A DNA stretch of 64,000 nucleotides from an uncultured Thermoleophilaceae bacterium (GTDB lineage: Bacteria > Actinomycetota > Thermoleophilia > Solirubrobacterales > Thermoleophilaceae), in contig CAVTGV010000003.1 in NCBI GenBank assembly GCA_963734365.1, forward strand, positions 84,794-148,793. Direction: 5' to 3'. Of this stretch, positions 1 through 64,000 are shown piece by piece. The first letter of the stretch is position 1; each line of letters starts with the position of its first letter. Under the pieces are notes generated by a model. The model was given only the letters and a program-made list of their open reading frames with translations. It had not been told where the DNA came from and did no database searches. The position numbers and the translations under genes are program-made.

Positions 1-2
1 GC

Positions 3-203
<201 letters not shown>

Positions 204-207
204 ACGG

Positions 208-1443
208 TCACTTGATCGCCGCGATCGCCTGGACCATCGCATCCTGGATGCTCCGGGCGCCGCCCGGATAGACGTTGTTCATCAGGATCGAGAACGCCAC
301 CTGCTCGCTCGAGCGCAGCTCGCAGTAACCCGACAGCGCGCTCACGTTCGAGAGCGTGCCGGTCTTGCCCACGCAGTGCGATCGGGCGGGCCCGCGGCGC
401 ATCCGCGTGGCCAGCGTGCCGTCGCGTCCCGCGATCGACAGCGAGTCCCGGTACTCGCCCCCGAGCTCCTCCGTGTCCTGCTCGCTCATCGCGGTCAGGA
501 GGTTGACCACCTGGCGCGGCGAGGCCCGGTCCCCGCGCGAGAGTCCGGAGCCGTCGACCATCCGCACGCGCGAGCCCAGGCGCCGGGCGTAGCCGGAAGC
601 GAGCCGCGCTCCGCCGCGGGTGGTGCCCCGGCCGTTGGCCTGGAGGGCAAGGTCCTTGAGCAGCATCTCCGCGAAGAAGTTGTCCGAGGGCTTGTTGGTC
701 AGCTCGATCAGGCGCTCCATGGGCGGCGAGTCGACGCTGGCCAGGACCTCGCTCTCGACGGGGGCCACCCTCGAGCGGGGCCGCAGGCGGACCTTTACGC
801 CGCGCCGCTCGAGCGCGGCGTCCAGCTGGAGCGCCGCGAACGCCGGCGGGTTGGCCTGGAACGAGCTGCCGCGCTCGTTGCCGAGGCCGCGGTTGAAGGA
901 GAGGGCACTGAGCGGGCCGACCCAGATCGACGTGCCGTAGCCCGAGTCGGGACCACCGCGCAGTGAGTCGAAGCGCGACTCGTCGCCGTACACGCGCCCG
1001 CTCACGCGCTCGATCCCCGTGTCCTCGAGCAGCGCGGCCAGCCGCTCCACGCTGGCCCCGCCCCCGTAGCTGCGGCCCACGAAGCTCTTGGTGCCGAAGG
1101 TGGGGTCCCCGCCGCCGCGCAGGTACAGGCTGCCGCGCCAGACCCCGTCCGCGTCGAGCGCCCCGGCGCCCAGCACCTCGGTGCCCAGCGTGCCCTCGCT
1201 GCCGTAGCGGGCCAGGGCGGCCGCGGTGGTGAACAGCTTCGTGTTGGAGGCGAGGATGCGCGCTCGGTTCTGCCTGTAGTGGAACAGGGTCTCGCCCGTG
1301 GTCAGGTTGACCACGTGGGCGCCGGAGCTGGCCCCGGCCCCCCGCATGTAGCGGGTGAGACGCTTGACGAGGGCGTCGTCGGCCGCCGCCGTGGCGGGCG
1401 CGAGGAGCATCAGCAGCAGGCTGAGAAAGGCGATCCGGCGCAT
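208..1443 (-). CDS. D-alanyl-D-alanine carboxypeptidase/endopeptidase, PBP4 (peptidase S13) family
   Basis: 411 aa. Signal peptide MRRIAFLSLLLMLLAPATAAA, SxxK motif (ASNTK), KTG box (GKTGTL). Confidence 0.85.
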   Translation of the reverse strand: MRRIAFLSLLLMLLAPATAAADDALVKRLTRYMRGAGASSGAHVVNLTTGETLFHYRQNRARILASNTKLFTTAAALARYGSEGTLGTEVLGAGALDADGVWRGSLYLRGGGDPTFGTKSFVGRSYGGGASVERLAALLEDTGIERVSGRVYGDESRFDSLRGGPDSGYGTSIWVGPLSALSFNRGLGNERGSSFQANPPAFAALQLDAALERRGVKVRLRPRSRVAPVESEVLASVDSPPMERLIELTNKPSDNFFAEMLLKDLALQANGRGTTRGGARLASGYARRLGSRVRMVDGSGLSRGDRASPRQVVNLLTAMSEQDTEELGGEYRDSLSIAGRDGTLATRMRRGPARSHCVGKTGTLSNVSALSGYCELRSSEQVAFSILMNNVYPGGARSIQDAMVQAIAAIK

Positions 1444-1512
1444 GGAGCCCGGAACACGCTAGCGGGGCGTCCGGAGCGGTCCGTCAGCGGCTCGGCCATA
1501 CTTGCCGGACCT

Positions 1513-2781
1513 ATGGGCGAAGTCGTAAAGCTCCAGAAACCCGCCGCCAAGGCCAAGCCGAAGCGGGCGAAGGCGCGCACGCGCCGGCCCCGGCGCTCGC
1601 GCACCGCGCTCGTGCTCGGGGGCGGCGGATTCACCGGCGGCGTCTACGAGATCGGCGCCCTGCGCGCCCTCGACCTGCTGGCCGTCAACCGGACGGTCAA
1701 CCAGTTCGACGTCTACGTGGGCACCAGCGCGGGCTCGTTCGTGGCCTCCCTGGCCGCCAACGGGGTGACCCCCGAGGAGATGATGCGGGTGGTCAACCAG
1801 CAGGTGCCCACTCCCTTCCGCGATGTGGACCGCGGCACCCTGATGCGTCCCAACGCCCTCGAGTTCGCCCAGAGCGCGGCGCTGCTGCCGCTGCGGATGC
1901 TCGGCCTGGCCCGCAACTTCGTGAGCCAGTTGAGCAGCACGTCGCTGATCGATCTGGCCGTGGGGGTGGCCGAGTCGATGCCCTCGGGCCTGTACGACGG
2001 CAGCGGCATACAGGAGTACCTCGAGGCGGTCCTCTCCGATCCGGACCGCGTGAACGACTTCCGCCTGCTCGACAACGAGCTGTTCCTGCCGGCCACCGAT
2101 CTCGACACCTGCGAGCGGATCATCCTGGGCGGCGCCGAGTGGGACGACGTCCCGATCGCCCGCGCCGTGGCCGCGTCCACGGCGCTGCCGATGGTCTACA
2201 AGCCGGTGGAGATCAAGGGTCGCCACCTGGTGGACGGCGGGCTGCGCTCCACCACGAACGTCGACGTGGCGGTGGAGGCGGGGGCGAAGTTCGTGATCGT
2301 GGTCAACCCGCTCGTGCCCTACGTGAACGACTTCCAGAAGGTGATTCCCACCATGCTCGGCAGCCGGGTGCGCCGGGTGCGCGACATGGGCTTCCCCCAG
2401 ATCGGCTACCAGGCCTTCAAGCTGATCGCGCATCAGCGCCTGCACGAAGCGGTGGCGCGCTGGAAGGAGCGCTACCCGGGCGTGGACATCATCCTGATCG
2501 AGCCCGACCCCAACGACGAGCTGATGTTCGAGACCAACATCCTCAACTTCACCCGCCGCGTGGAGATCGCCCGCCACGGCTTCGAGTCGGTCACGCTGAG
2601 GCTGGCGTCGGACTACGACGACATCAAGGCGGTGTGCGCCAAGCACGGGATCGAGATCTCGGCCACGCGTGTGCGCAAGGTGGTGCGCAAGTTCTCCAAG
2701 GAGCGCGAGCGCTCGGCCGGCTGGCGGCGGATCCTCGAGCAGACCACCGGCGCGCTGCTGCGCCAGACCGACCAGGCCTGA
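1513..2781 (+). CDS. Patatin-like phospholipase
   Basis: GGGGFTG oxyanion motif, GTSAGS (GxSxG) nucleophile, DGG catalytic Asp motif. ATG 1513 (MGEVVKL) was chosen because the upstream part of the tracked ORF overlaps the PBP4 gene and reads as non-coding. Confidence 0.85.
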   Translation: MGEVVKLQKPAAKAKPKRAKARTRRPRRSRTALVLGGGGFTGGVYEIGALRALDLLAVNRTVNQFDVYVGTSAGSFVASLAANGVTPEEMMRVVNQQVPTPFRDVDRGTLMRPNALEFAQSAALLPLRMLGLARNFVSQLSSTSLIDLAVGVAESMPSGLYDGSGIQEYLEAVLSDPDRVNDFRLLDNELFLPATDLDTCERIILGGAEWDDVPIARAVAASTALPMVYKPVEIKGRHLVDGGLRSTTNVDVAVEAGAKFVIVVNPLVPYVNDFQKVIPTMLGSRVRRVRDMGFPQIGYQAFKLIAHQRLHEAVARWKERYPGVDIILIEPDPNDELMFETNILNFTRRVEIARHGFESVTLRLASDYDDIKAVCAKHGIEISATRVRKVVRKFSKERERSAGWRRILEQTTGALLRQTDQA

Positions 2782-2785
2782 CCGG

Positions 2786-3874
2786 CTAGCCCAGGGCCGT
2801 CTCGAGCGCGCGCAGCAGGCGATCGGTGGCGACGGCGTCACGGACCGTGGCCCGCACGTGGTCGTCCGCGCCCAGCGGCCCGCCCGGGGCGACGATCACG
2901 CCCTGGTCACGGAGCCTGCGCGCCAGCAGGGAGCCGCTCAGCCCCGGCGCAGCCAGCCAGATGAAGTTGGCCTGGGACGGCGTGGCGTCGATCGCCAGTT
3001 CACGCAGGCCGTCGAGCAGGCGCGCCCGCTCGCGCGCGACCGCATCCCGGCGGCGCTCGATCTCGGCGTCGCCGGTCCGGAGCGCGTGCTCCACGGCCGC
3101 CTGCGTCAGGGCGTTGACCCCGAGCACGGGGGCGATGGCGGCGAGCAGCTTGGCGTCCGAGGAGACCGCGTAGCCGGCACGTAGTCCCGAGAGGCCGTAG
3201 ACCTTCGAGAAGGTCCGCACCACCAATAGCCGGGGGAAGGCGTCCACCAGGCGCAGGCAGGCGTCCACCGGCTCGGCCTCCTGGAAGTGAACGAGCGCCT
3301 CGTCGAGCAGGACGTGAACGCTGTCGGGGAGGGCCGCCATCAGCTCCCCCAGCGCCTCGGCGGTCATGTGCTCACCCGTGGGGTCGTTGGGGTTGCAGAT
3401 CACGAGCGCGCGCGTGGCCGGCGTCACCGCGTCGAGCAGCGCCGCGCGGTCCACCGCCACGGGCGTGGCGTAGGCGTGCGCCGCCATCAGCGGATAGAGA
3501 GGATAGGAGGGCCAGGGCATCAGCAGCTCATCGCCTCGGCCGAGCAGGGCCATCGCCGCCGACTGCAGCAGCTCGGCGGCGCCGTTGCCGACAGCGATCC
3601 GCTCAGGCGCCACGCCGTGCCGCTCGGCCAGCAGCCGGCGCGCGGCGGAGGCGTGGCGGTCCGGATAGCCGTTCACGCGGCCGCGGGCTCTCGCGATGGC
3701 CGCGTTCACGATCTCGGAGTGCGGCAGGTCGGGCCACTCGGTGCCCGACAGGTCGAGGTCGGGCACCCGCTCGAGGGCGAGGCGGCGCTCGCGGTGGCGC
3801 CGCTCGCGCGCCGCGCGGTTGAGCTCGTCGGGATCGAGGTCGTCGAACTGGCGGTAGTAGTCGCGAAAGCCCAC
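2786..3874 (-). CDS. Class I/II PLP-dependent aminotransferase (HisC-like)
   Basis: This is the 3' third of the 963-aa tracked ORF. Motifs NPNDPTG and TFSKVYGLSGLRAGY (PLP lysine). GTG 3874 with GAGGG upstream. The rest of the tracked ORF is Arg/Pro-rich nonsense. Confidence 0.8.
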   Translation of the reverse strand: MGFRDYYRQFDDLDPDELNRAARERRHRERRLALERVPDLDLSGTEWPDLPHSEIVNAAIARARGRVNGYPDRHASAARRLLAERHGVAPERIAVGNGAAELLQSAAMALLGRGDELLMPWPSYPLYPLMAAHAYATPVAVDRAALLDAVTPATRALVICNPNDPTGEHMTAEALGELMAALPDSVHVLLDEALVHFQEAEPVDACLRLVDAFPRLLVVRTFSKVYGLSGLRAGYAVSSDAKLLAAIAPVLGVNALTQAAVEHALRTGDAEIERRRDAVARERARLLDGLRELAIDATPSQANFIWLAAPGLSGSLLARRLRDQGVIVAPGGPLGADDHVRATVRDAVATDRLLRALETALG

Positions 3875-3882
3875 GAGGGCCC

Positions 3883-4293
3883 TCAGTCGCTCGGCGCGAG
3901 GCTCGGACCCGGGCCCTGGATGATCAGGAACCAGACCGCGAACACCACCAGGGCCACGCCCACGCAGACCGCGAAGATGCGCTCGAGCGCGCCGCGTTCC
4001 TGGCGATAGCCGGCGGCGCGCCGCACGAGCTTCCAGGCGTGGTCGACGCGCTTGCCCGCAGCCATGGTGAGCATCAGCGACGCCAGGCAGCCCAGCAGGA
4101 TCGTGGCGATCCCCGCCGTCACGTAGCCGGTCAGATAGTCGACCTGTGAGCCGATCCACAGCCAGGCGAGCGGCTGGGGGCCGAACAGCGACAGGCACAG
4201 CAGGACCTCGACCGCCAGGAGGCCCACCGCGAGCACGTCGTCGAAGCGCCGCCGCCGCTCCGAAGAGGGAGCCGCGTCGTCGCTCCAGCGCAC
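3883..4293 (-). CDS. Small integral membrane protein, unknown function
   Basis: 136 aa with 3-4 hydrophobic helices (LAVGLLAVEVLLCLSLF, TAGIATILLGCLASLMLTMAA, VGVALVVFAVWFLII). High third-position GC (GC3). Confidence 0.5.
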   Translation of the reverse strand: MRWSDDAAPSSERRRRFDDVLAVGLLAVEVLLCLSLFGPQPLAWLWIGSQVDYLTGYVTAGIATILLGCLASLMLTMAAGKRVDHAWKLVRRAAGYRQERGALERIFAVCVGVALVVFAVWFLIIQGPGPSLAPSD

Positions 4294-4386
4294 CGGCGCT
4301 GTGCCCGGCCGGCGCCCGACGAAGAGGCCGCCCGTATCGGTGGGATCGTTGCTGGCCAGTGTCCTCAGGGTAGTGGGAGCCCGGCG

Positions 4387-6204
4387 TCAGCGGGCGCGGG
4401 CGTAGACGTCCTCGATCACGCCCTCGAACTTCTCGTGCACCACGTTGCGCTTGACCTTGAGCGTCGGGGTGAGCTCGCCGGTCTCCTGTGACAGGTCGTG
4501 GTCGAGGATCTCGAACCGCTTGACCTGCTCCACCGGACCCACGTGCGAGTTCACGTCGTCGAGCACCTTCTGAACCTCGGCCTGGACTCGCTCGTCGGCG
4601 CGCAGCGCCTCGATCGAGTCGTCCTCGAGCCCCAGCGACTGCGCCAGCGCCGGCAACTCCTCGGGATCGAGCGTGACCAGCGCGATCAGGTACGGGCGGC
4701 GGTCGCCCACCACCACCGCCTGGGAGATCCAGCGGTTCTGCTTGAGTCCGTTCTCGAGGTTGGCCGGCGTGATGTTCTTGCCGCCGGCGGTGATGATGAT
4801 GTCCTTCTTGCGGCCCGTGATGTAGAGGAATCCGTCCTCGTCGAGCCGGCCCAGGTCGCCCGTGTGCAGCCAGCCGTCCTCGAGTGTCTCGGCGGTGGCG
4901 CCCTCGTTCTTGTAGTAGCCCTGGAAGATGTTCGGTCCCTTGACCAGCACCTCGCCGTCGCCGGCGATCTTCACCTCCACGCCGAACATGGGCTTGCCCA
5001 CGGAGCCGAAGCGGAACTGGTTGCCGTCGGGCCGGTTGACCGTGGCGCTCGTCGCCGTTTCGGTCATTCCGTAGCCCTCCATCACCGGCACGCCGCAGGC
5101 GTAGAAGAACTCGAGGATCTCGGGCGCGATCGGGGCGGCGCCGGTCACGCACTCGCGGATGTTCTGGCCGAACAGGCCGCGGACGTTCTTGAACAGCTTC
5201 TCCTCGGCCTGGTCGAAGCCCGCCTCGAGCTCCGCGGGCACCTCCTGGCCGGCCTCGCGCATCATGCGCACCTTCACGCCCACCTGCACCGCCTGGCGCA
5301 GCTGCTCCGGGTCCTCCACCGAGCTCGTGGCCAGCGTGTAGATCTTCTCGAACATGCGCGGCACCGAGGGGAAGTAGCTCGGGTTCAGCTGCGCGATGTC
5401 GGCGATGATCATCTTGGGGTCGCGGGACCAGTAGGCCAGCGTCACGCCCAGCTCGAACGACGCGAACTGGATCAGGATCGCGAACGCGTGGGCGAGGGGC
5501 AGGAAGAGGTAGGACGAGTCGCCCTCCTCGAGCACGCTCTGGGCCACCACGGCGTCGGTGATGGCCCGGTAGTTGCGGTGCGAGAGGAGGCAGCCCTTGG
5601 GAGGCCCGGTGGTGCCGGAGGTGTAGATGTAGAGACAGATGTCCTCGGGGGTGACGGCCTCGTAGCGCGCCCGCCACTCGGACTCGTCACGCGCGGCGCC
5701 GCGCTCGCGCAGGGCTTCGAGCGAGATCGCGTCGTCGCCCAGGTCCACGCCGGACGGGTCGATCACGATGATGTGGCGCAGCTCCGGGCACTGCTCGCGG
5801 ACCTCGCGTACCTTGGCCAGCTGCTCCGCGTCCTCCACGAACACCGCCCGCGAATCGGAGTGGTGGAGCACGTACTGGCATTCCTCGGGCGAGTTGGTCT
5901 GGTAGATCGTGACCAGCGTGGCGCCGGCGGAGAGGATGCCGAAGCAGGCGTCGGTCCACTCCGGACGGGTATGGGCGAGGATCGAGACCTTCTCGCCCCG
6001 CTCGACTCCGAGGTCTGCCAGTCCCAGCGCCACCTCGCGCACCGCCTTGCCGAGCTCGGCGTAGGAGATGTCGACCCACTCTTCACCGACCTTGTGCCGC
6101 TGGGCCGGCCGGTCGGCGTACTTCTTCACCGCCAGCGGCAGCAGGTCGGCGATGGTCTTCGAGCCCGTGCCCTCCGCGGCGACCCGGGCGGTCACTGCTT
6201 CCAT
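4387..6204 (-). CDS. Long-chain fatty-acid--CoA ligase (AMP-dependent synthetase)
   Basis: 605 aa. AMP-binding motif YIYTSGTTGPPKG, plus TGDLG and GGKNI motifs. Strong RBS GGAGAAGGGGAAGAGGA before the ATG. Confidence 0.9.
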   Translation of the reverse strand: MEAVTARVAAEGTGSKTIADLLPLAVKKYADRPAQRHKVGEEWVDISYAELGKAVREVALGLADLGVERGEKVSILAHTRPEWTDACFGILSAGATLVTIYQTNSPEECQYVLHHSDSRAVFVEDAEQLAKVREVREQCPELRHIIVIDPSGVDLGDDAISLEALRERGAARDESEWRARYEAVTPEDICLYIYTSGTTGPPKGCLLSHRNYRAITDAVVAQSVLEEGDSSYLFLPLAHAFAILIQFASFELGVTLAYWSRDPKMIIADIAQLNPSYFPSVPRMFEKIYTLATSSVEDPEQLRQAVQVGVKVRMMREAGQEVPAELEAGFDQAEEKLFKNVRGLFGQNIRECVTGAAPIAPEILEFFYACGVPVMEGYGMTETATSATVNRPDGNQFRFGSVGKPMFGVEVKIAGDGEVLVKGPNIFQGYYKNEGATAETLEDGWLHTGDLGRLDEDGFLYITGRKKDIIITAGGKNITPANLENGLKQNRWISQAVVVGDRRPYLIALVTLDPEELPALAQSLGLEDDSIEALRADERVQAEVQKVLDDVNSHVGPVEQVKRFEILDHDLSQETGELTPTLKVKRNVVHEKFEGVIEDVYARAR

Positions 6205-6311
6205 TCCTCTTCCCCTTCTCCGAAGCGACGTTGGCCACGGAGCCAGGCCGCGGCCCGGCCGATTCTATGGGGAGAAGAGGGGCGGGGCCACTCGTAGGCC
6301 CGCCTGGATGT

Positions 6312-6488
6312 CTAGGCCTTGGCCGGTTCCTTGTGCCGCTTCGCCTGCTTGAGGCTGTTGCTGAAGAGGGTCTTGTCGATCCGACCCTGGAAGATCGGGA
6401 CGCCCAGTTCCATGCACTTCGAGATGACCTCGCGACGGTGCATTCCCGCCTCTCGGCCTAGCTCGGTGGGCGTCAAGTGGATCGCCAT
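6312..6488 (-). CDS. Small HTH / IF2_N-like domain protein
   Basis: MAIHLTPTELGREAGMHRREVISKCMELGVPIFQGRIDK... RBS GAGGAGGAAG lies upstream of the internal ATG at 6488, so the tracked start at 6560 is unlikely. Confidence 0.55.
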   Translation of the reverse strand: MAIHLTPTELGREAGMHRREVISKCMELGVPIFQGRIDKTLFSNSLKQAKRHKEPAKA

Positions 6489-6593
6489 GTACTGCTTCCT
6501 CCTCGTCGCTGTCTGCGGTACCACTGAGAGTATCGGTTGGGCCAGTCGGCGCAACCACAATTCCTGCCGGTTTGTAGGACCTCCGGCCAGGCC

Positions 6594-7352
6594 TCAGATC
6601 GGGTTCGGCACGTCGACGAAACGGTGCGAGATTCCGAAGCGCTTGGCCACCAGCTCGCCCAGTCGACGCACGCCGAAGGTCTCGGTTGCGTAGTGGCCCG
6701 CGGCGATGAAATGGACGTTGTTCTCGAGGGCGTCGGCCATCACGTGCTCGGCGGGCTCGCCGGTGAGGAAGGCGTCCAGACCCGACGTGATCGCATCGGC
6801 GAGCGTCGACGCCGCCCCGCCCGACAGTACGCCCACGCTGTGGACGATCTCCGGTCCACCGTCCCAGATGAACGGCGGTCGCCCGAAGACGCGCTCGCAG
6901 CGCTCGCGCAACTCGGCAAAGGCGAGCCCCTCCGGCGAGCGGCCGACAAAGCCGATCTTGCGACCCTGGTGCTCCCCGAAGGATTCCCCCCTCTCCAGGC
7001 CGAGGGCGTCGCAGATCAGGGCGTTGTTGCCCACCTCGGGATGAGCGTCGAGCGGCAGGTGGTATCCGGCGAGGGAGATGTCGCTCTCGAACAGGATCTC
7101 CAGGCGACGGCGCATGGCCGGCGAGATCGTGCGGGGTTGGAAGTCCCAGAACAGACCGTGGTGGGTGATCACGAGCTGCGCGCCCGCCTCGGCGGCCCGT
7201 GAGAACAGCTCGCGCTGGGCGGACACGCCCGTCACCACCAGCTCGACCTCGGCTGCCCCCGGTACCTGCAGGCCGTTCGGGCCGTAGTCGTCGAAGCCGT
7301 CCACGTCGAGAAATTCGTCGAGAAACTCGATGATCCGATCGCGCTCCGCCAC
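6594..7352 (-). CDS. Nif3-like dinuclear metal centre protein (GTP cyclohydrolase 1 type 2 homologue)
   Basis: VITHHGLFW and AAGHYATE motifs. GTG 7352 (VAERDRIIEFLDEFL) was chosen; the upstream tracked residues look non-coding. Confidence 0.8.
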   Translation of the reverse strand: MAERDRIIEFLDEFLDVDGFDDYGPNGLQVPGAAEVELVVTGVSAQRELFSRAAEAGAQLVITHHGLFWDFQPRTISPAMRRRLEILFESDISLAGYHLPLDAHPEVGNNALICDALGLERGESFGEHQGRKIGFVGRSPEGLAFAELRERCERVFGRPPFIWDGGPEIVHSVGVLSGGAASTLADAITSGLDAFLTGEPAEHVMADALENNVHFIAAGHYATETFGVRRLGELVAKRFGISHRFVDVPNPI

Positions 7353-7371
7353 CGAAGGAACCCTATTACGG

Positions 7372-7399
7372 CCCGTTTTTGGGCCGGACGAAAAACGGG
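7372..7399. promoter_or_regulatory. AT-rich inverted repeat CCCGTTTTT-N10-AAAAACGGG in the nif3/sigma divergent intergenic region
   Basis: Perfect 9-bp arms read directly from the sequence. An alternative hairpin CGGCCC-GTTTTT-GGGCCG is nested inside. Function unknown (operator or hairpin). Confidence 0.3.
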
Positions 7400-7412
7400 G
7401 TAGGCAGATTTC

Positions 7413-7436
7413 GAACTGAAGCTTTGGGGGTACGTT
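7413..7436 (+). promoter_or_regulatory. Candidate ECF-type promoter GAAC-N16-CGTT upstream of the sigma factor gene
   Basis: GAAC at 7413-7416, a 16-nt spacer, CGTT at 7433-7436, about 35 nt before ATG 7471. It matches the generic ECF -35/-10 pattern (AAC...CGT) by recall. Confidence 0.35.
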
Positions 7437-7470
7437 GCCGATCACGAGGATCAGGCAGGGGAATTCAGGG

Positions 7471-8844
7471 ATGACCATCACCCGCTGTGAAGTTGCCGAC
7501 CGCGACCTGGTCGCCGCCGTGCGCGGTGGAGACGAGGCTGCCTTCGACGAGCTCTACACCCGCTACCGGCCCCAGATCGCCGCGCACCTGCGCGGAATGC
7601 TGCGCGACGACGGCCGGGCGGAGGACGTGACCCAGGAGGCCTTCCTGTCCGCGCTGCGGCGTATGCGCGAGACCGACGGAGAGCTCGACTTCCGGCCCTG
7701 GATCTACCAGATCGCCCACAACGCGGCGATCGACTCCCACCGGCGCTCCACGCGTGCCGAGGAGATCTCGATGGACGCCGAGACGGGCCTGCGAAAGTCC
7801 GACCGCGCGCGGCTCGTGGGGGGAACGCTCCCGGAGTCGGCGCTGATCGCCAAGGAGCGTCTCGATCACCTGCGCGGCGCCTTCGACGAGCTGCCCGAAG
7901 TGCAGGCGCGCGTGCTCGTGATGCGCGACGTGGACGGACTCTCCTATCGCGAGATCGGAGAGCGTCTCCACATGGGCCGTCCGGCCGTGGAGCGAACGCT
8001 GCTGGGCGCCCGCACCCGCCTCGAGAGCGAGTACGAGCAGCTCTCCGAGGGCCGGCGCTGCGCGCTCGCGCGCGGTGCCATCGTGCGCCTCGCCGAGGGC
8101 GAGGGGGCGCGCGGCGACGAGTACCGGCTCGCGCGCCACGCGCGGCGCTGCAGCCTCTGCCGGCGCCTGGCCCGCGAGATGGGTGTCGAGCCGCTCCAGC
8201 CCACCACCCTGCGCCAGAAGCTCGCCGGTCTGCTGCCATTGCCCTGGACCCTTTCCACCGGTGGAGGCGGCGCGGGCGCGCTCGGCGGGCTGGCCTCCGA
8301 GCGCGTGGCGGCACTGGTGGCCGCGGTGGCCATCGCCGGCGCGGGCGGAGCGGCGCTCGAGGTGACCCGCGACAACGGACCCCCGGCCGATCGTCAGACC
8401 GGCAAGAGCGCGGCCGCGCTCACCGGCGCTCCGGTCGAGAGAGGCGCGGGCCAGCCCGGCCCGACCGCTTCTCGCAACGTGTCCCGCTCCCGCAGGCCGG
8501 GTCAGCCGGCGCGCCGTAGGGCCGAGCGCCGTCGCCGCTCCGGCGGCACCCAGGCGGGCCCCGCAACGGGAGCGCCCCAGCTGCAGGACGCGGGCGCCGC
8601 GCAATCCCCGCCGCCCGCCGGCCCCTCCCAGCCGGCCCCGGCCGGCTCGCTGCCGACCCAGGCCGCCCCCGCGCCGAAGGTGCAGGTGCCCGCCGTGAAG
8701 GCGCCGCAGCTGCCCGTCCCGCAGGTCGGGACCCCGGCCCCGGGTGAGACGCTGCCGCCCGTGACGGTGCCGCAGCCGGCACCCCCCGTCGTGAACGACA
8801 CGGTTGAGGGAGTCCGGGACACGGTCAACGGCCTGGTTCCCTGA
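7471..8844 (+). CDS. ECF sigma-70 family factor fused to a ZAS anti-sigma domain, a TM helix and a Pro-rich tail
   Basis: Sigma regions 2 and 4 (DVTQEAFLSAL, YREIGERLHMGRPAVERTL). HxxxCxxC motif (HARRCSLC). TM helix VAALVAAVAIAGAGGAAL. P/A/Q-rich C-terminus. The start could also be 7435. Confidence 0.8.
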   Translation: MTITRCEVADRDLVAAVRGGDEAAFDELYTRYRPQIAAHLRGMLRDDGRAEDVTQEAFLSALRRMRETDGELDFRPWIYQIAHNAAIDSHRRSTRAEEISMDAETGLRKSDRARLVGGTLPESALIAKERLDHLRGAFDELPEVQARVLVMRDVDGLSYREIGERLHMGRPAVERTLLGARTRLESEYEQLSEGRRCALARGAIVRLAEGEGARGDEYRLARHARRCSLCRRLAREMGVEPLQPTTLRQKLAGLLPLPWTLSTGGGGAGALGGLASERVAALVAAVAIAGAGGAALEVTRDNGPPADRQTGKSAAALTGAPVERGAGQPGPTASRNVSRSRRPGQPARRRAERRRRSGGTQAGPATGAPQLQDAGAAQSPPPAGPSQPAPAGSLPTQAAPAPKVQVPAVKAPQLPVPQVGTPAPGETLPPVTVPQPAPPVVNDTVEGVRDTVNGLVP

Positions 8845-8883
8845 GCCAGACGGCGCGCCGGGCGCAGGTAACCTGCCCCTGCG

Positions 8884-9138
8884 ATGGCCGCCGACCGCAG
8901 CCGGACCGAGGGCGACGAGTTCCTCGAGACCCTCATGGACACGAGCCTCTACTCGATGGGGGCTTTCTTCTCCGATCAGCACCCGGACCTCGTCGACGAG
9001 GTGATCACGCAGAGCGAGGCGATCGAGGAGGCCGGGCTCGCCAACTACGCCGAGGCCCATGAGATGACGCTCGAGGCCTGCTTCGAGACGCTCCTGACCG
9101 GCCTGGCGGTGCGCTACTACAACGCCGTCGCGGCCTGA
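8884..9138 (+). CDS. Small acidic hypothetical protein
   Basis: 84 aa with high GC3. Its stop lies 1 nt before the ATG of the next gene, suggesting translational coupling. Confidence 0.5.
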   Translation: MAADRSRTEGDEFLETLMDTSLYSMGAFFSDQHPDLVDEVITQSEAIEEAGLANYAEAHEMTLEACFETLLTGLAVRYYNAVAA

Positions 9139-9139
9139 G

Positions 9140-10219
9140 ATGGCCCCTTCCGCCACCGCGGCGGCCGAGGTCGTGGTGGTCGGGGCGGGAATCGTGGGGC
9201 TGTCCACCGCCTACGCGCTCGCCGAGCGCGGCGTGGACTTCCGGGTGTTCGAGGGCGCCCGGCCCGGCGCGGGGCAGTCGGCAGGGCGCACCCGCATCTT
9301 CCGTCACGCGCACCGGCGCCCGGAGCTGGTGCGCCTGGCCGCCGAGTCGCGGGCCATCTGGGAGGAATGGCAGGAGCGTCTGGACGTGCAGCTGCTCGGC
9401 CGCCAGGGCCTTGTGGTCACCGGCTCCCACGCCCCTGACCTGGAGACCATGCTTGTGGCGGAGGGCCTGCCCGCACGGCTGCTCGACCCGGCCGATCGGC
9501 AGCGTGTGCTGCCGATCATGGGACCGGTGGAGGCGCCCGCCGTGCTCGACGAGCTGGCCGGCCCCACCGATGTCCGCGCGGCCATCGCCACCTTGGCGGC
9601 CGCGCTCGGCGACCGCCTGAGCGCCGGCCAGGTGTTCCGGGTCGATCCGGGCGAGCCCGCGGTGGTGGAGACCTCCGAGGGGATCTGGCACGCCGAGCGA
9701 GTGGTGATCTGCGCGGGGGTCGGCATCCGCGAGCTGGCTCCGGCCGCGGGTTTCCACGTCCCGGTGTCCGTGGGCTGTCACGTACGGGCGAGCTTTCCGC
9801 TGCGCGATCCGTCGCTGGCCGGCCGGCTGCCCTGTCTCCAGGAGCAGAGCGGCGACCACTGCGAGATGGTCTACGCCTCCCCGGTGCCCGGGGCCCCGCT
9901 CTACGGCGTGGGCCTCGTCGGCGACGATGCCGAGGTCTCGCTCGAAGCCGGCCGGGAGGCGGGGGTGGCGTCGATGGTGTCCCGGATCGCCGCGTACGTG
10001 CGGGAGGCCCTGCCCGGCCTCGACCCGGAGCCGGCCGAGCTCAGGCTGTGCCTGACCACGATGCTCCCCGAGGGTGACGACACGTGCCGGGTGTGGGAGA
10101 ACGGCTCGGTGCTCGCCGTGGCGGGCGACAACCTCTTCAAGTTCGGCCCACTGCTGGGAAGACGCCTCGCCGCGGCCGCGCTGGGCGAGGGCCTGCTGGA
10201 CCTCACACGCGCGTCGTGA
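9140..10219 (+). CDS. FAD-dependent oxidoreductase (DAO / sarcosine-oxidase-like family)
   Basis: N-terminal Rossmann motif VVVVGAGIVGLSTAYALAERG; 359 aa. Confidence 0.8.
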   Translation: MAPSATAAAEVVVVGAGIVGLSTAYALAERGVDFRVFEGARPGAGQSAGRTRIFRHAHRRPELVRLAAESRAIWEEWQERLDVQLLGRQGLVVTGSHAPDLETMLVAEGLPARLLDPADRQRVLPIMGPVEAPAVLDELAGPTDVRAAIATLAAALGDRLSAGQVFRVDPGEPAVVETSEGIWHAERVVICAGVGIRELAPAAGFHVPVSVGCHVRASFPLRDPSLAGRLPCLQEQSGDHCEMVYASPVPGAPLYGVGLVGDDAEVSLEAGREAGVASMVSRIAAYVREALPGLDPEPAELRLCLTTMLPEGDDTCRVWENGSVLAVAGDNLFKFGPLLGRRLAAAALGEGLLDLTRAS

Positions 10220-10220
10220 C

Positions 10221-10775
10221 CTAGACGGACGATTCCACGGGCGTGTCGACCTCACGGATCAGAGCCTCGAGCAGGTCGTACAGGCGCTCGCCCAGCTCCG
10301 GCATCACGAGCTCGTCGTCGGGGCTCAAGGCCAGCTCGGCGGTGGGCACCGGGAGCTCCTCGTCGAGCACGCGGGCGCCCGCGTGGCGCAGGACTTTACG
10401 CAACTCGGCCTGGGCCCAGACGGCCCCGAACAGGCCGGTGCTCGCGCCGATCACCGCCGCCGGCTGATCGCGCAGCGCGTTGTCGGGAAAAGGCCGCGAG
10501 GCCCAGTCGACGGCGTTCTTCAAGAGCCCCGGAATGGAGGCGTTGTACTCGGGTGTGCTGAAGAGCAACGCGTCGGCCGCGGCGATCTCGTCGCGCAGGT
10601 TCCGCACGGAGGGCGGCGGATCGGTCTCGTGGTCCTCGTCGAAGGGCGGGATCTGCGCCAGCTCCCGGTAGAGGTCGAGCTCCGCTCCGGGCGGCAGCGA
10701 ACGGGCCGCCGCCCGGAGCAGACGGGAGTTGTACGAACCGCGCCTGAGCGATCCCGAGATGCCCAGGATGCGCAT
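10221..10775 (-). CDS. NADPH-dependent FMN reductase
   Basis: MRILGISGSLRRGSYNSRLL N-terminus and TPEYNASIPG motif. Confidence 0.85.
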   Translation of the reverse strand: MRILGISGSLRRGSYNSRLLRAAARSLPPGAELDLYRELAQIPPFDEDHETDPPPSVRNLRDEIAAADALLFSTPEYNASIPGLLKNAVDWASRPFPDNALRDQPAAVIGASTGLFGAVWAQAELRKVLRHAGARVLDEELPVPTAELALSPDDELVMPELGERLYDLLEALIREVDTPVESSV

Positions 10776-10779
10776 CGCC

Positions 10780-11334
10780 CTAGCCCTGTGACTCGTCAGC
10801 CGCCGACAGCGCCAGATTCACGCTGAGCGTGACCTCGTAGTCGAGCGCGATGCCGCCGCCCGGCAGCTCCATCTGCCAGTCGAAGCCGAAGTCGCGGCGG
10901 TCGAAGGAGGTCTCGAGCTCGAGGCCGGCCTTTGTGCCTCCGGGACCGGGGCGAGGCTCGAACCACGTGCCGGTGGCCACCACCGGACGTGTGGTCTCGC
11001 GGATGGTGAGCTCACCCTCGACGCGGGCGCTGCCGTCCTCGGCAAGGTCCACGTTCGTCGACCGAAACGACACCGTGGGGTGGTTCTCGACGTCGAAGAA
11101 CTCGGGGCCGAGCACGTGCGCCCGAAACTGGGGCGGGTTCTGGATGGAGATCGAATCCACGTTCGCGCCGCCCTCCAGCGACAGTCCGGAGTCGCCGGAG
11201 CGGAGGGTCGCCTCGACGTCGCTGAGGGTCCCGCGATAGTCGGACAGGCCCGAATAGCGGACGGCGAAGCCGAACGAGGAGTGGATCGGATCGGATACGT
11301 AGGTGCCCGAGAAGGGCTGCACTGCGGTGGTCAT
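10780..11334 (-). CDS. YceI family periplasmic/lipid-binding-like protein
   Basis: YceI-like sequence (HSSFGFAVRYSGLSDYRG...). AGGAGG lies 7 nt before ATG 11334 (MTTAVQPF). Confidence 0.85.
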   Translation of the reverse strand: MTTAVQPFSGTYVSDPIHSSFGFAVRYSGLSDYRGTLSDVEATLRSGDSGLSLEGGANVDSISIQNPPQFRAHVLGPEFFDVENHPTVSFRSTNVDLAEDGSARVEGELTIRETTRPVVATGTWFEPRPGPGGTKAGLELETSFDRRDFGFDWQMELPGGGIALDYEVTLSVNLALSAADESQG

Positions 11335-11352
11335 TCGAAGGACCTCCTGATA

Positions 11353-11367
11353 GTGGTTCGTAACCAC
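11353..11367. promoter_or_regulatory. Candidate MarR operator GTGGTT-N3-AACCAC
   Basis: Perfect 6-bp inverted repeat in the low-GC yceI/marR divergent intergenic region. A larger imperfect repeat GATAGTGG...CCAGTATC surrounds it. Confidence 0.35.
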
Positions 11368-11420
11368 AATGGTACACTACCAGTATCGTGATGATGTGCG
11401 ACGGCGTTAATCTCGACGAC

Positions 11421-11933
11421 ATGGCCCATGTCCCCGCCTCGATCTCCGCTCAAGACGAGACGCGGCTCCCCTACGGAGTGCTGCTCGCCCGCCTCGGGCA
11501 GGAATCGACCGCGCGCTTCCGGCGTGCGCTGCGCCCGCTCAACCTGACCGCCCAGCAGTTCATCGTGATGAAGCAGCTGGAGGCGCTCGGCCCGTCCTCA
11601 CAGGCCGCTGTGGCCGACGGCCTGGGGATCGACTACAGCAACCTCGCCGGCGTGACCTCGAGCCTCTACGAGCGCGGCCTGATCGGGCGCACCCGCGACG
11701 AGTCCGACCGCCGCCGCTACGTGATCGAGCTCACCGGCGACGGGCGCCGGCTGCTGCGCGACGCCGACAACGCGATCGGGACCGGTGAGGACGACCTGCT
11801 GGGCTCCCTGGACGAGCTCGAACGCGAGCAGCTGTGGGACCTGCTGCGGCGCCTGGCCGACTCGCTGGAGCTGTGCCCCGGCGCCGAGGTCGAGGAGTGC
11901 TCGAAGGCGCTCTCGTCCGAAGCCTCCGGCTGA
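11421..11933 (+). CDS. MarR family transcriptional regulator
   Basis: Winged-HTH core LTAQQFIVMKQLEALGPSSQAAVADGLGIDYSNLAGVTSSLYERGLIGR..DRRR. The start could be 11388. Confidence 0.8.
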   Translation: MAHVPASISAQDETRLPYGVLLARLGQESTARFRRALRPLNLTAQQFIVMKQLEALGPSSQAAVADGLGIDYSNLAGVTSSLYERGLIGRTRDESDRRRYVIELTGDGRRLLRDADNAIGTGEDDLLGSLDELEREQLWDLLRRLADSLELCPGAEVEECSKALSSEASG

Positions 11934-11957
11934 GACCGACCACGGTTGCCAGCGGGG

Positions 11958-12515
11958 TTACAGCGGCTTCTCGTAGATCGCCAGGTCGCACGGGGTGGCC
12001 AGCAGGGGCGCGAGGTGCGGATAGGCGTCGTCCAGCGTGCTGATCCGGCTGAGGCGGTAGCCGCGCCGGCCGTACCACGCCCTGAGGAACTCCTTCTCAG
12101 GATGGCTCCAGCCGCGTGGGAGGAGCAGCTCGAGCTGCATGGCGCGGAGCCCGCGGTCACGGCTCGAGCCTTCGGCGAAGTCGAGGAGCGCTCGGCCGAT
12201 ACCGGAGCCGCGCCGCTCTGGGGCGGCCACCAGCAGCCCGAACTCGCTGACGTCGTCGGCGATGTCGTGGAGGCGGACGCTGCCGACGATCACATCCGCC
12301 GAGGCGGCTACCACCACCTCGCGCGCCCTGATCAGCTCTGCGAGCTCGGACGGCGTGGTTCGCGTGGCTCCGGTGCGCCATAGCCCGCTCTCGGTGGTCG
12401 CGTAGACGGAGTTGATGAGATCGCTCAGGTGCTCGAGGAGCCGGCCGTCTTCACCTGCCGCGGGCTCCAGCGTCCGGACCTCGATGGCGGTCGTGGCTCG
12501 GCTCTCAAGGCTCAT
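11958..12515 (-). CDS. GNAT family N-acetyltransferase
   Basis: Acetyl-CoA motif RRGSGIGRALLDFAE; 185 aa. Confidence 0.8.
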   Translation of the reverse strand: MSLESRATTAIEVRTLEPAAGEDGRLLEHLSDLINSVYATTESGLWRTGATRTTPSELAELIRAREVVVAASADVIVGSVRLHDIADDVSEFGLLVAAPERRGSGIGRALLDFAEGSSRDRGLRAMQLELLLPRGWSHPEKEFLRAWYGRRGYRLSRISTLDDAYPHLAPLLATPCDLAIYEKPL

Positions 12516-12594
12516 GACCCGATGATGGCCAACGACATCGAGTGATGCAATTCATAGTTCTCACACAAGCGATCGTTTCGTATCATCCTTCGCC

Positions 12595-13476
12595 ATCGAT
12601 CTCCGGCAGCTGAAAAGCGTCGAGGCGGTGGCGCGCCACCGTCACTTCACCCGGGCCGCGGAGGAGCTCCACCTCTCGCAGTCGGCGCTGTCACACCAGA
12701 TTCGGCGGCTCGAGCGGGAGCTCGGCACCCCGCTGTTCGAGCGCACGAGCCGCCGCGTGACGCCCACTCAGGCAGGACTGGCGATCGCCGCTCGAGCCCG
12801 CCGTGTCCTAGCGGAGGTGAATGGAGCACGTGAGGAGGTCGACGAGCTCCGCGGCGTGCTGCGCGGCCGCATCTGGATCGGGGCGCTCCTGCCTGCAGGG
12901 GACCTGGACGTTCCCGGCCTGCTGGCGCGCTTCAGCCGAGACCACCCGGGCATCGAGGTCGGGCTCCGCGAGGGCATCGCCGCCGACATGCTCCAGTTCC
13001 TGGCTGCCGACGAGCTCGACGCGGCCTTCTGCCTACTGGCCGGCGAGATCCCCGACGAGCTCGACTCCGAGCGACTTACCGACGAGGAGGTGGTGGCCGC
13101 CTTCGCCCCCGACCGTGCGCCGCGGGGGCCCGACGTCGGCGCGGCCGAGCTCGCCGAAGCCGTGCTCGTCGCGCCTCGCCGCGGCTCGGCGATCACCTCG
13201 GCCTTGGACGAGCTGTTCGCCGGAGCGGGGCAGCCACTTCGGCTCGCCCTCGAGAGCGGCGACCCGTTCCTACTGCGCTCCCTCGCCGCACGAGGCTTCG
13301 GCACGGCGATTCTGCCTCGCTCGATGATCGGGCTGGAAGGACCGGCCGTGGCAGTGCGAAGACTGCGCCCGGCCATTCGCCTGCCCGTGGCTCTGGTCTG
13401 GCGCCGCGAGCGCAACGCGCCGCCCGCGGCACGCAAGTTCATCGAGTTCGTCCGGCGGGAGACGGCCGGCTCCTAG
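12595..13476 (+). CDS. LysR family transcriptional regulator (apparent ATC at the expected start position)
   Basis: HTH HFTRAAEELHLSQSALSHQIRRLERELG. The conserved N-terminal I-DLRQLKSVEAV lies upstream of the first canonical start (GTG 12628). The frame is open only from 12526 and has no ATG/GTG/TTG before 12628. Confidence 0.75.
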   Translation: MDLRQLKSVEAVARHRHFTRAAEELHLSQSALSHQIRRLERELGTPLFERTSRRVTPTQAGLAIAARARRVLAEVNGAREEVDELRGVLRGRIWIGALLPAGDLDVPGLLARFSRDHPGIEVGLREGIAADMLQFLAADELDAAFCLLAGEIPDELDSERLTDEEVVAAFAPDRAPRGPDVGAAELAEAVLVAPRRGSAITSALDELFAGAGQPLRLALESGDPFLLRSLAARGFGTAILPRSMIGLEGPAVAVRRLRPAIRLPVALVWRRERNAPPAARKFIEFVRRETAGS

Positions 13477-13889
13477 CGTCGGCCGGACCGCCGCTGGGCA
13501 TCTGCCCTGCCTGCGGCTCAGGCCGTCCGTCGGGATCTTTCGCTCCTCTGAGCCCTCGTCGGCCAGGGGTACGGGTCGAGCCGGTCGAGGCGGGTCGTGG
13601 GCTCGTCGGAGCAGCTGCGCCTCGGTGGGCGATGGGGGCCGTTTGGCGGCCGGCCGACACCGGTTGTGAAGTAGCCGGGGCGCCCCTGGTGGAGGCGGTT
13701 TTGCGTATACGTGCACGGGTTTTCGGGGGTTAAAAATTCGCAATTTGCGGGAAAACCGAGCGAATCTTGTGCGTTGGTTGGTCGAGCAGTGCGAAGTGGT
13801 GGGTAGGTCGAAACGGTCTCGAGGGATCCCTTTGTGAGTGTCGAACGAACAGCACCAGTAGTGGCCCGGCCGGAGGTCGGGGGCTCCGC

Positions 13890-16800
13890 ATGAAGCGTCT
13901 GGCGACAGCAGCGGCTGTCGCCTGCGCAGCCTTGGCGGCCTGGGCACCCAGCGCCGGTGCCCAGCTTCCCGCCGCTCCCGCTGCTCCGTCGTTGACCGAT
14001 CCCGCCGCGGCGGTTTCCGATGTCACGGAAGCGGTTCCCGCGGTGGCCGAGGCGGTCCCCGAGGTCGTCGAAGCGGTCCCGGACGCGACCGAGGTGGCTG
14101 CCGCGCCGACGCCGGCGGCCGACCCGCCGGCCGCGCCTCAGCCTGAGGCCGCCCCGGCTCCGGTCGACTCGCCGTCGTCCACTCCGGCCGCGCCTTCGGA
14201 CGGCGGTGGCCGAGCCATCGACCCAGCAGGCCGATCCGGTGAGCGCGCCGGCCGAGGACAGCGCGCCGGCCCCTGCTCCCTCCGAGAGCGTGGCCTCGCC
14301 GAGCGACGGCACCGACAGCGCACCGGCTTCGCTGCCGGCGAGCCGCCGATGTCGTCGCGCCGGTGACCGATGCCGCGGACGACGTGGTCGCCGCGCTGCC
14401 GCTCGAGACGACCGACACCAGCGAAACGATCGACACGCCCGACGCGCCCGTGCCGCCTCTGCCCGAAGCGGACGCTGCCCCCTCGACGCCGGGGACGACC
14501 GAGACTCCGGCCCTGCCCGTCCCGGCACCCGCCCCGGCCGCTGCCGACGACCCGCCCCTGGCGGCAGTCGAGCCGCCGACGGGCTGCTCGCCGGTGACCG
14601 ACACAACCAATGACCTGGTCGGCCCCGACAGACACCGCCGACGACGTTGCGGGCGTTCTCACCCAGCCGGCCGATCCGGTGGCCCCGGCCGAGACGTCCG
14701 GCGACGTGGTTGCCCCGCTGACTGACGCGGGCGACGATCTGGTGGCGCCGGTGGCCGAGACGTCCGGCGATGTGGTTTCTCCGCTGGGCGACGTCGCCAC
14801 CGATCTGATGGCACCGGTCACCGACATCGCGGACGACGTGGCGGCCCCGGTGACGGACGCCGCTGACGATCTGGTCGCGCCGGTCACGGATGCCACGGAC
14901 GGTCTGGTCGCGCCGGTCGCGGACGTCACGGATGATCTGCTGGCACCGGTCGCGGATGCCGCGGACGATCTGGTCGCCCCGGTCGCCGACGCCACGGATG
15001 ATCTGCTCGCCCCGGTCGCGGATGCCACGGACGATCTGCTGGCACCGGTCGCGGACGTCACGGATGATCTGCTGGCCCCGGTCACGGACGTCACGGACGA
15101 TCTGCTGGCCCCGGTCGCGGACGTCGACGGACGATCTGGTCGCCCCGGTCGCCGGACGTCACGGACGATCTGCTCGCCCCGGTCGCCGACGTGACGGACG
15201 ATCTGGTCGCCCCGGTCACGGACGTCACGGACGATCTGCTGGCCCCGGTCGCCGACGTGACGGACGATCTGCTCGCCCCGGTCACGGACGTGACGGACGA
15301 TCTGCTCGCCCCGGTCACGGACGTCACGGACGATCTGCTGGCCCCGGTCGCCGACGTGACGGACGATCTGGTCGCCCCGGTCACGGACGTCACGGACGAT
15401 CTGCTGGCCCCGGTCGCCGACGTGACGGATGATCTGCTGGCCCCGGTCGCGGACGTCACGGACGATCTGCTGGCCCCGGTCGCCGACGTCACGGATGATC
15501 TGCTGGCCCCGGTCGCCGACGTCACGGATGATCTGCTGGCCCCGGTCGCCGACGTCACGGACGATCTGCTGGCCCCGGTCGCGGACGTCACGGATGATCT
15601 GCTGGCCCCGGTCGCCGATCTCACGGACGATCTGCTGACCCCGGTCGCCGACGTCACGGACGATCTGCTCGCTCCGGTCACGGACGTGACGGATGATCTG
15701 CTGGCCCCGGTCGCCGATCTCACGGATGATCTGCTGGCCCCGGTCACGGACGTGACGGATGATCTGCTGGCCCCGGTCGCCGATCTCACGGATGATCTGC
15801 TGGCCCCGGTCGCCGACGTCACGGATGATCTGCTGGCCCGGTGGCCGATCTCACGGATGATCTGCTGGCGCCGGTCACGGACGTCACGGATGATCTGCTG
15901 GCCCCGGTCGCCGACTCACGGATGATCTGCTGGCCCCGGTCGCCGACGTCACGGATGATCTGCTGGCCCCGGTCGCCGATCGTCACGGATGATCTGCTGG
16001 CCCCGGTCGCCGATGTCACGGATGATCTGCTCGCCCCGGTCGCGGATGTCACGGATGATCTGCTGGCGCCGGTCACGGACGTGACGGATGATCTGCTGGC
16101 CCCGGTGGCCGATCTCACGGATGATCTGCTGGCGCCGGTCACGGACGTCACAGATGATCTGCTCGCCCCGGTTGCGGACGCTGCCGACGATCTGCTCGCC
16201 CCGGTCACCAACACCGCCGACGATCTGCTGGCTCCGGTGACTGATGCCGCGGATGATCTGCTCGCCTCGGTGCTCGACGAGGCCGGCGCTCTTGTCGGAC
16301 CGTTGGTTGCACCGGTGACGGGGACGCTGGCGCCCATCGTTGATTCAGTCGCACCGGTGTTCGCTGGGCTGGATCAGGCCCTTTCACCGGTAGGCGGACT
16401 GGTGGCGCCCCTTACCGGCTCGCTCCCCCGGGTGGATGTCGATCTGGGCGTCGAACTCCCTGGCCCCCACGCCGGTTCCCCGGTGCCGACCTCGGGACCC
16501 GTGGTCAACGACCGCGGTGTGGCCGCGCTCAAGGATCCGCCGGTGAGCTCGTCCCCGACCGGGATGGGTCTCGGGTCGCCGACACTCTCGCCGACGCCGG
16601 CTGACTCCGGCTCGTCGGTTCACGCCCGCAACTTCGCCGCCGGAACTGGCAACGCGGCCGAATCCATGCCGCTATGGGCCGCAGCCCCGTTCGCGCATGC
16701 TGTTGCTGTCGCCACCGTGGGTGTGCCTGCTGGTGACGTTGGGTCCTCGCAGCGGCCGGTGGGTGGCGGTTCGGCGCCTGCGCCGGCGCCGGCGGCGAGT

Positions 16801-16968
16801 TCGGCTGCGGGTTCGGCGGGTGGGTTTGGGTTTGGTTTCAGCTCTTTGTTTGCTCTTCTTGCTTCTCTGGCGGCGTTTGCCGCTTTCCGCTATGGCCGGC
16901 GTTTGCGTTTGGCGCCGGTGTTGTGGCGGCCGGCGGCTTTTGTGGCCGTCATCGAGCGGCCTGGTTAG
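13890..16968 (+). pseudogene. Secreted, C-terminally anchored acidic tandem-repeat protein (~1000 codons), interrupted by at least 8 single-base indels in this sequence
   Basis: GGAGG plus ATG 13890. Signal peptide MKRLATAAAVACAALAAWAPSAGA. The coding sense passes through frames 0,1,2,0,2,1 across tracked ORFs 13767-, 14020-, 14363-, 14610-, 15191- and 15841-. C-terminal helix LFALLASLAAFAAF followed by RYGRRLR. Confidence 0.7.
14700..16290 (+). repeat. 33-bp (11-codon) tandem coding repeat array, consensus GACGTCACGGACGATCTGCTGGCCCCGGTCGCC = DVTDDLLAPVA
   Basis: The period is visible directly in the sequence. Roughly 45-50 units, estimated from length divided by period and not counted one by one. 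More degenerate units flank the core at about 14640-14700 and 16290-16400. Confidence 0.9.
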
Positions 16969-17039
16969 CCCTTTCGGGGTCGATCAGGTCTGCCTGGGTG
17001 CTGTGCGTGCCTGGGCCAATCGCTCGATGAGGAGAAACC

Positions 17040-17237
17040 ATGTTTTCGACATATGGCTCGGGCATCCGGCGAGCCGGGCTGGTGGCAGTGATTGCCGCTG
17101 TGGTCCTGTTGTGGGTGCCCGCTACCGGCTTTGCCGCCGGCGCCTCGGGGACGGCGACGTTGCGTCCCGTGCTGGCACCGGTCGGCGCAGGCCGGGACGG
17201 CCCCGGTGGCGAGGTGGGCGGGGTATTGGACCCCTAG
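17040..17237 (+). CDS. Small signal-anchor ORF, possibly the severed N-terminus of the downstream gene
   Basis: GAGGAG lies 6 nt before ATG 17040. MFSTYGSGIRRAGLVAVIAAVVLLWVPATGFAAG reads as a positive N-region followed by a TM helix. Confidence 0.5.
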   Translation: MFSTYGSGIRRAGLVAVIAAVVLLWVPATGFAAGASGTATLRPVLAPVGAGRDGPGGEVGGVLDP

Positions 17238-17262
17238 GGCCCATTCGCGTGCCGAGGGGCTA

Positions 17263-18498
17263 GTGCAGCGGCGCGTGAGGGTGATTCAGCGTGTGCTGAC
17301 TCGGTTGGGTAAGCGTCCGGGGCCGGTGGACGGGTTGTTTGGTCCGTTGACCGAGGCTGGTGTGGTGCGCTTTCAGCGCTCGGTGGGTATCGCCGCGGAC
17401 GGGGTCGTTGGGCGCCAGACCGCCCGGCAGCTGTTGGCTGCCGCGACACGCCTGTCTGACACGCGGCTGGCGCGCAACCCGGGCGCGGCTCGGGACACGG
17501 GTCGGTTTGCCAGTGCGCGTTTGCCGAGGGGCGGGACGGTCGACCAGGCCGCACAGAACGGGCCCACTGGGCTCGGTGCTTCGGTCTCGCAGGCCGCCGC
17601 GCCGGGCCAGGAGGAAGAGGTCGAGCCGGCTCTGATGCTGGCGTTGGCGCTGCCTCTGCTGCTGGTCTCGGCGCTGCTGGGTGCGCTGCGGGGACGCGTC
17701 ACACCCGCACGCGAACCGAAGACAAACGGAGGAACCATGAACAACTCAGTAATGATCCCGGCCGCCCCCCGGCCGGCGCCGGAAACCACCGGCCACAGCG
17801 GTAACACCGGTAACAACAACAAGGCCCCGGCCAGGCCGGAGCAGCGCGAGGCGTTGCGGGCGATCGGGTATGTGACCGGCGGCCCGCAGGGGGATGTCGA
17901 GGAGTCGGGGGTGCGCGACCAGATGGCCGCCATCGCCGCCAGCTGTGTGCAACGCGGCTGGGATCTGCTGGAGATCGTCCGCGATGTGGAACGCGAAGGC
18001 GTCCGGGCCCCCGAACGACCCGGACTGGTCCACGCCCTCAAACGCCTGGAGGCCGGTGAGGCCGGCTGCCTGATCATCTACTCGCTGCCAAGGCTGAGCC
18101 CCACGGTGACCGAGCTGGGCAGCATCCTCAAGCAGATCGGCCGCGGCGGCGGGCGGTTTGTCTCGCTAGAGGACCAGATCGACACCGCCGAACCGGCCGG
18201 ACGAAAGGCGGCCAACGTGATCGTCTCGGTCAGCGGCTGGGAACGCGAACGACTCGGCGAACGCACCCGCGAAGGGCTCGCCGCGGCCCGCGCCAAAGGC
18301 AGCTCGATCAGCCGCCCCTCGGTACAAGACGTGCCCATGCTCAAAGAACGCGTCGCCGAAATGAGAGCCGAAGGCATGACCCTCCAAGCGATCGCCGACT
18401 GGCTCAACGACGCCGGCGTACCCACCCTAAGAGGCGGACAGAAATGGCGCCCCTCAAGCGTCCAAGCCGCCGCCGGCTACAAAAGACCCAAACGATGA
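17263..18498 (+). CDS. Peptidoglycan-binding domain + TM helix + catalytically degenerate serine-recombinase (resolvase)-like domain with C-terminal HTH
   Basis: PG_binding_1 pattern VIQRVLTRLGKRPGPVDGLFGPLTEAGVVRFQRSVGIAADGVVGRQTARQL. TM helix ALMLALALPLLLVSALLGAL. Resolvase core AIGYVTGGPQ...RPGL...YSLPRLSP...WERERLGERTREGL. GTG 17263 is tentative. Confidence 0.75.
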   Translation: MQRRVRVIQRVLTRLGKRPGPVDGLFGPLTEAGVVRFQRSVGIAADGVVGRQTARQLLAAATRLSDTRLARNPGAARDTGRFASARLPRGGTVDQAAQNGPTGLGASVSQAAAPGQEEEVEPALMLALALPLLLVSALLGALRGRVTPAREPKTNGGTMNNSVMIPAAPRPAPETTGHSGNTGNNNKAPARPEQREALRAIGYVTGGPQGDVEESGVRDQMAAIAASCVQRGWDLLEIVRDVEREGVRAPERPGLVHALKRLEAGEAGCLIIYSLPRLSPTVTELGSILKQIGRGGGRFVSLEDQIDTAEPAGRKAANVIVSVSGWERERLGERTREGLAAARAKGSSISRPSVQDVPMLKERVAEMRAEGMTLQAIADWLNDAGVPTLRGGQKWRPSSVQAAAGYKRPKR

Positions 18499-18545
18499 CC
18501 CCACGGTCACACAAGCGGGATCAACGTCCACACCGCGAGACCGTC

Positions 18546-19541
18546 CTAGCTGAGCCATTCGTAGAGGGGGCCCTCGGCGACGGTGACCAGCTCGGGCTCG
18601 ATCTCGTTGCCGGCGGCGACGAGCGCCTCGGCCACCGCGACGTAGTCGCGCCCGGGCAGGGCGTGGGCGCCCGAGCCGTGCGCGGCCCACGCCAGGGGCG
18701 TGCCGGAGGCGGTGGCCGGGTTCGCTTCCGCTCCTCGAGCCAGCAGCCGCCGGACGACGTCCGGGCTGCCCACCCAGGCGGCGTGGTGAAGCAGGCTGCC
18801 GTTGGGTGAACCTCCCACCACACCGGCGAAGTCGGGGCCCACGGCGTCAACGACCGCGTCGAGCTCCCCGCGCAGGGCGGCGAGGATCAGCACCTCCTGA
18901 GGATCCGGATCGAGCGCGTCCGGCAACGGTGCCTCGGGGCGCTCGCCACGAGCCACCGCCGCCACTGCCAGATCCGCGGCGGCCACATCCGTGGCCGCGC
19001 CCTGGCCCGCCAGCAGCCGCGCCTCCTCGGCGCGATTTCTCAGCAGCGCGTGCTGGTAGGGGGTGCGAAGGGGTACGCGACCGCGCCAGGTCTCGCCCCC
19101 GGGCCGATCGAGCTCGGCCCCGCGGTCGGCCAGCAGGGCCAGGAACTCCGTCCCGCGGCCGCGCCGCACGGCGTGGGCCAGCAGGGCTCCCTCGTTGGGG
19201 TCGGCCCCGGCGTCGAGCAGCAGGCGGACGTGCTCCAGGCGTTCGTCGTCGAGCGCGTGCGCCAAGGCGTTGGTGCCGTTCGGCTGGGCGCCGTGGCCCA
19301 AGAGCAGCGCCAGGCATGCCGGATCCTCGGCTTCGGTGGCGTGGTAGAGCGACTCGCCGTCGTCGGGATCGGCTCCGGCCTCGAGCAGCAGGCGGGTGAG
19401 CTGGGGATCGTGGGCGATGCCGGCCGCGCCGTAGAGGGCCGACATGCGCCCGTGCTCGTTCACGAAGGAGGCGTTGGGATCGGCGCCGCGCCGGAGCAGC
19501 GCTTGGGCGAGCTCGGCCGACGCGAAGCACGAGTGGCACAC
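18546..19541 (-). CDS. Ankyrin-repeat protein (the coding signal appears to continue upstream to about 19742-19757)
   Basis: Repeated LLLxxGADPN ankyrin units. The first canonical start is GTG 19541, but the frame stays open and protein-like for 72 more codons. Confidence 0.8.
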   Translation of the reverse strand: MCHSCFASAELAQALLRRGADPNASFVNEHGRMSALYGAAGIAHDPQLTRLLLEAGADPDDGESLYHATEAEDPACLALLLGHGAQPNGTNALAHALDDERLEHVRLLLDAGADPNEGALLAHAVRRGRGTEFLALLADRGAELDRPGGETWRGRVPLRTPYQHALLRNRAEEARLLAGQGAATDVAAADLAVAAVARGERPEAPLPDALDPDPQEVLILAALRGELDAVVDAVGPDFAGVVGGSPNGSLLHHAAWVGSPDVVRRLLARGAEANPATASGTPLAWAAHGSGAHALPGRDYVAVAEALVAAGNEIEPELVTVAEGPLYEWLS

Positions 19542-19821
19542 GTAGACGAGCGGCGCCCAGGCGCGCGGCCCGCCGGGCTCGTTGGGATCGCCCTCCCAGC
19601 CGTGCCCGAGTACGAGCCGGGCCCAATCGTCCTCGGCGATGGCCGGTTGGGCGGCGAGCAGCGCCTCGGCGCGTGTCCTGTGGCGCCCGGTGGCGGCGAG
19701 GACGAACTCGTCGGCGGGGGTGGCGAGGGGCTGAGAGCCGATGACCGGCGGATTGAATCAAGTCTGCTGCGCCGGCCCTCTGAGACAATCCTCCTGCGTG
19801 CGTGGCCTACGCCCGGATCGG

Positions 19822-20577
19822 ATGGCTCTTCGGCTCTGCGCCTTCTGCGCCTGTGCAGCCGCGCTCTGGCTCGCGACGCCGCCGCCGCCGGCGCTCGCCG
19901 CGCCGCGGTGCGGCCCGGGGCAGTCCGACGCTCACGTGGTCGGCCGGCCTGGATCCGACACGGCCTGGCGGGCCGGGCCCCTCGCGCGCACGCGGCTCTG
20001 GCGCTCGGTGCCGAAGCGCAATGACAGCAGCATCGGCTGGGTCGGGTCGGGAGAGGCACCCTGGCTGCTGGTGCTGCGCACGGCACGGGATCGCCAGGGG
20101 CGCTGCTGGCTGCGCGTACGGCTGCCGTCCCGGCCCAACGACGCCGCCGCCTGGATCAACGCCGAGCGCGTGGAACTGCGGCCCACGCGCTGGCGCATCG
20201 TCGTGTCGCGACGCGCCCGGACGCTCACGGTCTACCGCGACAGTCGCCGGCTGCGTCGCTTTCGAGTGGTCGTCGGCACGCCCTCGACCCCCACGCCGCA
20301 CGGCCTCTTCTCGATCGTGGGCGTCTGGCCCTGGGATCCGGCGGACTTCCTCGGCTCGTACATCCTTCCGATCACCGCGCACAGCAACGTGCTCCAGGAG
20401 TTCGGTGGGGGCGACGGGCGGGTGGGCATCCACGGACGCGGCGGGCCCAGCCTGCTCGATCCGCTCGGGGCCGCGCGCAGCCACGGCTGCATACGCCTGG
20501 CCAACGGCGCGATCGAATGGCTCGTCCGCAGGGTGGGCGCGCATCGGCTGCCCGGCATTCCCCTGCGCGTGCGCTGA
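19822..20577 (+). CDS. L,D-transpeptidase (YkuD domain)
   Basis: Signal peptide MALRLCAFCACAAALWLATPPPPALA. Catalytic motif SHGCIRL. Confidence 0.85.
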   Translation: MALRLCAFCACAAALWLATPPPPALAAPRCGPGQSDAHVVGRPGSDTAWRAGPLARTRLWRSVPKRNDSSIGWVGSGEAPWLLVLRTARDRQGRCWLRVRLPSRPNDAAAWINAERVELRPTRWRIVVSRRARTLTVYRDSRRLRRFRVVVGTPSTPTPHGLFSIVGVWPWDPADFLGSYILPITAHSNVLQEFGGGDGRVGIHGRGGPSLLDPLGAARSHGCIRLANGAIEWLVRRVGAHRLPGIPLRVR

Positions 20578-20669
20578 GCGGCCTCTGGGCGCCGCGTTCC
20601 CGTCCCGGGCGGGGCTTTTCTGCCAAGGGGTGACGGCGACCGGAGTCTGCGGTACGTTGCCGTCCACAT

Positions 20670-21038
20670 GTGGTGAAGACGGCGCCTCGCGTTGCGCGCG
20701 TGGGCACCCGGATTCGCTTCAGGCTGACCGTGACGAACGTCGGGTCGGTCGCTGCGCGGAGCGTGGTGATGGCGGACGTCCCGCCGGCGGCAGTCGCGCT
20801 GGCCGCTCTCAAGACTCGCACCCGAGGGCAGGTCGTCCGGGGAAACGCCGTATGGCGCCTCGGAACGCTCGCCCCGGGAGCGAAGCGCACCGTGAGCGGA
20901 ACCGTCCGCATAAAGGCCGGGACCCCTGGCCTCAAGCGCAATCTGGTGCTGGTCACGGCCGCCAACGCCAAGCTGGCAAGGGATCGGGCCGATTCGAGGG
21001 TCAAGGCCCGGCAGCGGGTCTCGCCGGTCACCGGATAG
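20670..21038 (+). CDS. Single DUF11-like (conserved repeat) domain protein, possibly a fragment
   Basis: Pattern RIRFRLTVTNVGSVAARSVVMADVPP...VWRLGTLAPGAKRTVSGTVRI. No signal peptide. GTG start. Confidence 0.5.
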   Translation: MVKTAPRVARVGTRIRFRLTVTNVGSVAARSVVMADVPPAAVALAALKTRTRGQVVRGNAVWRLGTLAPGAKRTVSGTVRIKAGTPGLKRNLVLVTAANAKLARDRADSRVKARQRVSPVTG

Positions 21039-21055
21039 GCAGACAGCGGCTACCT

Positions 21056-21075
21056 CGAGGGCACGCCTGCCCTCG
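21056..21075. terminator. Bidirectional hairpin CGAGGGCA-CGCC-TGCCCTCG between convergent genes
   Basis: Perfect 8-bp stem with a 4-nt loop, read from the sequence. It sits between the DUF11 stop (21038) and the GS-like stop (21077). No U-tract. Confidence 0.5.
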
Positions 21076-21076
21076 G

Positions 21077-22432
21077 TCACAGGTGATGCAGGTACTCGGC
21101 GATCTCCCAGTCGGAGACCCAAGCGCGGTGGCGTCCGATCTCGAAGCGCTTGACGGCGAGGAAGGTCTCCACGATCTCCGGGCCGAGCGCCCGGCACAGG
21201 ATCTCGTCGCTCTCGAGCGCCTCGAGTGCCGCGTCCAGCGATACGGGGAGTGCTCGGCCGATCGCCTCGTGGTCCGCTCGGTAGGCATCACCGTGAACCG
21301 GGGGCGGCGGACGCAGGCCCTCCCGTATGCCGTGTGCGCCGGCGGACAGCACCGCCGCGATCGCCAGATACGGGTTCGCGCCACCGTCAGCGACCCGGAT
21401 CTCTATCCGTGTGCCGGCTCCGCGCTCTGGCGGGACACGGATGAAAGTGCCTCGGTTGTCCCACCCCCAGTTCGCGTGGGTCGGTGCAAGCGAGTCAGGC
21501 TGGATGCGCCGGTAGGCGTTGACGGTGGGGTTGAGAAGCGCCATCAGGCCCGCCGCGTGGGCGAGCACACCCGCGCTGAACGCGCGGAGCTCGGCACTGA
21601 CGCCCTCCTCCTCCGCGGGCGCGCCGAACGCGTTGCGCTCGCCCCGGTTGAGAGAGACGTGGAGATGGGTGCCCGAGCCGCCCTGGTCGTTGAACGGCTT
21701 CCCCATGAACGTGGCCAGGAGTCCGTGCTGCGCCGCGATGTCCTTCACGGCGGCCTTCAGTCGAAACGCCCAATCGGCCGCCCGCAGGGCGTCGGTGTGG
21801 CGCAGATTGATCTCGTACTGGCTGTTCATGAACTCGTGGCTGAAGGAGAGGACCCGCAGCCCCAGCCCGGCCAGGCCCTCGGTAATCGCCCGCACGATCC
21901 CGCCGGGGTCCGCCTGCGGACCGACCGCGTAGACCATGCTCGGTTGGTCGACTTGGCGCCGGACGCCGCGTTCCGCGGTGGGGTCGGGGCGGAGCAGGAA
22001 GAACTCGAGCTCGGGCCCCACGATCGGGTCGAGGCCGCTTGCCCTCAGGTCTCGAACCGCCCGGCGCAGCGCGCCGCGCGGGTCCGCTATGGGAGCGCCG
22101 CCCTCGGCCGGCTCGAGATCCGCCAGGCAGCTCGCCACCCCCGGCTCCCACGGCAGCGTCGCCATGGTCGTCATGTCGGGGCGAGCGATGAAATCGGGAT
22201 AGCCCTCGTCGCCGCCGACCACGGGCGTGCCACGCAGGTCGGTGCCCATCACGGCGGCGCAGAAGCGAAGACCGTGATCGAGTACGTGGTCGAACTCCGC
22301 GATCGGCACGTCCTTGCCGCGGGCGACGCCGTGGAGATCGGCGTAGAGCACCCGGATCACCCTCACCGGCGTGCCGGTGGACAGCTCGGTGACCGTCTCG
22401 GACCGGGGGTCGCTGCGCGCGGAATCAGTCAT
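21077..22432 (-). CDS. Glutamine synthetase family protein (gamma-glutamyl-amine ligase type, substrate unknown)
   Basis: 451 aa. GS beta-grasp and catalytic domain patterns (LYADLHGVARGK, GPELEFFL, GSGTHLHVSL, NPYL). Last gene of the fae-mtdB operon. Confidence 0.85.
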   Translation of the reverse strand: MTDSARSDPRSETVTELSTGTPVRVIRVLYADLHGVARGKDVPIAEFDHVLDHGLRFCAAVMGTDLRGTPVVGGDEGYPDFIARPDMTTMATLPWEPGVASCLADLEPAEGGAPIADPRGALRRAVRDLRASGLDPIVGPELEFFLLRPDPTAERGVRRQVDQPSMVYAVGPQADPGGIVRAITEGLAGLGLRVLSFSHEFMNSQYEINLRHTDALRAADWAFRLKAAVKDIAAQHGLLATFMGKPFNDQGGSGTHLHVSLNRGERNAFGAPAEEEGVSAELRAFSAGVLAHAAGLMALLNPTVNAYRRIQPDSLAPTHANWGWDNRGTFIRVPPERGAGTRIEIRVADGGANPYLAIAAVLSAGAHGIREGLRPPPPVHGDAYRADHEAIGRALPVSLDAALEALESDEILCRALGPEIVETFLAVKRFEIGRHRAWVSDWEIAEYLHHL

Positions 22433-23509
22433 CTAAGCCAGACTGATCCCATCGGCTCCGTGCATGCGCAGGTGGTCCAGCGCGGTGCCGCTCGCCTCGC
22501 GCAGGCGGAGCCGCTCGACCAGCGGCGCGTATCGCCCTCCGGCCAGGCCGTCCGCAATCAGGGCCGCGCCCTGCGCTGACGTCTTGGCGCGCGGCCCCGG
22601 CCCGGTGGCGGCCGCGACGGGCGCCACACCAGCGAGCCGTTCCTCGAGCGCCTCGAGCATGCCGGGAGCTCCCGCCAGGCGGCCCGCGACGAGGATCTCG
22701 CGCGGCGCTGGGACCGAGGCCGTCAGGGCAAGCGCGGCCTTGACCGCGCCCTCCTCGAGCCCGAGCCATCCCTCGTGTGCGTCGGGGTCGCTGCGCAGCG
22801 CTTCGAGCGCGTCGGGCGACGAGAGGTCAAGCCGTCCGCGGGCGTCGAGCGCCCCGCCACTGAAGACGGTCTCCTTGGAGAGCGCCGCACCCAGCAGGTA
22901 GGCCACCTCCGCGTCGAGCGCCCCGCAGGAGCGAGCACCGATCGGCGCGCAGGAGCCGCCGATCCCGTCGACGATCTGTCCACCGTCGATGGCCAGCGCG
23001 GCGCTGAATGCGCCGCCGAGCTCGAGCATGACGAACGACGTCTCCTCGTAGGCCAGGCCGAGCCGCTCCGCCTGGTCGGCGATGCACAGCGCCGCGCTAC
23101 ACACCTTGTCCGCCGTCCCGAGGTCGATGCGGTTCCACTTGCGGTGGTCAGGGACCGTGGGCAGGTGGATCGCTCCGGGGCCGAAGACCAGCGGGAGCCC
23201 GGCGCCGATGAGCGCGCGAATCAGTGCGCGCAAGCCGCCGATGCCCGCGTGCGCGCCGGCTTCGTCGCTGCGCAGCAGCAGCATCAGTCCCAGCTCGTGC
23301 TCGCCGACCCGTTCGCCGGAAACCAGCGGCAGGCCATACCCGGCGGGCCCGAGCACGAGGTCGAGCGGGCCCTGAGCCAGGAGCGCATCGACCAGGGGCG
23401 CCGGATCGAGTGCGAGGTCGGACGAGCGAAAGCTCTCGGCGAGCAGCAGCTCGCCGCCGTCGAGTGCGCACACGTCGATGGAGACGGTCCCGGGATCGAT
23501 GCCCGCCAC
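22433..23509 (-). CDS. ASKHA-fold (DUF1464-like) protein of the H4MPT cluster
   Basis: GIDPGTVSIDV phosphate-1-like motif and LELGGAFSAALAIDGGQIVDGIGG. GTG 23509 was chosen to avoid overlapping mtdB. Confidence 0.65.
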   Translation of the reverse strand: MAGIDPGTVSIDVCALDGGELLLAESFRSSDLALDPAPLVDALLAQGPLDLVLGPAGYGLPLVSGERVGEHELGLMLLLRSDEAGAHAGIGGLRALIRALIGAGLPLVFGPGAIHLPTVPDHRKWNRIDLGTADKVCSAALCIADQAERLGLAYEETSFVMLELGGAFSAALAIDGGQIVDGIGGSCAPIGARSCGALDAEVAYLLGAALSKETVFSGGALDARGRLDLSSPDALEALRSDPDAHEGWLGLEEGAVKAALALTASVPAPREILVAGRLAGAPGMLEALEERLAGVAPVAAATGPGPRAKTSAQGAALIADGLAGGRYAPLVERLRLREASGTALDHLRMHGADGISLA

Positions 23510-23528
23510 CCGTGGAGCGGACGACGAG

Positions 23529-24392
23529 TCAGACGATCTCTTTGGCGACGTCGTAGACGCCATCCGCGTCAAGCAGGAGATCGCTGCTCTCGAAAAGCCT
23601 GCGCACGCAGGCCTTGTGCGTCTTCATCTTCTTGCCGCCGATGCCGAGCGCGCCGAGCACGAGCTTTCCCTCCCGCTCGACCAGATCGTCCCCGGCCTCG
23701 ACTCCCTCGATGCCGAGCGGCTCGGCCGCGTTGTAGTCGCCCAGCACCTCGATCGACGTGTTGGCGCTCCATACCTCCTGGCGGAGCACCTCCACACGAG
23801 CCGGCGCCGAGGCCAACACGATGTTCGCCCCCTCGAGCGCAGCCTCCATCTCCGCCCGGTCGGCCGGCTCGCGAGTGTCGATGCCCAGCTTCTCGGCGGC
23901 GGCAAGGCCGCGCGGCCGGCGGTAGGAGTCGGTGCCGAGCACGTCGCCCGGGATCGACGTAGCCAGCACCTCGCACCCCTCTTGTGCCAGGAGCGTCGCC
24001 GAACGCAGCCCGACGGGCCCCACGCCCAGGATCACCGCGCGGCTCCCGTCCAGGTCACGAGCCTTGGCGATCATCGCGACGGCGGTGGCCGCCGTGGTGT
24101 TGCAGCCGTCGGAGTCGAGCATCGTGGACACGCGAAACGGCCCGAAGTACGTGTCCTGCACCTCGGCGAGGACCTCCTCGCCCGCGCCCACGTCCGAGCC
24201 TCCGACCCACACGGCCAGCGAGGGGTCGCCCGGGGCGCGCGTGAAGAACGCGCCCTGGACGAGATCCTGTACGTCTTCCGGCGTCACGCCCCCGTGGCTG
24301 AGCAGGGCGTCCACGCCCGCGTCGTACGCCACGATGGCGTCGAAGGGGCTCGGATGTGGATCGGTATCGAGCTGTAGAAGGACCTTCTTCAC
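23529..24392 (-). CDS. mtdB: NAD(P)-dependent methylene-tetrahydromethanopterin dehydrogenase (MtdA/MtdB family)
   Basis: 287 aa. MKKVLLQLDTDPHPSPFDAIVAYDAG...FGPFRVSTMLDSDGCNTTAA closely resembles Mtd sequences from methylotrophs by recall. Confidence 0.85.
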   Translation of the reverse strand: MKKVLLQLDTDPHPSPFDAIVAYDAGVDALLSHGGVTPEDVQDLVQGAFFTRAPGDPSLAVWVGGSDVGAGEEVLAEVQDTYFGPFRVSTMLDSDGCNTTAATAVAMIAKARDLDGSRAVILGVGPVGLRSATLLAQEGCEVLATSIPGDVLGTDSYRRPRGLAAAEKLGIDTREPADRAEMEAALEGANIVLASAPARVEVLRQEVWSANTSIEVLGDYNAAEPLGIEGVEAGDDLVEREGKLVLGALGIGGKKMKTHKACVRRLFESSDLLLDADGVYDVAKEIV

Positions 24393-24419
24393 GGCGTGGG
24401 CCCGCGGCCCGGCGCCGGG

Positions 24420-24932
24420 CTAACCCTCGGTGCCGCCGGCGAACGGGTGGCGCGCCTCGGCCGACTGCTCGATCACGCTGCTGACGGCGGGCTCGCCGCC
24501 CATCGCGCGGGCGATCGACTCCTTGGTGGCCTGGTAGTTCCAGTCGAAGACCTTCTTGTCGTCCTCGGCCAGCCAGTGGATGAAGACGCCGACGATGATG
24601 CAGAGGTCGTCGACCTCGCCCTCGGGGATCACTCCCTCGCTGACCGAGTCGACGACGGCGCGGGCCACGGCCGCCTGGGCGGGCCCGAATATCTGCCCCA
24701 CCTGCTTCTCGCCCTTGATCGTCACCTTGTTGGCCATGATCGTGTCGGGCTTTGCGGGCAGGTTGGGCGCCACCACGGCGAGCAGGTTCGTGTGGCCCTC
24801 CTTCTGGTTCAGGAGAGCGCCGGCGAACGCCTCGCCGACGGGCCCGTCCTTGGATCCGATCAGCAGATCGATGTGAGCAACCTCGTTGCCGTCGCCTACA
24901 AGCGACTCTCCTACGGACAGGGTCCTGGCCAT
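24420..24932 (-). CDS. fae: Formaldehyde-activating enzyme (5,6,7,8-tetrahydromethanopterin hydro-lyase)
   Basis: 170 aa. [20 protein letters not shown]...[13 protein letters not shown]...FGPAQAAVA...VGVFIHW...HPFA matches Fae along its whole length by recall. RBS GAGAGGAG. Confidence 0.95.
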
Positions 24933-25042
24933 GTGTGAGCTCCTCTCTCGGGTCTCCGTGAAGGCGGCGCGAGTCTAGCGCGGCGCGCCGGTTCGGCGCG
25001 GGGCGGGCCGCCGAGCCCTCGCGGGTATGCTCCGGCGCGCGG

Positions 25043-26275
25043 ATGGTTGAGCACGCAGCGACCTGTGCCGGCTGCGGATGCGCATGCGACGACATCGAGG
25101 TCGCGGTGGCCGCCGGAGCGATCGAGGGCGCGACCGGCACCTGCCCGCTGGGCGACACGTGGCTTGCCGAGCAGACGGCCCAGGAACTTCCGCCGGCCCG
25201 CGTCGACGGCCGCGAGGTGGCCTTCGCCGACGCGGTCGAGGCCGCGGCCGCGATTCTCGGCGAGGCTCGGCTGCCGCTGGTGTGCGGCCTCGGGGAGACC
25301 GACTGCGAGAGCCAGCGCGCGGCCGTGAGCCTGGCCGAGGCGGTCGGTGCGGTGATCGACCCATCGGGGGCCGCGGGCCCGGCTTCGCAGGCCATCGGGT
25401 TGAGCACCGCCACGTTCGGCGACATCCGCGACCGGGCCGATCTGGTCGTCGCCTGGCGTGCGGACCCGGTGGCCTCCAATCCCCGGCTGCTTCCCCGCCT
25501 GCGGCTCGACCGCGCGGGGCGGGCGGCCGAGCGCATGCTGGTGGTCATCGACTCGCAGCGCAGCGCGACCGCCGGGGAAGCGGACGAGTTCATCGAGCTC
25601 TCGCCTGAGCTCGACTTCGAGGCGCTCTGGGCGCTGCGAGCGCTTGTGCGCGACATCCCGCTCGACCGCGACCTGGCGGCCCGGCTGCCGCTCGATGCTC
25701 TCGGCGAGCTGGCGAGCCGCCTCCGCGCGACGCAATACGGGGCGATTCTCCACGCACCAACCGGGTACGCGAACGGGTTCGCGCTGCTCGCACTCGTGCG
25801 CGACCTGGCCCGCAGCGCGCACGTGGTCGCGCTGGCGTTGCGGCAAGAGGGCAACGCGCGCGGCGCCGAGGACGTGCTCGCGTGGCAGACCGGGTACCCA
25901 GCCGCGGTGAGCTTCGCGCGCGGTCATCCGCGGGCGCGGCCCGGCGAGTTCAGCGCCGCCGGCCTGCTCGAGCGCGGCGAGCCCGATGCGGCGCTCATCG
26001 TGGGCTTCGACGCGCTGCGCCATCTCCCGCCACGGGCGGTCGAACACCTACGCGGGATCCCCATGGTGGTGGTCGATCCGCGCGCCACCGAGACCGCCGC
26101 GGCGGCCCGCGTTGCGTTCGCCACGGCCGCCGCCGGCGTACAGCGTGAGGGCACCGCCCACCGCATGGACGGGGTGCCCGTGACGCTCCGCGCGCCGCTC
26201 GCCTCCGAGCGTGTGGGTGACGGCGACGTCCTCGCCGCGATCGGTGCACTCATCCCCGGGGACGAGAGGACCTAG
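25043..26275 (+). CDS. fhcB: Formyltransferase/hydrolase complex subunit B (formylmethanofuran dehydrogenase subunit B-like)
   Basis: N-terminal Cys cluster CAGCGCACDD and a molybdopterin-oxidoreductase-like fold. Positioned ahead of fhcA/D/C. Confidence 0.85.
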   Translation: MVEHAATCAGCGCACDDIEVAVAAGAIEGATGTCPLGDTWLAEQTAQELPPARVDGREVAFADAVEAAAAILGEARLPLVCGLGETDCESQRAAVSLAEAVGAVIDPSGAAGPASQAIGLSTATFGDIRDRADLVVAWRADPVASNPRLLPRLRLDRAGRAAERMLVVIDSQRSATAGEADEFIELSPELDFEALWALRALVRDIPLDRDLAARLPLDALGELASRLRATQYGAILHAPTGYANGFALLALVRDLARSAHVVALALRQEGNARGAEDVLAWQTGYPAAVSFARGHPRARPGEFSAAGLLERGEPDAALIVGFDALRHLPPRAVEHLRGIPMVVVDPRATETAAAARVAFATAAAGVQREGTAHRMDGVPVTLRAPLASERVGDGDVLAAIGALIPGDERT

Positions 26276-26281
26276 CGCCCG

Positions 26282-27925
26282 ATGCTGCGCATCGCACAGG
26301 GGCGCGTCTACGACCCGGCCAACGGGATCGACGGCGAGGTGCGCGACGTCTGTCTGGACGGCGGCAAGGTGGTCGAGGAGCTGCCGGCGCACGCCCCGCG
26401 CATCGACGCAAGCGGCATGGTCGTGATGCCGGGCGGGGTGGACATCCACTCCCACATCGCCGGTCCGGCGGTCAACGCGGCGCGCAAGCTCAGCCCCGAG
26501 GAGCACCGCGGGGACGTGCTCGACCGCACGGAGATCATGCGCTCGGGCACGGGCGGCACCGTGCCCTCGACCTTCACGACGGGTTACCGCTACGCACTGC
26601 TCGGCTACACGACCGTCGTCGACGCGGCCACGCCGCCGCTCGCCGCGCGCCACACGCTCGCCGAGCTGCGCGACACACCGATCGTCGACGCGGCCTTCCT
26701 CGTGCTGATGGGGAACAACCTGCCGCTGTTCAAGCTCATCCGCGACGGGGGCCCGGTGACCGAGGCCGTGGCCTGGCTGCTCGAGGCCACCGGCGGCTAC
26801 GGCGTCAAGCTGGTCAACCCGGGCGGCGTCGAGATGTGGAAGCACGGCAACGGCAACGTCACGGCGCTGGACGACGAGGTGGAGGGTCTGGGCGTCACGC
26901 CGCGCCGCGTGCTGGAGGCGATCGCGGGCTCGGTGGACGAGCTGGGTCTCCCGCACCCCGTCCACGTCCACTGCAACAACCTCGGGGTCGCGGGCAACTG
27001 GCGCACCACGCTCGACACCCTCGACGCCCTGCAGGGGCGGCGGGCGCATCTCGCGCACCTGCAGTTCCACGCCTACGGCGGGACCCCCGGCAAGCGGCCG
27101 CGCTCGCGCGCGCCGGAGCTGGCCGAGCACCTCGACGCGCACCCCGAGCACAGCGCCGACATCGGCCAGGTGATGTTCGGGCCGGCGACCACGATGACCG
27201 CCGACGCGCCCGTCTCCGCCGTCCTGCGCGAGGTCACCGGCGGCAAGTGGGTGAACGCCGATGTCGAGGCTGAGACCGGCTGCGGCATCGTGCCCTTCGA
27301 GTACCGCGAGCGCAACTACGTTCACGCACTGCAGTGGGGGATCGGCCTGGAGCTGTTCCTGCTCAGTCGCGACCCATGGCGGGTGGTGCTCTCAACCGAC
27401 CACCCCAACGGCGGCTCCTTCCTGAGCTACCCGCGTCTTATCCGCCTGCTGATGGATCGCGAGTTCCGAAACGAGCAGATCGGGCGCGTCAACCAGAAGG
27501 CGATCGGGCGCACGATGCTCCGCGACGACCTCGAGCGCGAGTACACGCTCGGGGAGATCGCGATCATCACCCGTGCCGGGCCCGCCAGGCTGCTCGGGCT
27601 GGCCGACAAGGGCCATCTCGGGGTTGGCGCCGACGCCGACGTGACCGTCTACCGCGAGCAGGAGGACGTCGAGCTGATGTTCGCCACGCCGCGCTACGTG
27701 ATCAAGGACGGAACCGTGATCGTCGAGGAGGGTGAGCTGCGCGACACGCCGGCCGGGAACCTCCTCCGCGTGGCGGCGGATCACGACGAGGCGATCGAGC
27801 GCACGCTGCAACCGCTGTTCGACGAGCACTACAGCGTTCAGCTCGCCAACTACCCCGTGCGTGAGCCCTGGCTGCTGGAGCCGGCCCGCCGGATCCCGGC
27901 CCGGCGCAACGGGAGCGGGCGATGA
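26282..27925 (+). CDS. fhcA: Formyltransferase/hydrolase complex subunit A (amidohydrolase, FwdA-like)
   Basis: 547 aa. Metal-binding motif PGGVDIHSHIAGP. FwdA-like throughout. Confidence 0.9.
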   Translation: MLRIAQGRVYDPANGIDGEVRDVCLDGGKVVEELPAHAPRIDASGMVVMPGGVDIHSHIAGPAVNAARKLSPEEHRGDVLDRTEIMRSGTGGTVPSTFTTGYRYALLGYTTVVDAATPPLAARHTLAELRDTPIVDAAFLVLMGNNLPLFKLIRDGGPVTEAVAWLLEATGGYGVKLVNPGGVEMWKHGNGNVTALDDEVEGLGVTPRRVLEAIAGSVDELGLPHPVHVHCNNLGVAGNWRTTLDTLDALQGRRAHLAHLQFHAYGGTPGKRPRSRAPELAEHLDAHPEHSADIGQVMFGPATTMTADAPVSAVLREVTGGKWVNADVEAETGCGIVPFEYRERNYVHALQWGIGLELFLLSRDPWRVVLSTDHPNGGSFLSYPRLIRLLMDREFRNEQIGRVNQKAIGRTMLRDDLEREYTLGEIAIITRAGPARLLGLADKGHLGVGADADVTVYREQEDVELMFATPRYVIKDGTVIVEEGELRDTPAGNLLRVAADHDEAIERTLQPLFDEHYSVQLANYPVREPWLLEPARRIPARRNGSGR

Positions 27926-28821
27926 GGCTCAACGACACCGAGGTCGTCGACACCTTCGCGGAGGCGTTCCCGATGTGGGGAGCGCGCATCGTCATCACCG
28001 CCGAGAGCCCCGCCTGGGTGCACGAGGCGGCTCGCTCGATGACCGGCTTCGCCACGTCGGTGATCGGCTGCAAGTGCGAGGCCGGCATCGAGCGCGAGCT
28101 CGATCCCGCCGAGACGCCCGACGGACGGCCCGGGGCCAGCGCGCTGCTGTTCGCAAACGATCGCGAGGGTCTGGCCAAACGACTCGTGGAGCGGATAGGC
28201 CAGAGCGTGCTCACCTGTCCCACCACGGCCTGCTTCAACGGCCTCGACGGCGAGGAGAAGGTCGACGTCGGGGGACAGCTGCGCTTCTTCGGCGACGGCT
28301 ACCAGGCGAGCAAGATGCTCGACGGGCGCCGCTACTGGCGGGTGCCTGTGATGGAGGGCGAGTTCCTTGTCGAGGAGCGCTTCGCCGTGGCCGAGGGGGT
28401 GGCCGGCGGCAACATCATCATCCTCGGCCGGGACGTGGCCGAGGCACTGCACGCGGCCGAGGAGGCGGTGGCGGCGATGCGCGGGGTCCGCGACGTGATC
28501 CTGCCCTTCCCGGGCGGCATCGCTCGCAGCGGCAGCAAGGTCGGCTCCCGCTACAGCAGCCTGATCGCGTCGACCAACGAGGTGCTGTGCCCCACGCTGC
28601 GGGTCCAGGTCGAGGACACCCACGTGCCGCCGGACATCGGCTCGGTGTTCGAGATCATCATCGACGGCCTGAGCTTCGACGCCGTGCGCGAAGCCATGGC
28701 GCGCGGCCTCGAGGCCGCTGCCGGGGCAGGTGCCCGCCAGGTCACGGCCGGCAACTACGGCGGCGACCTGGGCCCACACCACATCGACCTGCGCGGCCTG
28801 GTGCCCGGTATGAGCGACTGA
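27922..28821 (+). CDS. fhcD: Formylmethanofuran--tetrahydromethanopterin formyltransferase
   Basis: 299 aa. DTFAEAFPMWGARIVITA...GFATSVIGCKCEAGIE is typical of Ftr. Its start overlaps the fhcA stop (ATGA). Confidence 0.9.
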   Translation: MRLNDTEVVDTFAEAFPMWGARIVITAESPAWVHEAARSMTGFATSVIGCKCEAGIERELDPAETPDGRPGASALLFANDREGLAKRLVERIGQSVLTCPTTACFNGLDGEEKVDVGGQLRFFGDGYQASKMLDGRRYWRVPVMEGEFLVEERFAVAEGVAGGNIIILGRDVAEALHAAEEAVAAMRGVRDVILPFPGGIARSGSKVGSRYSSLIASTNEVLCPTLRVQVEDTHVPPDIGSVFEIIIDGLSFDAVREAMARGLEAAAGAGARQVTAGNYGGDLGPHHIDLRGLVPGMSD

Positions 28822-29639
28822 TGACGCTGACGCTCACGCTCCGCGAGCAGCCGACGGTGCCGCTCGAGACTGAAGGCCTCACCCCCGACGGCCTGGCGGG
28901 GATGGGCCGCGCCGAGATCGAGGACATGGCGGTCTGGCACGGCAACCGGCGGGCCCGGCTCGGCGACTTCTTCAGCGTCTCGGGCGACGGCGAGGAGGAG
29001 CTGCGGGTGGAGGGCGACCTGCGGCGCGTCAAGTTCGTGGGGGCCGGCATGACCTCCGGCCGGCTCACTGTCGTGGGCGACGCGGGCATGCACACAGGAG
29101 CGGAGATGCGCGGCGGCGAGCTGGTGGTGGAAGGTGACGTGGGCGACTTCGCCGGCACGGCCATGCGAGGCGGCCGGCTCGTGGTGCGGGGCTCCGCCGG
29201 CCACCAGCTCGGCGGCGCGTACCCGGGCGAGCGAGCGGGGATGCGCGGCGGCGAGATCCTGGTCGGTGGCGACGCCGGCGACCAGCTCGGCGCGGGCCTC
29301 CGGCGCGGGCTGATCGCCGTCGCGGGGCGGGTGGGAGACGCCGCGGGGCTGCGCATGCTGGCGGGGACGATCGTCTGCCTCGGCGCGCTCGGGGCCGCGC
29401 CGGGAGCGGACATGCGGCGAGGCACGATCGTGGCGATGACGGAGGTGACGCTGCTGCCGACGTTCGCGCTCGCGTGCTCGTACCGCCCGGCATTCCTGCG
29501 CCTGTACCTGCGCCACCTGCGCGGGTTGGGCCTGCCGCTGGCCGACGAGCAGATCGAGGGTCGCTACGCGCGCTGGAGCGGCGACGGCCTGGAGCTGCGC
29601 CGCGGCGAGATCCTGGTGCTCGAGGCCGCGGGCGGCTGA
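28821..29639 (+). CDS. fhcC: Formyltransferase/hydrolase complex subunit C (FwdC-like)
   Basis: Repeated G-x-x-G-G-x-(L/I)-x-V-x-G-(D/S)-x-G units (MRGGELVVEGDVG, MRGGRLVVRGSAG, MRGGEILVGGDAG). ATG 28821 overlaps the fhcD TGA by 1 nt. Confidence 0.85.
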   Translation: MTLTLTLREQPTVPLETEGLTPDGLAGMGRAEIEDMAVWHGNRRARLGDFFSVSGDGEEELRVEGDLRRVKFVGAGMTSGRLTVVGDAGMHTGAEMRGGELVVEGDVGDFAGTAMRGGRLVVRGSAGHQLGGAYPGERAGMRGGEILVGGDAGDQLGAGLRRGLIAVAGRVGDAAGLRMLAGTIVCLGALGAAPGADMRRGTIVAMTEVTLLPTFALACSYRPAFLRLYLRHLRGLGLPLADEQIEGRYARWSGDGLELRRGEILVLEAAGG

Positions 29640-31699
29640 GCGCCGACGGTCTCGAGCACGGAGCGCGCCTTCAGCAGCATCTCCTCGACCTCAGCCTCGG
29701 GGTTGGATCCCGCCACGATCGCCCCGCCGGCGCCGACACTGAGTCCATCCGGGCACGCCACCAGCGTGCGTATGACGACGCTGAGGTCGGCGGTGCCGTT
29801 GACGGCGAAGAACCCCAGGGCGCCGGAGTAGACGCCGCGCGGACGGCCCTCGAGGCGGTCGATGATCTCGAGCGTGCGGAGCTTCGGCGCACCCGTCATC
29901 GATCCGGGCGGGAACGCGGCGCGCACGCAGTCGATCGCGTCGCAGCCCTCGCGCAGCCGGCCGCGCACCACGGTCACCAGCTGGTGGACGGTGGCGTACG
30001 GCTCCACGGACATCAGCGCCGGCACCTCGACGGTGCCCAGCGCGGAGACCCGGCCGAGGTCGTTGCGCACCAGGTCCGCGATCATCAGGTTCTCGGCGCG
30101 GGTCTTCCTGTCGCGGCGCAGCTCCGCTGCCCGGCAGGCGTCCTCGTACGGCTCGGCCACCCGCGCCGTGGTCCCCTTCATCGGGCGCGACTCGAGCACG
30201 CCGTCCCTGTCCACGCGGAGGAAGCGCTCGGGCGAGGAGCTCAGCACCGACTGCTCGCCGAGCCGCAGCAGCGCAGCGAAGGGCGCGGGGTTCCGCGCCC
30301 TCAGCGCGCGGTAGGCCGGCAGAGGTTCGATGCTTCCGTCGCTGCGGAGCTCCGTGGTCAAGCAGACCTCGTAGGTCTCGCCCTCGATGATCTCGCGCCG
30401 GCATGCGGCGATGTTGTCCAGATACGCCTCCGGGGAGTCATGCAGCTCGAAGCGCAGCGTGCCGGGCGCAGCAGCCGGCGCCGGCAGCGGTGGCGGCTCG
30501 CAGGCGATCTCGCCCAACCGCCCGGCGGTCGAGTCAAGCCAGCTGCAGGCCGCGTCCGTGCCGGAGGGGTCCGCGAGTGCGAGCAGGTAGACCTGGCGCT
30601 CGGCGTGGTCGAAGGCGATCAGCCGGTCGCAGAGGATGAGCGCCGCGTCCGGCAGCGGCGAGGCTGTGCGCCGCTGAGCGCCGCACTCGGCCTTGAGCTC
30701 GAAACCGAGGTAGCCGGCGAAGCCGCACGTGAAATCGAACGGCAGCTCGGGAGCATCGGTCCGCAGGCAGGCGAGCCGATCGCGGCAGTAGTCGAGCACG
30801 CTCTCGGTCCGGAGCTCCCGCCCGGAGTGACGCTCGACGGCGAGCCTCCGCGTTTCGACGTCGTAGCGCACCACCTCGCCGAGCGGCCCGTCGGGGGCTC
30901 CGACGAACGAGAACCGCCCCAGGCCCGGTCCCTCGGTCGCGCTGTCGAGCCAGACCGCGTGCTGATGGTCGCCGTAGAGCGTGGCGAACACCGCCTCGGG
31001 CTCACACCAGGTCTCAAGCCGGCGATGGTGGACGCGCGCGCCCATCTGCCCAGCGCGCGCGGCGGGCCCCGCCACGCGCTTTCGCCGGCCGGCACCGCGG
31101 GCGGCCGGCGCACGTCGCGCACGGGTCAGGTCGCGGAAGTTCTCGATCAGGCGACGGCCGTGCCGGGTGCTCACCGACTCGGGATGGAACTGCACGCCGA
31201 ACAGCGGCCGCGCGCGGTGCTCCAGCCCCATGACCACCCCGTCGGGCGTCCAGGCCGTGACCCGCAGCCCGGCGGGCACCGCACCCACCACCAGCGAGTG
31301 GTAGCGCACCGCGAGGAAGTCCTGCGGGATCCCGGCGAACAGCGCGCTCTCGTCGTGCTGAATCGGGCTCAGGCGCCCGTGCATCACCTCGGGCGCGTGC
31401 ACCACCGTACCGCCCGTGACATGTGCGAGAGCCTGGTGGCCCAGGCAGACGCCGAGCACCGGCACCTCGGCGCGGCGCAGGACGTCCAGGGAGACACCGG
31501 CGTCGCGGGCGTGCTCGGGCCGGCCGGGACCCGGCGAGATCACCACGTTGTCGGCACCCAGGGCGGCGAGCTCCTCCCACGGCAGCTCGTCGTTGCGCAC
31601 GACCATGGGCTCGCTGTCGTTGACCTCGCCCAGCAGGTGGAAGAGGTTGAACGTGTACGAGTCGTAGTTGTCGATCAGCAGCGTGCGCACCCGGCCCAT
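29564..31699 (-). CDS. pabB: Fused aminodeoxychorismate synthase (PabA glutamine amidotransferase + PabB)
   Basis: N-terminal GATase (LLIDNYDSYTFNL, GVCLGHQAL) and C-terminal chorismate-binding domain (PGSMTGAPK). ATG 31699 (MGRVRTLL). Confidence 0.85.
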   Translation of the reverse strand: MGRVRTLLIDNYDSYTFNLFHLLGEVNDSEPMVVRNDELPWEELAALGADNVVISPGPGRPEHARDAGVSLDVLRRAEVPVLGVCLGHQALAHVTGGTVVHAPEVMHGRLSPIQHDESALFAGIPQDFLAVRYHSLVVGAVPAGLRVTAWTPDGVVMGLEHRARPLFGVQFHPESVSTRHGRRLIENFRDLTRARRAPAARGAGRRKRVAGPAARAGQMGARVHHRRLETWCEPEAVFATLYGDHQHAVWLDSATEGPGLGRFSFVGAPDGPLGEVVRYDVETRRLAVERHSGRELRTESVLDYCRDRLACLRTDAPELPFDFTCGFAGYLGFELKAECGAQRRTASPLPDAALILCDRLIAFDHAERQVYLLALADPSGTDAACSWLDSTAGRLGEIACEPPPLPAPAAAPGTLRFELHDSPEAYLDNIAACRREIIEGETYEVCLTTELRSDGSIEPLPAYRALRARNPAPFAALLRLGEQSVLSSSPERFLRVDRDGVLESRPMKGTTARVAEPYEDACRAAELRRDRKTRAENLMIADLVRNDLGRVSALGTVEVPALMSVEPYATVHQLVTVVRGRLREGCDAIDCVRAAFPPGSMTGAPKLRTLEIIDRLEGRPRGVYSGALGFFAVNGTADLSVVIRTLVACPDGLSVGAGGAIVAGSNPEAEVEEMLLKARSVLETVGAQPPAASSTRISPRRSSRPSPLQRA

Positions 31700-31723
31700 A
31701 TTCTCGCGGCTTGTGAGGCGCGT

Positions 31724-32611
31724 GTGAGCAGACGCCGGTTGCGCGTCGCGATCCTGGGCTCCACCGGCGGCTGGCACGCTCGCCGGCTGGAGCGGGCGCT
31801 TGCGGTGCGCGGCCACGAGTGCAGCTTCGCGCCGGTCACACGGATGGTGGGCCGCGTGGGGGGCGATGCCGGCGTGCGCTCGCGCGACGTCGCGCTCGAC
31901 GACTGCAACGTCGTGCTCGTGCGCGGCATCCCGCGCGGCTCACTCGAGCAGGTCGTGTTCCGCGTGGACGTGCTGCATGCGCTGGCGGCCGCCGGCGTGC
32001 GGGTGGTCAACAGCGCGCACGCGATCGAGCGGACCGTGGACAAGTTCCTCGCCTCGACCCTGCTCGCGCGCGCCGGCCTGACCACACCCCGCACGATCGC
32101 GTGCGAGCGGCCCGCGGACGCCCTGGAGGCGTTTGCCGAGCTCGGAGGCGACGTGATCGTCAAGCCGCTGTTCGGCTCCATGGGCTTCGGCATGGTGCGC
32201 GTGGACGATCCCGACGTCGCGGAGCGGGTGTTCCGTGCGCTGGAGCTCGAGCGGGGCGTGTACTACCTGCAGGAGACGCTGCCGCACGCGGGCCGCGACG
32301 TGCGAGGGCTGGTGGTCGGCGAGCAGTTGGTGGCCGCGATCGAGCGGACCGGTGACGGCTGGCGCACGAACCTCGCGCGGGGTGGACGCGCGCAGGCCGT
32401 ACGGCTCGACTCCGAACAGGAGCGCCTGTGCGTGGCGGCCGCGGCCGCCCTGGGCGCCGACTACGCCGGCGTGGATCTGCTTCGGGGCGCCGACGGGCGC
32501 GACTACGTGCTGGAGGTCAACGGGATCCCCGGCTGGCAGGGGGTCGAGCGCTCGACGGGTGTCGACGTGGCGGCTGCGCTGGCAGAGCATCTTGAGACCG
32601 TCCCGGGCTGA
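31724..32611 (+). CDS. mptN: RimK-type ATP-grasp ligase (tetrahydromethanopterin:glutamate ligase MptN-like)
   Basis: This is the 3' part of the 1045-aa tracked ORF. LRVAILGSTGGWHARRL...VIVKPLFGSMGFGM...VLEVNGIPGW. GTG 31724 (or TTG 31739). Confidence 0.7.
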   Translation: MSRRRLRVAILGSTGGWHARRLERALAVRGHECSFAPVTRMVGRVGGDAGVRSRDVALDDCNVVLVRGIPRGSLEQVVFRVDVLHALAAAGVRVVNSAHAIERTVDKFLASTLLARAGLTTPRTIACERPADALEAFAELGGDVIVKPLFGSMGFGMVRVDDPDVAERVFRALELERGVYYLQETLPHAGRDVRGLVVGEQLVAAIERTGDGWRTNLARGGRAQAVRLDSEQERLCVAAAAALGADYAGVDLLRGADGRDYVLEVNGIPGWQGVERSTGVDVAAALAEHLETVPG

Positions 32612-33329
32612 GCGCGCGCAGCTCCTCGGATCCGATCGCGCCACCGTGCAGGGCTGTGGCCACGAGCGCGCCCGCCGCCCCGGCCTCGGCGAGAGCGCGC
32701 AGGTCCGCGAGGTCGCGCACGCCGCCGCCGGCCAGCAGGTCGAGTTCGGGAAAGCGCGAGCAGAGCTCGCGGACGAGCGCGACATCGGGGCCGGCGCCCG
32801 ATCCGACGCGCGCGAGGTCGAGCACGATCACCTCATCCACGCCCGACTCGATGAAGCGCGCCAGCGCCCCTGCCGCCCCGAGCCGGGCGAGGCCGGGATC
32901 GCGAGAGACGACGTGCTCTCCCCGGAGATCGATGCTGAGCACGAGCGGGGCGTCGGGTAGCTCCGCCCGCAGCCGCCCGAGCGCGGCCGGGTCGCCCAAC
33001 GTCTCGGTGCCGATCACGACGCGCGCTGCCCCCAGCTCGAGCAGCCGCCGGACGGCGGCGGCGCCGGTCACACCGGCGTCGACCATCACGCGCGCCTCGA
33101 GCGCCAGGGCGGCGAGGGCATCGCGATGCAGCGGGCCGCCCGCGATCGCGTCGAGATCGGCGACGTACAGCTCGTCCAGGCCGAGTTGCTCCCGGAAGGC
33201 GCGAGCGACGTCGAGGGGTTCTGAGCCGGCGACGAGCCCACTCTGGAGCGGGCGGTAGCGTTCGCGCTGCCCCCGTGCGGCGTGCACGACGGCTCCGCTC
33301 TTGAGATCGATGACCGGGATCACTCGCAT
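32517..33329 (-). CDS. HisA/HisF-family (beta/alpha)8 barrel protein of the H4MPT biosynthesis cluster
   Basis: MRVIPVIDLKSGAVVHA...LYVADLDAI...GGGVR. ATG 33329. The 3' tail overlaps mptN convergently. Confidence 0.7.
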   Translation of the reverse strand: MRVIPVIDLKSGAVVHAARGQRERYRPLQSGLVAGSEPLDVARAFREQLGLDELYVADLDAIAGGPLHRDALAALALEARVMVDAGVTGAAAVRRLLELGAARVVIGTETLGDPAALGRLRAELPDAPLVLSIDLRGEHVVSRDPGLARLGAAGALARFIESGVDEVIVLDLARVGSGAGPDVALVRELCSRFPELDLLAGGGVRDLADLRALAEAGAAGALVATALHGGAIGSEELRALSPGRSQDALPAQPPRRHPSSARPPASRGSR

Positions 33330-33509
33330 TTGTGGTCGCCTCCGCAAATACGCTCGCGTTCGGCGGCTGCGAACCTTCGCCTGGCCGCACCCGCGATGCT
33401 CGCCAATGCGTTGCATTGGCTGCGCTCGCGTGCACGCCCATGCTCGGTTCTCGCTCGCCGAGCCACGACCGTATTTCCATCGGAGACCACTTGCCAGGGA
33501 GGGTCGCGC

Positions 33510-34514
33510 ATGGGCGGCGTGATCGGGCTCGACGTGGGCGGCGCCAACACGAAGGCGGTGTGGCTGGGTGGGCACGAGCGCCGCGCGCTGTCGCGACCGT
33601 TCGAGGTCTGGGGCGACCGGGACGCGCTCGCGGCCGTGATCCGCGAGGTCGTCGCCGGCGTTGCGGCCGAGCCCCCGGAGGTGACGGCCCTCACCACGAC
33701 CGCCGAGCTGTCGGACGCGTTTCGCACCAAGCGCGAGGGCGTGGAGTTCGTGCTCGACGCGGCGGAGACGGCGCTGGACGGCTCCGAGCTGCTCGCCTTC
33801 ACGACCTCGGGGGAACTGGTCCCGTTCGCCGAGGCACGTGCGCGCGCAGCGGAGGTGGCGGCCGCCAACTGGCTGGCGAGCGCGCACGCGGTGGCCGCGC
33901 TGCACCCGGAGGCCCTGATGGTCGACGTCGGCAGCACGACCGTCGACGTGATCCCGATCGCCGCCGGGCGGGTGGTCGCCGCCGGCCGCACCGACCTCGA
34001 CCGGCTGCTGGCCGGCGAGCTCGTCTACACCGGCGCGCTGCGCACCAACCTCGCGGCGATCGCCGCGCGAGTGCCGGTGCGCGGCGGCTCGTGTCCGATT
34101 GCGTCGGAGCTGTTTGCGATCAGCGCCGACGTCCACCTGATCCTCGGCCACCTCGCGCCGGCCGAGTACACCTGCGCCACGCCGGACGGGCGGCCCGCGA
34201 GCGTCGAGTTCGCACGCGAGCGCGTCGCGCGGCTGGTGTGTGCCGACGTGGATCAGCTCGCGACGGCGGAGGTCGATGCGATCGCCGCGTTCCTGCACGC
34301 GGAGCAGGTCCGCCAGATCGAGGCCGCGGTCCAGCGGGTGAGCGAGCGGCTGGAGGGCGACCCCGCCGTGGTCCCGCTCGGCACGGGCGCCTTCCTGGCG
34401 CGGGAGGCCGCCGAGCGCCTGGGCCGGCCGGTCGTCGAGCTCCCCTGGAGCGCGGCCGAGCGCGACGCGGCGCCTGCCGCCGCCCTTGCCGAGCTCGTGG
34501 CCGCGCGGTGCTGA
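33510..34514 (+). CDS. Hydantoinase-A/ASKHA-like 'H4MPT-linked C1 transfer pathway' protein (possibly MfnF-like)
   Basis: MGGVIGLDVGGANTKAV N-terminus. RBS CAGGGAGGG. The MfnF assignment is from memory and tentative. Confidence 0.6.
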   Translation: MGGVIGLDVGGANTKAVWLGGHERRALSRPFEVWGDRDALAAVIREVVAGVAAEPPEVTALTTTAELSDAFRTKREGVEFVLDAAETALDGSELLAFTTSGELVPFAEARARAAEVAAANWLASAHAVAALHPEALMVDVGSTTVDVIPIAAGRVVAAGRTDLDRLLAGELVYTGALRTNLAAIAARVPVRGGSCPIASELFAISADVHLILGHLAPAEYTCATPDGRPASVEFARERVARLVCADVDQLATAEVDAIAAFLHAEQVRQIEAAVQRVSERLEGDPAVVPLGTGAFLAREAAERLGRPVVELPWSAAERDAAPAAALAELVAARC

Positions 34515-35182
34515 CCGTCGTCAAGGTCGGCGGCGGGCTGGCGCGCGCGGCGGGTGACGACGCGCTCCGGAGGCTGTGCCGCGCGCTCGGCGAGGCCGGC
34601 GCCCGCCATCCGCTCCTCGTCGTGCCGGGCGGCGCCGCCTTCGCGGACGCCGTGCGCGAGCACGACGGCCGCTTCGGCCTGCAGCCCGCGACGTCGCACC
34701 GGATGGCGATCCTCGCGATGGACCAGTTCGGCTGGCTCCTGTCCGATCTGATCCCGGGCGGCGTTCCGTGCACCGACGTGGCGGCCGACCCTCGAGGACG
34801 CATCCCCGTCCTGCTGCCCGCCGGGCTGCTCGCCTCGGACCCGCTCCCCGCCTCGTGGGAGGTGACCTCCGACTCGATCGCCGCCTGGGTGGCCGGCGCC
34901 GCGAACGCTGGACGCCTGGTCCTCGTCAAGCCGGTCGAGGGGCTCTACCGCGACTGGCCGGCGGACGGCCGGCCGATCGCCCGGCTGAGCGTGGACGAGC
35001 TCGCCGAGCTGCGTGCGGCGGGGCACGCCGCGGGCGTCGACCCGCACCTACCTGAGGCGCTGCGGACGGCCGGCGTCGAAGCCTGGGTGATCGACGGCCG
35101 CGAGCCCGCCCGGCTCGTGACGCTGCTGGATCGCGGCAGCACCGAGGGGACGCTTGTGACGGCGTCGGGCGGGACGCCCTAG
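34508..35182 (+). CDS. Amino-acid-kinase-fold protein (possibly MfnE-like kinase of methanofuran biosynthesis)
   Basis: VLTVVKVGGGLARA...LLVVPGGAAFAD is typical of the Asp/Glu/UMP kinase fold. GTG 34508 overlaps the upstream stop (GTGCTGA). Confidence 0.6.
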   Translation: MLTVVKVGGGLARAAGDDALRRLCRALGEAGARHPLLVVPGGAAFADAVREHDGRFGLQPATSHRMAILAMDQFGWLLSDLIPGGVPCTDVAADPRGRIPVLLPAGLLASDPLPASWEVTSDSIAAWVAGAANAGRLVLVKPVEGLYRDWPADGRPIARLSVDELAELRAAGHAAGVDPHLPEALRTAGVEAWVIDGREPARLVTLLDRGSTEGTLVTASGGTP

Positions 35183-35884
35183 CCCTCGCACTCCGCGCGC
35201 AGGCGCCCGATCCGCTCGGCGTCGAGGGGCGCCGTGCGCCGGCCGCCGCGGCAGGCCGCGGAGCGCACGCCGGCTATGTCGGCGCCGGTCGCCCGCACCA
35301 GGCTCAGTTCCTCGGCCCGTAGGGCTCCCGCGAGCGCCATCTCCAGGCCCGCGGCGTGCCCCTCGTCCACCAGCGCCTCGAGCGCTGCCGGCGTGAGCCA
35401 TTCGAACAGGCCGCGGCCGTCCTTGACCGCCGTGTCCAGAAGGCAGCCCCCGACGCCCGCGCGGCGGGCGGCCTCGACGACGTGACCGGGTGGCAGAGGC
35501 CGGCCGGGCACGCGCTCGGCGTCGGCGTACGCGGCGGCGATCACGGCCGCGCCGCCGTCGATGTGCGTCACGAACGGCGCTCAGGACCGCCACCGCCTCA
35601 TCCGTGCCGGACGTGCCCCACAGTCCCACCTTCACGTAGGCAGCGCCGGAGCGTGCGGCGCCCAGTGCGGCCAGCGCGGCGGTGCCGGGCAGGTTGGGCA
35701 GGTCGCCGATGGCGGCGCTCACCGGGCGCTCCGGCGGCACCACCTCGCGGACTCGCCCGATCACACCGGGGCCGGGGGCGCCCAGCGCGCCCTCCGCGGG
35801 GTTCTTGACGTCGACGATGTCCACACGGGCCTCCACCGCGACACGCGCCTCATCGGCATCGACGACGCTCACCAGCAGTCTCAT
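35179..35884 (-). pseudogene. mfnB: (5-formylfuran-3-yl)methyl phosphate synthase (MfnB, DUF556), split by a 1-nt frameshift near 35575-35583
   Basis: The N-terminal half MRLLVSVVDADEARVAVEARVDIVDVKNPAEGALGA...YVKVGLWG is in one frame. The C-terminal half FVTHIDGGAAVIAAAYADAE...CLLDTAVKDGRGLFEW is in another. Confidence 0.75.
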
Positions 35885-36822
35885 CCGGCCTCCACACGCG
35901 CGCCACGATTGTCGAAGCTCACGACCTCCACCCGGCCGTCCCCGGCCAGCTCGGCATCCAAGCTCCGGGCCAGCTCACGGCCCGCCTGCTCGTCCCCGAC
36001 GATCCCGTAGACGGCGGGTCCCCACGAGCTCTGTCCCGCGCCCGCCGCCCCCAGGCGAAGCAGCGCGTCGACGAGGTCGCCCGCACGCGGGTGGAAGACA
36101 CCACCCTGAACCGAGGCGAATGACTCGCCCACAAGCTGCTGAACACGTGTGAGCGCGGCCCCGAACTCGGCCAGATCGCCCTCGGCAAGCCCGGGGAGCA
36201 GCGAGGTGAGCACCAGCTGGGCGATGAGCGCGGCGCGGTCTGGGTCCGGGCGCAGCTCGCCGAATGCCTCCTCCTCGGCCCGGCCCGAGAGGCCCGGCTC
36301 GGCCTGGGGGATCACGAGCACGCAGCGCCATTCCTCCGGCATCGCGTGCTGGGCCAGCAAGGGCGCCGGCCGGTCCACGCCGGGACGCCTGCCGCCCTCC
36401 ACGACCAGTCCGCCGAGGACGAATGTCCACAGTCCGACTGCCGAGCGCGCGCCGCGCCCGGCGGCGCGGGCGATCGTCTCCGGCCCCGGCGTCTGCCCCG
36501 CCAGGGCGGCCACGGCCGCCGTGACTGCGAGCGCGAGCTTGGTGCCCGAGCCGAGGCCGACATGAGGTGGGATCGCCTCGAGCACACGGACGTGCACGCC
36601 GCCCAGGAGTCCAAGCGCCTCCCGGGAGCGGCGCGCGACGGCGAGCGCCCGCTCGGCATCCGGGCCGTCGGCGGTGAGTTCGTCGCTCGGGCTCGCTTCG
36701 ACGACTGCGGCGGGACGGCCGAGGGCCACTCCCAGGCCGCCGAACCGCCGTGTGCCGCCGCCGGCGGCGTCGAGCATGCCCATGTGCAGGCGCGCGGGCG
36801 CCTCGACGCGGACGGACTTCAT
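35881..36822 (-). CDS. mptG: Beta-ribofuranosylaminobenzene 5'-phosphate synthase
   Basis: 313 aa, GHMP-kinase-like. VEAPARLHMGMLD, PPHVGLGSGTKLALAV. Confidence 0.8.
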   Translation of the reverse strand: MKSVRVEAPARLHMGMLDAAGGGTRRFGGLGVALGRPAAVVEASPSDELTADGPDAERALAVARRSREALGLLGGVHVRVLEAIPPHVGLGSGTKLALAVTAAVAALAGQTPGPETIARAAGRGARSAVGLWTFVLGGLVVEGGRRPGVDRPAPLLAQHAMPEEWRCVLVIPQAEPGLSGRAEEEAFGELRPDPDRAALIAQLVLTSLLPGLAEGDLAEFGAALTRVQQLVGESFASVQGGVFHPRAGDLVDALLRLGAAGAGQSSWGPAVYGIVGDEQAGRELARSLDAELAGDGRVEVVSFDNRGARVEAG

Positions 36823-37400
36823 CCGCTGCCCACGGCAGTGTGCACGTGTCGCCGCACGAGCTCCATCGCCTCGTGCTCCCGCGGTCCGGCCGTCTTGTCG
36901 ACGAGCACCTGCAGGCGCTCCAGCTCCGCCCGGATCTCGGAGGCGGGCAGCCGGCGCGCGCGCGAGGCGATGATCGATGCCTCGAGCACCGCATGGCAGG
37001 CGCGGTTGAAGCCGAGGAACTCCCGGCCGGTCCCGCGATCCACGACGTGAGTGGTCACACGGGCGCGCGGCCCGCTCGCGTCGATCGCGTGGACCGTCAC
37101 CTCACGCCACGAGCAGGCATCCGCCAGCACGGCCCCGTCGATCGTCGTTGCGGGCCGCGTGGGCGGGTGCGGATCGCCGAGAGCGGCCTGCGTGAACACC
37201 AGGATGTCGTCTGTGATGTTGACCACCGCCGCCCCCGTGGCCTCGAGGTTGCGCAGCGTGCGCGTGGAGGCGTAGGGCTTGATGACGATCGCGTCGTCTC
37301 CCCACTCCACTCCCATCGCGGCGCAGTTGACCGTCCCGTCCGGGTTGATCGTCGTGGTGACGGTCTCGATGATCGCGGCGCCGGGCAGGCGGTCGCTCAT
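36819..37400 (-). CDS. DUF447 family protein (H4MPT-cluster associated)
   Basis: 193 aa. IIETVTTTINPDGTVNCAAMGV is typical of this family by recall. Overlaps its neighbours by 4 nt on both sides. Confidence 0.65.
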   Translation of the reverse strand: MSDRLPGAAIIETVTTTINPDGTVNCAAMGVEWGDDAIVIKPYASTRTLRNLEATGAAVVNITDDILVFTQAALGDPHPPTRPATTIDGAVLADACSWREVTVHAIDASGPRARVTTHVVDRGTGREFLGFNRACHAVLEASIIASRARRLPASEIRAELERLQVLVDKTAGPREHEAMELVRRHVHTAVGSG

Positions 37401-38347
37401 CCCCGGAAGGACCGCTCGAGCACGCCGATGTCCACGTCCCCGGCGTGAAAGCTACGACCGCTCGCCACGCTCACCAGGCGCACCTCGGCGGGGCTGAAGA
37501 GCAGCGGGTCGATCTTGTAGAAGTCCCAGTCCGCCGCCTCGAGCACGTTGCCGAACGGCTCGCCGTAGTCATCCGAGGCCGAGGACGGGAGGCGGGGCAC
37601 GACCGCCTCGAGCTCCTCATCGGGTGCGTCGACGGTGAGCTCCACCTGGCCGCCGTACAGCACGGCGTCGTTCGTGCGGCCGATCGCCTCGGGGTCCTTG
37701 CGGGCCACGGGCGGCAGCGGGCAGCTCCCGAAGCCGCTCACCACGCGACCCACGTCGAACTCGAGCTCGTGCAGCTTGTGGAGCGCGGTCTCGACCACGC
37801 GGGCGGCGACCTGCACACTGCCTGCCAGGCAGGCGGTTGGAGCGAACAGCAGGGTCAGATCCGCGGCGGCCACGCCCGCCTTCTCGGCCACGAAGCCGGC
37901 GACCTCCTCCGGCGGAGCGTCGCGCGTCTCGAGACACAGCACAGCGTGGCGGGCACTCTCGTCGACCTCGAGATCGTCGTAGAGGTCCTCGGCCCGGATC
38001 AGCGCCCGGCCCGGTCCACTGGCCATCGCGAAGTAGTCCTCGGGGTCCAGACGCCAGCCCGCGTACTGCGAAGCGAGGCAAGCCAGCGCCGGCCTATCGG
38101 TGATGACCGTGAGCCCGGGGAGCCAGCGGCTGTCGAGAACCAGGGGCGCGAACGACACCGTGCCCAGGCCGGCCATGCAGATCTCCGCGAAGCGCCGTCC
38201 GGCCTCCAGTCCGCCCGGGACCGCGCTGCCGCAGTCGATCAGCCGCGTGCCGTTCGGCAACGTGGTCACGGCCACGCGCAGGGCTTCGGCGTCGGCCGCG
38301 AGGCTGTCGGCGAGCTCCTGGGCGCGATCGTTGAGCGAGAGCGTCAC
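37397..38347 (-). CDS. mch: Methenyltetrahydromethanopterin cyclohydrolase
   Basis: 316 aa. LIDCG...GGLEAG, ACLASQYAGW, GRTNDAVLYGG match the Mch pattern by recall. Confidence 0.9.
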   Translation of the reverse strand: MTLSLNDRAQELADSLAADAEALRVAVTTLPNGTRLIDCGSAVPGGLEAGRRFAEICMAGLGTVSFAPLVLDSRWLPGLTVITDRPALACLASQYAGWRLDPEDYFAMASGPGRALIRAEDLYDDLEVDESARHAVLCLETRDAPPEEVAGFVAEKAGVAAADLTLLFAPTACLAGSVQVAARVVETALHKLHELEFDVGRVVSGFGSCPLPPVARKDPEAIGRTNDAVLYGGQVELTVDAPDEELEAVVPRLPSSASDDYGEPFGNVLEAADWDFYKIDPLLFSPAEVRLVSVASGRSFHAGDVDIGVLERSFRG

Positions 38348-38371
38348 GGTTCGGGCCGGAGCATAGGCCGG

Positions 38372-39511
38372 TCAGCCGAGCGCCCGGAGCCCGGCGCGGT
38401 CACCGAGCTCGGCGCGGAGCGCGGCGGCACGCTCCTCGAGGTCGGCGAGAACCGCCTGTGGGGACTCCTGCATCGAGACGAGCGTGCACACAGGATGGCC
38501 GGCGGCGATGCGCTCATCCGGGTGCGGCACGTCGCGGATGCCGCGCGCAGGCCAGCCGCCGGTGTCGCCGACGCGCACGTCTCGGGTGGCGAACAGAATC
38601 GCCTTGCCGGCCGCCCGGCGCGGGCTGGCAGCGGGAGCGAACGAGGGTAGGCGCCCGGCGCAACCGTCGAGGTGAGCGGAGAAGACGCCGACGTCGTGCG
38701 CGGCCTCGATGCATTCGAGCGACCCCGTCGGACGGGGGTTGACCTCGACGACCCAGGCGCGCTCGCCGTCCCACACGAGATCCACGCCGAACAGCCCGCG
38801 CAGTTCGAACGCCGACGCCAGATGCGTGCATACCGTCCGCGCCGCTTCGGCCAGCGCGCTTTGCTCCACCTCGCCGAGCCGCGGCGGCACCAGGTTTCCG
38901 CTCCAGGCGTATCCGCGCGCGCCGAGCTTGCGGTGTCCGATCAGCTGCTCGCTCACGCCGAGCAGGACGGCCGAATGCCCGTCGGCGACGGCCGCGGCAG
39001 AGCACGCGAGCCCCGAGATGTGCTCCTGCACGACCACCTCGCCGTCGAGCGTGCCGCCGCGCCACTCGCGAACGCCCCGTCCGCCGCCGCCGCGCACCGG
39101 TTTGCGCAGCCAGCGACGCGAGCGCTCGGCCAGTCGCGCGGCGTCGGCGGCGCCGAACGTCGACGGATAGGCGAGGCCGGCCGAGCGCAGGGAGGCGGCC
39201 AGCGTTGCCGGGTCGCGCACCCGCTCGAGCGTCTCAGCCGTGCACCCCAGGAGCCTCCTGCCGGATGCCAGCCGGGCGACGAGGTCGGGCCGGTTCTCGA
39301 GTCCCGCGCCGTAGATCACGCTCGGCGCCGGAATCCGCTCCGCCGCGTCCACCAGCGCGGCCATCCCGCCCCGGCCTCCGAGGTCGCGCAGCACGGAGAC
39401 GCTCGGGCAGAGCCGCTGCAGGTCGAGATCACCGAAGCGATCGACCGCCACCACGTCGTGCCCGGCCCTCACCGCGAGCTCGGCCAGCATGCGCGCGCTG
39501 ACGGAGATCAC
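38372..39511 (-). CDS. ATP-grasp ligase of the H4MPT/methanofuran cluster (MfnD-like?)
   Basis: This is the C-terminal 380 aa of the 675-aa tracked ORF. ISVSARMLAELAVRAGHDVVAVDRFGDLD...VVEVNPRPTGS. GTG 39511 (or ATG 39490). Confidence 0.7.
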   Translation of the reverse strand: MISVSARMLAELAVRAGHDVVAVDRFGDLDLQRLCPSVSVLRDLGGRGGMAALVDAAERIPAPSVIYGAGLENRPDLVARLASGRRLLGCTAETLERVRDPATLAASLRSAGLAYPSTFGAADAARLAERSRRWLRKPVRGGGGRGVREWRGGTLDGEVVVQEHISGLACSAAAVADGHSAVLLGVSEQLIGHRKLGARGYAWSGNLVPPRLGEVEQSALAEAARTVCTHLASAFELRGLFGVDLVWDGERAWVVEVNPRPTGSLECIEAAHDVGVFSAHLDGCAGRLPSFAPAASPRRAAGKAILFATRDVRVGDTGGWPARGIRDVPHPDERIAAGHPVCTLVSMQESPQAVLADLEERAAALRAELGDRAGLRALG

Positions 39512-39537
39512 GAGGATCGGCTCGGCCGCGGGTCCGG

Positions 39538-40399
39538 TCAGAGCACGCCCTCCAGCAGCGCGACGAACAGCACGGCGGTCACGAGGTCGGCCGTGGTTCC
39601 GGGGTTGAGAGCGTTGCCGTCCCGGCGCAGCGTGCCATCGAACTCCGCGAGCGCAGTTCTGCCTCGAGCACTGCGCACACCGCCGGCGTCGAGCACCTCC
39701 CGAGCGCCGGCCGCCACGCGACCGGCCGCCTCGGCGCCGCGCTTGCGCGCGATCAGCGTGTCCGGCACGCTCGGCGAGGAGGCCCAGGGCCAACTCGACG
39801 GTCGCGTCGCGCGCACGCAGCCCGTCGCCCAGCGCATGCGCGAGAGCCGGCAGCCCAAGCTCGAAGGTCACCGCATAGTCAGAGACGTACTCGCTCGCGA
39901 TCGTGTCGCGCTGCGCTGCCGCCGCCATGGCTTCGCGCAGGCTCACGCGCGGCTCATCGCGAACGTCGTGCTCGACGGGCTCGTCGAGGCCCCCCGCACC
40001 CGCCAGCCGGATCGCCGCGTAGGCGGCGCGGGCGTCCTCGACGGTGAGCGCGCGCAGCACGTCGCCGAGGCGCTCGCGGAGCGGTTGACCCGTGAGCGCC
40101 GCGCGAGCGAGCGGCGTGAGCAGCAGCGCGATCCCGAGGTTGGTGTTGGCGCCGGCGGCGCCGCGCGAGGCGCGCACGGCGGCCAGCACGGTCTCGCCGA
40201 CTCCGCGATCGCCCGCGCAGCCCAGTTCGGGGCCGAGCGCAATCCCGCTGCGCAGCATGTCCTCGTAGGAGGTGTCCTCGAAGTCGTGGCTGGGCGTGAT
40301 GTTGCCGGGTTTCTCGGCGCTCGCCTCCAGCACGCAGGCCAGCTGCGCGGCGGATACGACATCGGTGCGCGCCGTCTGCTTGACCCGCGTGTCCGGCAT
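39538..40399 (-). pseudogene. Triphosphoribosyl-dephospho-CoA synthase (CitG/MdcB)-like protein, frameshifted near 39765-39800
   Basis: The N-terminal part (ASAEKPGNITP...) is in the 40399 frame. The C-terminal part VPDTLIARKRG...ALNPGTTADLV is in the frame of tracked ORF 39538..39858. Confidence 0.7.
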
Positions 40400-40416
40400 G
40401 CGTATAGCTTGGCGGG

Positions 40417-41187
40417 TTGGCTTCGACCGAGGACAGGTTGCAGCGGCTGGACGGCGTACGAGCCGTTGTCACTGGCGCGAGCAGCGGCATCGGCGCCGCG
40501 ATCGCCGAGGCGTTCGGAGCGGCGGGCGCGACCGTCCTCGTGACGCACCGGGACAGCCAAGAAGCGGCGTCCGCGGTCGCCGAGCGGATCGGCGGCCACG
40601 CCCTGGTCGCTCAGGCCGACCTGCGCACCCGCGGTGCCTGCGAGGCGCTCGTGGCTGAGGCCCGGGAACGCCTCGGCGGCCTCGACGTGTGGGTGAACAA
40701 CGCCGGCGCGGACGTGCTCACGGGCGAGGCGGCGGACTGGGACTGGGAGCGCAAGCTCGATCTGCTGCTTGCAGTCGATCTCAAGGGGACGGTGGCGTGC
40801 TCGTACGCCGCCGGTGCCGTCATGGGCAAGCAGCCGGGTGGTGGGACGATCCTGAACATGAGCTGGGACCACGTGGCGGCCGGAATGGCGGGCGACAACC
40901 CGGAGCTGTTCAGCGCGGTGAAGGGCGGGGTGCTCGCCTTCAGCAAGAGCCTGGCGCGAAGCCTGGCGCCCCGGGTCCGCGTGAACGTGCTGTGCCCGGG
41001 ATGGATCGAGACCGGGTTCGCCCGGGAGGCCGACAGCGACTTCCGCCGCTCGGTTGCAGAGTCCACGCCGCTCGGGCGCTGGGGCCGGCCGGAGGACGTG
41101 GCCGCGGCGGCGCTCTGGCTCGCGTCACCGGAGGCGGCGTTCATCACGGGTCAGGCCGTGAACATCAACGGTGGCGTTGTGATGTAG
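40417..41187 (+). CDS. Short-chain dehydrogenase/reductase (pteridine-reductase-like position in the cluster)
   Basis: TGASSGIGAAIA cofactor motif, NNAG, and S...YxxxK-type core (FSAVKGG). 256 aa. Confidence 0.8.
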   Translation: MASTEDRLQRLDGVRAVVTGASSGIGAAIAEAFGAAGATVLVTHRDSQEAASAVAERIGGHALVAQADLRTRGACEALVAEARERLGGLDVWVNNAGADVLTGEAADWDWERKLDLLLAVDLKGTVACSYAAGAVMGKQPGGGTILNMSWDHVAAGMAGDNPELFSAVKGGVLAFSKSLARSLAPRVRVNVLCPGWIETGFAREADSDFRRSVAESTPLGRWGRPEDVAAAALWLASPEAAFITGQAVNINGGVVM

Positions 41188-41203
41188 TGACCCGAAGGAG
41201 GCG

Positions 41204-41575
41204 ATGACAGTGGAGACGAACGCAAAGACCAAGCCCTACACCGACGATGAGGTCGAGGCCAAGATCCAGGAGGACGGCCTCGAGGGGTGGTACCTCGACG
41301 GTGACTGGCTGCGGCGCAAGTACAACACCGACGGCTGGCCGGCGACGCTCATGCTCGTCAACACGATCGGCTATCTGTCCGAGGCGGCCTACCACCATCC
41401 CGACCTGGCGGTCACGTGGGGCAAGGTCTGGGTGAAGCTGCAGACCCACTCGAGCGGCGGCATCACCGACAAGGACTTCGCGCTGGCACGCCAGATCGAG
41501 GATCACGTGCTGTGGCGGCCGGACGCCGACAGCGCGCTCGAGGGCACGCCCAACAAGTTCGTCCATAGCAAGTAG
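41204..41575 (+). CDS. Pterin-4-alpha-carbinolamine dehydratase
   Basis: EAAYHHPDLAVTWGKVWVKLQTHSSGGIT is typical of PCD/DCoH. Confidence 0.85.
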   Translation: MTVETNAKTKPYTDDEVEAKIQEDGLEGWYLDGDWLRRKYNTDGWPATLMLVNTIGYLSEAAYHHPDLAVTWGKVWVKLQTHSSGGITDKDFALARQIEDHVLWRPDADSALEGTPNKFVHSK

Positions 41576-41600
41576 GACCCCGCCGGATTCCGACACGCTC

Positions 41601-42974
41601 GTGGCCGAGCGGCTCCTGTTCGTTACCGGCAAGCTCGCCGCGCCGGCGCTCCGCGACACGCTTGACCGGACGGAGCTGCCGTTCGACTACGAGATCGCGG
41701 TCATGAAGATCACGGTGGCCGCGTTGATGACCACCACCTGGATCGCGCGCCGCCTCGAGCCGCCCGAGGCGACCACGAAGATCATGATCCCCGGTCTCTG
41801 CGAGGGCGAGACCGACGTCCTGGCGGAACGCTTCGGCATCCCCGTCGAGAAGGGGCCCGGCGACCTCAAGCGCCTGCCGAGCTGGTTCGGGCAGGCCGAA
41901 GCTCGCGCCAGCTACGGGGCACGCGACATCCGCGTGTTCGCGGAGATCAACCACGTGCCGCGGCTGAGCCGCGATGAGATCCTGGACGTGGCCGGCTACT
42001 ACCGCGAGAGCGGCGCCGACGTGATCGATCTCGGCCTCTCACTCGACCGCCGCTGGCTCGACGAAGGGCCCGAGGTGATCGCCGCGCTGCGCGAACGCGG
42101 CTTCGCGCTCAGCATCGACACGATGGACCGCGACGAGATCCTGATGGCCGACGAGGCGGGCGTGGACTACGTGCTCAGCCTCAACGGGTCGAACCGCGAC
42201 CTCGCCGAGCGCCTGCGTGCCACTCCCGTGCTGATCCCCGACACGCCGGAGGACCTCGACAGCCTCGAGGCCACGATCAACCACCTCGAGCGGCTCGGCA
42301 AGCCCTACATGGTGGACCCGATCATCGAGCCGATCGGCGCCGGCTTCGCCGCCAGCCTCGGGCGCTACCTCGAGGTGCGTCGCCGGCATCCCGAGGCGGA
42401 GATGTTCATGGGGATCGGCAACCTCACCGAGCTCACCGAGGCCGACAGCACCGGGGTCACCGCTCTGCTGATCGGCTTCTGCCAGGAGCTCGGCATTCGC
42501 AACGTCCTAACCACCGAGGTGATCGAGTGGGCGCGGGGCGCCGTGCAGGAGGCGGTGCTCGCTGCCCAGCTCATGCACTTCGCGCACGAGCAGGGCACGC
42601 AGCCCAAGCACGTCGACGGGCGGCTCTTGACGGTCAAGGACGAGGACCTGCGCCCCTATTCGGAAGCCGAGCTGCGCGAGCAGCACGCTCAGGTCACGGA
42701 CCCCAACTTCCGCATCTTCGCCGACGCCGACTGGATCTACGTCTTCAACTCCGAGCTCTTCGTCAAGGGCACCGACTTCAACGAGATCTTCGACCAGCTC
42801 GGGGTCGACGAGGCCACGCACGCCTTCTATCTCGGCAAGGAGCTGATGAAGGCCACGATCGCCCGCGCACTGCGTAAGAACTACCGCCAGGAGTCGCCGC
42901 TCGACTGGGGATATCTGACCTTCGAGGAGCCCCGTCGCAAGCGCGTCCGAGTGACAACGCGGCCAAGAAAGTAG
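41601..42974 (+). CDS. Dihydropteroate-synthase-like pterin-binding protein of methanopterin biosynthesis
   Basis: 457 aa. The central pterin-binding barrel (GADVIDLG...SIDT...VLSLNG) has N- and C-terminal extensions, as in the H4MPT-type DHPS homologues. GTG start. Confidence 0.75.
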   Translation: MAERLLFVTGKLAAPALRDTLDRTELPFDYEIAVMKITVAALMTTTWIARRLEPPEATTKIMIPGLCEGETDVLAERFGIPVEKGPGDLKRLPSWFGQAEARASYGARDIRVFAEINHVPRLSRDEILDVAGYYRESGADVIDLGLSLDRRWLDEGPEVIAALRERGFALSIDTMDRDEILMADEAGVDYVLSLNGSNRDLAERLRATPVLIPDTPEDLDSLEATINHLERLGKPYMVDPIIEPIGAGFAASLGRYLEVRRRHPEAEMFMGIGNLTELTEADSTGVTALLIGFCQELGIRNVLTTEVIEWARGAVQEAVLAAQLMHFAHEQGTQPKHVDGRLLTVKDEDLRPYSEAELREQHAQVTDPNFRIFADADWIYVFNSELFVKGTDFNEIFDQLGVDEATHAFYLGKELMKATIARALRKNYRQESPLDWGYLTFEEPRRKRVRVTTRPRK

Positions 42975-43017
42975 TAGCGTGCGACCCGGCAAGGATCGAC
43001 CCAAAAAGGGAGGGCGC

Positions 43018-43455
43018 GTGGCGACTGCCGAAGAGCTTCTGAGCAAGCAGAATGGCGCAACGCTAGGCCGAGTACTCGGGCGGGGAACCGTCGGAGAGGC
43101 GGAGGAGGGATCCGCCGGCACGATGACTGCCACCGTGCGGATCCCGGAGGACGAGCTCGTGTACGAGCCCGGGGTCCTAGTCCTGCCGCATGGGGGCGTG
43201 CTCGAGCTCACGCTCATCAACGACGACAAGAACACTCACTGCGCTGTCTTGCCGAGCAATGGCGACACCCAGTTCCTCTGGCTGGTCAACCATTCGAAGG
43301 GCACGGCCACTCTCGAGCTCGACGGACCGGGGTACTACTGGTACGGCTCCACGACCGGCAACGACGAGGGGCGCGGACTGACCGGAGCCATCGTCGTGCA
43401 AGGGGACGTACCGGACGAGGCTCGCCTCGACCGCCCGCCCCAACCCCAACCGTAG
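43018..43455 (+). CDS. Small cupredoxin-like beta-sandwich protein adjacent to the PQQ dehydrogenase; canonical copper ligands not evident
   Basis: Strong SD AAAGGGAGGG before GTG 43018 (the tracked start 42979 has poor codon usage). Fold hint VLELTLINDDKNTHCAVLP...GYYWYGSTTGNDEGRGLTGAIVVQG. Confidence 0.5.
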   Translation: MATAEELLSKQNGATLGRVLGRGTVGEAEEGSAGTMTATVRIPEDELVYEPGVLVLPHGGVLELTLINDDKNTHCAVLPSNGDTQFLWLVNHSKGTATLELDGPGYYWYGSTTGNDEGRGLTGAIVVQGDVPDEARLDRPPQPQP

Positions 43456-43491
43456 ACCGCCCGCCACGCACCCCATCGGAAGGAGCACTCG

Positions 43492-45187
43492 ATGGCAACT
43501 GAGTACGTAGACGCAGGATCTGCCATCCCCTACGCGACCCTGAGCACCTCGGTCGGCAAGGCCCCGCCGGTGACCAAGGGCGTCAACTACGAGCGGATCG
43601 TCAATGCTCGTGATGAACCGCAGAACTGGCTGACCTACTACGGCGCCTACAACGGGCAGCGCTACAGCCCGCTCGACCAGATCAACGCGAGCAACGTCGG
43701 GCAAATCACTCCTCAGTGGGTGTTTCAGGCCGGCAACACCGGCCTGCGCTCGGGCGCGACGACCTACGCGTGGGAGGCCTCGCCGATCATCGTGGACGGG
43801 GTCATGTACGTCTCCGGCTGGGACGGCCAGCTGTGGGCGCTCGACGCGACGAACGGCCAGGAGCTGTGGCGCTACAGGCACGCGTCCCCGTTCGACGTGT
43901 CGCTGTGCTGCGGCAACGTCAACCGCGGGGTTGCCGTAGCCGAGGGCAAGGTCTTCATGACCACCCTGAACGCCCACATCATCGCGCTCGACGCCGAGAC
44001 CGGCAAGAAGATCTGGGACAAGCCCTTCGGCGATGTGCGGGCCGGCGAGAGCGCCACCGTCGCTCCCCTGGTCGTGAAGGACATGGTCATCGTCGGAAGC
44101 TCCGGCGGCGAGTTCGGGGTGCGCGGCCACACCGACGCGTTCAATCGCGAGACCGGGGAGCACGTCTGGCGCTGCTACATGATCCCGAAGCCCGGGGAGC
44201 CGGGCTCCGAGACCTGGCCCGCAGACGGCGAGGCCTGGCAGCGGGGCGGGGCGAACTGCTGGATCACGCCCAGCTACGACCCGGACCTGAACCTCCTCTA
44301 CTACGGGACCGGCAATCCGTGTCCGGACTTCGACGGAGGGGTCCGCGAGGGCGACAACCTATTCACCGATTCCGGTGTCGCCGTGGACGCCGACACCGGC
44401 GAGATCAAGGCGCACTTCCAGTACACCCCGCACGACCTGTGGGACTACGACTCCGTCGATGGAGCACCTCCTGTTCGACCTCGATGGGCAGAAGCTGGCC
44501 GCCCACTTCGACAAGAACGGGTTCCTCTACATCCTGGATCGCACGGACATGTCCGCGGTCCGGGTGGTGCCGTTCGTCGATCGCATCGACTGGGGCGAGG
44601 TCGACGAGAAGGGCAACGTGACGCCGAAGGTCTACCCCGACAAGGAGGGCGACCCGGTGCACTTCTGGCCGGGCCCGGCGGGCGCCAAGGAGTGGACGCA
44701 CGCCTGCTACAGCCCGGATACCGAGCTCCTGTACGTCCCTGTGCAGGACGTGGGCGCGACGGCCACGCGGCGGCGCAGGGAGTTCAAGGAGAGCATCCCG
44801 TACTGGGGCGCCGGCGTCGCCGTTGACGCCGACGACCAGACCGGTTACGTGAGCGCCTACGACCCGCGCACAGGCCAGGAGCGCTGGCGCTGGACCAGCC
44901 CGAAGGACCTGTGCATGTGCTCGTCGCTGCTGGCCACGGGCGGCGGCCTCGTTTTCGGGGGCGAGCCCAGCGGGGAGTTCAACGCGTGGAACGCCGAGAG
45001 CGGTGACCTGCTGTGGCAGTTCCAGTGCGGCAGTGGGCACCACTCGAGCCCGTCGACCTACAGCGTCGACGGACGCCAGTACATCGTCGCGCCGAGCGGC
45101 TGGGGCGGTTGGGCCGAGGGCTTCCTGCCCAAGATGCTCGGGTCGGGCCACGGCAGCGCGCTGTTCGCGTTCGCCCTGCCCGAGTAG
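43492..45187 (+). pseudogene. PQQ-dependent alcohol dehydrogenase, methanol/ethanol family, with a D-Y-D lanthanide-type signature; frameshifted near 44452-44460
   Basis: RBS GGAAGGAG. NWLTYYGAYNGQRYSPL, vicinal SLCCGNVNRG, GNPCPDF...GDNLFTDS, TPHDLWDYDSV. Continues in another frame as EHLLFDLDGQKLAAHFDKNGFLYILDR... Confidence 0.9.
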
Positions 45188-45206
45188 CGGCGGCAGCCAA
45201 GAATGC

Positions 45207-45234
45207 GGGGCCGGCCGCCTAGGCGGCCGGCCCC
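45207..45234. terminator. Perfect 28-nt palindrome GGGGCCGGCCGCCTAGGCGGCCGGCCCC downstream of the PQQ-ADH
   Basis: Read from the sequence. It would fold as a 12-13 bp GC stem. It lies 20 nt after the TAG stop at 45185-45187. No U-tract. Confidence 0.5.
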
Positions 45235-45325
45235 ACTACCTCCAAATGCGGATGTTCACGTGCGCACCGAGGTTGCCGGCGGAGCTCGCCGATCGCCTCG
45301 CGGAGCCTAGGGTCCACGCTCGACC

Positions 45326-45997
45326 ATGATCGGCACGCTGCTGCTCGTGGGGATCACCCTCAGCTTGGACAACTTCCGGACCGCGCTCGCGCTCGGGGCG
45401 CTTCGGCTCACCCGGCGCCGCGCCCTGCACGTCGCCCTGGTGTTCGGGTTCTGGGATGGCGTCGCACCGAAGACGTGCTGGGGCGAGTCGAGGGCCCTCG
45501 GTGGGGATACTGATCGCGGCGCCGGTGACTATCGCCGGCAATTGCGACAGGACCGCCATCCCGAGGCTCGGCCAGCCCGGGTACCTGAGCCCCGTGCCGA
45601 ACGGCATCATGGCGGCAACGGCCTCCTGCCGGTCAGGCGCGGCGTCTGCGTCGAGCTTTGGGCTCCCTCGTAGCTAGGGGCGTACGGGCTGTATCTCATC
45701 ATTCACGCTTGGCTAACACCGGCGGAGGAGCTGGACGAGCGATGGGCGCTGTTTGGCCTTCCTCTGCCGCTGAGCCTCGACAACGTGGTCGCTGGCACCA
45801 GCCTGGGCTTACTTGGGTACTCGCCCTGGCTCGCGCCCCCGCTCTTCGGCGCTATCACTTTCCTGATGACGTTCGTCGGGTTGGAGCTGGGGAAAGCAGC
45901 CACCCGCTTCATACACATCCGGGCCGATCTCCTGACGGGCGTGGCGCTCATCATCGTGGCGGTTGTTGGAGGACTAGGGCTGGACGGGTTGCATTAG
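45326..45997 (+). pseudogene. mntP: MntP-like (DUF204) manganese efflux pump, central region disrupted
   Basis: The first half-repeat LSLDNFRTALALGA...VFGFWDGVAP and the second PLSLDNVVAGTSLGLLG...FVGLELG are in the same frame. About 200 nt of non-membrane-like sequence with an in-frame TAG (45671) separates them. Confidence 0.5.
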
Positions 45998-46027
45998 GGT
46001 GGAAGGCCGAACAGCGCCGATCATCCG

Positions 46028-46639
46028 TCAGCCGTCGGCACCATCGACCGCGCGCAGGGCGGGCCAGGCGTCCGAGGCGGACTCGTCGAGCTCCGCGGAC
46101 AGGGCTTCGCTCTCGAAACGGGCGAGCGCCTCCTCGCACGACGCGACGGCTGTGGCGGCTTCCTCGCCCCCGGGCGCCTCGAAGTAGTCGCGCGCGCGGA
46201 TCGCGGCGAGCCACTTCTGGTGGCGGGCAAGGTCGACGTCGGACTCCTCGAGCTCGGTATATGTCGCCCGGCCGCGGCGGCGCTCCTGCTCGAGCTCCTC
46301 GTGAAACTGCCGCGTGCTCTCGATCAGCTCGCGGTACTCGTCGGCCCGCTCGCGCTGCATCGAGTCGATGACCCCGGCCTCCTGCCTTGCATCTGTCAGC
46401 TGGATGCGAAGCATCTCGCCGCGGCCGTCCTCCGCGCGCAGGCGCGTCACGAGCCGCGTCGTGGCCCGCGTGGTCTTCGGCGTGGCCGGGAGCACGCACA
46501 CCGATTGCTGGAGGTAGTGGGCGCCGAGGCGGCGCAGGTTGCGCCAGGCGTAGACGCGCAGCGTCGACGATGCGCCGCCCGGCGTGGAGACCGTGATCAG
46601 CAGCCAGTCGCGTGCCAACGTAGGACCATGATTCCACAC
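46028..46639 (-). CDS. ChrB N-terminal-domain-like protein
   Basis: DWLLITVSTPGGASSTLRVYAWRNLRRLGAHYLQQSVCVLP resembles the ChrB N-terminal domain by recall. Start uncertain (GTG 46639, ATG 46672 or ATG 46681). Confidence 0.55.
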   Translation of the reverse strand: MWNHGPTLARDWLLITVSTPGGASSTLRVYAWRNLRRLGAHYLQQSVCVLPATPKTTRATTRLVTRLRAEDGRGEMLRIQLTDARQEAGVIDSMQRERADEYRELIESTRQFHEELEQERRRGRATYTELEESDVDLARHQKWLAAIRARDYFEAPGGEEAATAVASCEEALARFESEALSAELDESASDAWPALRAVDGADG

Positions 46640-46679
46640 GCACGCTTCGCGGTTGCGCGGTCGACGTATCATTCGTTTC

Positions 46680-49203
46680 ATGGCGAGCGCAACGCCGGCG
46701 TCGCGTCCCGCCGATGGGGCGCCGGCTGTCCCGGTCCACGCAGAGCCGCTCGCGGCCCTGTGGGAGCGGACCGGCAGTCGCCCGGGCGGACTGACGCCCG
46801 AGGAGGTCGAGCAGCGGCGCGGCACAGCGGCGGTGCGGACCGAGGGCAGCCAGACCATGGCGGTTCTCGGGGAGCTGGTCGAGTCGGTCGTGGAGCCCCT
46901 CCAGCTGCTGCTGGTAGCGGTCGGCGTGCTCTCGGCGATCTTCGGGGAGCTGCGCGACGCGATCGCGATCTTCGCGATCATCGCGCTGGTCAGCGCCGTC
47001 GAGGCGATCTCCGAGGTGCGGGCGAAGCGCGCGCTTCGGGCGCTGCGCGACCTCAGCGCCCCCAACGCGCTCGTCCGGCGCGCGGGCACCGTGGCCGCAG
47101 TTCCGGTCGACGCGCTCGTCATCGGCGACGTGCTGCTCGTCGAGGCCGGCAGCGTGGTGGCCGCCGATGCCCGCGTCGTCGAGGCCGACGGCCTGGCCAC
47201 GGACGAGTCGCGGCTGACGGGCGAGCCTGTGGCGGCTGCCAAGGGACCCGAGCCGGTCGCTGCCGACGCGCCGCTCGCCGAGCGGTCCTCGGTGCTCTAC
47301 GCCGGCAGCGCCGTCGTGTCCGGAGCCGGCGAGGGTGTCGTGGTCGCGGTGGGGCCGGACACCGAGATCGGGCGTCTCGGGCGACTTGTCGCGGAGGCCA
47401 GGGAGCCGCCCACGCCGCTTCAACGCGCGATGGCGGAGCTGGCGCGTGCGGCGCTCATCGTGGCCGTTACCGCATGCGTGGTCGTGCCGCTCATCGGCGT
47501 GCTCCGCGGCCAGCCCGCACGCGAGATGCTGCTCGACGGGCTGACGCTCGCGTTCGCCACGATCCCCGAGGAGCTGCCGATCCTCGTCACCGTGCTGGTG
47601 GCGATCGGCGGCCTGCGCCTGGCGCAGCGGGGTGTTCTTCTCCGGCGGCTGCGCGCCGCCGAGGCCGTCGGCGCGATGACCGTGCTGCTCGCCGACAAGA
47701 CCGGGACGCTGACCGAGAACCGGCTGCTGATCGAGCGCATCGACGGCGACCGCGAGCACGTGCTGACCGTCGCCGCCGCGGCGCACGGGGCGGCGGCCGC
47801 ACAGGACCCGGTTGATCGCGCGCTGGCGGACGCCGCCGGCGAACGAGCGTCGAGCGAGCGGCCGGCGCGGAATCCGTTCGACCCGGTGCGCCGGCGCGAG
47901 AGCGCGGTGTGGCGGGAGGCCGACGGCGCCTGGGTGGCCGTGAAGGGCGCGCCGGAGGCCGTGCTGGAGGCGTGCGCGATGTCCGAGGCGGACCGCGCAG
48001 CCGTGCTCGAGCGCGTCGGGCGGCTCGCAGACGACGGGTTACGGGTCATCGCCGTGGCGGAGCGTCGCGTCGCCGCGGTTCCGGGCGATGCCGCCGACGC
48101 CGAGACCGACCTCGCATTCGTGGGTCTGGCCGCCTTCCGCGATCCGTTGCGCCCCGGGGTGCGCGAGGCCGTGGCCGAACTCGCCCATGCGGGCGTGCGG
48201 ACGATCGTCGTCAGCGGCGACCACCCCGAGACGGTCGCCGCGACCGCGCGCGAGGCGGGGGTCAACGAGTTCCAACGTCATGCACGGCGGCGCGCCCCTC
48301 GCCGCGCTCGACGACGACGAGCTCGCTGAGCGGCTGCGTGGCGAGGCCGTCATCGCCCGTGCCACGCCCGAGGACAAGCTGCGGCTCGTCAGCGTCCTGC
48401 AGGACAGAGGAGAGGCCGTCGCGGTCACCGGCGATGGCGTCAACGACGCACCCGCTCTCGCCGCGGCGAACGTCGGCATCGCGATGGGCGCGCGCGGGAC
48501 CGATCTCGCCCGCGAGGCGTCCGATCTCGTGCTCGTCGACGACGCCTACCCGACGATCGTCGGCGCCGTCGAGGGCGGTCGCGGCCTCGCCTCCCAGCTC
48601 CGGCGTGCGGTCGCGTTCTACCTCGGCGCCAAGGTCGCGCTCATCGTGGTCGTCGCCGTGCCGCTGGTGCTGGGGCTCCCCGCCCCGTTCCACCCGGTCC
48701 ACATCGTCATCCTGGAGCTGTTCATGGACGTCGGCGCGTCGGTGGCCTTCGTCTCCGAGCCACCGGCGCCGGGCGCCATGGACCAGCCCCCGCGCGATCC
48801 TGCGCGCCGGTTCCTCGACGACACGCAACTGTCCGCCATCGCGCTCACGGCCGTGGCGCTCACGGCCGCGGTCCTTCCGACGTTCCTCCTCGTCGAGGCG
48901 CGGTGGGGCACCGACATGGCGATCGCCGCCGCCGTGGCCGGTTGGCTCGTCGCGAACGTGGCGATCGCGTGGACGCTGCGCGCCCGGCCGGGTCTGGCCT
49001 GGCGGAGCAACGTCGCGTTCCCGGCGTGGGCGCTGATCGCCGTCGCCAGCGCGGTGATGCTGTCCCTCACCGCGGCCGGGGCCACGCTCGGCGTGGACCC
49101 GCTGACCGCCCGAGCGGCCGGTATCACGGTCGGCGTCGCGGCGGCCGGGGTCGCCCTCGCCGCCGCAGGACGCGTCGCGCTGTCGCTCTCCCGGCGTCTC
49201 TGA
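46680..49203 (+). pseudogene. Cation-transporting P-type ATPase (P2-like), frameshifted near 48262-48278
   Basis: DKTGTLTEN phosphorylation motif in the first frame. [11 protein letters not shown] and C-terminal TM helices in the second frame (tracked ORF 48088..49203). Confidence 0.85.
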
Positions 49204-49221
49204 TCCGCGCTGCGTGCGCGA

Positions 49222-49239
49222 CAGCGCCCGCAGGCGCTG
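49222..49239. terminator. Hairpin CAGCGCC-CGCA-GGCGCTG after the ATPase stop
   Basis: 7-bp stem read from the sequence. An upstream GCGCTG (49208-49213) could pair with the same arm instead. Confidence 0.3.
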
Positions 49240-49447
49240 CGTCCGCCACGTGACGCCCCGCGCGCCACCCGAGGACGACTGCGCCGTGTTTGGGCTAGCA
49301 CGGCTCGGCCGTGAAGTGCTCGTACGACGTTCTACCGAGCGCCGTGTGCGTCGGGATCTGAGGCTCCGCTGTCGACTGTCGCGACACTTCGGCGGCTGCA
49401 ATCGTTCGGTAGAGTAGGCGCTCTGTACCCGAAGAGGGAGACGGCGT

Positions 49448-49522
49448 ATGAAGTGGATCAAGCCTGAGTTCGAGATCATCGACCTCTGCACCGAGGTCAC
49501 CCTCTACCTCTACAACCGGTAG
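49448..49522 (+). CDS. pqqA: PQQ precursor peptide PqqA (24 aa): MKWIKPEFEIIDLCTEVTLYLYNR
   Basis: Not in the ORF track. GGGAG RBS about 7 nt before the ATG. Conserved E-x-x-x-Y (EVTLY) and (K/W)KP N-terminus. Lies immediately upstream of pqqB. Confidence 0.85.
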   Translation: MKWIKPEFEIIDLCTEVTLYLYNR

Positions 49523-49564
49523 TCAAGAGCCCACAGCGGGCGTGGCCTCCTCGGCTGCGTCCCG

Positions 49565-50475
49565 GTGGTGCCACACGTGCGAGTTCGAATTCTGGGCTCG
49601 GCCGCCGGCGGGGGATTTCCGCAATGGAACTGCCATTGCGAGACGTGTGAGGCCGCGCGCGTCGGTGAACGCGCGCGCCCTCGTACGCAGTCGTCGCTGG
49701 CGATCCGCGGTGACGAGGGGCCATGGTTTCTCGTCAACGCCTCACCCGACGCGCGCCAGCAGCTCGAGGCGCTCCCAGCTCGTGAGCTGAACGGCGTCCG
49801 GGTCCCGCCGGTCAGCGGCGTGCTGCTGACGGATGCGGAGATCGACCACACGGCAGGGCTTCTGCTCCTGCGGGAGTCGCAGGCGCCGGTGCGGATATTC
49901 GGCGCCGAGGGCGTCGAGCACGCGCTGCAGGAGCGGCTTTCCCGTGCTGGAGATCCTGGAGCGCTACTGCGGCGCCGAGTGGCAGACGCTCGAGCCGGAG
50001 CGGGCGAGGCAGCTCGAGGGGTCGAGCCTCACGGTCGAGCCGTTCGAGACGGGCGGCGACGCGCCGCGCTACCTGGACGGGCTCGGACGCCCAGCTTCAG
50101 GCCAGCGGGTTCGTCTTCCGTGACGGCGGGAGCGGCGGCGTCGTGACCTACGTCCCCGGTCTCGCCCGGCTGGACGACGGCGTGCTCAGCCGGCTCGCCG
50201 CGTCCGACGTCGTGCTCGTCGACGGCACCTTCTGGCGCAACGACGAGCTCGCCCGGCTCGGCATCTCGACGCGCAGCGCCCGCGACATGGGACACCTGCC
50301 GCTCTCCGGGCCCGACGGGACGCTCGCGGCGCTCGAGCGGCTCGAGCGACCGCGCAAGGTGCTCGTCCACATCAACAACACGAACCCGATCCTGCTCGAG
50401 GACTCCCCCGAGCGGGAGGCGGTCCGAGGCGCGGGCGTGGAAGTTGCCTACGATGGCCTCGAGATCGAGCTATGA
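49565..50475 (+). pseudogene. pqqB: PqqB (metallo-beta-lactamase fold), with two frameshifts (about 49930-49942 and about 50070-50090)
   Basis: RILGSAAGGGFPQWNCHC in frame 2. FPVLEILERYCGAEWQTL...APRYLDG in frame 0. ASGFVFRDGGSGGVVTYVPGL...HINNTNPIL...VAYDGLEIEL in frame 1. Confidence 0.85.
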
Positions 50476-51212
50476 CGGAAATCGCCACCAAGCTCACGAC
50501 CGGCGAGCGCGCGCCATGGCCGCCCGAGGAGTTCGTCGCGCAGCTGCGCGCGCAGGGGACGCGCTACCACAACCTGCACCCCTTCCACAGGCGGATGGAC
50601 GCCGGCGAGCTCACGCGCGAGGAGCTGCAGCGCTGGGTCGCGAACCGCTTCTACTACCAGAAGTGCATCCCGCTGAAGGACGCGGCGATCCTGTCGAACT
50701 GCCCAGAGATCGAGGTACGGCGGGAGTGGATCGGGCGCATCATCGACCACGACGGCACGAGCGACGGAACGGGCGGCATCGAGTCGTGGCTGCGGCTCGG
50801 CGAGGCGCTCGGCGTCTCGCGGGAAGAACTGGTCTCGGAGCGGCGCGTGCTGCCGGCGGTGCGCTACGCGGTCGACGCCTACGTGAACTTCGCGCGCCAG
50901 AAGCCGTGGATCGAGGCGGTCGCGTCCTCGCTCACCGAGCTCTTCGGTCCGGCCGCGATCCGCGTGCGGCTGGAGGCGCTCGAGCGGCACTACGAGTGGA
51001 TCGACCCCGCCGGGCTCGAGTACTTCCGCGCGCGGCTCGTGCAGGCTCCACGCGACGCCCAGTACGCACTCGACCTCACCGTCGACCGCTGCCGGACGCG
51101 GGAGCAGCAGGAGGCCGCCGTGGCCGCGCTCCGGTTCAAGACGGAGATGCTGTGGGCCCAGCTCGAGGCAATCGAACGCGGCGACACGCAGCCGCCGGGG
51201 CCGGACGCTTGA
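50472..51212 (+). CDS. pqqC: Pyrroloquinoline-quinone synthase PqqC
   Basis: 246 aa. HPFHRRMDAGELTREELQRWVANRFYYQ...NCPEIEVRREWI is typical of PqqC. Overlaps the pqqB stop. Confidence 0.95.
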   Translation: MTEIATKLTTGERAPWPPEEFVAQLRAQGTRYHNLHPFHRRMDAGELTREELQRWVANRFYYQKCIPLKDAAILSNCPEIEVRREWIGRIIDHDGTSDGTGGIESWLRLGEALGVSREELVSERRVLPAVRYAVDAYVNFARQKPWIEAVASSLTELFGPAAIRVRLEALERHYEWIDPAGLEYFRARLVQAPRDAQYALDLTVDRCRTREQQEAAVAALRFKTEMLWAQLEAIERGDTQPPGPDA

Positions 51213-51472
51213 CCGGCCCTCGCCTGGCCACCGGCGCGCGGCTGCAGTACGACGACGTGCGCGAGGAGCACCTGCTGCTGGTGCCGGAGGGCGCCGTGCG
51301 GCTAAACCCCACCGCAGCGGCCGTGCTCGAGCTGTGCGACGGGGAGCGCTCGGTCGACGAGATCGCGAGCACCCTCGCGGAGCGCTACGAGGGCTCGGAT
51401 CTGCGTGGTGACGTCCAGGAGCTGGTCGAGGGCCTGGCCCAGAAAGGACTCGTGGTCGATGGATCAGCCTAG
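51209..51472 (+). CDS. pqqD: PqqD (PqqA-binding chaperone)
   Basis: ARLQYDDVREEHLLLVPEGAVRLNPTAAAVLELCDGERSVDEI. TTG 51209 overlaps the pqqC stop (CTTGA). Confidence 0.8.
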   Translation: MTGPRLATGARLQYDDVREEHLLLVPEGAVRLNPTAAAVLELCDGERSVDEIASTLAERYEGSDLRGDVQELVEGLAQKGLVVDGSA

Positions 51473-52556
51473 GCCCGCCACGCTGATCGCCGAGCTCTCC
51501 TACCAGTGCCCGCTGCACTGCCCGTACTGCTCGAACCCGCTCGACATCGGCCACGAGAAGTATCGCCAGGAGCTCGAGACCGAGCACTGGACTCGCACCT
51601 TCCGGGAGGCGCGCGCGCTCGGCGTGCTGCAGCTCGCGCTCACGGGCGGCGAGCCGATGCTGCGCCGCGATCTGGCCGAGCTCTGCTCGGGCGCGCGCGA
51701 CGCCGGTCTCTACTCATCGCTCATCACCGCCGGGGTCAACTTCACGCGCGAGCGTGGCGAGGTGCTGAAGGCGGCCGGGCTCGACCATGTGCAGATCTCG
51801 ATCCAGAGCCCGGACGCCGAGGAGAACGACCGCATCGCCGGCAACCGGTCGTTCGAGAAGAAGATCGCGGCCGCGCGCGTCGTGAAGGAGCTCGACTTCC
51901 CGCTCACGATCAACTGCGTGCTGCACCGGCAGAATCTCGACCGGATCGAGGAGATACTCGAGCTCGCGCTCGAGCTCGGGGCGCAGCGACTCGAGCTTGC
52001 GAACACGCAGTACTACGGCTGGGCGGTGGCCAACCAGGATGCGCTGATGCCGTCCTGGGAGCAGCTCCAGCGCGCGGAGGAGGCGGTCCAGCGCTTCCGC
52101 GAGCGGGTCGGCCCCAAGGTGGACGTCCTCTGGGTGCTCCCCGACTTCTACGAGGATCTACCCAAGCCGTGCATGGGCGGGTGGGGGCGAACGGCGATAG
52201 TCGTCGCTCCGAACGGCGAGGTGCTGCCCTGCCAGGCGGCGTCGACGATCCCGGGGCTCGAGTTCGCCAACGTCCGCGAGCATCCGCTTGAGTGGATCTG
52301 GAACGAGTCCGACGCGTTCATGCGCTTCAGGGGCACGGACTGGATGCAGGAGCCGTGCCGCACGTGCCCGCTCGGACGCCAGGAGGTGGACTTCGGCGGC
52401 TGCCGCTGCCAGGCGCTGCGGCTGACGGGCGACGCCGCCGCCACGGACCCGGTGTGCCGGTTCTCGCCGCATCACGACCGCGTCGTCTCGGCACGCGAGT
52501 CGGCGCAGACCGACGAGTTCGTCTATCGCGCGATCACGCGGCCGGTGCGCGCCTGA
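51459..52556 (+). CDS. pqqE: PqqE radical SAM/SPASM enzyme
   Basis: CPLHCPYC radical SAM cluster motif and a Cys-rich SPASM C-terminus (CRTCPLGRQEVDFGGCRCQA). ATG 51459. Confidence 0.9.
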   Translation: MDQPRPATLIAELSYQCPLHCPYCSNPLDIGHEKYRQELETEHWTRTFREARALGVLQLALTGGEPMLRRDLAELCSGARDAGLYSSLITAGVNFTRERGEVLKAAGLDHVQISIQSPDAEENDRIAGNRSFEKKIAAARVVKELDFPLTINCVLHRQNLDRIEEILELALELGAQRLELANTQYYGWAVANQDALMPSWEQLQRAEEAVQRFRERVGPKVDVLWVLPDFYEDLPKPCMGGWGRTAIVVAPNGEVLPCQAASTIPGLEFANVREHPLEWIWNESDAFMRFRGTDWMQEPCRTCPLGRQEVDFGGCRCQALRLTGDAAATDPVCRFSPHHDRVVSARESAQTDEFVYRAITRPVRA

Positions 52557-53409
52557 CGGCTCGCTCCGCCGTCCCGTGCGGCTCGATGAGCCCGACCGCG
52601 ACGAGCCGATGGTGACACGCGTCCGCGATGTACTCCCGAGTCTCATCAGGGAGTACATCGCCCCAGGCTGCGGCGGCCTCGTCGGCGCGCGCCAGCAGCT
52701 CGTCGAGGAGCTCCCGAGACGGCTGGGCCTCGATCAGGCAGCGCAGGCCGAAGCCGACGTGCCAGCGCTCGTCGAGCTCGACGCGCGCGACACCCTCGCG
52801 CACCCCCGGCAGGGCGTCGTCGGCCAAGTCGATGCGCAGCGCGTGATGCGCGGCGTCGAAGATGATCCCCTCGAGCACCATGTGGTAGAGCGAGACGCCC
52901 TCGCCCAACCCGATGCGACCGGCGGCCAGCTCGGCTGCCATGGCGGGCAGCCGCTCTTCGAAGAGCTCGAGCACAGCGGGCGGGACGTAGGCCCGCGCCG
53001 CTTCGCGCCGCTCCGCGGGGGTGTCTCCGGGCAGCCCGAGTACCTCGGCGGCGATCCGGTCGAACCAAAGCGCATGGCGGTCCTCGTCGCGGCGCTGTAG
53101 GAAGAAGACCCAGGCCATCAGGCTCTCGTGGGAGGCCAAGGTCGCCTCCCTGGCCACGTCTGCGAACGGCGTGATGTGCTCGGAGACCGCGTCCTCGGCC
53201 ACGCGGAAGCCGGCGAAAAGAGTCATGAGAAGGCGGCGACGTTCAGCCGGCAGCTCCGGCCACGCGCGCGCATCTTCGGTGAGGTCGATGGTCGCCGGGT
53301 CCCACTGCAGGCGCGCGACGACCTTGGAAAAGAACTGGGGCCAGAAGGTGCGCCTCGGGAGGACGAAGTGCCCGCCCAGCGTGCTCTCCCAGAGCTGCCC
53401 GTCAGCCAT
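52534..53409 (-). CDS. Ferritin-like diiron protein, ribonucleotide reductase R2-like family
   Basis: Two ExxH motifs (DEDRH, DERWH) plus YHMVLEG. ATG 53409 (MADGQLW). Confidence 0.65.
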   Translation of the reverse strand: MADGQLWESTLGGHFVLPRRTFWPQFFSKVVARLQWDPATIDLTEDARAWPELPAERRRLLMTLFAGFRVAEDAVSEHITPFADVAREATLASHESLMAWVFFLQRRDEDRHALWFDRIAAEVLGLPGDTPAERREAARAYVPPAVLELFEERLPAMAAELAAGRIGLGEGVSLYHMVLEGIIFDAAHHALRIDLADDALPGVREGVARVELDERWHVGFGLRCLIEAQPSRELLDELLARADEAAAAWGDVLPDETREYIADACHHRLVAVGLIEPHGTAERAVRRAPAA

Positions 53410-53679
53410 AGGCTCGAAAGGGTATCCACCCGCCGTTTGGGACCAACCGCTCGTGCGATGGCCTTGAGCTCCGCCCGATATCGTTGGCTGGGCGCATGAC
53501 CGAGCGAAGCGCGCTTCTCGGCAGCGACGTCCAGGCGCGGCGCCCGTCGACCCAGCTGAGACGATCCACAAGCACACGGTGGTGGCCGAGCGCCACGGCC
53601 TGTTCGGCGACCTGCGCCACGAAGTCGCCTTCGGGCGAGCGGATGAGCCGCCACGTTACGAAGCGCGAGTGGCTCGAGG

Positions 53680-54429
53680 ATGTCTCCGGTCCCGACAGGC
53701 CCTAGGGCAAATCTCGCCGGCTACGCCCGCTCGGCCGCGGCGTACGAGCGCGGCCGTCCCGACTACCCGCCGGCTGCGATCGACTTCCTCGCCGCGAGAC
53801 TGCGCCTCGGGCCGGGTCGCGTGGTGGTCGACCTGGCCGCGGGCACCGGAAAGCTCACGCGTCCCCTGCTCGCCAGCGGCGCCGAGGTGGTCGCCGTGGA
53901 GCCGGTGGCCGAGATGCGAGCAGAGCTGCCGGCGGGTGCGCGGGCGATGAACGGAACGGCAGAGGAGATGCCGCTGAGCACCGGGAGTGCCGACGCCGTC
54001 GTCGTCGCTCAAGCCTTCCACTGGTTCGACGGCGATGCGGCCCTGGCCGAGATCCATCGCGTACTGCGGCCCGGTGGCTCGCTCGCCCTGGTCTGGAACC
54101 GCCGGCGGATGGACGACCCGCTGAACCAGGCGATCGAGGAGCTGCTCGCCCCGTACCGCGGCCACATGTCCACGTTGCACACGGGTGCCTGGGACGTCGC
54201 CTTTGAGAGCACCAAGCTGTTCGGGCCGCTCGAGGAGCGCGTATTTCCGAACCCTCAGTATCTGGACGCCGACGGCCTGGCCGACCGGATCGCCTCGGTC
54301 AACTTCGTTGCCAAGCTCGACGAGAAGGAGCGGACGAACGTGGTTCAGGCGGCGCGCGCCCTCGCCGGAGCCGGCGGCGTGACGATTCCTCAGGACACCG
54401 AAGTGCTGGTGGCGGAGCGGCTGGGGTAG
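53680..54429 (+). CDS. Class I SAM-dependent methyltransferase
   Basis: VVDLAAGTGKLT motif I and LRPGGSLALVW motif. Confidence 0.8.
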   Translation: MSPVPTGPRANLAGYARSAAAYERGRPDYPPAAIDFLAARLRLGPGRVVVDLAAGTGKLTRPLLASGAEVVAVEPVAEMRAELPAGARAMNGTAEEMPLSTGSADAVVVAQAFHWFDGDAALAEIHRVLRPGGSLALVWNRRRMDDPLNQAIEELLAPYRGHMSTLHTGAWDVAFESTKLFGPLEERVFPNPQYLDADGLADRIASVNFVAKLDEKERTNVVQAARALAGAGGVTIPQDTEVLVAERLG

Positions 54430-54440
54430 AAAGGAGCACC

Positions 54441-54749
54441 ATGGCCTACACGAGGGAACAGATCCGGGAAGCCGCCGAGCGCGCGGGGGACGAGCACTGG
54501 CAGGCCCTGATCCGCCATCACGAGGACGCCTATCCGGAGAGCCGCCCGACGCCGGGTGATGTCTGCCGGGCCGAGGCGGAGCGGCTCAACGAGCTCGGGT
54601 TCGGTGACGCCGGGGACCTCGAGTTGGTCGAGACCCGCGTCGAGCGCACCGATTCCACCGTTCGCCTCGTTCACGTCTTCGAGTACGGGCCTCAAAAGGC
54701 TCGCCTGCTGACGGAGCCCTTTGAGGGGTACGGAGGTGACACGGCGTGA
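54441..54749 (+). CDS. Hypothetical acidic protein
   Basis: 102 aa with good GC3. RBS GAAAGGAG before the ATG. Its stop abuts the tRNA. Confidence 0.45.
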   Translation: MAYTREQIREAAERAGDEHWQALIRHHEDAYPESRPTPGDVCRAEAERLNELGFGDAGDLELVETRVERTDSTVRLVHVFEYGPQKARLLTEPFEGYGGDTA

Positions 54750-54750
54750 A

Positions 54751-54824
54751 TCGGGCTGACTGGATTTGAACCAGCGACCTCTCCGACCCGAACGGAGCGC
54801 GCTACCAGGCTGCGCCACAGCCCG
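54751..54824 (-). tRNA. tRNA-Pro (anticodon CGG)
   Basis: Hand-folded cloverleaf: acceptor CGGGCTG/CAGCCCG, D arm GCGC-AGCCTGGTA-GCGC, anticodon arm CTCCG-TTCGGGT-CGGAG, T arm GCTGG-TTCAAAT-CCAGT. CCA is not encoded. Confidence 0.9.
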
Positions 54825-54898
54825 AGCGCCACACACTAGCGGTAGCTGGCGCGTTCAACCTGCGCGGGCCGGCGGGTCGATTGCCATACTCAGGCTGC

Positions 54899-56125
54899 GT
54901 GAGGTACCGCCGGTACGGAATCGCCGTGGCGCTGTCCGTTGCTGCTCTGATCGCGGGCTGCTCCTCGGATGACGAGGAGCGCGCGGCCGCTCCGCCTGCC
55001 GCCACCAGCACTCAGAGCGGGGGATCGGATGGGGGCTCGGAAGGGCAGTCTGCCGCCCGCCGCCAGGTTCGCCTGCTGCGGCTCGGGAGCTTCTCCGAGC
55101 CCACATATCTGACCGCTCCGCGCGGTGACAGGCGCCGCTTCGTGGTGGAGCGCAGCGGCCGGATATTGATCGTGAAGGGCGGCCGGGTGCTCGACGAGCC
55201 CTTCCTCGACATGTCGGGTGAAGTCAGCACCGGCGGCGAAAGCGGCCTGCTGTCGATGGCCTTTGCTCCGGACTACGCCCAGTCGCGGCGCTTCTACGTC
55301 TACTACACCGATCAGCAGGGCTACATCAACATCGCCCAGTACCAGGGTGAGGCCGGCAACCCGGACCGCGCCGACGCCGGCAGCAGGCGGACCGTGATCC
55401 GCGTGCCCCACCGGCGCTCCAACCACAAGGGTGGCCAGATCCAGTTCGGCCCCGACGGCCGGCTCTACGCGGGCTTCGGCGACGGTGGCGGAGGCGGGGA
55501 TCCAGATGAGAACGCCCAGAACCTCTCGCGCATGCTCGGCAAGCTCATCCGGATAGAGCCCAAGGCGGGCGGTGGGTACTCGATCCCGCGGAGCAACCCG
55601 TTCCGCAATCGCTCGGGCGCTCGCCCGGAAGTGTTCGCGTACGGGCTACGCAACCCCTATCGGTTCTCGTTCGACCGTCGCAGCGGCGCGCTCACCATCG
55701 GCGATGTCGGCCAGGATGCGGTGGAGGAGATCGACTACACACCGGGGCGCGGCCGCACGCGCGCGCCGCGTGCGGGCGAGAACTTCGGTTGGGACGTGTG
55801 GGAGGGCCGCAGCCGCTACGAGGGCGGCACGGCGCGCGGCTACGTGCCTCCTGCGATCGCCCACTCCCAGGACGGCGGTTACTGCTCGATCATCGGCGGC
55901 TACGTGATCCGCGACCGTGCGCTCGGGCGCGGCTGGAACGGCCGCTACGTGTACGGCGACTACTGCAACCCGGTGATCCGCCTCGCCCGTCTGCGACGCG
56001 GCAAGAGCGCCAACCGCGCAACCCGTCTGCGCGTGCCGGGCCTGGTCTCGTTCGGCGAGGACGGCCAGGGGCGCGTGTACGCGATCTCGCTCAACGGGCC
56101 GGTCTACCGCCTCGGCGTTCGCTGA
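54899..56125 (+). CDS. PQQ-dependent sugar (glucose/sorbosone) dehydrogenase family beta-propeller lipoprotein
   Basis: Lipobox LIAGC after RYRRYGIAVALSVAA. Motifs GLLSMAFAPDY, HKGGQIQFGPDGRLY, FAYGLRNPYRFSFD. The start could be TTG 54881. Confidence 0.85.
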   Translation: MRYRRYGIAVALSVAALIAGCSSDDEERAAAPPAATSTQSGGSDGGSEGQSAARRQVRLLRLGSFSEPTYLTAPRGDRRRFVVERSGRILIVKGGRVLDEPFLDMSGEVSTGGESGLLSMAFAPDYAQSRRFYVYYTDQQGYINIAQYQGEAGNPDRADAGSRRTVIRVPHRRSNHKGGQIQFGPDGRLYAGFGDGGGGGDPDENAQNLSRMLGKLIRIEPKAGGGYSIPRSNPFRNRSGARPEVFAYGLRNPYRFSFDRRSGALTIGDVGQDAVEEIDYTPGRGRTRAPRAGENFGWDVWEGRSRYEGGTARGYVPPAIAHSQDGGYCSIIGGYVIRDRALGRGWNGRYVYGDYCNPVIRLARLRRGKSANRATRLRVPGLVSFGEDGQGRVYAISLNGPVYRLGVR

Positions 56126-56177
56126 GAGGCCGCAGCCGCATGCAACACTGCGGGCTCCCCGAGCGAGGAGTTCGTGC

Positions 56178-57062
56178 ATGTACTTCGAGGGCGTGATCCC
56201 CGCCGCCTTGACGCCGTTCGACGCGACCGGCGCCGTGGACACCGCCGCGCTGGCGCGCAACACCCACTGGGTGCTCGAACAGGGCGCCACCGGGGTAGTG
56301 GGGACCGGCACGATGGGCGAGGCCCAGAGCCTCAGCCCGGCCGAGCGCCGCCTGGTGCTCGAGACGCTCGTGGAGGCGGCAGCGGGGCGGGTGACGGTCA
56401 CGGCCGGGGTGTCGAGTGAGACACCCGCCACCTCGATCGGCTATGCCGCCGACGCCGCCGCGGCAGGCGCGGGTGCCCTGATGTTGCTGCCCTCGCTCGG
56501 CTACGAGGGAGACGACCGCGAGATCGAGGCGTTCTATCGCTCGGTGGCCGCATCCACCGACCTGCCGATCATGGCCTACAACAACCCCAAGGCCAGCGGC
56601 ACCGACATGCGGCCTGAGCTCATCGCGAGGCTCGCCGAGATCGACGGGGTGGTGGCGATAAAGGAGTGCTCGGGCGACGCTCGGCGCATCTCCGAGATCC
56701 TCAATACCACCGCCGACTTCGAGGTGCTGGTGGGCGGCGACGACTGGGCGCTCGAGGGCTTCTGTGCCGGCGCGGTGGGCTGGGTGGCCGGCGTGGCCAA
56801 CATCGCACCCCGCGAGTGCGTCGAGATGCAGCGCCTGTGCAGCGACGGGCGCCTCGAAGAGGCTCGCGAGCTCTACGAACGTCTGCTCCCGCTCGGCCGC
56901 TTGGACATGCGGCCGAAGCTCGTGCAGTACTTCAAGGCGGCGATGGACCTGGTCGGGCGTGACGGCGGCTCCTGCCGCCTGCCGCGCCTCGCGCTCACCG
57001 AGTCCGAGCGACAGGAGGTCGAGGAGGCGGTGGCGATGCTCGGCGCACGGGTAGCCGGGTGA
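56178..57062 (+). CDS. DapA-family lyase (likely 1-pyrroline-4-hydroxy-2-carboxylate deaminase, given its context)
   Basis: IPAALTPFD...GTGTMGEAQSLS is typical of DHDPS/NAL. Followed by an epimerase, an FAD dehydrogenase and a convergently oriented ALDH. Confidence 0.8.
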   Translation: MYFEGVIPAALTPFDATGAVDTAALARNTHWVLEQGATGVVGTGTMGEAQSLSPAERRLVLETLVEAAAGRVTVTAGVSSETPATSIGYAADAAAAGAGALMLLPSLGYEGDDREIEAFYRSVAASTDLPIMAYNNPKASGTDMRPELIARLAEIDGVVAIKECSGDARRISEILNTTADFEVLVGGDDWALEGFCAGAVGWVAGVANIAPRECVEMQRLCSDGRLEEARELYERLLPLGRLDMRPKLVQYFKAAMDLVGRDGGSCRLPRLALTESERQEVEEAVAMLGARVAG

Positions 57063-58060
57063 AGGCAAGCCGGGTCTTCTCGGCCGTCGACTCGCATACC
57101 GAGGGCATGCCCACCCGCGTGGTCACCGGCGGGGTGGGGCCGATCCCCGGCGCCTCCATGCTCGAGCGCAAGCTCCACTTCGAGGAGCACCTCGACCACC
57201 TGCGCCTGCTCCTCATGCGCGAGCCGCGTGGCCACGGCGCGATGTCCGGAGCGATCCTCCAGCCGCCGCTCGCCGAGGGCGCGGACTGGGGAGTGCTGTT
57301 CATCGAGGTCTCGGGCTGCCTGCCGATGTGCGGCCACGGCACCATCGGCGTGGCCACCGTGCTCGTCGAGACGGGCATGGTCGAGGTCACCGAGCCCGAG
57401 ACCCTCGTCCGGCTCGACACCCCCGCCGGGCTGGTGGAGGCCCGGGTGGCGGTGGAGGGCGGCCGCGCGCGCTCGGTGTCGCTGCGCAACGTGCCCTCCT
57501 TCCTGCTGGGCGCCGGTCGCCGCGCGCAGGTCAACGGGGGCACCCTCGACTACGACATGGCCTTCGGCGGCAACTTCTACGCCCTGCTCCCGGCCGAGTC
57601 GGCGGGACTGACGGTGGACCCGGCCCGTTCCAGCGAGCTGATCGAGACGGGATTGGAGCTCATGGACGCGATCAACCGCTCGGAGCCGCCTGTGCACCCG
57701 GCCGACGAGCGGATCGCCGGTTGCCGGCACGTGGTGTTCACCGCCCCCGGCGAGGACGGGCCGCACTCGCAGCGCAGCGCCACCTCGATCCATCCGGGCT
57801 GGCTCGACCGTTCGCCGTGCGGCACCGGCACGTCGGCCAAGCTCGCGCAGCTCCACGCCCGCGGCGAGCTCGCGGTGGGCGACGAGTTCGTCAACCGGTC
57901 GGTGATCGGCACGCGCTTCGGAGCGCGGATCGTGGCCGAGACCGAGGTCGCCGGTCTTCCGGCCGTGGTGCCGGAGATCACCGGGCGGGCCTGGATCACG
58001 GGCATGGCCCAGTACGTGCTCGACCCCGAGGATCCGTTCCCGGCGGGCTTCGCGCTCTGA
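57059..58060 (+). CDS. Proline racemase family enzyme, 4-hydroxyproline 2-epimerase type (Cys/Cys pair)
   Basis: DSHTEGMPTRVV, catalytic PMCGHG and SPCGTGTSA. Confidence 0.85.
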   Translation: MKASRVFSAVDSHTEGMPTRVVTGGVGPIPGASMLERKLHFEEHLDHLRLLLMREPRGHGAMSGAILQPPLAEGADWGVLFIEVSGCLPMCGHGTIGVATVLVETGMVEVTEPETLVRLDTPAGLVEARVAVEGGRARSVSLRNVPSFLLGAGRRAQVNGGTLDYDMAFGGNFYALLPAESAGLTVDPARSSELIETGLELMDAINRSEPPVHPADERIAGCRHVVFTAPGEDGPHSQRSATSIHPGWLDRSPCGTGTSAKLAQLHARGELAVGDEFVNRSVIGTRFGARIVAETEVAGLPAVVPEITGRAWITGMAQYVLDPEDPFPAGFAL

Positions 58061-58077
58061 GCGTCCGCTCGTTCGAG

Positions 58078-59220
58078 GTGGCGGTGGTGGGCGCCGGGAT
58101 CGTCGGCTGCGCAACCGCCTGGGAGCTCGCTCGCCGGGGTGTGGCGGTATGCCTGCTCGAGCGGGGCGAGCTGTCGTCCGGAACCACGGGGCTGGGCGAG
58201 GGCAACGTGCTGTGCTGCGACAAGGAGCCGGGGCCGGAGCTCGAGCTGGCCAAGGCCGGGCTCGCTCTGTACGACGAGCTCGAGGATCTGCTGGGTCAGG
58301 AGGCGGGCATCCGGCGCAAGGGGGCGCTCGTGGTGCACGCGGAGGCCCAGGGCTGGGAGCGCGAGACTGAGCGGGTGGCCGGGCTCGGTGCGGCGGGAGT
58401 CGACTGCTCCCTGCTCGATCGAGCCGCCCTCCAAGAGGCCGAGCCCGAGCTGCGAGGGGAGCAGCTGCTGGGCGGATCGTGGTTTCCCCGGGACCTGCAG
58501 TGCGCGCCGCGAGCCATCGCCCGCGGTCTGGCCCGCGAGGCGGCCGCGCTCGGCGCGGAGCTGCGCACGGGGACGACGGTCGAGTCGATCGCGGTGGCCG
58601 GCGGCCGGGTGGAGGGTCTGCTGGTGGGCGCCGACACGGGTGTCGAGCGGGTCCGCGCCGACCACGTGGTGCTCGCCGCCGGAGCCTGGAGCGCGCCGTT
58701 GGCGCTCACGGCCGGACTCGAGTTGCCGCTCGAGCCGCGCAAGGGCCAGCTCGTCCAGCTGGAACGCCGCCCCGGCTTCATGCGACACAAGGTCATCGAC
58801 GGCGGCTACATGGCCGCGGTGGCCAATCCGGCTGCCGGGCTTCAGGTGAGCCCTGTGGTGGAGACCACCCTCGACGGGCACGTGCTCGTGGGGTCGAGCC
58901 GCGAGCGCCGCGGTTTCGATCTGGAGGTGGATCCGGCGGTGAGCACGGCCCTGCTCGACGCGGCCGCGCGGATCGCTCCCGGGCTCCGAGACCTACGGCC
59001 TCACTCGGCCTGGGCCGGCCTGCGGCCCTGGCTCCCGGGCGGCCTGCCGGCGATCGGGCCGACCGTCGCGGCGGAGGGCCTCTGGGCGGCCACCGGCCAC
59101 GAGGGTGCCGGCGTGGCTCACGGGCCGTTGACCGGCCGCCTCATCGCTCAGGCGATCTCGGGCGAACAGCCGGCGATCGGGCTCGCCCCCTTCGACCCCG
59201 ACCGCTTCAGGCCAGGTTGA
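58078..59220 (+). CDS. FAD-dependent oxidoreductase (D-hydroxyproline dehydrogenase-like)
   Basis: VAVVGAGIVGCATAWELARRG Rossmann motif. GTG 58078 is the first canonical start; an in-frame CTG at 58057 overlaps the upstream stop. Confidence 0.8.
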   Translation: MAVVGAGIVGCATAWELARRGVAVCLLERGELSSGTTGLGEGNVLCCDKEPGPELELAKAGLALYDELEDLLGQEAGIRRKGALVVHAEAQGWERETERVAGLGAAGVDCSLLDRAALQEAEPELRGEQLLGGSWFPRDLQCAPRAIARGLAREAAALGAELRTGTTVESIAVAGGRVEGLLVGADTGVERVRADHVVLAAGAWSAPLALTAGLELPLEPRKGQLVQLERRPGFMRHKVIDGGYMAAVANPAAGLQVSPVVETTLDGHVLVGSSRERRGFDLEVDPAVSTALLDAAARIAPGLRDLRPHSAWAGLRPWLPGGLPAIGPTVAAEGLWAATGHEGAGVAHGPLTGRLIAQAISGEQPAIGLAPFDPDRFRPG

Positions 59221-60706
59221 TCCAGACCGTCTTGTTCTCGAGATAGGCGTCGAGCCCCTCGCGGCCGTGTTCGCGGCCCACGCCCGAGGCCTTGAAGCCG
59301 CCGAACGGGGCCGACGGGTCGCCGGCGCTCCACGTGTTGACCCAGATGTCGCCCGCACGCAGCAGCGCGGCGAGCTGGTGCGCCTTCTTCAGGTCGCGCG
59401 TCCAGACGCCGGCGGCCAGGCCGTACGGGGTGTCGTTCGCGCGCCGGGCCACCTCCTCGATCGAGTCGTAGGGCAGCGCCACCAGGACGGGGCCGAAGAT
59501 CTCCTCGCGGGCGATCTTCAGGTCGTCCCGGGTGGCACTGAACAGGGTGGGCTCCACGAAATAGCCGTCGCCTCCTGAGTCAGGGGCGCCGCCGCCGGCC
59601 ACCAGCTCCGCCCCCTCGGAGCGGCCGCTCTCGATGTAGCCGCGCACCCGCTCCTCCTGCTCGGCCGAGATGAGCGGGCCCACCTGAGTGGAGGGGTCGA
59701 GCCCGGGACCGACCCGCGCTTTGGCCGCGGCCTCGGCCAGTCCGGCCATCACCTCGTCGTACTGGCCGGAGTGCACGAACAGGCGCGAGCCGGCGTTGCA
59801 GGCCTGACCGGCGTTGTAGTAGATCGCCTGGTAGGCCCCCTTGACCGCCCGGTCTAGATCGGCGTCGGGAAGGATGATGTTGGGCGATTTGCCGCCCAGC
59901 TCCAGCGTCACGCGCTTGAGCGCGCGGCCCGCCTTCGCGCCGATCTCGCGGCCGACGACGGTGGAGCCGGTGAAGGCGATCTTGTCCACGTCCTCGTGGT
60001 CCACCAGCGCCGCGCCGGTCTCGCCGTCGCCCGTGATCACGTTGAGCACTCCCTCGGGGAGCCCGGCCTCCAGCGCGAGCTCGCCGAGCCGCAGGGCCGT
60101 GAGGGGAGTCTGCTCCGCCGGCTTGAGCACCACCGTGCAGCCCGCCGCCAGCGCAGGCCCGAGCTTCCAGGCCGCCATCAGCAGGGGGAAGTTCCAGGGG
60201 ATGATCTGCCCGGCCACGCCCACGGGCTCCTTGCGCGTGTAGCAGTGCATGTCCGGGGTGGCCACTGGAAGCACCTCGCCCGCGATCCGCTGCGGCCAGC
60301 CCGCGAAGTAGCGCAGATGCTCGGCCGCCAGGCGCACGTCCACGCGCTTGGCGAGCTTGACCGGCTTGCCGTTGTCGAGCGACTCGAGCTCGGCCAGCTC
60401 GTCGGCGTGCGAGTCGATCGCGTCCGCGAGCGCCAGCAGCGCTTCGCCGCGCCGGGCGGCCACGAGTCCCGTCCAGCGCCCGTCCTCGAACGCCTCGCGT
60501 GCCGCGCGGACGGCGCGGTCGACGTCCTCGGCGCCGGCGTGGGGCACGTCGGCGATGGGCCGGCCGGTGGCCGGATCCACGGTTTGGAACGTGCGCCCGT
60601 CCACGGCCTCGAGCCGCTCGCCCCCGACGACGAAGCGGTGCGGGCCCGCGGCGAACGCACGGGCGGGCTCGGACAGGGCTTCGGGCAGGACGGCGGCGGT
60701 CGTCAT
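59207..60706 (-). CDS. NAD(P)-dependent aldehyde dehydrogenase (alpha-ketoglutarate semialdehyde dehydrogenase-like, given its context)
   Basis: 499 aa. ELGGKSP and the catalytic Cys region GQACNAGSR. Confidence 0.9.
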   Translation of the reverse strand: MTTAAVLPEALSEPARAFAAGPHRFVVGGERLEAVDGRTFQTVDPATGRPIADVPHAGAEDVDRAVRAAREAFEDGRWTGLVAARRGEALLALADAIDSHADELAELESLDNGKPVKLAKRVDVRLAAEHLRYFAGWPQRIAGEVLPVATPDMHCYTRKEPVGVAGQIIPWNFPLLMAAWKLGPALAAGCTVVLKPAEQTPLTALRLGELALEAGLPEGVLNVITGDGETGAALVDHEDVDKIAFTGSTVVGREIGAKAGRALKRVTLELGGKSPNIILPDADLDRAVKGAYQAIYYNAGQACNAGSRLFVHSGQYDEVMAGLAEAAAKARVGPGLDPSTQVGPLISAEQEERVRGYIESGRSEGAELVAGGGAPDSGGDGYFVEPTLFSATRDDLKIAREEIFGPVLVALPYDSIEEVARRANDTPYGLAAGVWTRDLKKAHQLAALLRAGDIWVNTWSAGDPSAPFGGFKASGVGREHGREGLDAYLENKTVWINLA

Positions 60707-60716
60707 GGCCCCAAAG

Positions 60717-61349
60717 CTAGTCCGTGAACGTCAGCTCAACCGCGCCCAGCGCGTCCAGCTCGAGCCGGACACGGTCTCCCGGCTCGGCGGGATGCGGCGG
60801 AGCCAGAACGCCGGTGATGATGCGGTCGCCGGGACGGAGGTCCTCGCCCGCCGCCGCCAGCCGAGCGGCCACGACCTCCACCATCGCCTCCAGCTGGCCG
60901 CCGGCGTGGTCGGCGCTGAACTCGTGCGCGATCTCGCCGTTGACCAGGATCCGTCCGGCCCCGGGCTCGCCCGTCTCGACCCGGGGGCCGAAGGCCACTC
61001 CGCGGTGGAAGATGTTGCCGGCCAGGATCGTCTCCACGTCCTGCGAGAGGTCCGGCGGATCGGCCACCTCGATCGCCGGCAACAGCGCAACGATCGAGCG
61101 GGCATCGTCGCCCAGCTCCACCGCGACCTCGGACTCCGCCACCAGCGGACCGTCCGCGAGCGAGACCTCGTCGCCGTCCTCGTGCAGTCCGCCCGTGGTC
61201 ATGAAGCCGGCGAGCGGAGCGTCGAGGCCGAGCTTCTCCTGGAGCTCCGGGACGTTGAAGCCGATCTTCCAGCCGATCGGCTCCGCCCCCTGCGCGACGA
61301 TCTCCCGCAGGCGGACGAGGAGTGCCGTGGTGCCCCGCTCGACGCTCAC
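60717..61349 (-). CDS. 2-oxopent-4-enoate hydratase/decarboxylase-like (FAH superfamily) protein
   Basis: GWKIGFNVPELQEKLGLDAPLAGFM and AIEVAD patterns. GTG 61349 overlaps the upstream stop (GTGA). Confidence 0.6.
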   Translation of the reverse strand: MSVERGTTALLVRLREIVAQGAEPIGWKIGFNVPELQEKLGLDAPLAGFMTTGGLHEDGDEVSLADGPLVAESEVAVELGDDARSIVALLPAIEVADPPDLSQDVETILAGNIFHRGVAFGPRVETGEPGAGRILVNGEIAHEFSADHAGGQLEAMVEVVAARLAAAGEDLRPGDRIITGVLAPPHPAEPGDRVRLELDALGAVELTFTD

Positions 61350-62380
61350 GGCGTCATCACGATCTTCAGGGCCTCGCGCCGGTCGTACACCGCGTAGGCC
61401 TCCACCGCGTCCTCGAGCTTCATGTGGTGCGTGACCAGCGGTCCGGGGTCGAGCACACCGGCGTCCAGCATGGCCAGCACGCGATCCACGTGGCCGATCA
61501 CGTTTGCCTGCCCGGTGCGCAGCGTCAGACCCTTGATCCACACGATGCCCATGTGGAGCTCCATGCGCTCGGCGTAGACGCCGGTGGCCGAGACCGTGCC
61601 CGCCTTGCGCGTGACGCGGCACGCCAGCTCGAGGGCGTCGGGATGGCCTACCGCGTCGATCGCGGCGTCCACGCCGCGGCCGTCCGTGGCCTCCCGCACC
61701 GCGCTGCGCGGATCCTCGTCGGTCAGGTGGACCGGCTGGGCGCCGAACGACCGCGCGAGCTCGAGCCGGTCGGCCACGCTGTCGATGGCGAGCACCCGCG
61801 CCGCGCCCGCCGCACGGGCCGCCTGCACCGCACAGAGGCCCACCGGTCCCAGCCCCAGGACGGCGACGCTGTCGCCCGGGCGGATCCCGGCCTGGTCGAC
61901 GGCGTGCCAGCCGGTGCCCATCACGTCGCCCGCGAACAACGCGACGTCGTCCGACATTCCCGGCGGGACCCGTCTCAGCGTGAGGTTGGCGTGCGGCACC
62001 AGCACCTGCTCGGCCTGCGCGCCCTGGAGCGAGCCGAGGGCCTTGCCGTGCCCGAACACGCGGCCATCGTCGCACTGGTGGAAGTCCCCGCGCCGGCAGA
62101 AGAAGCAGTTGCCGCAGGCCGAGCAGTAGCAGCCCAGCACGCGGTCGCCCGGCGCCACCTCGCTCACGCCCTCGCCCGCCGCGAGCACGGTGCCTACGAA
62201 CTCGTGGCCGAGCGTGAAGCCGGGCTCGATCGCGATGCGGCCGTGGTAGAGGTGCAGGTCCGAGCCGCAGACTCCGGTTGCCTCCACTCGGACGATCGCG
62301 TCGTCGCGGGCCTCCAACCCGGGCTCCGGCCGCTCTTCCACCCGGACCTCGCCGGGAGCTTGGAAGGTCACCGCCTGCAT
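61346..62380 (-). CDS. Zinc-dependent alcohol dehydrogenase (MDR family)
   Basis: GVCGSDLH, GHEFVG, structural zinc CxxCxxCxxxxxxxC (CSACGNCFFCRRGDFHQC), GLGPVG. Confidence 0.85.
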   Translation of the reverse strand: MQAVTFQAPGEVRVEERPEPGLEARDDAIVRVEATGVCGSDLHLYHGRIAIEPGFTLGHEFVGTVLAAGEGVSEVAPGDRVLGCYCSACGNCFFCRRGDFHQCDDGRVFGHGKALGSLQGAQAEQVLVPHANLTLRRVPPGMSDDVALFAGDVMGTGWHAVDQAGIRPGDSVAVLGLGPVGLCAVQAARAAGAARVLAIDSVADRLELARSFGAQPVHLTDEDPRSAVREATDGRGVDAAIDAVGHPDALELACRVTRKAGTVSATGVYAERMELHMGIVWIKGLTLRTGQANVIGHVDRVLAMLDAGVLDPGPLVTHHMKLEDAVEAYAVYDRREALKIVMTP

Positions 62381-62407
62381 CCGAGCGCACGCTATAGGGT
62401 CGAGCGC

Positions 62408-62683
62408 ATGACGAACGCCGTCGTGCTCATCAAGGCCGACCGCGCGCAGATGTCCACCCTGGGGAGCGCGCTCGCCGACGTCGACGGAGTGGCCGAGGTG
62501 TACTCGGTCACCGGGGAGTGGGACTTCGTCGCGATGCTGCGTGTGAAGGCCCCGGAGGACCTCGCCGTGCTGGTCACCGAGCGGCTCGCGGGCGTGTCCG
62601 GCATCAGCGACACCTACACCATGGTGGCGTTCGAGATGTTCTCCCAGCACGACATCGAGGCGATGTTCTCCATCGGCGCCTGA
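62408..62683 (+). CDS. Lrp/AsnC ligand-binding-domain-only protein
   Basis: 91 aa. VVLIKADRAQ...VAEVYSVTGEWDFVAMLRV pattern. No HTH. Confidence 0.65.
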   Translation: MTNAVVLIKADRAQMSTLGSALADVDGVAEVYSVTGEWDFVAMLRVKAPEDLAVLVTERLAGVSGISDTYTMVAFEMFSQHDIEAMFSIGA

Positions 62684-62684
62684 G

Positions 62685-63452
62685 GTGCCGGACGCGTTCT
62701 TCTCGCAGGACGGCGATCGCTTCGTTCCCAGCGAGCTCACGCGTGGTCCCTGGGATCCCCAGGCCCAGCACGCCGGGCCGCCGTCCGCGCTGATCGGCCG
62801 AGCGCTCGAGCGCTGCGAGCCGCGCGATGGGATGCGCCTGGGCCGCGTGACCTTCGAGATCCTCCGGCCGGTGCCACTCGAGCCGCTCGTGGTGGACGCC
62901 CGGGTGGTCCGCCCCGGGCGCAGCGTCGAGCTCCTGGAGGCCACCCTGTCGGGACCGGAGGGCGAGCTCGTGCGGGCGCGGGCGTGGCGCCTCGTACCCG
63001 GCGAGCTCCACCTCGAGGAGAGCGCCGGCGAGCAGCCGCCCGGACCGGAGGCGGGCGAGGAGGGTGATTTCTTCCCCACCGGCGAGCCCGTCGGCTACCA
63101 CACAGGCATGGAGTACCGCTTCGTGACCGGCGGCTTCCTGGAGCCGGGGCCGGCCACGGTCTGGATGCGTATGCGCGTCCCCCTCGTCGAGGGCGAGGAG
63201 CCCACCCAGCTGCAGCGGGTGCTGGTGGCCGCCGACTCCGGAAACGGTGTGAGTGCGGCCCTCGACTGGCGCCGCTACATCTTCATCAACACCGACCTGA
63301 GCGTGCACCTGTTGCGCGAGCCGAGCGGTCACTGGGTGTGCCTGGACGCGGTGACCCATGTCGACGGCCTGGGCCTGGCGGACACCGCCCTGTGGGACGA
63401 GAACGGCCGCATCGGCCGGGCGGCCCAGACCCTGCTCGTACGGGAGCGCTAG
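62685..63452 (+). CDS. Thioesterase-superfamily (double hotdog, TesB-like) protein
   Basis: 255 aa. WDPQAQHAGPPSALIGRA...VVRPGRSVELLEATL pattern by recall. GTG start 1 nt after the upstream stop. Confidence 0.6.
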   Translation: MPDAFFSQDGDRFVPSELTRGPWDPQAQHAGPPSALIGRALERCEPRDGMRLGRVTFEILRPVPLEPLVVDARVVRPGRSVELLEATLSGPEGELVRARAWRLVPGELHLEESAGEQPPGPEAGEEGDFFPTGEPVGYHTGMEYRFVTGGFLEPGPATVWMRMRVPLVEGEEPTQLQRVLVAADSGNGVSAALDWRRYIFINTDLSVHLLREPSGHWVCLDAVTHVDGLGLADTALWDENGRIGRAAQTLLVRER

Positions 63453-63515
63453 CGGGCCGGAGGCCCCCCGTCCCTAGACTCTCGCGGTCGCATCGGAGAA
63501 CTAGGAGTCTGAAAC

Positions 63516-63935
63516 GTGGCGTATTTCAACGACGCGGACGAGGTCTACGAGTACATCGGCCGTCTGTTCCGCGAGCTGTCGCAGGACGAGGAGCTGGCCC
63601 CCAAGTTCCGCAAGGCCAACACGATCGTGCAGTACCGGTACCGCGAGCCGGAGTCACAGATCACGGTCAGCATGGTGGAGGGCGAGGAGGGCCAGGTGGA
63701 TTGCGGCGAGACAGCCCTGGAGCCCGAGGTGGTGATGACCATGGACGCCGACACCGCCCACCGCTTCTGGCTGGGCAAGGTCAACGTGACCGTCGCCCTC
63801 GCACGCGGGCAGATGAAGGCCCAGGGCCCGGTGGCCAAGATCCTCAAGCTGGTCCCGCTGGTCAAGCCGGTCTTCCCGCGCTACCGGGCGATCCTCCAGG
63901 ACGCGGGCCGCGACGACCTGCTGAAAGCGGCATGA
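63516..63935 (+). CDS. SCP2 sterol-binding domain protein
   Basis: FWLGKVNVTVALARGQMKAQGPVAKILKL is typical of SCP2. Confidence 0.7.
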   Translation: MAYFNDADEVYEYIGRLFRELSQDEELAPKFRKANTIVQYRYREPESQITVSMVEGEEGQVDCGETALEPEVVMTMDADTAHRFWLGKVNVTVALARGQMKAQGPVAKILKLVPLVKPVFPRYRAILQDAGRDDLLKAA

Positions 63936-64000
63936 GCGAGCCCTCCGCCCTGGACGCCCTGCCGCTCAAGGGGTTCAAGGACTTCTACCAGTACGCGTCG
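63932..64000 (+). CDS. Unknown protein, 5' end only (runs off the window)
   Basis: ATG 63932 overlaps the SCP2 stop (ATGA). MSEPSALDALPLKGFKDFYQYA... Confidence 0.3.
   Translation, partial: MSEPSALDALPLKGFKDFYQYAS

Follow-up and report, generated by a model that had tools for sequence, protein, structure and literature searches.

The window, the 64-kb stretch of Thermoleophilia DNA analysed here, carries a gene for a PQQ-dependent alcohol dehydrogenase (ADH) at 43492-45187, with a gene of the MSMEG_3727 family just upstream and pqqABCDE downstream. The ADH cluster lies inside a tetrahydromethanopterin (H4MPT) island of Fae, MtdB, Mch and Fhc genes, along with genes for H4MPT and methanofuran biosynthesis.

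23529-29636, both strands: formaldehyde oxidation module, from MtdB-like to FhcC
23529-24419, minus strand: MtdB-like
24420-24974, minus strand: Fae
24962-26275, plus strand: FhcB
26276-27925, plus strand: FhcA
27865-28821, plus strand: FhcD
28818-29636, plus strand: FhcC
37397-38347, minus strand: methenyl-H4MPT cyclohydrolase (Mch)
41601-42974, plus strand: DUF6513 and dihydropteroate-synthase-like protein (H4MPT biosynthesis type), directly upstream of the partner/ADH pair
43018-43455, plus strand: partner, a MSMEG_3727-family PQQ-associated protein of 145 aa (longest ORF from 42979)
43478-43485, plus strand: Shine-Dalgarno sequence GGAAGGAG, 6 nt 5' of ATG 43492
43492-44457, plus strand: ADH codons 1-322, with the signal-less N-terminus MATEYVDAG...
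43906-43911, plus strand: vicinal Cys-Cys pair C139-C140 of the ADH
44110-44112, plus strand: metal ligand E207 of the ADH
44314-44316, plus strand: metal ligand N275 of the ADH
44443-44445, plus strand: catalytic D318 of the ADH
44449-44451, plus strand: lanthanide-marker D320 of the ADH
44457-44458, plus strand: single extra base in the ADH gene (GTCG, against GTG in relatives; +1 shift)
44459-45187, plus strand: ADH codons 323-564 and stop, 99% identical to an intact protein (P0001)
45207-45234, plus strand: perfect 12-bp G+C hairpin, 20 nt 3' of the ADH stop
49448-49522, plus strand: pqqA, MKWIKPEFEIIDLCTEVTLYLYNR with its E-x3-Y motif
49565-52556, plus strand: rest of pqqABCDE (pqqB-pqqE block)
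49565-50472, plus strand: pqqB, with two single-base frameshifts (~49930 and 50081)
50472-51212, plus strand: pqqC
~51296-51466, plus strand: pqqD
51405-52556, plus strand: pqqE, intact

The ADH reading frame is real: plus-strand frames 43492-44457 and 44459-45187, once joined, give a protein of 564 aa, and the third-position GC signal moves to the other frame at ~44450. The protein matches Pfam PF01011 (E=5.7e-84) and scores 590 bits over its whole length with NCBIfam TIGR03075 (cut-off 480); its sequence places it among the eight-bladed PQQ dehydrogenases of the methanol/ethanol family. The hallmark strings listed in the initial annotation, NWLTYYGAYNGQRYSPL, SLCCGNVNRG and TPHDLWDYDSV, are all present. 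Assignment to group A of the acido-empty-quinoproteins (TIGR04528) was rejected, the score being 405 bits for a cut-off of 650.

The one frameshift reported earlier in this gene exists, and consists of a single extra base at 44457/44458: the window reads TCCGTCGATGG where the closest relative has TCCGT-GATGG. The frame change at this point is seen against the ORFs of 74 relatives, and the gene is intact in 81/81. The base sits at neither a homopolymer nor a slippery site. Programmed frameshifting was discarded, as GAC TCC GTC G ATG holds no slippery heptamer and all 81 relatives read through. At least four more single-base frameshifts interrupt three other genes within ~11 kb, namely a CitG-like gene (~39766), a P-type ATPase gene (~48262) and pqqB (two); a further one is probable in a MntP-like gene. 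Breaks in the window's pqqE, suggested by the gene call of the closest relative's contig (L001), were dismissed: Pfam shows the window ORF intact and that of L001 broken. On the 3' side of the ADH shift, the ratio of synonymous to nonsynonymous codon differences is 12:2 and 20:3, which suggests still purifying selection. Most likely, the extra base is an uncorrected assembly insertion or sequencing error, and the organism itself has an intact copy. That it marks a conserved dead gene, an outcome envisaged in the initial annotation, is unlikely in view of the intact relatives and of the other genes hit in the same way.

The start of the ADH is fixed at ATG 43492 by the ribosome-binding site GGAAGGAG and by an upstream in-frame TAG (43453-43455), which excludes any longer N-terminus; between this stop and the ATG there is no alternative start. 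Neither a hydrophobic core nor a twin-Arg motif occurs in the first 45 residues. The protein thus has no Sec, Tat or lipoprotein signal, which upholds the lack of a signal peptide first noticed, and a signal peptide hidden on a longer N-terminus was ruled out by the stop, the ribosome-binding site and a start kept in all relatives. The same signal-less N-terminus is found in 81/81 related loci examined, from Thermoleophilia, from cultured Streptomyces, Pseudonocardia, Amycolatopsis and Geodermatophilus, and from others; they share M(A)T(E)YVDAG...APPV...YERI, with a maximum 10-residue hydropathy of at most 1.6. The 29 N-terminal residues are well conserved, M1, A2, T3, Y5, V6, D7, A8 and G9 being invariant (alignment A1). 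The missing signal is therefore, across these 81 loci, a trait of the whole actinobacterial clade and not an accident of annotation. A GSDH-family PQQ enzyme in the same window carries a lipobox; therefore the genome does use signals for exported proteins.

The best solved relative of the ADH is a lanthanide enzyme, PedH of Pseudomonas putida (6zcv; E=3.5e-107, residues 30-563 aligned). WDYDSVMEH of the ADH runs in gapless register with WDFDGVNEL of PedH, and E207 (GGEFGVRG), N275 (GTGNPCP), D318 and D320 match PedH E199, N281, D323 and D325. The marker motif reads W-D-Y-D-S in the ADH, W-D-F-D-G in PedH and W-D-Y-D-G in XoxF (6dam, 7o6z); the Ca enzymes have W-D-F-S-G (ExaA, 1flg) or W-D-F-T (ADH IIB, 1kv9). 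The second Asp had been proposed to occupy the lanthanide ligand column, and the alignment bears this out, D320 falling on PedH D325 and on the XoxF ligand. The Glu and Asn contexts originally given, VRAGESATVAPLVV (VRAGES) and GGANCW, were wrong: the PedH register points to E207 and N275 instead. Altogether, the alignment indicates a full lanthanide-type ligand set of Glu, Asn, Asp and extra Asp, from which the ADH would be expected to use a lanthanide. The Asp-x-Asp signature predicts such use and does not prove it.

C139-C140, E207, the PQQ-stacking W257, N275, D318 and D320 are invariant in 82/82 clade members, and R350 is conserved in 81/82, the window protein included. An extra metal cluster formed by the clade-specific C256, C277, C476 and C512 was considered and abandoned, as these positions vary among the 82 sequences, only 39 of which have C277. 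Match scores are 363 bits with PedH and 309 with ADH IIB, against 288, 274 and 248 with the XoxF structures and ~248 with MxaF. By sequence, the ADH thus looks closer to PedH/ExaF-type ethanol dehydrogenases than to XoxF, with which it shares W-D-Y-D but at a lower similarity (288 bits at best) and without a signal peptide. With the PedH/ExaF type it shares the propeller, the vicinal Cys-Cys, the Glu/Asn/Asp/Asp ligands and W-D-x-D. PedH is periplasmic and has a Sec signal, in whose place the window ADH has 29 non-hydrophobic residues. Its clade also lacks the second Cys pair of most exported homologues examined, shows several loop deletions and, unlike PedH, is paired with a cupredoxin-like protein.

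This partner scores 249 bits with TIGR04339 (MSMEG_3727 family / PF23509; cut-off 75), and its gene lies directly 5' of the ADH gene in 80/81 related loci. No signal peptide was found on it, and a look-up returned no exact match to its product. Its AlphaFold model, computed from a 35-sequence alignment (pLDDT 76, against 44 from the single sequence), resembles auracyanin, CuA domains and CupA in Foldseek, which shows a cupredoxin fold. Some quinoproteins pass their electrons to blue copper proteins, methylamine dehydrogenase to amicyanin and ADH IIB of P. putida HK5 to azurin. Of the type-1 copper site, the fold is present but the His...Cys-xn-His-xn-Met ligands are not: the partner reads GSTTGNDEGRGL where an exported homologue has GCPVANHAGRGM. 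The exported sister lineage keeps His/Cys/His/Met, whereas the actinobacterial partners carry Ser/Asp/Leu in place of Cys/His/Met, together with invariant NDDxN(T/S)HC and GNDEG loops (NDDxNTHC and GNDEGRG in the window). Copper-based electron transfer by the actinobacterial partner is therefore doubtful.

The ADH is not a Gram-positive orphan, with the partner gene directly upstream (42979/43018-43455) and pqqABCDE downstream. The pqqC/E genes follow the ADH gene in ~49/81 related loci. The same TIGR04339 and TIGR03075 pair, then pqq genes, forms MSMEG_3721-3727 of Mycolicibacterium smegmatis, a cassette noted by Haft in 2011 from bioinformatics alone (PMC3023750); TIGRFAMs/NCBIfam already has a model for family and cassette (TIGR04339). 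The window version differs by being embedded in the H4MPT/methanofuran island, and the pair sits directly 3' of H4MPT-biosynthesis genes in ~28 Solirubrobacterales loci. Elsewhere, as in Streptomyces, Pseudonocardia and Amycolatopsis, the cassette comprises partner, ADH and pqq alone, and its surroundings hold no H4MPT genes. Like the window ADH, XoxF of methylotrophs is linked in the genome to genes for PQQ synthesis and for the H4MPT formaldehyde pathway. Contrary to the XoxFGJ system, the partner here is a cupredoxin-fold protein. No CxxCH occurs in any stop-free stretch of at least 60 codons across the 64 kb, and a scan of ~45 translated stretches from 18.5 to 59.2 kb gave no xoxG or xoxJ Pfam family, in agreement with the initial statement that neither gene adjoins the ADH. 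No transporter gene recurs in the operon across the related loci.

The ADH clade is represented at more than 580 genome loci and by over 100 clusters of metagenome proteins with 76-98% identity, and is confined almost entirely to Actinomycetota. The loci fetched do not include the window's own genome; the best of them (L002) has 86-96% nucleotide identity over aligned blocks. Eight more distant representatives (36-58% identity) were inspected, and all have Sec or lipoprotein signals. The nearest outgroup, P0242 (58% identity), is a lipoprotein with a lipobox, and its upstream MSMEG_3727 homologue has both a lipobox and the canonical H...C-x4-H-x4-M ligands. The region homologous to the ADH N-terminal extension belongs to the mature part of P0242. 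A second Cys pair is present in 6/8 exported homologues; 82/82 clade members have W/Y/F and G at these positions. The clade has a median of 9 Cys, often an odd number; in their mature form, most exported homologues have 4. The outgroup signals, the lost blue-copper site and the lost Cys pair point to a relocation into the cytoplasm. The choice first left between a cytoplasmic enzyme and non-classical export accordingly leans to the former, given also the signal-less partner, and the ADH is probably cytoplasmic, this location being itself deduced from sequence.

We regard it as moderately probable that the ADH gene is intact and encodes a PQQ enzyme of a distinct clade, with a lanthanide-type site, that acts in the cytoplasm with its partner and feeds the H4MPT pathway. 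The ADH would fold and work there with PQQ from the adjoining pqqABCDE and with a trivalent lanthanide. In the Thermoleophilia genome it would turn methanol, the presumed substrate, or another small alcohol into formaldehyde, which the co-located Fae/MtdB/Mch/Fhc pathway would take up directly. The obligatorily linked partner, probably a blue-copper electron acceptor in an exported sister lineage, would in actinobacteria have given up the copper ligands and gained a site rich in Asp, Asn and Glu, and may now be a docking or redox adaptor, or a metal (lanthanide) chaperone. The location of the cassette away from H4MPT genes in most actinobacterial genera, together with the PedH/ExaF-like sequence, implies that methanol is perhaps not what the clade oxidises in general. 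In favour of the model, Solirubrobacteraceae were labelled by 13C-methanol in a rhizosphere stable-isotope study (PMC9258066).

Several points speak against a cytoplasmic location. To our knowledge, the PQQ alcohol dehydrogenases characterised so far all lie outside the cytoplasm. In known enzymes the vicinal Cys pair is oxidised to a disulfide, which the cytoplasm would tend to reduce; the invariance of the pair in the clade counts against the cytoplasmic model. The PQQH2 couple is too oxidising for menaquinone reduction, and with the partner's copper site gone the cytoplasm offers no evident acceptor of high potential. A rival reading has the ADH and its cupredoxin partner act outside the membrane after signal-independent export, for example by a SecA2-type route, with the conserved MATEYVDAG motif as a novel signal, or through lysis, and so keep classical PQQ chemistry. 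Cys139-Cys140 is invariant in 82/82 as in disulfide enzymes, conservation of the first 29 residues is good, PQQ presumably gets outside to the lipoprotein GSDH-family enzyme, and the characterised relatives are all periplasmic (PMC10875860). We nevertheless hold such export to be unlikely. ADH and partner lost their signals together, and both the second Cys pair (82/82) and the partner copper site are gone; Cys residues are many and often odd in number, the N-terminal extension corresponds to mature protein in P0242 and is not obviously a targeting signal, and the operon has no conserved transporter.

A true pseudogene, in a strain that lost PQQ-dependent alcohol oxidation through real frameshifts in ADH and pqqB, is rather less probable still. 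The extra base is in the given sequence, the two breaks in pqqB are a point against an intact gene since they could mean decay of the whole PQQ system in the strain, and the close relative L002 appears to miss a ~1-kb stretch holding pqqC (window 50335-51346). Yet similar single-base insertions outside homopolymers affect the unrelated CitG-like, P-type ATPase and probably MntP-like genes, the closest relative's contig has its own, different breaks, and beyond the shift 242 codons show 99% identity to intact relatives, with the codon ratios given above. Most of the closest relatives are metagenome-assembled genomes with MFD identifiers, which we take from their names to be long-read assemblies, and this also speaks against a pseudogene. 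The least probable alternative, which we consider very unlikely, is a cytoplasmic PQQ enzyme that uses Ca2+ or another metal, or a non-C1 substrate (ethanol, a secondary-metabolite alcohol or an aldehyde), with neither the Asp-x-Asp motif nor the H4MPT neighbourhood being diagnostic. It would suit the top similarity to ethanol-type enzymes (PedH and ADH IIB), the cassettes of Streptomyces, Pseudonocardia and Amycolatopsis that lack H4MPT genes, and the growth data of M. smegmatis, which did not grow on methanol and needed mycofactocin, not PQQ, to grow on ethanol (PMC6529628). It fits poorly with four lanthanide-type ligands invariant over 82 sequences, with Ser or Thr at the marker of solved Ca-dependent relatives, and with the ~28 Solirubrobacterales loci where the pair comes right after H4MPT-biosynthesis genes.

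Periplasmic enzymes of Gram-negative bacteria are the foundation of lanthanide biology. XoxF, being periplasmic, was not expected in Gram-positives in a 2024 study (PMC10875860). The clade described here is very common in soil, and joins a lanthanide ligand set with the clade-wide loss of all export features. We tentatively propose that these Actinomycetota (Streptomyces, Pseudonocardia, Geodermatophilus, Thermoleophilia and, by family name, M. smegmatis) may carry out PQQ/lanthanide alcohol oxidation inside the cytoplasm, with a dehydrogenase that has shed its signal peptide and a structural disulfide, and a cupredoxin re-tooled from a blue-copper electron carrier to an acidic, possibly lanthanide-binding site. 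If true, this would be the first PQQ alcohol dehydrogenase of the cytoplasm and the first enzymatic reason to hold lanthanides there, and monoderm bacteria, Streptomyces included, would gain their first lanthanide enzyme. It would also raise the question of which acceptor takes the PQQH2 electrons in a menaquinone-only cytoplasm. In Thermoleophilia, the Fae/H4MPT linkage nominates the Solirubrobacterales, abundant in soil, as methanol oxidisers. Databases already know the family, and we found neither its characterisation nor an experiment on any clade member in the literature, where an earlier mention is possible; its presence in cultured, genetically tractable strains makes it directly testable.

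Two minor observations concern the rest of the window. Weaker codon bias at 13.5-18.5 kb suggested an rRNA, which was rejected since Rfam finds only one tRNA in the window. The hairpin at 45207-45234 has no U tract, but is otherwise terminator-like.

The alcohol dehydrogenase (ADH) gene, in a window of 71.6% G+C, lies in two pieces on the plus strand:

43492 (ATG) to 44457, plus strand: first part of the ADH ORF, in one frame
44459 to 45187 (stop 45185-45187), plus strand: second part, in the +1 frame

Third-position G+C passes from the one frame to the other at ~44450. Joined, the two parts give a 564-residue protein matching Pfam PF01011 (E=5.7e-84). Minus-strand ORFs overlapping the gene were rejected as high-GC shadows, codon bias giving them no support. 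The top solved-structure match is lanthanide-dependent PedH of Pseudomonas putida (6zcv/6zcw, E=3.5e-107, residues 30-563 aligned), followed by quinohaemoprotein ADH IIB, XoxF and ExaA. Around the frameshift the register with PedH is gap-free: TPHDLWDYDSVMEHLLFD in the window protein versus TPHDGWDFDGVNELISFN.

Lanthanide-marker motif in the window protein and solved homologues.
Window protein: W-D-Y-D
PedH (6zcv), lanthanide: W-D-F-D
XoxF (6dam, 7o6z), lanthanide: W-D-Y-D
ExaA (1flg), Ca: W-D-F-S
ADH IIB (1kv9), Ca: W-D-F-T

The window motif has an Asp in register with that of PedH and XoxF, where the Ca enzymes have Ser or Thr. D320 is therefore homologous to the lanthanide-marker Asp and occupies the lanthanide-ligand column, as the initial annotation had proposed. 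Residues E207 (GGEFGVRG), N275 (GTGNPCP), D318 and D320 stand in register with the PedH ligands E199, N281, D323 and D325. The same annotation had placed the Glu and Asn ligands in the contexts VRAGES and GGANCW: this was wrong, the residues in question aligning opposite a Tyr and an Ala of PedH. Its core observation is nonetheless real, and what follows goes beyond it. In the clade formed by the window protein and 81 relatives, C139-C140, E207, W257, N275, D318 and D320 are invariant (82/82), and R350 is present in 81 of 82.

The frameshift, also noticed initially, appears as the single gap in the alignment with the closest relative, P0001 on ENA contig L001 (98% amino-acid and 97% nucleotide identity): TCCGTCGATGG in the window against TCCGT-GATGG. 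When aligned to the window, 74 ORFs of relatives change frame at 44455-44459, and the gene is intact in all 81 relatives. Other conserved genes of the window are broken in a similar way; counting the ADH frameshift, there is about one per 2 kb:

~39766: CitG-like gene, window-specific single-base frameshift, 28 supporting ORFs
~48262: P-type ATPase gene, window-specific single-base frameshift, confirmed by Pfam domain halves in different frames
~49930 and ~50081: pqqB, two window-specific single-base frameshifts, confirmed in the same manner
~45470: MntP-like gene (45326-45997), probable break suggested by Pfam domain halves in different frames

Where the bases were inspected one by one, the frameshift is a single inserted base outside any homopolymer. 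L001 has different breaks, in its DHPS-like gene and pqqE. The nearest genomes are mostly MAGs with MFD identifiers, which we take to be long-read assemblies. The 242 codons 3' of the ADH frameshift are 99% identical to P0001; synonymous and nonsynonymous codon differences there number 12:2 against L001 and 20:3 against L002 (MFD09267.bin.2.216, the closest relative in the genome collection), with the same pattern upstream. The most probable cause of the ADH frameshift is an assembly error left uncorrected. As the window assembly appears to carry uncorrected indel errors, any pseudogene call within it deserves caution.

The ADH has no signal peptide, in agreement with the initial annotation: its first 29 residues (MATEYVDAGSAIPYATLSTSVGKAPPVTK) contain neither a hydrophobic core nor a twin-Arg. 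The upstream gene ends at an in-frame TAG (43453-43455), 36 nt ahead of the ATG, and no alternative start (ATG, GTG or TTG) was found between this TAG and ATG 43492. The ribosome-binding site GGAAGGAG is at 43478-43485, and the same site precedes the start in each of the 81 related genes. All of these share the N-terminus M(A)T(E)YVDAG...LS...G.APPV...V.YERI, with a hydropathy maximum of at most 1.6 (Kyte-Doolittle, 10 residues).

The gene directly upstream encodes the partner:

43018-43455 (longest ORF from 42979): MSMEG_3727-family "PQQ-associated" protein (TIGR04339, 249 bits, cut-off 75; PF23509, E=3.5e-74)

A scan with a single genome for each GTDB species yielded at least 580 loci, of which the top 80, together with L001, form our set of 81; its proteins are 68-99% identical to the window's. 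All are from Actinomycetota except one, a 4-kb contig binned as Acidobacteriaceae. Carriers include Thermoleophilaceae and Solirubrobacterales MAGs, Candidatus Solirubrobacter pratensis, Streptomyces, Pseudonocardia, Amycolatopsis, Saccharopolyspora, Actinomycetospora, Geodermatophilus, Rubrobacteraceae and others. In 80 of the 81 loci a partner gene begins 420-580 nt 5' of the ADH gene; in the remaining one the ADH gene is at the contig end. Modelled from a 35-sequence alignment (pLDDT 76), the partner adopts a cupredoxin fold, with Foldseek matches to auracyanin, CuA domains and CupA. In its loop, GSTTGNDEGRGL, the type-1 copper ligands Cys, His and Met are replaced by Ser, Asp and Leu, respectively; almost every one of the 80 partner genes recovered from actinobacteria has instead NDDxN(T/S)HC and GNDEG(R/G)G.

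Full-length members of the clade are reduced to practically one level in a library of 50%-identity representatives, where P0242, at 58% identity, comes next among full-length proteins and no other exceeds 45%. P0242 begins with a lipoprotein signal (MNRIGNFAARAGLLWGLVAGC) followed by a segment with homology to the N-terminal extension of the actinobacterial proteins, and Sec-type signals occur in all seven further representatives inspected. The gene upstream of P0242 is again a TIGR04339 member (155 bits); it too carries a lipobox, AILLASC, and shows the type-1 copper ligands in canonical arrangement: a His, then GCPVANHAGRGM. A sister lineage of ~70% G+C (L082 2469-4816, JGI metagenome 3300037193) has both dehydrogenase and MSMEG_3727-family cupredoxin as lipoproteins, the latter keeping the canonical blue-copper site.

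Six of eight signal-bearing dehydrogenase homologues, P0242 included, have a pair of Cys at a spacing of 29 residues; at these positions 82/82 clade members have Trp/Tyr/Phe and Gly. The clade has a median of 9 cysteines per protein, versus 4 in most mature exported homologues. Nor can the missing signal be put down to an odd way of labelling exported proteins in this genome, because another window protein has a clear lipobox, LIAGC (VAALIAGC). It is a putative second PQQ enzyme near the ADH, predicted to be exported:

54881-56125, plus strand: GSDH-family protein (six-bladed, soluble glucose/sorbosone dehydrogenase type)

We read the loss of both partners' signals, of the structural Cys pair and of the copper site, along with the rise in cysteines, as a relocation: judging from these sequences, ADH and partner would have moved from outside to inside the membrane. 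The invariance of the vicinal Cys-Cys speaks against such a move, as does the lack of an obvious cytoplasmic electron acceptor. The ADH is an actinobacterial variant of PQQ alcohol dehydrogenase, known to databases and uncharacterised. Taken as one combined statement, a cytoplasmic and lanthanide-dependent ADH is the best-supported reading, towards which we lean; it is testable in cultured strains.

Window positions 21077-42974 hold a complete H4MPT/methanofuran-linked formaldehyde oxidation module in a Thermoleophilia-type genome: Mch, DUF447, an ATP-grasp gene, the CitG-like gene, SDR, pterin-4a dehydratase and a DHPS-like gene; Fae, an MtdB-like gene and FhcB/A/D/C; PabAB, a RimK-like ligase, TIGR03123, an amino-acid kinase and an MfnB-like gene. 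GS-III-like and DUF1464 genes are also in this island. No CxxCH motif was found in any stop-free stretch of 60 or more codons across the window. H4MPT-biosynthesis genes lie upstream in ~28 Solirubrobacterales loci of the 81, and pqqC and pqqE downstream of the ADH in ~49. In the window, the following are found downstream:

45326-49203: 4-kb insert between the ADH gene and pqqA, with the MntP-like gene and a P2-type cation ATPase; also at L002 13586-16372
49448-49522: pqqA, then pqqB, pqqC, pqqD and pqqE

In the mechanism we propose, PQQ would come from the adjacent pqqABCDE and the lanthanide would be imported; by homology, the dehydrogenase would hold both via E207, N275, D318 and D320. Methanol or another small alcohol may then be oxidised in the cytoplasm. 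Gene content suggests that Fae would take up the formaldehyde and that MtdB, Mch and Fhc of the same genome would oxidise it. Electrons might exit through, or helped by, the cupredoxin-like partner. In a stable-isotope study of rhizosphere soil, Solirubrobacteraceae were labelled by 13C-methanol (PMC9258066), which fits this scheme.

The cassette was spotted bioinformatically in 2011 by Haft, with MSMEG_3726, located in the pqq cassette, as the only PQQ alcohol dehydrogenase in M. smegmatis (PMC3023750), and curated models exist for the partner family. A 2019 paper notes MSMEG_3721-3727 and reports that PQQ is no substitute for mycofactocin in ethanol growth (PMC6529628). Our literature search, outside which two key subscription papers lay, found nothing on the clade's localisation or lanthanide signature, nor on the partner's cupredoxin nature or lost copper site. 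What the field says it expects runs counter to the present reading. A 2024 review leaves Gram-positives unmentioned and describes as unknown why rare earths would be needed in the cytoplasm (PMC11845868).

The insert ATPase, a candidate Ca2+/lanthanide transporter, is nearest to PMR1-type Ca2+ pumps, with a score below all cut-offs; 6 of the 81 related loci carry a homologue no more than 10 kb away from the ADH gene. At L002 ~17180, about 1 kb corresponding to window 50335-51346 (the end of pqqB and the whole of pqqC) is absent, through either deletion or mis-assembly. Two further features of the window are:

52534-53577, minus strand: gene resembling R2-like ligand-binding oxidase (ferritin-like di-metal protein), convergent with pqqE
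54750-54825, minus strand: tRNA-Pro (CGG), the sole RNA gene detected in the window

Of the 81 related loci, 22 have a homologue of the R2-like oxidase gene at a distance of up to 10 kb from the ADH gene.
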